Source of the DNA: Pocillopora damicornis
Lineage: Eukaryota
NCBI RefSeq assembly: GCF_003704095.1
Contig: NW_020843631.1
Coordinates: forward strand, 186,001-250,000
Length of the DNA stretch: 64,000 nucleotides
Direction: 5' to 3'
Part shown: piece after piece, positions 1-64,000 of the stretch
How positions within the stretch are numbered: the stretch's first letter is position 1
Layout of the letters: every line of letters starts with the position of its first letter
Program-made: the position numbers and the translations under genes
Notes under the pieces: generated by a model
What the model saw: only the letters and a program-made list of their open reading frames with translations
Told to the model about the DNA's origin: nothing
Database searches by the model: none

Positions 1-328
1 TACATTGAAACACAGTTAACATTGTCAAAATGGATTGTAGCTATAAAATTTGGCTGGATCTACAAAGTAAACCTTTACACCCTAACATCAGTATCTATGT
101 TCTCTATACCCTTCTTGATACATTTCCTTTGGTACTGACATGGAGAATTTGGGTAATAATCAAAGCTTTTATGGTTGAAAATCATTTTCTTTTTTTTTTG
201 TGATCTTGATGAATGATTTAGCAATATTACTATTAAGAGAAATTACATTCTGGTTTACAGGGTTAAGGCGCTTAAAGTCTGCTGTTTATATTGCAGAAAT
301 GGTGCCATTGCTGATCTGACTCTTCAAC

Positions 329-3300
329 ATGTCACTAGAAGCAAGTGCTGAAGATGTGAATTCTCCACTTATCTCAGGTGACAACAGAAGCCCTTCAGCT
401 CCCAAAGAGTACAGGGCTAATGCTCTAGTTAGTAATTGTCGACTGGGGCATCGTCAAAAGATCCTCGTCACCAGCTGCATTCTTCTCACAGAGTTATGTG
501 AACGTTTGACCTTCTATGGATTGACGGCTAACTTGCTGTTATTTGCTAGCAATGAATTAAATCTTAAATCACCCTGGCCATCCACTATTAGTTATTTGTT
601 TCAAGGTTAGTAGGAATTCTTATGCATATCTGAATATAGTGTCAAAATAAAATTAATTGCTGGTAAAAGTGTATGTTCATAAATGAAAGAATGGTTTAGT
701 TGATGTGTGATATGTACTCCATGAACTGGTAATAGTATAAACTGTAATCAATCTCTAGTACCATTGGTTACTTTGTGATTATACCTGGGCTTAGTTTTAG
801 GAGTCCACCTGCATTGATAAGTTAGCAGTACTCACCACTCAATATGGCAGAGGTGGTGAGCGGTTTAAAGTGTTGGGAGCTACTTGTCTAAGCTACATGT
901 GCACCTAAATTTTCCAAAACAATTTTTAATCACTGGCCAGAGCTCTTCAAATGAAAAAATTCCCACCCCCCCTTCCTCCCCATGTTTCACTGCNNNNNNN
1001 NNNNNNNNNNNNNNNNNNNNNNNNNNNNNNNNNNNNNNNNNNNNNNNNNNNNNNNNNNNNNNNNNNNNNNNNNNNNNNNNNNNNNNNNNNNNNNNNNNNN
1101 NNNNNNNNNNNNNNNNNNNNNNNNNNNNNNNNNNNNNNNNNNNNNNNNNNNNNNNNNNNNNNNNNNNNNNNNNNNNNNNNNNNNNNNNNNNNNNNNNNNN
1201 NNNNNNNNNNNNNNNNNNNNNNNNNNNNNNNNNNNNNNNNNNNNNNNNNNNNNNNNNNNNNNNNNNNNNNNNNNNNNNNNNNNNNNNNNNNNNNNNNNNN
1301 NNNNNNNNNNNNNTTGGCTGATTACAAAGATTATAGGAAGAATGACAAATATCATTTGGAGATATTTGATTATATACACCTCAAAAGCTTAAATTGTATA
1401 ATACATTCAGCGGACAGTGGTAAGATCTTTGGAGTGAGTGCTGAGCCACAATTATCTCCTACAAAAATATTTAGTTTTGCCTGAAATTTGATGGACATGT
1501 TTTGTAATGGCTATCTTTATTAAACATTATTTTGGCATGCAAATGCTATTTAAATCATAATTTGTATAACAAGGTAACTAGTTAAAATTCCATTCTGACC
1601 ACTTTATCAAAGTTATTTTGTGATCAGATGTTCTCCATGTGTATCATGTCATAAATGTTATTGAGGAAACTCTCATGAGTGTTATGAGTGTTTTGTGACA
1701 ATTTATTATTTAATTTACAGCAACCAAACCTAATTTAATAAAATCAAAAGCAAGTTTCTGGGAATGGTTAGTTTCCATGAATAAACCATGAACAGAAGAA
1801 ACATTTTTTTTGATTGTATTGAGGAGAAAATTCTTCTTCTTTATAACATGGATATAATTTTAGTCTTGATGTTTTCCCACTCTCTAGGAACATGTTACCT
1901 TGTACCTTTGTTAGGAGGATGGTTGGCAGACACCTACTTGGGTAGATTCAACACCATTTATGGAAGTTCGTTATTGTATGTTGTAGGAACTTTACTTTTA
2001 GCTGTTGTTTCCTTGAAAAATGACATGCTCAAAGAACTACTGGGCAAAAATGCAGCTCATGATAAAGCAGCAAGATTAGTGTATTTTGTGTTGGCTCTGG
2101 TAATGATAGCATTTGGGACAGGGGGAATCAAAGCTAATGTGTCACCTTTTGGGGCAGATCAGGTTCAACAGGATGGTCCCAGAGCTATCCAGGCTTTCTT
2201 TAACTGGTTTTACTGGTTTATCAATATTGGATCATTGATAGCTTTTACTGTTGTTGTGTGGATTCAGCAGTATAAATTTTTCTACGGCTATGCTATCACT
2301 GCAGGGACCATGTTCCTTGCGGTTCTTGCATTTCTTGCGGGTCGCAACAAGTACTTAACAAAGCCACCTGGAGGTAGCCAGCTGACTGAAATTACAAAAA
2401 TATTGTGTGAGGCAAGGCGAAATCGCAAACAGAACACTGGTGGCTGGCTTGATGGAGCAAAGAGCACTTTTGGAGGAAAATTTACACGTGCTCAGGTTGA
2501 AGATGTCAAGTCACTCCTGAGAGTCATTGCAGTGTTCTTTCTCTTTATTCTTTACTGGACAATTTATTTTCAGGTTAGTTTTGGTGTAAGGTTTCTTTTA
2601 ATTCCAAGTAGGTTGGGTGTGGCAAGGATTTATTGCCTCTCCCAGGTACACACCAAAAACATCATTGAAGAATTCTTAGCCATTCAGTACCTGCTTTCTT
2701 GTCCTGTCCCTGCCCTTCCTTATATCGAATTGCTTTATGAAGCTCTCCTAACCTTTTAACTGCCAAAAGCGATCAACATGTGCTTGACGAAGACTAGCAG
2801 TAAAGTGGTCAAAAGGTTCCTAATCAATACACAATTGATTAGCTTGTATCTTACATTGTCTTACAAATAATTGAAAATTGATTTAATATATACTTAACCA
2901 CAAAGAACATCAACATTTTCTATAGCAGTTTAACAGTAGAATGACTCTCTCAATTGGACAGTTGCAATCATTGTATAGACAAATTTTGACGATGCTAGTA
3001 ATATTGCCTTATCCACACTTATCCTTATTTTACTTGAACTTTTTAGTTTCAATTTAAATACACACATATATATTTTGTTGCCTTTCCCAGATGCAGACCA
3101 CATTCCTTATCCAAGCTACCTTCATGAAACTGAAATTTCCGCACTTTACTGTACCAGCAGCTTCTTTGTCCATTTTTGATACTGTTGCAGTTCTTACACT
3201 TATTCCTCTCATGGATAATGTTTTGTATCCTTTTGTGCGCTACCTTGGCTTTAACTTCACTCCTCTGCGACGTATTGGTGTGGGTATGTTGCTGGCAGCA

Positions 3301-5538
3301 GCTTCCGTGGCAGTAGCAGGAGTGATTGAAATACAACGAAGGAATGAATGGCTTCATGGTGGCATTTGTCGGCAAAAAGTTTTGGATGATTACCGCAGTG
3401 CTTCATGTTTAAGTGTATTTTGGCAAGTCCCCCAGTTTGCATTGATTGGTGCCAGTGAAGTTTTTACAAGTATTGCAGGTATGCAGAAGTCACACAGGGA
3501 AGCAAACAGTCTTTCAAAAGTTTTTAAAGAATTTCTTTTAATCAAAGTTGTACTAAACCCCTCAATTCCTAAGATGTGATAAGAATTATTTCTCTCCCTG
3601 ACCAGTGAGAGATCTTCCTTTAAATTAATTTGGAGCATATTGCTGGCATTTTATCTAAATTGCGACTGAATGTAATTATTATGTCCCTGTTAAACCATGG
3701 TAGTAACCTATTGAGATCCTACATTTTCAAGCTTTTCACCCAATACATTGAAACTCTACCCTTAAAGGTGATTTAAGTCAGGAGACCATTTTGCTATTTT
3801 ACAGATCGTGAAGTACATAATAAACATTAGGAAACATTAGGAAACATTAAACAACAGGAGGTAGCTCTGAAAAGTCAAAATCCAGTTTTGATGGCCCAGT
3901 TCATCTCACAAAATTGATGATGTCTGCAAACACATATCTGAGCATGCTTTAATTCACAGTAACCCACCAATCAAATCAAAGCTTCAACATCCCTCCCTAC
4001 CCCACAAGCATATGATGGTCGTCCATATCAAGGGGAGGGGGTGAAATTTGAACCTTGTTGTCTGGCTAGGGTGAGAAATCTAAACCACAAGTTTCAATTC
4101 TTTCTAGCAGAAAAAAAGTGTCATACATTTGTATCTTTGAAGAGGTAGGAGGTAAATAGGTCAGTTTCCTAAGAGAATGACTTAGAAGAAAAGGTCTACA
4201 ATGTCTAGGTTTTAATCCTCGGGTAATTTTTAGAAAAAAGTTCCCAGGCATTCCCAACAAATTGGGTGTGGCATTTGAACACAATTTTTGCCAGGTGAGT
4301 GGGAATTTTAGGAAACCAATCTTTAAAAGTTTAATTCTGGGGTGGGGGAGGAGGGTGTTGAAGCTTCAAATCGATCAATGCATAACACCCAAGCCAACTC
4401 ACAACCATCACCTCACAAACTGGCATAAACCTTTTTCTTCATAAAGTATTATAATATTAATGATAAGTGTGGTTGACTGCAATTGTACTTGTTGATTGCT
4501 TGTAAGAAGAGTGTGTTAAATGATCCTTAAATCAGCCCACATTCAACACAGTCTGAGTTAATTGCTTTTTCCCTACTGCACTTTAACCCTTTTATTCCTC
4601 CCCTCAAGCTGCTTAACATTTCCTTGTTAAAGAATTCTAAGAATTTGGTGTTAGATCTAAATAACAACTTTTACTAGTCATTAATAAGTTTGAGTATGCT
4701 CATTTCCTGTTAGCTGCAAAATGTTTGGATATCTCAAGGAGAAGTTGAATGTTAATCATTTCTGGGAGTTAACCCTTTAACTACCACAAGTGACCAAGAC
4801 AGACTTTCTCCTTACAAAATCAATACAATATCAACCAAATAAGTAATGAGAATAAAGAAAAATATCAATTTGGAGATAATTAGTTGATTCAATACTAAAT
4901 TCTCTGAACTAACGTTATAAGAATCATATGGTTGACAGTAAGGAGAATTACAAATTTGATATTGGAGTTACAGGGTTCATTAAAAGGGTTAAGCAATAGG
5001 GTTTGGATCATTATTAATAAGGGAGGGATCCCCTAATCCAGGGTTTGGCTTATTACATTTTAGTTAACTGAATCTCCCAAAGTAACATTTTAATCCTTGG
5101 ATAAGTACCTCCCCCCTTTGAAAAAAACTTCTCTCTGATATAAGTTTAGATAATTTGAGCTGAACCTCTCATTGGATTTTTGTTGTGACTATTTCTTGTC
5201 AATTTTTCTGTACAGGACTTGAGTTTGCATATTCACAGGCTCCCAGGTGTCTTCAAGGGGTTGTGATGGGGGCTTTCCTTGTTACAAGTGGTCTTGGAAA
5301 CTATGTTGCAAACCTTCTTGTCGTCATTGTCAAGGAAGCTAGCAATGGTGATTGGTATCCAGTGGACAACCCAAACAAAGGACACTTTGAGTACTTCTTC
5401 TTTCTGTTGGCTGGGCTAATGATGCTAAATTTCCTGGTGTTCCTGTACGTTGCCTCCTACTACAAATACAAAACTTCCTCCTTGAGGAATTTTGGAAGAG
5501 AGCCGGACATAGTACAACAAGACAATCCTCAAGTTTGA
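329..5538 (+). CDS. SLC15A4: SLC15A4-like (PTR2/POT family) peptide/histidine transporter, copy 1; exons 329-605, 1888-2573, 3091-3478, 5216-5538 (557 aa)
   Basis: GT-AG exons join in phase (1,0,1) to 1674 nt. POT motifs present: ELCERLTFYG (ExxER), GGWLADTYLGRF, GTGGIKANVSPFGADQ, FFNWFYWFINIGSL, WQVPQFALIGASEVF, GLEFAYSQAP. Confidence 0.92.
4585..4977. mobile_element. Abundant ~190-bp MITE-like repeat with TTAACCC...GGGTTAA-type ends; two back-to-back copies here. Related copies near 70-265, 11510-11705, 17800-18003, 25135-25345, 26137-26327, 27183-27400 and 30335-31040
   Basis: Shared core TTTCTCCTTACAAAATCAATACAATATCA...ATGAGAATAAA...TAGTTGAT.CAATAC.AAATTCTC occurs at several of these positions, with short terminal inverted repeats. 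Confidence 0.65.
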
Positions 5539-6549
5539 AGTCAATGAGTATTGTATCAGTCAAGGCCTTCCACAGTCGAAATAATTCTTTTTTTTTTCTT
5601 TGTTCTGGCTTTTGTCTTATGTCTTGTTTTGTTTTCTGGCAGCCAATCCACACCCTTTTTTGACATGAATCCTCTTAGCACAGGGGTACAAGTGCAGAGC
5701 TATTGGGAGGTGGGGGAAGAGGGCTTTTTGAAAGAAATCAAAAAACAATTTTGTTTTATTGCCTTGATTTTTGATTTATTAATAACTTTTTTCATGAGTT
5801 GAGAAATAAACCAGAAAATGTCTATACCAATTAATCATTACTGTTATAACTTTCCAGTATTAAGTGATTTTACTCGTTTGTATTAATGTTAGAAAAATCT
5901 TCCCTATTTAGTCGAGAGAACATTCTTCCCAAAAAACGGGCTCCAAGCCCTCTGATTTTTTATGTCACATGAAGGAAAAATATGATTTTACGTTTTACAA
6001 TCTGAAAGGTCTCTTTTGGAACAGTCATGGACTGCAGTGTTAGTTGCAATTGAATAAATGTTTCTGAACAATATTTTTGTTGTGTTTTAAGTGATAAATG
6101 AACCAGTTGTGTACTTTGATTAACTTTTGGTTTTGTTTTGTGACCACGAGGAAGCAAAGCAATCTTTCGACTGAAATAGGTGTACCCACTAAATAAATTC
6201 AGTAACTTCGCTTTAAGCAGCTTTCAATGATTTCATTCGTCGAAATCGTAATTAGGTGAAGGGAACAGAAATCTTAAAGCAGAGACCAAAGTAAAGCAGA
6301 ATGCTTTTTAATTCAGTACAATATTTCGGCTTTTCAAGCAGCCTTCTTCGAGAACAGATCGATAGAATTCGCATTGGAAGGGCAGGGGAGTTGCGTTTTG
6401 CAGGGATGTTTTTGTAATATACCCAAAATATAAGTTAGTGTAATGTGATATACAATGTGTATAATCAAAGACGAAGTAAAGCACCAAAATTATTAAAAGG
6501 AGGGGAAAAACAAATATTGGCTACCATCGAAACATTTCAAGGAGCACTC

Positions 6550-6645
6550 CTTTTTTTTTTCATTGCGTCTTCATACAAGTACAAAGTGTCGTCTCTGCTA
6601 AGTGACGAGAGTGAGATGAACAGGTCTAGGCTGAGCATGAACTAA
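6550..6645 (+). pseudogene. Orphan fragment resembling the 3' end of the last SLC15 exon (relic of a more diverged paralog)
   Basis: Translates FFFIASSYKYKVSSLL...*, compared with FLYVASYYKYKTSSLR in copy 1 and FLYVASSYKYKTSS in copy 2. No matching upstream exon sequence is visible. Confidence 0.5.
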
Positions 6646-8088
6646 CTTTTAGTACTCAATCTACGCGAAGCTGATTGCTTTATGTCTGCATGCCTCAGCT
6701 AAACTAAGGGGCAGAGGAGTTCAATTTGTCTGTATAGTAGCGCTGAAAGTCTTTACAAAATACTGTAAGAGGATTTTTGTCACTCGGTGAAGATTTCAAG
6801 AGACGCACCTATTTGATAGCCAATCAACAAGACCGATTGTGCGATAAATTTACTGGAAATATAGTCAAAGGGGAATTTACCCATATGATTTATTTTTATT
6901 CTGTTGCTTTTGGAAAGTTATATATCAGTATGTCATGATTTCGGCCCATTACGATTTTGCCTCCATGTCTACGAGTTCGCCCTATTAAATACAAAAAGTT
7001 CCCCCCGCCGTAACCAATTCGCCTGCGAATTTTTTAATTTGTTTCCATGAGGCAGAATTTGTTCAATTTCCGACTTATACAGATCTTTACCAAGACGATC
7101 AAATTGTCAGAATACTATTTCAAACTCCACATTTGAGCGTGGTTTGTGAGTAAAACTGGCCTTGTTTATACATTAAAATGGTAATTTCATGGTAGAAGCA
7201 CTGACGCGCACATTAAAATAAAGTTTTCTTCTTTATATCTGTCAAAGCCATATGTATCAGCAATGATGGGCGTGGGTAGTAGTAGCTTGAGAAGATTTTC
7301 CCTTTTCTCGTGAAGGCTAGAGCTCTGAGTAAAGTAACATAAGCCTTCCTGCTATAATCATAACCATCACAATTTCCTCAAATGTGATTGGTGCATTAGC
7401 TGCTTTATTTTTCACTAATCATTCTGCACAGTTGTAATCGGACAGTGTAATCGCACAGTTGACTGCCGACACAAGCGAAGCAAATTTCAACGACAGCTAT
7501 GAGTTTCGCTAACGAAGACATACTGAGAAGCGAGGATATATTTTACGGAAAAGACTTGAATCGTTTTATTAGCGTAGTCGAGGTATCCAAGTACTTATCG
7601 TAAACTGAAATATGAAATTATAAGGAAGAAGCTAAGCTAAATTCTAAGATAAGGACCAACATTCCAATCATTCCGATATATAGGCAAGATCCTAAAAGAC
7701 TAGCTAAAACTTTAAAACAAACTCACAAAAAGACCATCTTAAAAGGATAAAGGAGAAACGCTTGAAAACGAATTCAAACAAAACTAATAACCGAGTGGAA
7801 AAAACTAGCAGGTTACTAACAAAGCATGAACAACGTAAGCCACGTGTTACAAGGTTGCAAAGAAACTGGTGTAAAAACTGGGCGAAACTACCGACAAACT
7901 AGATGTTTAGACAAGCACTTACATAACAGTCCCGCTTGTAAGAGTTTGACCAAAACGAACTTCAAGATAAGGTGGGCAAACGGGGGCTTTTCGATAAACA
8001 CGTCTTATCGTTAGCCAAAGGCAAGACAACTAACTACATTGCGGTTCTGGGCGGAACTTAAAGATCACGTCCCTAATGGACAAATATG

Positions 8089-9016
8089 GGCGGCCGTCAC
8101 CACCAAAAATACAAGGATGTCAAATAGATCAGCAAATACAAAGATGGTGTAAGGATCAGCTGCAGGATAGCATAGCTAATAAAGGAATGGCATGGTCAAA
8201 TTATAGACAGTCTAGTTTTCCTTCGTGAAGCAGATCACCCTAAACATGAATAGTTTAGCCAAATGAGAAACGGTCTAGTAGCCCATGTTGAGTTGGAACA
8301 TGAGATTGTGAAATGGACTAGCTTAATTACGAATAGCTTAGCACTCATTTGCAATACAGTACTCAAACGGTGTAGCGTTGCGTTAAACGGCTCAGGGTAA
8401 CGTCTAGTAGCACAGCTTACGCACAAACGGTGTAGCGTTGCGTCAAATGGCTCAGCGTGATTTAGAATGGTACAGCGTACATTCATATGATGTAGCGCCG
8501 CGGGAAATGGCTCCGCGTAATGTCGAATGGTATAGCATACATAAAAACAGTGTAGCGTTGTGTGAAATGGCTCAGCGTGATGTTGAATGGTACAGCGTAC
8601 ATACAAACAGTGTAGAGTTGCGTGAAATGGCTTAGCGTAATGTCGAATGGTACAGCGTACATACAAACAGTGTAGCGTTGCGTGAAGTGGCTTAGCATAA
8701 TGCCGAATGGCACAGCGTACACACAAATGGTGTAGCGTTGCATGAAATGGCTCACCGTAATGTAGAATGGTACAGCGTAGACACAAATAGTGTAGCGTTA
8801 GGTCGAATAGCTTTGCAAAACATCAGACGCTCTATCTGAACATTAAATTGCTTAGTATTACTTGAAATATTTCGATGTTGTGGCGAATTGTAGTGGCGTG
8901 ACGTGAAGGCCATGCCATTCCTTTATTAGCTATGCTATCCTGCAGCTGATCCTTAAGCCATCTTTGTATTTGCTGATCTATACGACATCCTTGTATTTTT
9001 GGTGGTGATGGCCGCC
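8089..9016. mobile_element. Foldback/MITE-like element: 107-bp inverted repeats (8089-8195 and 8910-9016) enclosing a 60-bp tandem array
   Basis: GGCGGCCGTCACCACCAAAAATACAAGGATGTC...GGAATGGCATGG is the reverse complement of CCATGCCATTCC...GGTGGTGATGGCCGCC with few mismatches. No TSD seen. Confidence 0.7.
8357..8800. repeat. 60-bp minisatellite, about 7.5 copies
   Basis: TGTAGCGTTG-like word recurs at 8371, 8431, ~8491, 8551, 8611, 8671, 8731 and 8791. Consensus is approximately TGTAGCGTTGCGTGAAATGGCTCAGCGTAATGTCGAATGGTACAGCGTACATACAAACAG. Confidence 0.95.
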
Positions 9017-9439
9017 AAGGCATCTCGCCGAAACCACCAAAAATACAAACCGCAAATGGAACAGTGATCTGCTGGGGGCATGACGTCATCCAATGTGAAG
9101 ACTGACACGAAACCATTACATGGCGTAGTCGCTGTGTGGAATAGTCTNNNNNNNNNNNNNNNNNNNNNNNNNNNNNNNNNNNNNNNNNNNNNNNNNNNNN
9201 NNNNNNNNNNNNNNNNNNNNNNNNNNNNNNNNNNNNNNNNNNNNNNNAGAGAGGATTCATAAGTTATTTATCGGCTTGAGGTAGTGACCGACGTGTTTGC
9301 TCAAAAATACTGCCCAACCGGAAAACGAGGTATATTTATGAAAAATGACAACGAAAGTTGGGATGTACTTGGCGACTCACGAAAGCGTTACCGTGGCCCG
9401 TGGGCAGAGATGGGAAAATACTGACCGGGTAAAGAACCA

Positions 9440-11245
9440 ATTCTATTTCGTGGGTTTCGTAAGCACGTTTTTCGCCTCTAGAAGAAAATCAAGAGCTATT
9501 TTGAATGACGCTTCCTTCTCGAGACATTCCTTGGTCAGTTTCGTTCTGCTTCTTACTTATAAATTCCATGTGCGCAGAGACCTCATACTGACAAATTTGC
9601 ATCTTCACTTTGAAATCCGATTCGCATATGTGTCTCCGCACCTGCGAAAATTTTATCGATTTATATCTTTTTATCTACCCCCAAGTAGACAAAACAACAG
9701 CCACTACTGTACAGTGCGTAATACCCACTTGTAAGAGGAAGTGCAAGCTTTATTTGCGCATATCGGACGCAATGAAATTAACAGTTTGCTCTTAAATTAA
9801 GATCAAGAAAAGTAGCTACGCTCCTTTCTACTATTTAGTATATTTATGCGTCCGTGTAGGTGTAGGAATTTTTCTTTTCACGAAATTACTGCATAACAAG
9901 TTATTTAATGGCTTTTTTTCCTGAACGCCCTTCCTTCCCTGGAAAATTTGATTGCCCTCATTAGGCAAGATGAAGAAAAATAACAACATTGCTTCCAGGC
10001 ATCACACTTAGTTTATGTCTGTGTGACTGTTTTGTTTACTACATAACATAACTGAACCCCACTTTATGCCTTCACAAGAAATGATCTAATATGAAAAATT
10101 AGCGTCCGCGCGGCCGACTTTCGATATTTTCAGGTCGGATTTTCCGTTTCTGTAGCGATGCGAATTGAGGCTGTAAAATGAAAAACGATCTTTCGGACCT
10201 CAAGCGAGGCCCAGCCACATTTTGAAGATTCCAGGGCCCGGTAAATATCTTGTTTGAGTAATAAGATGTCCAAAAAGTAATGTTTAATCGAAGACTTTAT
10301 GTCAAAAGGACTCTCAGAATTTTAATCAAACACAACGCCGTGCAATTTTCTAGTCGTATAGTCAAGTAATCAACGATCTAAACATGATGAATTCTATTTC
10401 GTGGGTTTCGTAAGCACGTTTTTTGCCTCTAATAGAAAATCAAGAACTGTTTTGAATAAAGCTTCCTTCTCGAGACATTCCTTGGTCAGTTTCGTTCTGC
10501 TTCTTAATCATAAATTCCATGTGAGCAGAGACCTCTTCCTCATACTGACAAATTTGCATCTTCACTTTGAAATCCGATCCGCATATTTGTCTGCGCACCT
10601 GCGAAAGTTTTATCGATTTTTATCTTGTCATCTACCCACAAGTAGACAAAACAACAGCCACTACTATACAGCGCGTAAACCCACTGGTAAGAGGAAGTAA
10701 AAGCTTTATTTGCGCATATTGAACGCAATGAAATTAACACTTTGCTCTTAAATTAAGATCAAGAAAAGTAGCTACGCTCCTTTCTACTATTTGGTATATT
10801 AATGCGTCCGTGTAGGTGTGGGAATTTTTCTTTTCTCAAAATTACTGCATAACAAGTTACTTAATAGATTTTTTTTCCTGAACGCCCTTCCTTCCCCGGA
10901 AAATTTGATTGCCCCCATTAGGCAAGATGAAGAAAAATAACAACATTGCTTCCAGGCGTCACACTTATTTCATGTCTGTATGATTGTTTTGTCTTCCAAG
11001 TCACAACATAACATTAAGTAACCCCATTTAATGCCTAAGCAAGAAATGATCTAATATGAAAAATCGGCGTCCGTGCGGCCGACTTTCAATATTTTCAAGT
11101 CGGATTTTCTGTTTCTGTAGTGATGCAAATTGAGGCTGTAAAGTGAAAACCGATCTTTCGGACCTCAAGCGAGGCCTAGCCACATTATGAAGAAAGATTC
11201 ACTTTGAAATCCGATCCGCATATTTGTCTGCGCACCTGTGAAAAA
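9440..11245 (+). repeat. Direct duplication of about 800 bp (9440-10228 and 10391-11191) plus a third ~50-bp fragment (11197-11245)
   Basis: Both copies start ATTCTATTTCGTGGGTTTCGTAAGCACG and end GACCTCAAGCGAGGCC.AGCCACATT.TGAAGA, with high identity throughout. Confidence 0.92.
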
Positions 11246-12368
11246 AATTTACCCATTTCTGTCTTTTACCTTAATTTTAGAGTAAAAACTTAATATGCAT
11301 CTATCACTTTTTTCGTTGAAAATAAGTTATTTAAATGGTCTTCTTTCACTGGAGCTTGTCTTTGGGAAAAGATGATTTATAAAAATTTACTGCGCATTGT
11401 GTTTGCTTTTCCGGTCTCTCCAAAACTTTAACTTTTCGATAGGCAAGCGTTACACGTAAGTGCCAATGGGTTAATGAATATTTTGATCCACACACTCTTC
11501 TTTTCACCCATTAACTCCAAAGATCTAATTGTTAATCCTCCCTTGCAGCTGCTACACATTTCCCTCTTAATAAGTTATAAGAATTTGGTGTTAGATCCAG
11601 ATATCAACTTCTACTTAATAAGTTTCAGTATTCTCGTACATGTTTGGTGGATAATGTTTTGATATTATGGGAAGAAGTTACATGTTAATTGCTTTTAGGA
11701 GTTAGAGGGCGAAGACCCCTCAATTTGCATATAGCGGCCTATTCAAGCTAAAAAAAGAAAATAATCATTCCCAGGTCTTTGTTCCTCTATCACATTCTAT
11801 GCATAGTTTCTGTCTCTACCCTATGCACCTACATGTAAGACTGCTATATATAGGAGAAACTTTTTCATCTTTAAATTTAAAGTGTCTGCCATATGCAAGG
11901 ACAGCTGAGCTTTTAGCTGCAAAGCACTGCAAACTCTAGAAAGTATAGCTACATTGTAACTCATTCAGCCTCGAAAAAGTGATATCTATACCCCGGTTAT
12001 ATGGCACTACGAGCACGGTGTGGAGTGATAATAATGGTTGACTAGATGTGCAACCTTAGGAGGAATGGAATACATTGAAACACAGTTAAGATTATCAAAA
12101 TGGATCGTGGCTATAAAATTTGGATGGATCTACATAGTAAACCTATACATCCTAATATCAGTATCTATATTCTCTATTAACCCTTCTCTACGCATTTCCT
12201 TTGGTACTAACAATTTAGGTAACAATCAAAGCTTTTAAACTTGAAAATAATTTTCTTTGTCTTTATGATCTTAAACGAGAAATTACGTTCTGGTTTACAG
12301 GGTTATGGAACTTAAAGTCTACTGTGTATATTTCAGAAATATTGTCATCGCTTATCTGACTCCTCAGT

Positions 12369-14942
12369 ATGTCGCTGGAAGCAAGTGCTGAAGATGTGAA
12401 TTCTCCACTTATCCCAGATGATAACAGAAGCCCTTCAGCTTCCACTGAGTACAGGGCTAACTCACTGGTTAATAATCGTCAGCTGGGACGTCGCCAAAAG
12501 TTCTTCGTCACCAGCTGCATTCTTGTCACAGAGCTATGTGAATGTTTGACCTTTTATGGATTGACAGCTAACTTGCTGTTATTTGCTAGCAATGAATTAG
12601 ATCTTAATTCACCCTGGCCCTCCACTATTAATTATTTGTTTCATGGTTAGTAGGAAGTCTTCACATGTACATCTGAATAAACTGTCCAAATAAAATTAAC
12701 TGCCGGTAAAAGCATAAGTTCNNNNNNNNNNNNNNNNNNNNNNNNNNNNNNNNNNNNNNNNNNNNNNNNNNNNNNNNNNNNNNNNNNNNNNNNNNNNNNN
12801 NNNNNNNNNNNNNNNNNNNNNATTTTGTGTTGGCTCTGGTAATGATAGCATTTGGGACAGGGGGAATCAAAGCCAATGTGTCGCCTTTTGGGGCAGATCA
12901 GGTTCAACAGGATGGTCCCAGAGCTGTCCAGGCTTTCTTTAACTGGTTTTACTGGTGTATCAATGTTGGATCGTTGATAGCTTTCACTGTTGTTGTATGG
13001 GTTCAACAGAATAATTTTTTCTACGGCTATGCAATCACTGCTGGGACCATGTTCCTTACAGTTCTCGCATTTCTTACGGGTCGCAACAAGTACTTAACAA
13101 AGCCACCTGGAGGTAGCCAGCTGACCGAAATTGCAAAAATATTGTGCGAGGCGAGGCGAAATCGCAAACAGAACACTGGTGGTTGGCTTGATGGAGCAAA
13201 GAGCGCGTTTGGAGGAAAATTTACACATGCTCAGGTTGAAGATGTCAAGTCATCTCTGAGAGTCATCGCAGTGTTCTTTCTCTTTATTCTTTACTGGACA
13301 ATTTCTTCTCAGGTAAGTTTTGGTGTTAGGTTTCTTTTAATTCCATGTGGGTTGGGTGTGGCAAGGGTCTATTACCGCTCCCAGTTACACCCCAAAAACC
13401 TCACCGAGGAATCTTTAGCCAGTACCTACTGTCTTGTTCTGTCCCTTCCCTTCCCTATATCAACTTGCTTTAAGAAGCTCTCTTAAGCTTTTAACTGCCA
13501 AAAGTGACCAACATGTTCTTGACAAAGACTAGCAGTTCAGTGGTCAAAACGTCCCTTATCAATACACGATTGATTAGCTTGTATCTTACGTTGTGAGACA
13601 AACAATTAAGCATCCGTTTATTATATACTTGACCAAAAAGAACAACATAATTTTCTATAGCATTTTAAGGATTGGATGACACTCTCCATTAGACAGTTGC
13701 AATCATTGTTTAGACAAATTTTGAAAACACTATTAATATTGTTTTATTAAACTTCATCATTGTTTTGCTTGAACTTTTTAATTTCAACTTAAATACACAC
13801 ATATATTTTATCGCCTTTCCCAGATGCAGACTACGTTCCTTATCCAGGGTACCTTCATGAATCTGAAATCGTCAAACTTCACTGTGCCGGCAGCTTCCTT
13901 GTCCATTTTTTGTACTGTTGCAGTTCTTACACTTATTCCTCTCATGGATAATGTTTTGTATCCTTTTGTGCGCTACCTTGGCTTTAACTTCACTCCTCTG
14001 CGACGTATTGGTGTGGGTATGTTGCTGGCAGCAGCTTCCGTGGCAGTAGCAGGAGTGATTGAAATACAACGAAGGAATGAATGGCTTCATGGTGGCATTT
14101 GTCGGCAAAAAGTTTTGGATGATTACCGCAGTGCTTCATGTTTAAGTATATTTTGGCAAGTCCCCCAGTTTGTATTGATTGGTGTCAGTGAAGTTTTTAC
14201 AAGTGTCACAGGTATGCAGAAGCCACACAGGGAAGCAAACAGTCTTTAAAAAGTTTTAAAAGAATTTCTTTTAACCAAGGTTGTACTAAACTCCTCAATT
14301 CCTATGATGTGATAAGAAATATTTCTCACCTTGACCAATACGAGATCTTCCTTTAATTAATTTGGAGCATATTGTTGGCATTTTATTCAAATCATGACTA
14401 AATGTAATTATTATGTTCCTGTTAAATCTTGGTAGTAATCTATTGTGATCCTGGGGTGGGAGGAGGGTGTCGACGATTCAAACTGATCGATGCCTAAAAC
14501 CCAAGCCAATTCACAATCATCAGCTTACAAACTGGAGTAAACCCTTTTCTTCATAAAGTATTATAGTATTAATGATAAGTGTGGTTGACTGCAGTTGTAC
14601 TTGTTGATTGCTTGTAAGAAGAGTGTGTTAAATGATCCTTAAATCAGCNNNNNNNNNNNNNNNNNNNNNNNNNNNNNNNNNNNNNNNNNNNNNNNNNNNN
14701 NNNNNNNNNNNNNNNNNNNNNNNNNNNNNNNNNNNNNNNNNNNNNNNNATGTTGCAAACCTTCTTGTCGTCATCGTCAAGGTAGCTAGCAATGGTGATTG
14801 GTATCCAGTGGACGACCCAAACCATGGTCACTTTGAGTACTTCTTCTTTCTGTTGGCTGGGCTGATGATGCTAAATTTCCTGGTGTTCCTGTACGTTGCC
14901 TCCTCCTACAAATACAAAACTTCCTCTGGGAGGAATTTTTGA
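12369..14942 (+). CDS. SLC15A4: SLC15A4-like copy 2 (tandem duplicate, possibly decaying); exons 12369-12645, <12822-13312, 13824-14211, <14749-14942; parts of exons 2 and 4 lie in N gaps
   Basis: Colinear with copy 1 including introns and UTRs (about 12071-15730 versus 1-6240). ExxER reads ELCEC. TGA at 14940-14942 precedes the ancestral stop at 14988-14990. Confidence 0.82.
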
Positions 14943-17112
14943 AGAGACCAGAACACAGTACAACAAGCTAAAGACAATCCACAAGTTTGAAGTCAATGAG
15001 AGCTGTATCAGTCAAGGCCTTCCACAATTGAAATGATTCTTTTTTTTTTCTTTGTTCTGGCTTTTGTTTTATGTCTTGTTTTGTTTTCTGGCAGCCAATC
15101 CACACCCTTTTTTGACATGAATCCTCTTAGCGAAGAGGCACAAGTGCAGAGCTATTAGGAGGTGGGGGAAGAGGGCTTTTTGCGAGAAAATAAAAAAAAT
15201 GTTTGTTTCATCGCCTCGATTTTTGATTTATTAACAACTTTTTTTATGAGTTGAAAAATATACCAGAAAATGTCTCTACCAATTAATCATTACTGTTATA
15301 ACTTTCCAGTATCAAGGGATTTTACTCATTTGTATTAACGTTAGAGAAATCTTTCCTATTTAGTCGAGAGGATATTTTTCCAAAAAAAACGGGCTACAAG
15401 CCCTCTGATTTTTTATGTCACATGAAGGAAAAAATATGATTTTATGTTTTACAATCTGAAAAGTCTCTTTTAGAGCAGTCATGGACTGCAATGTTAGTTG
15501 CAATTGAATAGATTGTTCTGAACAATATTTTTGTTGTGTTTTAAGTGATAAATGAACTAGTTGTGTATTTTGATAAAATTTTGTTTTTGTTTTGTGACCA
15601 CGTGGAAGCAAAGCGGACAATCTGAAGACCTTCGGAGCAAAAAAAAAAAAAAAAAAAAAAAAAACCAGACCCACCAAAAACATTCAGTAACTTCGCTTTA
15701 AGCAGCTTTCATTAATGATTTAATTCGTCGATCAATTCGATGCTTCAACATCCCCTCGGGTAGTGCCCCCCTTACTCCACCCAACATCTTTTGAGAAATG
15801 ACTTCTTTCACGTCAAAAGATGGCGTCCAAATGCCCCACTAAATTCTTTTCGTTAAAGGCAATATTACCGACCGCGACCAAGACCAAGCTTTAAATCCTA
15901 GATCTTGTAGTCCTTTTCATCTGAGCCGCTCGCTCGCGAAAGCGAACTGTTAACTCAAGTATAAACACCTCGATAATTTCAGATATAACTGTTGTCTTCC
16001 GCAGAAAACACAATTTCGATTTACTTTCCGCACCCCAGCCAGGCAAGGGTCAAATTCTCCACCCCCCACGGACTATGGTCAAATGCCCATGGGTTTCTCG
16101 GGGAAAGGGGACGGGGTGAAGATGAAAAAGCTTCAAATGGATCGGCACATTGCTATATTATGATAACTGTAATAAAATATAAAGTTATTTCGCAATCTTC
16201 AAGTATTTTTGGCATTTTTTATCACTTTTCCGTGATAAATGTTCAACAAAATTAAGATCATTCTTTTACATGTGAATAGCCCATTGGCTCCTGTACAAGC
16301 GAATTCCAACAACCCTAGGGTGCCATGTTCCTCGCCTGATTTTAGGTTCTAGGCAACGAAAGCAACTCGATTACCGGTTCGGAGCTGAACCACGGCGCGT
16401 GAATTGAGCAAGCACAGAGTACCAGTGCCACATTGGATATGAGAGAAGTTTTTTTTTTTTTCTTTAATCGTGATATCTGCCCCAATCCCTTGCGTTCGCT
16501 AACTCTCTTTCTTCGCTCGCGCTTTTCAAGATGTCTTGAGGGGTAGTTGAAGGTGAATGTATGTCAAGTGCACCTCTTTAGCTCCTCAAGCTCATTCCTT
16601 ATTCCCAGGTTCTCTCGTCTTCCCCTCCTCCGGAGCATAAGAGAGACCCTGGGAACGAGGTAGGTTTCTTTCCATCCCCGGTCTTCTTTCTTGCAGTGGA
16701 ACATTTGCTACGTTCATTCTTTGCTCCACTCACCATTTCTCTGCTCTTTTCCTTCACCTCCATGATACTTCTTTTGGTAACCCTGAGCGCATTGACTTTC
16801 TCAGTTATTAACTCCCATATACTCGAATTTTGTTTTTAGTTTGAATGCTGTCTCCCCTCTAGCTGCTAAACTTCTAGCTGTAAATCAGTTACCAGAATTA
16901 GATCAAAACAACAACTTCTACCTAATTACTAAGTTGATTATTACCTGTTTACTGGATAATTTATGGATTTTATAGGAAGAAGTTCCAAGTAAATCACATC
17001 TGGGGGCTAAAGGGTTGCTTCTGTATGTTAAGCGTTTAAATTGCGTTACTCGCCTAATAAGATGGCGTGACCTTTTCAGTCGCGTGAATTCGAAAGAAGA
17101 AGTGGGAGGTCA

Positions 17113-20100
17113 ATGATGACTTTAGCTCATGCTTTACGCTCTCTTTTCCTTATCCTTACGACTGCAAATGGTAAGTTTGTAAAGTTTAAATAGGAGATGA
17201 ACTTCACGTTATGTTTATGTTATCTGAACTAAATGTCAGAATGGATGCCGCTGTTGGTGTTGCAATGTCAAATTTACCCGAGAAGATCAGGTAAAGAAGA
17301 GAAATTAAGACACAATGAATTGGCCGGACAGACTACACTCGCGATAATTGAGAAAGCAACCTGCGGCTAAATATAACACAGCCCTTTTGCCGACTAACAG
17401 AACTCTGTTCGAAAAACCGAATCTTGATTAAAAAGGTTCCGAGCAGGTTTGTTCAGTTGTATTGATCTATTTTTTTTTTACATTCATTGTATACTTAAGA
17501 AAAGGCACGTTGCAACGTATCCTGAAAGAGTTGGAATTCATGTAATCGTCTCCTGAAGAAATGTAGATTGATTTCGTTTACGGCTGGCGAGCTTTCGATT
17601 TCACTGACCTGCGCCAGGCTCATAACGTTCCACCTTCCACTTCACCTCACGAAAGTGTAATGCACACTTAATTCAGTTTTTTGATTAACTAATCTATTAT
17701 CCGAGTCGTATCGTTCATTTTCCTCATTTCGCAAGAACTCCTCGTCTCCTCAACACAACGTAATATAAAGAAAAATCAAATGGTTTCTAATCCTTTTTTT
17801 TAACCCCTAGGGATGACTGGCTTCTAATTTCTCCTCACAATGTCACCCTTGAGTCACCTACAAAGGGCATGAGACTAAAGAAAATATCGCCAATTTTAGA
17901 AGATCCTGATTATCAGTCAAATTCTCCTTGACAGTATCTTACGAAATGTAAAGAGAACAGTGTGGAGAATATGAACATACTTATGTTAGGGTGCAAAGGG
18001 TTAAACTGAAACAACGACGTGTGCACTCACCTTCGGCAACATGGTGATGAGGGTGTGGTTAGGAAGAGGATTTTGTTTTTCTCCGTAGGGGGTGCAATGT
18101 TTTATTTTTTTTACGCACCTTTGCACGCCTAATTTAGATAACTTACAGTCCTCGCAGATTGCCCTCATTCTTGTAATGGCCATTCTTAGGTTAAAATCGA
18201 CTTTCAATAAATAGAATTGAAATCAGCACCGTCTTTAGTGCTCGAATGACTTAAAGAACCAAGAGAGATCGAGTTGTTAACCAGTGAAGAATTAAAGAGA
18301 GTTGAGGGTGGAAGAGAGAGATCTCGCAGGGTCAGGGAGTGACCTTTTTTTCCTGAAATAGTCCCGGGATTAAGGAAGGTTTTCTTCGGTGCCCAACGGT
18401 TCTGAAAAAGAGGCTAACTTTTTTTTTTTCTCCGTGTTCATTATTTCCTAGCTTTCAGTAATGCATAAAACAACTGGTACATTTCCAAAGCCTCTGGCAC
18501 TCAAACTACTGACTGCAATTCTCCTCAGTCCCCTTGCCAGTCGCTGGCTGATGTGATACCTTTGGTAGCCTGGGACGACAGGTTTTACCTCGATGGTACA
18601 AAAACCGAACATAATCCGTACACATGCGTGCACATGACGTCACAATATCGTGGTTTTCCTGTTTATTTTAATATGAGCCTGTCTGTTGTTGGACAAAATT
18701 CTCCGGCGCACATATTCTGTCCAGACGGTATCTTTTTCATTGGAAGATACACGGAGGTGAGTTTTTACGATGTGAAATTTTACTCGACGCCGATCTCGTT
18801 CTATCATGGCTCTGTTGTCATCAAGAGAAGCGTTTTCACCAGCGTCTCCGTGGCGGGTATGGCAGAAAACCAAACGAGTAACGCGAGCGATGGAGTTTTG
18901 AACTTCCATTCGACGGTAAATTTGACGATCTCAGATAGCGATTTTGGAAAGAACGCCACAATCAGGGTGAATGGATCAGACGTCATTGACTTAACGAACT
19001 GTAAGTTCTATGACAATAAAGCAGGGGCGGCAACACTTTTCCCTCCCCGGTACGCTCGAGTCATTGTAGACAGCTGTGTTTTTATGGACAACTGGGGCAG
19101 TCTTAAAGTCATCGGAAGTTCAATTACTTCGCTTTACGTGAAAAATACTATAATTTACAGATACTCTAGAGAAATAGCTCTAATTCTAGAACTTTCTTCG
19201 TCCTCTGTAGCTACGATAGAGAACATAACCGTTGAAAAAAGTGCAATATTAAGTGATGATAGTTTTAGGGCCTCTGCGGTTTATATCTCACTGTACAAAG
19301 GACATAACAACCTCCAGATTCTCGACTCAGCTTTTAAACACAACAGCAACATCGAGAGTGGAGTTGGCGCGATAATCATAGAGAATGAGGGCGACTTAAT
19401 GACATCCAGAGGCTGTAAGCATAACAAGTACGACACAGGCGCTAAAGGATTTCCTACATACCACTACACTAATATAATCGAATTTAGGAACTGTGTTTTT
19501 CAAGAAAATAGTGGACAGTACACAGGAGCGGTGATGCTATCTAACGGCCTGACGATTTTTCGGAACTGTACTTTTGTAAATAATTTTGCGTTCATTCGAG
19601 CGGGTCACCTAACTATTGCTGCCGGATCGGGCGCTGTGGAAATTTACAACAGCACGTTCCAACAAACAAGGGGAGCTCCGCGTGACGTACCCTCGATGCT
19701 AAAGTCTAATAACTCTTTTATTTACAGCAGCAGTTCTGGAATGTTGATGATCGAAGATACGATTTTGAATTTCACCCATGTAAGTGAAGGGACGCTTCTA
19801 GAGATCGTAGATGGAGGAAATGTGACCATTGACTACAATTCTTCCATGCTGTGCCCCGTAGGAAGTAAGCTATGGTTTGATAACTACACCCATGGCATTG
19901 TTGCAACTTTTCCAGAAAATTTTTTGGACAGAAGATGCCCTCTTAATGTAAAGATCTACAGCGTTTACTGTGAACGTTGCCCTGTAGGGTTCTACAGTCT
20001 ACAGAGGGGGAAAGCATATGGCACCCGAGTCCTCGAAGGTTTCCAATGTCTTCTCTGTCCCTTTGGAGGAAACTGCACTGATAACATTGTGAATCATGAT

Positions 20101-21858
20101 CATTTTTGGGGCTCCGTGGTAAAAGAAAACCCTCCGACTCTACAGTTCTACATGTGCCCTCTAAATTATTGCGAGGCACCAAAGGATACCAAGTCATCGA
20201 TCTACGATGGTTGTCATGGAAACCGCTCAGGTGTATTGTGTGGAGCATGCGCAGAGGGATATAGCGAGGATTTGTTCTCTACTACATGCAGGCGTGACGA
20301 AGATTGTAACGATTACTGGCTTTGGCCAGTGATTTTAATCTACTGTGTTGCTGTTGCCATTTTTTTCATAACGGATCCTCCAATCGTACCCTTCCTGGTG
20401 AAGCACATATTTTGGTTTAGACGGGCGACAAGCGAAGAAGGAAAGTCCGCGACCAACGAAAATTCCAATGAACGGCAGAACAGTAGAAAAGGTGCGGGGA
20501 ATTCTAGGTCTGGGCTTCTAGATGTCGTGTTTTACTTTTACCAGGCTGTAGGTCTTCTTATCTTTGGCACAACTGGGCAAACAGTAAAATCGGCTTCTTT
20601 AACTCCATTAGTCAAGGGAATTTTCAACTTTCGAACCCATTCTTCCTCGATCAGCCTTGGTTGTCCGTTCGCAGGACTTAGCGTCATCACTAAGGAGCTC
20701 TTTTACACATTTGTGGTATTTACTTTGCTGTTTTGCGTTTTTATAATTTATGGTGCTCGACAAATCTGGGCGAAAGCGCGTAGTTCCCGTCAACCCTCGT
20801 TCGCTCCGCATCTCTCCGCGGCGACCCACATCGCACTACTCGGATACACGTCCCTAGCAACCAGTGCGTTTAAGCTTCTGACAATCGTGATGATGAGGTC
20901 TGGAAACGATATTGAAATTCGCTCGTTCTTTGATGGCAACATCATATTTTTCACGTGGTGGCAATGCGTTTTACTTGTTTACGTCATCATTTACGTCATA
21001 CCATTTGTTGGCCTCCTCTATTGGGGTGCCAGCTGGCTAAGCGAGAAACGAATTACAGCGCGTGAGTTTTTTATGGCATGCGTCCTTCCACTGCCGTTCT
21101 TGTTATACTGGGCAATATGGAAGAACAAGCGCGCTTGTCTTTACCGTGAAAGATCTCAACAGACTGAGGAGCGTTTGGCTGTGATGAATGTTCTTCACGG
21201 GCCTTTCCGACCGCCAGACGCTAACCAAAAAGGTACGCTTTACTGGGAGAGCGTCTTGATCGCACGAAGACTGATCCTTATCATTATATTCGCGTTTATC
21301 AACATGGCAAGCCTTCGGCTTCTTTTGTCCACAATTGTTTGCGTTGTCATTGCAATTCACCACGTTCTGTACCATCCCTACAAGGACAACAACGTGAACA
21401 TGTTAGAAACCGTGTCATTAGTGGTAATAATCGTTTTTGGTCTGTTTAACACTGTGCACGCCACCTTCATCTCAGCAGGGGTGCACCTCAGGGGCCCAAT
21501 CAAAACATATGTCAATATCCTTAACTGGATCCAGTCGATTATCGTACTGCTGCTGCCGCTGGCAGTAATCATCGCTGTCATTTTTGCGGTGCTTTCTCAA
21601 ATTGTTCGTGCTGGTTTCGCGGCGGGAAGGATTTCAAAACCATATTTTCTCCGAGGTAGGCTACGAAAGAACACTTCAGCGATCTCGAAACGAAAATCCT
21701 CTCGACTCTCCCATGAAGAGTCGCTTTTTGGTAATGCCGAAGTGGCTAAAGATAACGAAGTTGTGCGCGAACTGGTCGAGGGAAGTTCGCCCAGCCATGA
21801 AGATTGTATTTACCATGAAGAAGACTTGAAGTGCGACGAAGGGAAGCCAGAAGAATAA
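17113..21858 (+). CDS. Large surface/receptor-like protein: signal-peptide exon 17113-17170, then one large exon 18452-21858 encoding a pectin-lyase-like/Pmp-type beta-helix, a Cys-rich region and a multi-pass TM domain; in-frame TAA at 18466-18468
   Basis: 1101-aa ORF (18553-21858) with FxxN/GA repeats (FQENSGQYTGAV, FVNNFA), CERCPVGFYSL, CPFGGNC, CPLNYC, CHGNRSGVLCGACAEGYS, many hydrophobic helices and a YWESVLIARRL motif. Upstream exon MMTLAHALRSLFLILTTAN|gtaagt joins it in phase 1. Confidence 0.82.
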
Positions 21859-22816
21859 GATAGACTACCCTACAGATAATTTGTAACTGAACAAAATTGA
21901 AGAGTGTTGGAGATCTTCCAACCTTCGAATAGTTTGATGAATTTATCAATGTTTTGAGTAGAGATCTGCTAGACACAGTGAAAAAAACAACACATAGATC
22001 GAATACAGCTTAAGTAAGATGAAACACCCGGAAAATCCTACGTGGAAGTATTGAATTTGAGTTCCATCTAGATTTGTAACACTCAGGGACCTGTTATTAT
22101 TTTTTGCCTGGAGGGGGAGAAGAGTCGGAAGATTTTGGTTCTGTGACAATAAAATTCACCTGATCCACTTGTAAGGCTCTGTAATATTCTTACGACACTC
22201 TTACATTGGCAGTTAAATGGCTGTCAATTTCTAAAGTCTCTTCNNNNNNNNNNNNNNNNNNNNNNNNNNNNNNNNNNNNNNNNNNNNNNNNNNNNNNNNN
22301 NNNNNNNNNNNNNNNNNNNNNNNNNNNNNNNNNNNNNNNNNNNNNNNNNNNNNNNNNNNNNNNNNNNNNNNNNNNNNNNNNNNNNNNNNNNNNNNNNNNN
22401 NNNNNNNNNNNNNNNNNNNNNNNNNNNNNNNNNNNNNNNNNNNNNNNNNNNNNNNNNNNNNNNNNNNNNNNNNNNNNNNNNNTTTTTTCCCTTCCTTGGA
22501 GACTCAGGGGCAAATAATCGAGAGAGAGGGGAATGAAATGTGAACAATTGGTGCACCGGTCGATGCGCAACTTTATCAGGAGGGCGAGAGAGTTATTACT
22601 CACCTATTTAGCAAAAGGAGAAACTGAAATTGCCGTTTTATTTTCTTCTCACTCGCTTACTTGACCTTACTTGCTCTTGGGTCTCCAAGGATACTACCTC
22701 TGTTGTATTGAATGGATCGTTTAGAACAGACATGACATACTTTTGTTCCCTGTCTTCACCAGATTAACTTCCAAGGGGCTAAGAGCGAGGGTGGGTATTA
22801 TGTTTAGGTTTGTTTG

Positions 22817-23026
22817 AGAGAAACATCAATATTTCAAGGCTCTAGTATTTAATAATTGCCAGTGAATTTGTTCAATGGTTTTGTCCAGGGAAAGCTCTTC
22901 TTCTTCCACAGTTGCACCCGAACAGAGAAACATCAATATTTCAAGGCTCTAGTATTTCATAATTGCCAGTGGATTTGTTCAATGGTTTTGTCCAGGGAAA
23001 GCTCTTCTACCTCCACAGTTGCACCT
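22817..23026. repeat. Tandem duplication, two copies of about 105 bp
   Basis: AGAGAAACATCAATATTTCAAGGCTCTAGTATTT...CCACAGTTGCACC occurs at about 22817 and 22924. Confidence 0.9.
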
Positions 23027-23765
23027 CAACATCTTTACCCTTGTTAACTTAATTTCTTACGAGTCTTTTTCATTTATTGCGATATTGAACAAATCAGAAT
23101 CAAAGCAACTACTTAGGCCAATCAAAACATAGAAGTACCGAAGACGAGCACAAAGAAAAACCTCGACTTACTAACCCACTCAATTATAACGGTGAATGCA
23201 CTTTTCAGTAGCATGCAAACGATACAGTTAGGGATAAACCGTTGAAAATGCGCTGTACGTTATCGTAAGTCGTAGAGGAGATCTCTCGCGACACACATAA
23301 GTTGTTTCCAAGGGATCAAAACAGAATTTTCATGAGATGTGAAGTGAAGTCCGAGAAGACACAAAATAAACTATTTGATTCGCTTTACCTCATCTATTAT
23401 TCTGGGACGTTTTCCTAGGGTATTGGCACACAAAAATTACATGTTAGCATTTTTCTGACAAAAAGAGGGGAAAAAAAGGGCCTGCCATTAAATAGCTGGT
23501 TTGCGTAAGTTTTTGGCCTCCTAATTGAAAAATTATGAAAATTATATGCTCTCCTGTTTACTTCGATGGTGAAGGTACATCTAGGTGTAAACTTGACATC
23601 CATTACAATCATGTCCCTAAATGTCTTACAGCTTACATTAAAATCTCTGATGAGTCACTTAATTCACAAATTGACAATGACACAACTCGAACATGTCTAG
23701 AATTTATAGCGAGGGGATAAGGCTGGAGCCTTGAGATAGTCTTATGAGTTTCTTTGAATACTAAT

Positions 23766-26700
23766 CTATAAGATGACACATCTGTCCTGCAAAAGAAAAA
23801 TGGAAACATAAACAGTTGGACACTGTGACTTAAGGAACACGACTAACTTTATTGGAAATGACGATGTTTACGTCAACTGATTCGAGTGGAATATTCCTCT
23901 TGGTAAGTATGAGGGAAACGAAAATTCAGAGAAAAATTCTCCACGATCCTTGACAGGAGTGGAACTTTGGAACTTCCCCCAAGGACTTGCTAGCTACCCT
24001 AAGCCTTTCATAGCTCAGGCTTAGGTCGTCTGCAAGAAGGGCAGCAATTAAACGGTTGNNNNNNNNNNNNNNNNNNNNNNNNNNNNNNNNNNNNNNNNNN
24101 NNNNNNNNNNNNNNNNNNNNNNNNNNNNNNNNNNNNNNNNNNNNNNNNNNNNNNNNNNNNNNNNNNNNNNNNNNNNNNNNNNNNNNNNNNNNNATAAACT
24201 CTAAAAAATGTTGTTATGTCCTTACACTGGACTCCTGCCTCTGTTGAGTGGCATTACTGCTTCTTTGCTGGGGCTGTGGAAGAAGAGCCAATCTTGCAGG
24301 AGATGTCCCTGATGGTTGTGGTCTGGTTTGAGTTCTTTGCGGCTGCTGCTGTTGTTGCCTTCGTTCCTCTTCTTGTTGCAGCTGTATCGCTAGCTGAAGA
24401 CTAAGAAATTGATAACTTTGTTGAGTTGCTTTTTGCTATTTTAAAAACATTCATTTGGTAATTTATTAAAAGGGCTGACTAGAGTCCTTGTCAGTACTTT
24501 GGGAATGTAAAGGGAAGAGATGGAGACAAGCATATACTGATAATAGGGATCAACCCTTGTGAAGTATAAAAACAACCAAAATTAACTTCAATAGAGAAGA
24601 CCTCACATTTATTCTTATCTTTATTTTTGATTGCTATTTCACTTTGCATCAAATATACTTGTTGTACGTTACTTATAATCAACTCTTAACTGAAAACCAC
24701 AATGCAAAGATCTTATGTTGACTTTTGGCTTGATGCTAGGTGAATATGTTGTGGTTCAGGTTTTTTTTTTTTTCAGGTCATAAATTTCCAAACCAGTTTG
24801 AACTTTGTTTTCCTTTTTCTAGTTTTCACAACAAATTCATAATCTAAGAAAAGGGAGAGAAAAATCAAACTAGTTTGAAATACTTTGATCAAGGGAAAAT
24901 TAAAACCACCATATACAGTATCCAAGAAATTAAAAATTTCAAGGACTTACTCGGACCACTCTTGATTGGACTGAGTAGTTTGATGAGCAGGCCCATCCCT
25001 GCCATCCACTTGGGTTGGAGACACCCCTTCAGGATGTGTCTGAGGCCTTCGTGCAGCATTTTCTTGTTCCTCCTGAAGACTTAATGCTACTAAATAACTG
25101 CAAGGTACAATAACACATGGAATTAAAGACAAGTTTAATCCTTCAACTAACAGAAATGATTAACAAGTAACTTCTAACTACAGTTTCCATACAATATCCA
25201 GCAAGAAGGTAATGAGAATCTCGAAACTTTTCAGGTTGAAGTTGTTATCTTGATCCAACACCAAATTCTTTTCACTAATGTACAAGGGAATGGGTTGAAG
25301 CTAGAAAAGAGAATTAAGAATCAGATCTTGGAAGCTGAAGGGTTTAAGGTTAGGGTTTTACAAATCAAGTGCTTCTAACTGCCAAAGGTTGAATATTTAA
25401 TTCCTCTACATGAAGTGTATTGGGAGTCCTCCTGGAGTGAATTTTGCTCCATTACAGGTAACCTCTCATGGTTCTTAGGACCCATTCATAACCACTGTTA
25501 GAAAGAGGTACTGTGAAATACTATGATTTTGCCTGTGTAAGGTTTGTCTTGTAAAAAACAGTGGCTTTGGTCTCTTTGAGTGTGGTCCAAGAAAGCATAA
25601 ATGTACAGTTTACCAGCCTACTGGTAAACTATACATTGTCAAATGTAAACAACTGTAAACAGTCAAACCAGTGTTGTTCATGGGTAGCACCTTAAAAAAG
25701 GTATGCAGAAAGAGTAAGGAGAATATGTATATTGATGTTTGGTTGTAAGGTGTCCCTCCTTTGGATTCCACTCAGTCTTACTGATGTTAGATTAACCCTT
25801 TACAGCATAACATCATAATGCATATTCTCCATACTGTTCTCTATATTTTTCCTAATGTGCCGACAAGGAGAACTTGTTTAAAAATGGAAGAGCTTCTTCA
25901 GTAAGCATATTCCCCANNNNNNNNNNNNNNNNNNNNNNNNNNNNNNNNNNNNNNNNNNNNNNNNNNNNNNNNNNNNNNNNNNNNNNNNNNNNNNNNNNNN
26001 NNNNNNNNNNNNNNNNGGACAAACATATAGCTTGACTGGGAGTACTGAGAGGTTTGTAAGCTGCCCCCCCTCCCCCTTCCCACCCCTCAAGGGTATAAAG
26101 GAAAGCAATGAAACAAGTAATACATCTTGGAATGTTTAACCTCCCATGAGTGACCAGGACAGAATTTCTCCTTACAAAATCAATACAATATCACCAGATG
26201 AGAAATGAGAATAAACTAAAAAAAATATAAATTATAGGCAATTGTTACATGTAGTTGATCCAATACCAAATTCTCTGTAGTCACCACATAAGAATTACTA
26301 ATGAGATCTAGGGACTGAAAGGGTTAACAAGATAGGTGAGAAGTGACTACAATAACAGTAGTCTCATAGTGAATTCTAGGGAGATACCGGGTGAATATAG
26401 CACCAGTTATTCTTCATAGGTTCCCCCTTGATCTGCTCAGGTCAAAATTTGACTTACATACCTTCAGAGACCAGCTGACTTTCTGCACCATCCTGTTTAC
26501 TGGCAATGATTTTCTCCACCAGCTGATTGTAACTGAGTCCACTGACTGCAGAGGCAATCTCAGTATTCTGTGGATCGATAAGCCATCCATGGTACAGTCC
26601 AATTGATAGAAGATCAAATACAATACATTCTGGAGTGAACTCAAAGTCTTTAACCCTAAAAATTTAAAGTAATATTCATATTTTTTAGACTTAAACATAA

Positions 26701-28549
26701 ATTTGTCTTAATTGCAAGAATCACTAACATTTACAGGCAGTCATCACAGCCAAAAATAAAGAAATGGAAAAAAATGAGGAAAGAAAAAATATTCAAACTT
26801 ACAGCTAGAGATCAGCAAGCACAACTGGATGATAATTTTGCAATAAAAGTTACACACAGAGCAAAGTCTGACCTTGACAAATTTTTTTTATCAATGTTTT
26901 GAAGATCAAATATAGTTGACCCTCTCCTTATTTACTCTTTTATCTCTCAGATCTTGAGAGTGACAGTCTCAAAATATTCCTGATCTGCTACACTTACCCA
27001 GTGAACTTTACATTTACATCTAGTCCTGTCTGTAATTTGTTCATGATTGCAATGGCATCATGCATGTTTTGTTCATAGTTTAGCTGGGCTCCTTCGGGTA
27101 AGCGCTGTTGAGGATTCAAAGGCACATTAGGATTTTAGGAGACAATGTATAGCTTGAACATTATCTTAAAAATTTGTTTTCCTAACCCTGTAACTCCTAC
27201 GAGTGAGCAAGACAGAATTTTTCCCAACAATATCAACAAATACAATATCAATCAGACAAGTAATGAGAATACATATAACTGTCGAAAAGGGGGTTTAATT
27301 ATTGGCTAATCCAATACCAAATTCTCCACACAAAAAGTGTAATAATTGTATGGCACACAATGAATAGAATAACTAGTGAGATCTTGGGAGAGAAAGAGTT
27401 ATTCAAAGAGGTTTTTAGCATTTTAACAGCAGTGTCCCTAGTTGACACTTTTCAAAGGGTTAGGTTAACAAATCACAATCTTAGTTCACTCTTTAGAATC
27501 CTATGTCACTCTGAGATGTGTGTTCAGAATGCAGCAACTGCAACTACTCTTGATATTCTGTCATTTGAGGTCAGTACTGTAAATCTACAAATTTGTGGCT
27601 GTGTATAGCTCAGAATGACAATGAAATTTTCTTGTCAACTTCCTTATACTATTAACCACACTTATTGTTGATAATAATTGCAAATTCATCTTCAAACCTT
27701 GGGTGCTTCTTCTAAGATGCAGTCTCCAATATACTCCATGAGCTGCCCTGATGTCACAAACTCTTGCTGTGGTGGAAGAGTGATTCTTCTCTGCAGAAGA
27801 AGCACATTAACAATTGCTAGAAGAGGACAGGGGCCATTTTCATTCTGTGTGATTATGGGCGTGTTAATACCTTTCCATTTTATCCACTTAATATGATATA
27901 TCGACTCCAAAGCCTGTTCCTCTTGAGTTTGTATTTTATCTCCAGTTTGAGCCTCACTCTGGGAACTCTCTGTCAACTCAGAACTCTGGTGTTCGGATGC
28001 GTTCGGATGGAGTTCTGAAGTTGAGTCATTCGTTGTTTCACTGATGTTCGAATGAACCGCACTTAAATCGTTTTCTGTTGGCAAATCGGCGCTCTTAGAG
28101 TCCTCGGTCTTAGAGTCTTCAGAAATCTCAGGAGTGCTGTTTTCGTGTCCTGATACCTGAAAGTTCTCCTGTGTCGTATCCGAGTCATGTTCCACTCCAA
28201 CAGGTCTTGGCAGTGTAATGTTCACATGTTTTTCCTCGCCTTGACTGCCTATTTCACCATCTTCAGTTGATGTTTCGCCCTGTTCGGTTGATTCTAAACG
28301 GTCACCTCCTTCATCTTGAGGCAACGAATTTTTTTCACCTAACCTTGCATCTTCGTCGTTTGTCGCTACGTTATTCACTTGAGGAGCGTCTCCATCGTCG
28401 AGCGTTTCTCCCGAGCTCTCGACAAATCCGGCAGAACTTTGCGTTTCGGTCTGATCATCTTCTGAGTTTTCCGCACCAAGAGTAAAGTCAGGGGATCTGC
28501 TTAAAAATTCATCAGGATTAGATGCAGTGTGCTCTGTTACATCGTCCAT
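23766..28549 (-). CDS. MINDY2: MINDY-1/2 family K48-specific deubiquitinase (FAM63); visible exons 28549-27698, 27104-26998, 26655-26462, [exon(s) missing in gap], 25097-24951, 24400-24226, 23786-23766
   Basis: YHIKWIKWKG...TPIITQNENGPCPLLAI (catalytic Cys); LQTGLDVNVKFTGVKDFEFTPECIVFDLL..LYHGWLIDPQ; SYNQLVEKII; two MIU motifs (YLVALSLQEEQ, DLQLAIQLQQEE); C-terminal DRCVIL*. All GT-AG. Confidence 0.92.
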
Positions 28550-29465
28550 TTTCCACCCTGATATTTGTCTTCTATTTGTAACTCGATTTGAGCATAAAAG
28601 CTCTAAACAATGGAGAGGAATGAAAATTCCACACCTCTTCGAAAGCAGCGTACACTTGTTCGAATTCCGCTCAGTCCAAGGATTTCCTTTCAGAAACTCC
28701 TGCTAGTTAATTCAACACCTCTGTTACTTGAACCAGAAGTTCACTGTAGATCTTACGGCTCCTACGAAAAATGTCCCTCAAGATCACTTTCTAAAATGTT
28801 GATTGTGTCTCCTCAGAGAAAAGACCAGATTAACGAATTGATCCTGTCTCCGATGCTACATGGCTCTTAACCACAGGAGGTTAAATTCAACTAAACATCA
28901 ACATGAATACATCCTGTTCAGGTTATACAAGAAAGCATCCGAAATTTAGAGAAAACGGACGAAAAATGAATAATTTACGATGTACTTTCTGCAGAGGTCA
29001 CTTCCGAAATTACCCCACCGCCATTACAATATATACCATCGTGCGTTGCGCTGAATTGTAATTACTACTTCATATAACGAAGAGTCGAACCTAAAATACA
29101 ATAGGTTTCCGTGAAATTAGCATATTTTTGTTGAATATTTATAAATGTTAACTGGATTATTGAAGAATTGTAACTTCGAGTGTCACAGTTCTTGTAGAAA
29201 CGTTCGATTTCTGTTTTGAACACCCGAAACGACGAATATTGCAATCTGAAACCATTGAATGACCTTCGGTCTGCTGTCATTGGCGGGAAATTAGAAAAAA
29301 AAAAGTTCGAGAGTCGTGTCGATTGAAATGTCGTTGACGTGACGACGTATTCTGGTTGACTTTGGCAACGAAAGAATCCTGCTACTAAAAAATTTCTAAA
29401 TTGAGTCTCATTGCAATCCATCAAGTCATTAAGATCACAGCTGATATCTCTTGGATGGTCTGTAA
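28550..29465. promoter_or_regulatory. Putative bidirectional promoter between MINDY (-) and the LRR mosaic gene (+)
   Basis: The two ATGs diverge about 0.9 kb apart and the region is CpG-rich. ETS-like CACTTCCG at 28999-29006, YY1-like CCGCCAT at 29018-29024, CRE half-site TGACGT at 29335-29340. Confidence 0.55.
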
Positions 29466-32400
29466 ATGGCTCGCTATCACTGCGCAAAAATTTGGCGAGC
29501 TGAGTTTGTTTACTGTTTACTTTTGTTTCTCGCGAAAGAAGCTCGAACCGTACCGAACCACGGCAGTCAGACCTTTCTTGGCTATGAATACTGGAATAAT
29601 CGCTATTCCATGGGCTATACGGATTGGAATGGTTTCTGGAACAATGGCAACAGCGGGAGAACTATGTATAATCGTCAAAACTCCGAGACGAGCGGACAAT
29701 CTTGCGGAGGTTGTTCCTGCAACAACCAAGAACGTACAGCCACTTGTACTGGCCCGAGCGTGTAAGTATCTTGTTTCAAGTTTGATATTACTCTTTCTTG
29801 TTTTTTTATCTTTATTGAGTTTAATACCTGCATTGTTTTGTTTGAAGTTCTTTTATTGCCTCTTCAACGGATTTTTATCAGCGCTATGTAAAAAACTTCG
29901 ATCCGATTGAAAAGAGCAACACAAACAAGAGGGAGAAATGTTTTATTTATTCGCACGATTTCGACAAAATGTTTTTTTTAGATGTTTCAGAATTACTACA
30001 TTTGTCTTTGAAGAGAATTAGAAGAGGTGGGTGGTGTTCAATTGATATCTGGGGCGAGAAAAATTTTACAACTTATGCCAAACGATCTCTTGATCTGAAT
30101 CTGTAAAGATTTGAAACGCTGTGACTAAATGTTCGGTTCTGAGAGTTTTTTTTTAAGTTCTTAAGAGTATCTGATGTCTAATAAGAATTGTCAAAAAATT
30201 CCAAAAACTGTTTTGGTTTTTAGTGGACGAATTTCCCGTACTTGTGTAATCATCTTTAGATCGCAAGGTATTACTTATATAACTTTTCCAACATATCAAG
30301 TTTATGTAATGCACAAGCTCGGAACATTCGTCCTGTTAAACATAGACCTATACTCTAGCATTAGTAAACATATTCTCTATACTGTCTACTTATATTACCT
30401 AAGGTGCTGAAAAAGTTAATATGTTTAATAATCAAAATTTACTTTGGTTGGTGATCATTCCCTTTATTTCCTTGATCGTAATGAGGATTTATAATGGTAA
30501 TTGGAATGAGTGGAGTGCAATTTGGGCTGAAATCATACGCGTGATTTCAAAATTGAACGAGAGCGCAGCGCGAGTTCAATTTGAAATCACAAGTATAATT
30601 TCAGACCAAAATTGCACAACACAAAGTTCAATTACCGCTTTATTACATCCATTTTGAAATCGCCCAAATACAGGACTTCAAATATTTTGTTACTACAATA
30701 CTGAGCCAGTTTCAAATTAAATTCATCCATTTTTTGGGAGGAAAAAAATAAGAGTTTTGGAAACAAAAGTTGTAAAATTTGCCACATGACACTTCATATC
30801 TTTCATCTTCCTGCAATTTGATCGGTTACTTTAAACAAGCCTTGAAGTCTGATTGGTTGTTTTGTTTTTAGTGTAGCCTCCTCATAAAGCAAAAAATGGT
30901 GCAATTTGTGAATAAATTGCACCGATTAGAGCCAATCAGATTACAGGGACCACCAGTGATTTCAAAATGGGTGTAATAAAGGGTGAAATTGTGCAGATAA
31001 ATTACTTGCTAGTCTTTCCCTTTAGGGGTCAGAGGATTAAAAACGATTGTAATCGTTGGATCACTTGGCATTTCTAGACAAACATTGAATGTCTCTCATT
31101 AGGTTTTGGGAGGAATGGGGTAAATATTTCTGACATTCAGACATGGTCATACCCAGCATTCAGAAATATTAACCAAATTCCCCCCAAAAACTTCTAGCTT
31201 ACTGAGTGAGGATGTACAGTGTTCTTTGGCTTGCCTCCCAGTCAGAGTTCACAGGGTTCCTGAGATTTTGTTGTAACAGGCTCCCAGTGAAACTGCAATT
31301 TAGTGTTCATGGGCATTGCTGTCGCAGTCCTTTAAGGGTAGAAAGGGTTCCTGCTCATGCTTGAATTTTACGAGAGCTTGTTGGAGTGGCTCTAACTCTT
31401 ATAATAATGATGATTTGGTCTGTGGTGACAGGTCATGGTGACCACAAATCAATGAAAGACTGAAGTTTTTTGGATAATGAACTTTGTGTGGGCTACATTA
31501 GCTAATACTGGTATTTAGCTGATGGTTGCATGTAGTCCATAGGAGATTAACACTTGACCAATGTTTGAAAAGTATTTGGTCGATCTATAGCAGGCAACTA
31601 GATATTTATCAAATAGCAGATTGATAACAGTTGTATCACTTTAGGTATCAACTGTCAGGATATGAGGGCATCAAGATACTTAATGTCTATCTGACAAGAG
31701 GCAATTTTCTACAATGATCAACCTACTATCAATTTACTTTTAGCCCCCAAATTGAAAAACTATCAGTGGACATATCAACTGACTGATAAATTGCCTGACT
31801 GTGGCTGTCTATCTGTTTGTGCCCCTGTTAAACCCTGGTGTCATCATTGACCTGGGTCGGGGACTGGGTTCTGTTTTCACAACCAGGAATAAAATTTGCT
31901 TTTGTTGATGGAGCAGAGATCTGTGTGCCTTACAAGAACTTTAGGTGGAAAGACTTTTGTCAGAGGGGCTTGCTCATCTGATAATATTAAGCCCCTTCAT
32001 AAATTAAACTAATGCCTCTGATGTGAGTGAGAGCTTAGAAGGGCTCTTTTCTCAAAAATCAGTGGGTATCTAACTCCAGAAACCTTTGAAAAATTCATAA
32101 CAAAAAGTGATACAATCAAGTTTCTCACTGAGAATTTTAAGTTAGATGCATCTGGTAATCAGCCTCTCTAGTGGTGACATCTGGCCCTTCATGAGAATCA
32201 GTAACATCTCTTCTTAATATGCTGCTTTATCCATCAGTTACTTTGTTATTCAAACTGAACTGTCACATTTTATATCATACTAAGCATAGCAAAGGCTTGA
32301 TTTCTTAGCTTTGGAGCCATTGGCCAGCACCTAAGTGAGCTCTCTGTCTGCATAAGGCATATTTTCTGCAGTGATATATTTTCTGCTGTGCATTAATTTA

Positions 32401-35400
32401 TATCTGAGAAATGCATATCCCTGGTTTTTGAAAAGGTTATGGAGTGCTTATTTTGGTAGTAAGCCACTGGTTGTTAACAACTTACAATATTATCATAGTG
32501 GATTGTACAAATGTTTGATTTTAAAATCACATAATTATGTGATTTCAGAGCAAATTACACCACAATCAGTCCAATCATCCTAAGCTTATTAATTATATCA
32601 AGGTACATGTAATATCTATAAATTAATATTCACCAAATGATTGATAGGTTCTAATACCTGTTGATTGATAGGTTCTGAGTTTTGTTTTAAAGTGATTACA
32701 TCATGTTTTGTACCTTTTTGTCATCAGGAACATCAGGAATAGGGCAGTACAAAATTTAAATCCAGAGGATCTTAATGTTGGAATTACAGAAATGTAAGTG
32801 TGCTACTATATAGAGTTAGATGAGACTCTTTAGTCAGGAAAAATTTTGTACATGGTAAGAGGTGGCCAAAATATGAGAGAACTCTGATTATTGTAAATTG
32901 ACTCAAATTTTTTGTGGGCAGAGAAATGTTTAAATATTATGTTTCCTTTGTATATTGAATTATGGGCATCAATTTTTAAAGGGACAATATCTTAAAATAA
33001 CTGAGTCATAAAAATTGATGTGGCCAATGTGAAGATGGAGAAAGAATCCACCACATGGAGAGTGATGGTCAAATAAAATAGACATTGTGAAGGGTAAATT
33101 TAACCTGTCTTCATTAAAAAGTGTGTTTCTACTCTTTGCAGTAAAATTTTCAAATCTGGCTTAGAGTATGTAAATGCCAAGGCTTTCCACAATCTGACAG
33201 GCCTAAAAGAACTGTAAGTAACCACAATTTTCATGGATTCTTTTCAATTTAGTTGCACCCATTTTAAAAAAAAGTTGGTGCTTTAAGTTTCTGGGCAAGA
33301 TATCTTATCAGCATATCATTAGGTAGTTATTAAACTGACTTTATTGATAAAACACACTAAAACCACATTTCTCAGAATCACTGGTATTAGCAGAGTTGAA
33401 CATTAGAATTGTTCAAGGACTAATCTATGACAAGAGAGTGGTATGTTATCTTCAGTTGGTAATTTGAGCAATCTTAACAACATTGTTCATTATTCAATAC
33501 ACAAATAATCAGATAGAGGATCAATACCAGTATCTAGGCAACTGCCCACCTACCCCTTCCCTAACCCAACATTAGCCTTAACTTGTTGTCAATTGACTGT
33601 TGTTGAGTTAGGGGAGGGGTTGGTGGGCAGTTGCCCAGATATTGATATTGATCCCAGATAGACAACAGCAGGAATGAACAAATGCACCTATTTCTCAACC
33701 CCACCTCCCCACACCACCCCCTCCCCAGAGAAAAAATGATTAATATTAACAATAAAACAAACTAATCAACAAAATTTACTCACTGACTGACTTGGACCTT
33801 AAAAGTAGAAAAAAAAAAAGAATGTGAGAAACCCCCAGATCACCAATGTGTGCAACTTAGAATTCTTTCAGCTAGGACTCTCATCAGCACATGTACATGA
33901 CTATTTAATTGCTCCTCAGGAATTTGGCACAGAATGGACTAACTGACTTTCCAGATATATCCAAGAATTCTCTCCTGGAAGATCTGTAAGTCACTTTTAG
34001 AGTGTCATCATCTGCATTAAGCACTTGACAACAGCCTCCTTCTGATGACTGAAAAAAAAGGCCAGTCAAATTTTGTTATAATCGTGATTGTCAGTTTCTG
34101 TTCTCATGGTAAACAATGATAGCTTAGAATACTTGTGGATATGTTTGTTTTCATTCTTGAATTGATCTATACTTGTGGTTAAAACCGCCAGTATTTATGG
34201 AGATCAATGGCTTAGAGAACTTTTGACATTTTATGTGGTTCTATTCCTTTCAAGTGCTTCTCTTTTTCTTTTGTATGTATAGCAGAACATTTTCTTATCT
34301 TTAACCAAAACAAGAGAATGTAATGTTTCTTTTACTATCCTTTTGTTTCTACTCCTTTAATAGTGATTTGTATGCAAATAAAATTCAGTTGTTCAGCCAC
34401 AACTTCACCAGTCTGCCAAAGGCCTTGAAGAGAATGTAAGTACTGGTAGGGTTAACAAGGATTCATGATTAGTGACAGAAGTTGGAAGAACAAAGATACC
34501 AGGATGATAAATAAGGCATAGTCATGGTTACATGTGACATACAGAGGTTGCAACCTGAAGGTAGAAGCTACCTGCTCGCTTTTCAAACTTTGTTTCGGAC
34601 TCATCTTAGATGGGGCTGCAATTTTTTCTTGAATAAAACTGTGAGTTATAATCAAGTTCACTTTCATTGGTTTATCTTTTGTTTTTCTTTTCAGTATTAT
34701 GATTGACAATGAGATAGACTGGATTCCCAATGAATGGTTCAATTTGCCAAACCTTGAATACCTGTAAGTATATCTATTAGTAAAATAATTGCTTTCATTT
34801 CACAAGACGTACCAATGTCTAAGAACCATCTTCCAATAAATTTTTAAAGGCTGGGTGATGTTTGTTTGTCATCCTGCAATTTACAATTCATTGCATTTGG
34901 TTATCTACCAGCTATACTTAGCTATGATGATTCTCATAGTTGATAATGCTTCATGTTTAATGGCATTTTACAGCATATAATATGTATGAAAATAAATCTA
35001 ACCACATGTTATATCATATTTGCAAGCAATTGATGATTAATTTGTATTTATATTGCACTCATGACAGTGCGTTAAGCAAGAACAGGTTGAAAAAGTTTCC
35101 TTCAGCTTCCTTCATAAACTGCCGCTCACTGCTGTACCTGTGAGTATTATTTGTTTGGAATACTAAAAGTTTAAATGTCTTCTTCTCATTGATTTTTTTA
35201 AGTTACCTTAATGTTCATGTGTATTTTTGTTGGCAGGTCAGTTGATCAGAATGAAATTGGCAGTCTTACGGTTCCAAACATGCAACCCTTCTTTGGAAAT
35301 GACTCTGCACTTGTTCATCTGTAGGTTTCTTAAAGCCAGTCTTTTATAAGGCTTACCATGCAATTTAAGTTCTCTTAAAACAGCAATAAATTCTGGATCT

Positions 35401-60300: not shown

Positions 60301-63300
60301 CAGCGAACCAGAGAGAATGTACGTACAGTGTAGCCTTGATACTGAAGTCTTTTATACAGACACGGCAGACTAGTTTTAAACTCTCTTTTAAGGCTTCTAC
60401 TGGGATCGCTACAAAGTCGAAGCTGCCTCACTATAATTTTTAGGTGTTAAACTTCGTTAAGGTATAGAAAAAAGGGAAATCTTTCTTGGAAATTAATTTT
60501 ACTGCAAGGCAAAGTTAAGAAATTCGGCTTGTCATTAGGTATGGTCACATACCTTGTTGACGTAGCGTTTTATCGAAGATTGTAAGTTAAGTAGAGAGGT
60601 TTTCTTCAACAATCTTACTCCAAATGTGTTCCTTGCGGTGCCTCCAAATAGCTTTTATATATTTTCTTGTACCATTGTTGAAGTTGGCAATTCTGACAAA
60701 CCTTATTACAGTTTAAGTGGTATGAAGCGACTATTCCTTTTGATGGGATCAACCCCAGATCTCTCCCTACCCCCCCTCCCCCCCTTCTCTCTCCCCCCTT
60801 CCTCTCCACCCCCGTCATTTCGTCACTTCGACTCCACGGTTAGAAGACACATTGTAACGGCTTTCGCATAACCTGTCAAATGATATTGTGTTAATTTTGG
60901 AAATTAAGTTGTAAAGATTTCAATTTTTCTTTTCATTAATTTTCTTTTTTTTTCTTCTCTTCTCTTTGTATGTTTTTCTTTTTCTATTCCTAAATCATTG
61001 CCTTATATAACAGTCCTCACATCAATTCCACGAAGTTTTATGTCAATAATGGTACCGAGGTGGTGTGGAGCAATAAGACTGTGAAGTGGACCTACAAGTA
61101 CTTGATATTTGCTGTGGATGGAGGTTCGCCAAAACGCGGTGATAGTATCCCTTTGAATATCACATTTGATGCTACTTGCGAAGCGACCGGAGCTGTGGTA
61201 GCTGATCCAGTCACCGGTGAGGTGTTCTTCAGAGCACCTGGGCTCACAGGATCTAAATACCGTAAGTACCTCACAATAAGTGTTATTATTAACAATTGTT
61301 CTATCAATGCGCGCCAGATATTGGATGCTAAATGGCTTCAATTATATTTTATTCAAAAAGTGCAAATTGAATTTTTTTTCCATTACTTTTGTCCTAATTT
61401 AGATTCCAAATACCCAAAATCTACCACAAACATTGCGAATAAACGCTCTGTTTAACCTGCCAAAAAACGGCTGTAATTGTGATCCTTGTTATATGAGCTC
61501 AAATGGCGCGGCCTGTAGACTGTTCAAAAACCAGGAATGACTATGTTTCACGGTCAACTGTTTGCCGTTATATGAATATGTGGCTCAGTGGCCTATCTTG
61601 CCAATGATCTCTATGTAGCAGATTTAGTAGCATACAGCATAATTAGCGTGACCTTAAACGAAAGTTAGCCAAAGTTAAGGGTTAGTTGTTCAAACCTAAA
61701 CCATATTTAGCTTCTTTACAAAAACTACACAGCCACCGCATTTTCAGCAGACAGCGGAATGGAAATATGTTTTTATTAAATTTTGCTGTTACGCGGCAAT
61801 TATGACATCTGTATATAAATATATTTTTTTTTCTTTTATATTCAACTTTTAGCTTTAAACTCCACGGATAAGCCGAGATGTCGCGGCTGCACTCATGGGT
61901 ATTTCTGTGTTGGAGATGGAACTGAAGAAAGATGTGGACTCGCTTCACCAACAGAATTCTCCTTTGGTTCCGCAGCGACTTGTTCACCTTGTCCCGAGGG
62001 ATGGGTAAGTGGGTCGAGTGGTGTAGTGTACTTATCTCTGGGGATGAGTGGGAGGGTTTTGGAGTGGGGTCTTTATCCTGTTTCGACCAAAACCTTTGAT
62101 TTTTCAAAAGCTTATTTAATTCTAAAAGCACCCACGATTTTCTCAAAAACCCGATAAGAATACCAGGAGGAACGTTAAGTTGAAAGGTGAAGTGTCGCAA
62201 TACTTCGTTGCTCGATAATCGAGAGCAACAAATATTAAGGTAATTTGGTTTTATCAACTGAGTTGGTAACGTAAATTGGCCACCGTAAAGAGTTTCAAAG
62301 CTGACGTTTCAAACGTTGGCCCTTCGTCAGATCGAAGCACCATATATTACATGAATTGTGCGTCCTTTTTTTCAGCTTTGTGTGAATGGTACCGCACTCC
62401 CCTGTCCAGAAAGTACACATGTCAAGTGCAATTCGACGGTGGGTATTCTATGAAGTACTGTTTTTACCATTGCGAAGTCAATGGATGGCATCAAACAAAC
62501 TAACCAGGGTCAAAATTGCTTGCGAACATCGAATGCGGTGAATATTTGGTTGAACTTCTTGTGGTGAGCTCAGTAGTGGATTGTTCATCGTGCTAAACTC
62601 AGAACTGAGCTCTAGCCTAACCGGTTTCGTTGCATCATGTTCTTGAACAAGATACTTTACTTTCAAATAATGTCTGTGTGACAGGAGTAAACAAAAGATA
62701 ACTGTTATGGAAACCAGCAAAAATTCAACCCAATCCTGGCGAGCGAGTCTTTATACGCCATTTGCTTCATTGCGATGAACCTCGTCTCAATTCAGCGGCT
62801 ACTACTTAGTCTGGTCTACGGATTTTAGTTTTTAATTAAATAAAAATCGTTTCTCTTTTCTTGGTAGTGGTGCCCCGAAAATTGCTTTGATTGTGAACCT
62901 GGCACAGTTTGCTTTGAGGGAAGGAAACAAGACTGTACACCAGGACGATACAGTGATGGAAAAGGTTGGTTCGATCTCGTGGTGGGAGTTTTGGAAGAGA
63001 GCCCACAATCATGACATTTTTCAAGTCTCCAAAAATTGCTTGGTAGATTTTGCAAACGTCTCCCTTTCAAGAAGAAAATGATCAAGACCGTTCATTTTTT
63101 GTCAAAAACTGATGAAAACGTCCAAGTCTTTAAATCTGAATACGGCTAGAATTGAGAGGCTCAGTTCGTCTCGTATCGTCTGCGCGTCCAATTGATTCAT
63201 GTGATGTATTATTATGGGAAATTTTAAACGATGGGAATGTCGGCGCGAAAATGTTAGCGAACTAACAGTAGCAGCTTGCACAGATAGCTTACACACTACC

Positions 63301-63521
63301 GGAACGAATTCCCTTTCTCTCTTCAGGATTTCCATGCACGCTTTGCCCTCCCGGTAGCTTCAACAACGCGACTCGTGCACAAACCTGTGAGTGTTGCGAG
63401 GATGGTTACAGCAGCACATATATGAAGACCAGTTGTCGGCCATGTCCTGCCAACGAGTGGGCAAAACATGGAAGCTTCCCAAACTGTTCCATGTGTCAGA
63501 CTTGTTTTAATTCTGAGGACT
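29466..63521 (+). CDS. Giant secreted/cell-surface mosaic protein: SP, LRRNT, ~36 LRR, LRRCT, FN3, fibro-slime/PA14, 2 cadherin-like repeats, Cys-rich repeats; 3'-partial, 54 exons, about 1899 aa in window
   Basis: Hand-spliced GT-AG exons, all in phase with no stops: 29466-29761, 32728-32793, 33142-33213, 33920-33985, 34364-34435, 34695-34763, 35068-35139, 35237-35320, 36137-36208, 36799-36870, 37411-37494, 37962-38045, 38452-38535, 39183-39263, 39907-39960, 40395-40466, 40598-40675, 41158-41235, 41950-42021, 42751-42816, 43337-43405, 44028-44099, 44214-44285, 44816-44887, 45265-45336, 45792-45890, 46428-46502, 46826-46894, 47569-47640, 47886-47960, 48632-48706, 49205-49273, 49596-49664, 49934-50005, 50831-50902, 51384-51455, 52049-52114, 52344-52415, 52718-52896, 53037-53170, 53961-54213, 54705-54771, 55233-55556, 55923-56092, 56363-56463, 57472-57636, 58135-58354, 58727-58872, 60143-60318, 61014-61261, 61853-62004, 62376-62438, 62868-62964, 63327-63521. 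Confidence 0.88.
30490..30980. mobile_element. Palindromic non-autonomous repeat in intron 1 of the LRR gene
   Basis: Inverted arms GGTAATTG...TGCAATTTGGGCTGAAAT...TGATTTCAAA / TTTGAAATCA...ATTTCAGACCAAAATTGCA...CAATTACC. A second pair TTTATTACATCCATTTTGAAATC / GATTTCAAAATGGGTGTAATAAA. Confidence 0.7.
33518..33654. mobile_element. 137-bp hairpin MITE
   Basis: GGATCAATACCAGTATCTAGGCAACTGCCCACCTACCCCTTCCCTAAC pairs with GTTAGGGGAGGGGTTGGTGGGCAGTTGCCCAGATATTGATATTGATCC. Confidence 0.8.
43613..43928. repeat. Tandem repeat, about 104 bp x 3
   Basis: TTTTAGGTCTGTATGGTTTATGTAGATAGACAGGGATGTATGTGGCTCG..ATCACTGATGTGCTTT occurs three times. Confidence 0.92.
48262..48372. repeat. (ATA)n microsatellite
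   Basis: Pure ATA run at about 48301-48345 with degenerate flanks. Confidence 0.95.
53670..53830 (+). mobile_element. Decayed tRNA-derived SINE-like fragment; related relics near 62570-62780 (+) and 25400-25535 (-)
   Basis: B-box-like GGTGTGAGTCCTGGCCGGGTCATTGT followed by GTGCCTCTCT. The relic at 62570-62780 shows TGTTCTTGAACAAGATACTTTAC. Family assignment is from memory of anthozoan SINEs. Confidence 0.45.
54705..57560 (+). other. Fibro-slime (PA14-superfamily) domain of the mosaic gene, spread over 5 exons
   Basis: LDITYYDF...DSFSNWFRS...FRHYNDKFFPVDGRGWG...RNYGFTAAIRTAFNFSGEEMLAFSGGEELWVFVDKTLVVQI...YRLDVFIAERFRCNSRI matches my recollection of the fibro-slime pattern FFP.D..G.G...N(F/Y).FT...F...G.E.F.F.GDDD.WVF....L...Y.LD.F.AER. 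Confidence 0.8.
59095..59190. repeat. (ATG/ATT/ATA)n low-complexity microsatellite
   Basis: GATGATTATGATGATTATGATGATTATGATAATA-type run. Confidence 0.8.
59383..60109. mobile_element. Non-autonomous hAT-like DNA transposon (727 bp) with 6-bp TSD
   Basis: TIRs CAGGGTTTTCATT / AATAAAAACCCTG (12 of 13 match), flanked by direct repeat GTTCTG at 59377-59382 and 60110-60115. Confidence 0.8.
61853..63521 (+). other. Cys-rich (ephrin-receptor-like/GCC2-GCC3-type) repeats of the mosaic gene
   Basis: CRGCTHGYFC, CSPCPEGWLC, CFDCEPGTVC, CTPGRYS, CTLCPPGSFNNATRAQTCECCEDGYSS, CRPCPANEW. Confidence 0.78.
62248..62336 (-). ncRNA. Short interspersed repeat carrying a minimal hammerhead-ribozyme-like motif (62301-62330); related copies near 56715-56900 (+) and 44608-44690 (+)
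   Basis: Minus strand reads CTGACGA-AGGGC-CAAC-GTTT-GAAA-CGTC-AG: CUGAnGA and GAAA cores with palindromic ACGU stem III. The downstream tail ACGGTGGCCAATTTACGTTA..AACTCAGTT is shared with the 56.8 kb copy. Confidence 0.5.
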
Positions 63522-64000
63522 GTGAGTGTGACTCTTTGTTTGTTAGTTCGCCGGGCTGTTTTGATATTTCTTGATTAATTACGAGATGTCACGGACTTAA
63601 AGCGGTATATCGCGGAGCCAAAGTTATGCACGACTCAGTGCAAACTACAGTGTGCAGGAGCATTCTTCGTTAAAATGCGATTTCGAGCTTTGACCTGTGG
63701 CGAACAAGACCTGTACACAGTGTTGGCGTATACAGCTGTATAATCGAAAAAAGAAACAAAAACCAAAAAAGGGTTATGATATCTTTTGAGTCACTAACTC
63801 GTTTCATCCCAGAAAAGTGACCGTGAGCTAGCATCTTTTACTCTTCTAAAAAGCAGGTTCGCCTAGTTTCTGCGATGCCTTTGGTTATATTTGTTATTCT
63901 CGTTAAATCTGTTCCATTGATCTCCAAATTTCGCCTTTCGCCTGTGTTCTATTCATAATATTGCCTTTACTCTTGGTCACAGTTTGTATCTTTGCTTTTT

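What the first reader, a model, noticed from the sequence alone, without database searches (positions are those of the whole stretch)
29466..63521. Hidden giant mosaic protein: LRR solenoid + FN3 + fibro-slime/PA14 + cadherin + Cys-rich repeats
Seen: 54 short exons, mostly invisible to the ORF track, splice in frame into about 1,900 aa with a signal peptide, and the gene runs past the window. Known: LRR arrays, PA14-type carbohydrate-binding folds and cadherin repeats usually occur in separate animal families (Slit/TLR/LRIG, cadherins). I know of no characterised protein with this order of domains. Inference: a large extracellular recognition or adhesion molecule combining a protein-binding solenoid with a possible glycan-binding module on a cadherin/Cys-rich stalk. 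It is a candidate for microbe/symbiont recognition, allorecognition or matrix function.
Basis: partly seen in the sequence, partly recalled or inferred. Interest (0 to 1): 0.85.

Follow-up and report, generated by a model that had tools for sequence, protein, structure and literature searches.

The report
Coral mega-thrombospondin gene, N-terminal two-thirds
The hidden 54-exon gene is real and expressed, but it is the front two-thirds of a coral mega-thrombospondin, a giant extracellular-matrix protein family described in 2019, not a new architecture.

Summary
On the + strand, 54 GT-AG exons (29466-63521) join in frame into about 1,899 aa, and the gene runs on past the window.

I read 30 kb downstream in the same contig. 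There are 23 more exons: EGF-like repeats, thrombospondin type 3 repeats, the thrombospondin C-terminal domain (Pfam, above threshold), a ConA/LamG-like domain and a short tail. The stop lies 13.2 kb beyond the window. The whole model has 77 exons and 2,799 aa, with no internal stop.

RNA contigs from four coral transcriptome studies splice the window's last exon to the EGF and type 3 exons. The cDNA-cloned Nematostella "Mega-thrombospondin" aligns in order along nearly the whole gene. A Stylophora protein does the same at about 55-100% identity per exon.

The assembly gap sits in intron 8. Orthologue residues are contiguous across it.

Domain calls:
- LRR, cadherin, Cys-rich and PA14/fibro-slime hold.
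- FN3 has only lead-level support.

One side observation may be new. The C-terminal tail has a polybasic site followed by an H-x-E-L end, conserved across phyla. The 2019 paper called this tail non-conserved.

The parts
29466..29761 (+). Exon 1: start codon, signal-peptide-like N-terminus, conserved N-terminal region and an LRRNT-like Cys cluster (model aa 1-99)
   Evidence: Open frame starting at an ATG. Hydrophobic core at residues 12-22. Aligns to residues 8-85 of Nematostella mega-TSP and to residues 4-95 and 13-93 of coral orthologues. No Pfam hit at exon level.
32728..52415 (+). Exons 2-38: 37 consecutive one-LRR exons of 54-99 nt, all phase 2 at both ends (model aa 99-1003)
   Evidence: Splice-site and frame scan. 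The alignment of the 37 exon translations shows the classic LRR consensus. A profile built from them hits LRRTM, LGR4/5 and variable lymphocyte receptors in PDB with E down to 6e-44. Collinear with the LRR regions of orthologues.
35984..35993 (.). Assembly gap (N) inside intron 8; not coding
   Evidence: It lies between exons 35237-35320 and 36137-36208. Orthologue residues are contiguous across this junction.
52718..52896 (+). Exon 39: LRR C-terminal cap (LRRCT-like four-Cys motif)
   Evidence: Read directly from the sequence. 86% identical to the Stylophora orthologue and 58% to the Nematostella one. No Pfam hit at exon level.
53037..54213 (+). Exons 40-41: FN3-like beta-sandwich region (model aa 1063-1192)
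   Evidence: No Pfam hit on the exons or in cnidarian orthologues. Language-model look-alikes of the homologous part of P0097 (residues 1-140, which map to these exons) are fn3 clusters with score 0.93. This is lead-level support only.
54705..57636 (+). Exons 42-46: PA14 / fibro-slime-like domain (model aa 1192-1467)
   Evidence: TIGR02148 Fibro_Slime matches exon 44 at E 2.6e-8, below the cut-off. The same hit appears in Nematostella, Oculina and Acanthaster mega-TSPs. An AlphaFold model of homologue P0042, which covers exons 43-46, has pLDDT 88. Its best structural matches are PA14 domains: Cea1A Z 9.8, RTX adhesin PA14 Z 8.5, Epa6A, Flo5A.
58135..61261 (+). Exons 47-50: cadherin-like repeats (model aa 1468-1731)
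   Evidence: Pfam Cadherin is sub-threshold on the exon frames: E 0.0015 at 58681-58929 and E 0.092 at 60041-60370. It reaches or exceeds the gathering score at the collinear positions of orthologues P0091, P0093 and P0096.
61853..63521 (+). Exons 51-54: Cys-rich ephrin-receptor-like / growth-factor-receptor-type repeats (model aa 1731-1900); exon 54 is the last exon in the window
   Evidence: Ephrin_rec_like at E 0.0018 on 63272-63571. It is above threshold at the equivalent position in bilaterian mega-TSPs. The exon 53-54 and 54-55 junctions are seen in RNA contigs.
63522..64000 (+). Start of intron 54. The gene continues for 23 more exons beyond the window (L004 and L005; window-equivalent 64105-77231): EGF-like, thrombospondin type 3 repeats, TSP_C, LamG/ConA-like, and a polybasic tail ending H-N-E-L
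   Evidence: GT..AG joint 63521 to 64105 in RNA contigs of four studies. Pfam cEGF, EGF_CA, EGF_3, TSP_3 (five exons) and TSP_C above the gathering score on downstream exons.

Best explanation
The stretch 29466-63521 is the first 54 of 77 exons of a mega-thrombospondin (mega-TSP) gene of a pocilloporid-type stony coral. It is the orthologue of Nematostella NvMT and Hydra HmMT.

The gene spans 47.8 kb and encodes a secreted glycoprotein of about 2,800 aa with no membrane anchor. Its parts, in order, are:
- a signal peptide;
- an LRRNT cap;
- about 37 LRRs, one per exon;
- an LRRCT cap;
- an FN3-like domain;
- a PA14/fibro-slime domain;
- cadherin-like repeats;
- ephrin-receptor-like Cys-rich repeats;
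- EGF-like domains;
- calcium-binding thrombospondin type 3 repeats;
- the thrombospondin L-lectin C-terminal domain;
- a second ConA/LamG-like domain;
- a short tail.

Shown here: the exon structure, the domains, transcription with splicing across the window's end, and collinear orthology.

Taken from the literature: mega-TSPs are extracellular-matrix proteins. They are expressed in endoderm and ectoderm of Nematostella and Hydra and are needed for Hydra head regeneration.

Inferred: the coral protein works as a matrix or matricellular scaffold. The long LRR solenoid would bind protein partners and the PA14 module possibly glycans. The thrombospondin C-terminal cassette would bind calcium and matrix or cell-surface ligands.
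For: Downstream domains:
- Exons beyond the window carry Pfam TSP_3 (five exon frames, 31-33 bits against a cut-off of 25) and TSP_C (78, 78 and 60 bits against 25.6), plus EGF families.

RNA evidence:
- RNA contigs from four independent coral (meta)transcriptome studies show seven GT..AG joints linking exon 54 to the EGF and TSP_3 exons. A loose end links exon 53 to exon 54. All eight agree with the model.

Homologues:
- Exon 43 alone finds proteins of 2,866-2,952 aa. Their Pfam architecture is LRR_8, Cadherin, Ephrin_rec_like (two of three), EGF, TSP_3, TSP_C, Laminin_G_3.
- A protein named Mega-thrombospondin from Nematostella (P0093, 2,805 aa) aligns in order from residue 8 to residue 2771, at 33-77% identity per piece.
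- Stylophora LOC111331710 (P0091) aligns in order from LRR exon 21 to the last exon, at about 55-100% identity per exon.

Gene model:
- 77 exons, 8,400 nt, 2,799 aa, all GT-AG, no internal stop, and no hydrophobic 19-residue segment that could span a membrane.

Family definition:
- It is given in PMC6526912, where cnidarian members are 2,802-2,844 aa.
Against: - Within the window only two junctions (53-54 and 54-55) are seen directly in RNA. The other 52 rest on splice signals, frame and orthologue collinearity.
- Cadherin, ephrin-receptor-like and fibro-slime hits on the window's own exons are below the curated thresholds, because the domains are split over short exons.
- The signal peptide was judged by eye and hydropathy, not by a dedicated predictor.
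- Function is carried over from Hydra and Nematostella. Nothing is known for this coral.
- A second mega-TSP paralogue exists in the genome, so roles may be divided between the two.
Confidence: 0.93

Rival explanations
1. Two or three adjacent genes have been read as one: an LRR protein, a PA14-cadherin protein and a thrombospondin-like protein.
For: Only the junctions from exon 53 onward were seen in RNA. Gene predictors often fuse or split repeat-rich genes. Several public orthologue models are N-terminally truncated, for example P0091 at 2,229 aa and P0100 at 2,089 aa.
Against: - No in-frame stop, no start signal and no long spacer at the supposed borders. The introns there are only 302 bp, 140 bp and 583 bp.
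- Intron phases match across all borders.
- The cDNA-cloned Nematostella protein (PMC6526912) and more than 25 full-length proteins from six phyla carry all parts in one chain, in the same order.
- RNA contigs of 3.5-4.0 kb end in exon 54 and extend upstream.
Confidence: 0.03
2. It is a previously unknown recognition receptor for symbionts, microbes or allorecognition, with a new domain order.
For: LRR arrays and PA14 lectin-like folds are used for recognition elsewhere. The architecture looks unusual if only the window is read.
Against: - The architecture is the published definition of mega-TSP.
- There is no transmembrane segment, GPI-type hydrophobic end or cytoplasmic signalling domain.
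- Orthologues are 1:1 collinear across Cnidaria and deuterostomes, unlike fast-evolving recognition families.
Confidence: 0.03
3. It is a decaying or silent paralogue of the functional mega-TSP gene.
For: A second mega-TSP locus exists on contig C3814.
Against: - 8,400 nt of intact reading frame with canonical splice sites at all 76 introns.
- Spliced transcripts in four studies.
- About 55-100% protein identity per exon to the Stylophora orthologue.
Confidence: 0.01

Closest known systems
Mega-thrombospondin (NvMT of Nematostella vectensis, MF962901 / A0A346ASF3; HmMT of Hydra; Shoemark et al. 2019, PMC6526912)
   Same: - Same order of parts along the whole chain: signal peptide, about 900 aa of LRRs, a central region with cadherin domains, EGF, type 3 repeats, TSP_C, a second ConA-like domain, a tail.
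- Same size: 2,799 aa against 2,802-2,844 aa in cnidarians.
- Collinear alignment at 33-77% identity per piece.
- Like the Hydra protein, it has a PA14 domain.
   Different: - It comes from a different species, and it is one of two paralogues in this genome.
- The paper lists PA14 only for Hydra, and FNIII and Cys-rich domains only for bilaterians or one sponge. Here the equivalent regions are present in a coral and, by sequence, in all mega-TSPs examined.
- The discoidin (F5/8 type C) domain of bilaterian members is absent, as in other cnidarians.
Canonical thrombospondins (TSP-1 to TSP-5/COMP)
   Same: The C-terminal signature cassette: EGF-like domains, calcium-binding type 3 repeats and the L-lectin-like TSP_C domain.
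   Different: - No N-terminal laminin-G domain, and no TSR or vWC domains.
- According to the paper, mega-TSPs have no coiled-coil oligomerisation domain and lack the DDD matrix-retention motif. I did not test either point on this gene.
- About 1,900 aa of LRR, PA14 and cadherin modules stand in their place, and an extra ConA-like domain follows TSP_C.
Extracellular LRR proteins with one LRR per exon (LGR4/5, LRRTM, Slit/LRIG type)
   Same: The typical 24-residue LRR consensus with LRRNT and LRRCT caps. The profile of the 37 exons matches LRRTM and LGR4/5 best.
   Different: These proteins have far fewer repeats, 7TM or single-pass anchors, and no thrombospondin cassette.
Fibro-slime / PA14 domain proteins (TIGR02148; yeast adhesins Cea1, Epa, Flo; RTX adhesin PA14)
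   Same: Sub-threshold TIGR02148 match. PA14 fold in a confident model of a homologue.
   Different: - Sequence similarity is too low for Pfam PA14.
- I did not check the calcium- and sugar-binding loop residues of the adhesin PA14 domains.
- Here the domain is embedded in a matrix protein, not at the tip of an adhesin.

Membership tests
Mega-thrombospondin (Shoemark et al. 2019) | N-terminal secretory signal peptide | tested here: inconclusive
   A basic n-region and a hydrophobic core at residues 12-22 (Kyte-Doolittle 2.2) follow the first ATG. The region aligns to orthologue N-termini. No dedicated signal-peptide predictor was available.
Mega-thrombospondin (Shoemark et al. 2019) | Extensive N-terminal region (about 1,000 aa) of tandem LRRs | tested here: met
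   37 LRR exons, model aa 99-1003. The exon profile matches solved LRR proteins with E down to 6e-44.
Mega-thrombospondin (Shoemark et al. 2019) | Central region with one or more cadherin domains | tested here: met
   Pfam Cadherin is sub-threshold on exon frames, at E 0.0015 and 0.092. It reaches or exceeds the gathering score in the collinear orthologues at the same exons.
Mega-thrombospondin (Shoemark et al. 2019) | Canonical thrombospondin C-terminal region (EGF-like domains, type 3 repeats, L-lectin TSP_C) in the same polypeptide | tested here: met
   cEGF, EGF_CA, EGF_3, TSP_3 (five exons) and TSP_C (three exons) are above the Pfam cut-offs downstream. RNA contigs splice window exon 54 to these exons.
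Mega-thrombospondin (Shoemark et al. 2019) | Second ConA-like globular domain after TSP_C, then a terminal tail | tested here: met
   Laminin_G_3 is weak on one exon, at E 0.028. It scores 65-70 bits in orthologues that are collinear over exons 71-76. The tail exon is at window-equivalent 77130-77231.
Mega-thrombospondin (Shoemark et al. 2019) | Very large size (typically more than 2,700 aa) and no coiled-coil domain | tested here: met
   The model has 2,799 aa. The coiled-coil part was not tested with a predictor.
Canonical thrombospondin (subgroup A/B) | N-terminal laminin-G-like domain and coiled-coil oligomerisation domain before the EGF repeats | tested here: not met
   The 1,900 aa before the EGF repeats are LRR, FN3-like, PA14, cadherin and Cys-rich modules.
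PA14 / fibro-slime domain | PA14 beta-barrel fold and family-profile match | tested here: inconclusive
   - TIGR02148 scores 34 bits on exon 44 and 33-44 bits in homologues, against a cut-off of 45.
- No Pfam PA14 hit.
- The fold was tested on a 34-40% identical homologue, not on the window protein. The model has pLDDT 88, and the top nine VIA matches are all PA14 domains at Z 6.6-9.8.
- Foldseek gave only weak lectin-like matches.
Fibronectin type III | fn3 profile match or fold | tested here: inconclusive
   No Pfam hit on the exons or on cnidarian orthologues. Only language-model look-alikes (fn3 clusters, score 0.93) for the homologous part of P0097.

The most novel reading that the evidence does not exclude
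Mega-TSPs, this coral gene included, carry a deeply conserved C-terminal propeptide that the defining paper described as non-conserved. It consists of a furin-type polybasic site (four to ten basic residues), then a variable spacer of roughly 6-17 residues, then a C-terminal H-x-E-L.

Here the ending is H-N-E-L, identical to the ER-retention signal of mammalian RAP. This would mean that export of a giant matrix protein is gated by KDEL-receptor retrieval until a proprotein convertase removes the tail. Alternatively, part of the pool may act inside the ER.

In addition, a PA14/fibro-slime lectin-like domain appears to be a general feature of mega-TSPs, not one limited to Hydra.
Probability: 0.35. 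Interest if true: 0.45.

Novelty: already known. Interest (0 to 1): 0.2.

Why it matters
As a discovery it matters little. The gene belongs to a family that was named, cloned and functionally probed in 2019, and close orthologues are already in public protein sets, mostly labelled "uncharacterized".

The follow-up is still useful in three ways:
- It shows that a window-limited reading can mistake the front part of a known giant protein for a new architecture.
- It gives an exon model checked junction by junction against orthologues where alignments allowed, with eight junctions seen in RNA (77 exons, 37 of them one LRR each). That model can correct truncated coral annotations.
- It turns up two small points the family paper did not report: a PA14/fibro-slime region conserved beyond Hydra, and a conserved polybasic-plus-HxEL tail that suggests controlled ER exit.

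Mega-TSP is required for Hydra head regeneration, so secretion control of the coral orthologue could bear on tissue repair. That link is speculation.

Tried and rejected
- Exon-level Pfam scans of the window gave almost nothing. There was no LRRNT, LRRCT, fn3 or PA14 hit, and only weak Cadherin and Ephrin_rec_like hits. The domains are split over short exons, so these blanks say little.
- The first AlphaFold run on the PA14-region homologue used 18 fragment sequences and failed (pLDDT 47). It worked only after 40 mostly full-length homologues were aligned.
- A profile of the PA14-region fragments found no PDB sequence.
- Foldseek against PDB gave only weak L-lectin-like matches with TM below 0.4. 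I do not rely on them.
- My first automatic splice model had two wrong junctions, with 34 and 7 extra residues at exons 48/49 and 71/72. An exon-by-exon check of orthologue residue continuity found them and they were corrected.
- A word search of earlier scan findings for thrombospondin returned nothing.
- The PAN, EGF and C-type lectin exons 3-5.6 kb past the stop codon were considered as part of the gene and rejected. Orthologues end at the H-x-E-L tail.
Full report
**What is in the window**

The window is G000:C266:186001-250000 of a 234-Mb animal assembly in 4,393 contigs, with about 37% G+C. The ORF list shows only scraps in 29-64 kb. Stop-to-stop frames on the + strand end again and again in LRR-like peptides.

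A scan for AG/GT-bounded exons found a long series of exons of 54-99 nt. Each has a length divisible by three, is phase 2 at both ends, and encodes one LRR. With orthologue-guided tblastn and a junction chooser I built a complete model. I then checked it exon by exon against the residue numbering of four orthologues.

The result inside the window is 54 exons, all GT-AG, 5,698 nt and 1,899 aa. The first base is 29466 and the last is 63521. Two junctions of my first automatic model were wrong and were corrected.

**The assembly gap**

The Ns at 35984-35993 lie in the intron between exon 8 (35237-35320) and exon 9 (36137-36208). Both exons are symmetric, so the frame cannot be disturbed. Nematostella mega-TSP residues run on without a break across this junction, and the Oculina and Acropora proteins align to both exons with no missing stretch. 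No coding sequence is expected in the gap. I did not try to fill it.

**Where the gene goes**

I fetched 30 kb downstream from the same contig. The open frames there read as EGF-like domains, thrombospondin type 3 repeats and a thrombospondin C-terminal domain. Pfam confirms this on single exons, above the curated cut-offs:
- cEGF, EGF_CA and EGF_3;
- TSP_3 on five exon frames;
- TSP_C on three (78, 78 and 60 bits against a cut-off of 25.6).

A LamG/ConA-like region and a short tail exon follow. The stop is at window-equivalent 77229-77231.

The full model has 77 exons, 8,400 nt and 2,799 aa over 47.8 kb. It has no internal stop and no segment hydrophobic enough to span a membrane. PAN, EGF and C-type lectin exons lie 3-5.6 kb past the stop codon. 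They belong to the next gene, because orthologues end at the tail.

**RNA evidence**

The RNA runs on record that hold this stretch are coral metatranscriptomes or marine and unspecified metagenome RNA libraries. I laid contigs of four runs from four studies on L004:150-6100 (window-equivalent 63150-69100). They show seven GT..AG joints:
- 63521 to 64105;
- 64235 to 64753;
- 64968 to 65506;
- 65655 to 66165;
- 66269 to 67207;
- 67314 to 68040;
- 68202 to 68695.

One 800-nt contig bridges the window's last exon to the EGF exons. One 1,157-nt contig bridges the EGF exons to the type 3 exons.

The loose end in front of exon 54 is the end of exon 53. All eight junctions equal the model.

Contigs of 3.5-4.0 kb end in exon 54 and extend upstream. 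This suggests, but does not prove, that they reach the LRR exons, because only the part on the laid stretch is shown. I had one reads call and spent it on the window-end junction, so the other in-window junctions rest on sequence and orthology.

**Homologues**

Exon 43 alone (window 55207-55563) finds proteins of 2,866-2,952 aa, besides fragments, among 1.84 billion representatives. Three of them have the following Pfam architecture:
- LRR_8;
- Cadherin;
- F5/8 type C;
- Ephrin_rec_like (two of the three);
- EGF;
- TSP_3;
- TSP_C;
- Laminin_G_3.

A second search from one of them lists "Mega-thrombospondin" of Nematostella (P0093, 2,805 aa). It also lists coral proteins from Stylophora, Oculina, Acropora, Montipora and Porites, most named "uncharacterized".

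P0093 aligns in order from its residue 8 (window 29517) to residue 2771 (window-equivalent 76775). Stylophora P0091 aligns from LRR exon 21 to the last exon at about 55-100% identity per exon. The cnidarian orthologues show LRR_8, Cadherin, EGF, TSP_3, TSP_C and Laminin_G_3.

The high identity to Stylophora points to a pocilloporid coral. From memory only, 234 Mb in 4,393 scaffolds fits the Pocillopora damicornis assembly.

**What is known**

Shoemark et al. 2019 (PMC6526912) define mega-TSPs by the following features:
- a signal peptide;
- about 1,000 aa of LRRs;
- a central region with one or more cadherin domains;
- the canonical thrombospondin C-terminal region;
- a second ConA-like domain;
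- a tail;
- a typical size above 2,700 aa, and no coiled coil.

The central region also holds PA14 in Hydra, FNIII, discoidin and growth-factor-receptor Cys-rich domains in bilaterians, and an ephrin-receptor-like domain in one sponge.

Cnidarian members are 2,802-2,844 aa. The Nematostella ORF was sequenced from cDNA. Expression is endodermal and ectodermal, and siRNA in Hydra blocks head regeneration.

The gene here meets every defining feature I could test.

**The individual domain calls**

- LRR: confirmed. The 37 exon translations give the consensus of the typical 24-residue repeat. Their profile hits LRRTM, LGR4/5, variable lymphocyte receptors and the Nogo receptor.
- PA14/fibro-slime: supported.
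  - TIGR02148 matches exon 44 at E 2.6e-8, below the cut-off.
  - It matches the same place in Nematostella, Oculina and Acanthaster mega-TSPs.
  - An AlphaFold model of a 337-aa homologue covering exons 43-46 reached pLDDT 88 with a 40-sequence alignment.
  - Its nine best matches among 48,161 PDB representatives are all PA14 domains, at Z 6.6-9.8.
  - The Z values are only moderately above background. The fold was tested on a homologue, not on the window protein.
- Cadherin and ephrin-receptor-like repeats: sub-threshold on exons, and at or above threshold in orthologues at the same positions.
- FN3: only lead-level support.

**How it most likely works**

Shown:
- It is a secreted-type, unanchored, Cys-rich protein (94 Cys) with 38 N-glycosylation sequons.
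- Its modules are those listed above.
- It is transcribed and spliced.

Taken from the literature: it is a matrix protein with a role in regeneration.

Inferred:
- The LRR solenoid and the PA14, cadherin and Cys-rich stalk provide binding surfaces for proteins and possibly glycans.
- The type 3 repeats bind calcium.

The paper argues that mega-TSPs lack the DDD motif that retains canonical TSPs in matrix. I did not test this on the coral gene.

**Side observation**

The last exon encodes a run of six arginines, a spacer of ten residues and a C-terminal H-N-E-L. The second mega-TSP paralogue of this genome, on contig C3814, ends in the same way with H-S-E-L.

Of 38 mega-TSP-like proteins in hand, 25 have both a polybasic run and a [HKR]-x-E-L end. 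These come from cnidarians, echinoderms, hemichordates and amphioxus. Most of the lophotrochozoan models stop at or just before the polybasic run. A 2,827-aa hit, P0104, of unrecorded taxon and the same length as Hydra HmMT, ends R-D-E-L.

H-N-E-L is the ER-retention signal of mammalian RAP, and H-T-E-L is its insect variant (PMC8239462). The family paper calls the tail non-conserved and does not mention KDEL or furin. It is the only paper in the library that names mega-TSP.

I read this as a possible removable ER-retrieval propeptide. That is inference from sequence only.

The joined protein model was used only inside scripts, to count length, frame and stops. It was not sent to any search or fold tool. 

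Noticed in passing
L005:4130-4231 (window-equivalent 77130-77231); paralogue at L007:3926-4045: The last exon of the gene encodes a six-arginine run, a short spacer and a C-terminal H-N-E-L. That ending is the ER-retention signal of mammalian RAP. The polybasic-plus-HxEL tail is present in 25 of 38 mega-TSP-like proteins from four phyla, yet the family paper calls the tail non-conserved.
   Followed up: partly
G000:C3814:35028-35345 and 48277-49854 (L007 covers 49000-58999): A second mega-TSP paralogue sits on another contig. Its PA14 exon is 69% identical, and the TSP_C exons, LamG-like exons and H-S-E-L tail lie on the same strand. Three further TSP_C loci, on C788 (two) and C464, are probably canonical or sushi-type thrombospondins.
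   Followed up: partly
window 18553-21858 (+): An intronless 1,101-aa open frame in a stretch of higher G+C (0.43-0.45). It is Cys-rich with several hydrophobic segments in its second half and has no Pfam family at E 0.001. What it is remains unexplained.
   Followed up: partly
window 1788-5538 and 12827-14249 (+): Two tandem copies of a POT/PTR2 (SLC15-type) peptide transporter gene, with assembly gaps between and around them.
   Followed up: partly
window 27692-28549 (-): The first coding exon of a MINDY-type deubiquitinase lies head to head with the mega-TSP start, about 900 bp apart. The two genes probably share a bidirectional promoter region.
   Followed up: partly
L005:7460-9754 (window-equivalent 80460-82754): PAN, EGF and C-type lectin exons on the + strand, 3-5.6 kb past the mega-TSP stop codon. 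This is probably a separate secreted lectin gene.
   Followed up: partly
window 62237-62336 (intron 51): A roughly 100-bp element with more than 50 copies across the genome at 80-94% identity. Copies often occur as adjacent inverted pairs, which suggests a MITE-like repeat.
   Followed up: no
window 54705-57636 and homologues P0008, P0011, P0093, P0096: The PA14/fibro-slime region is conserved at the same relative position in cnidarian, annelid and echinoderm mega-TSPs. The family paper records PA14 only for Hydra.
   Followed up: partly
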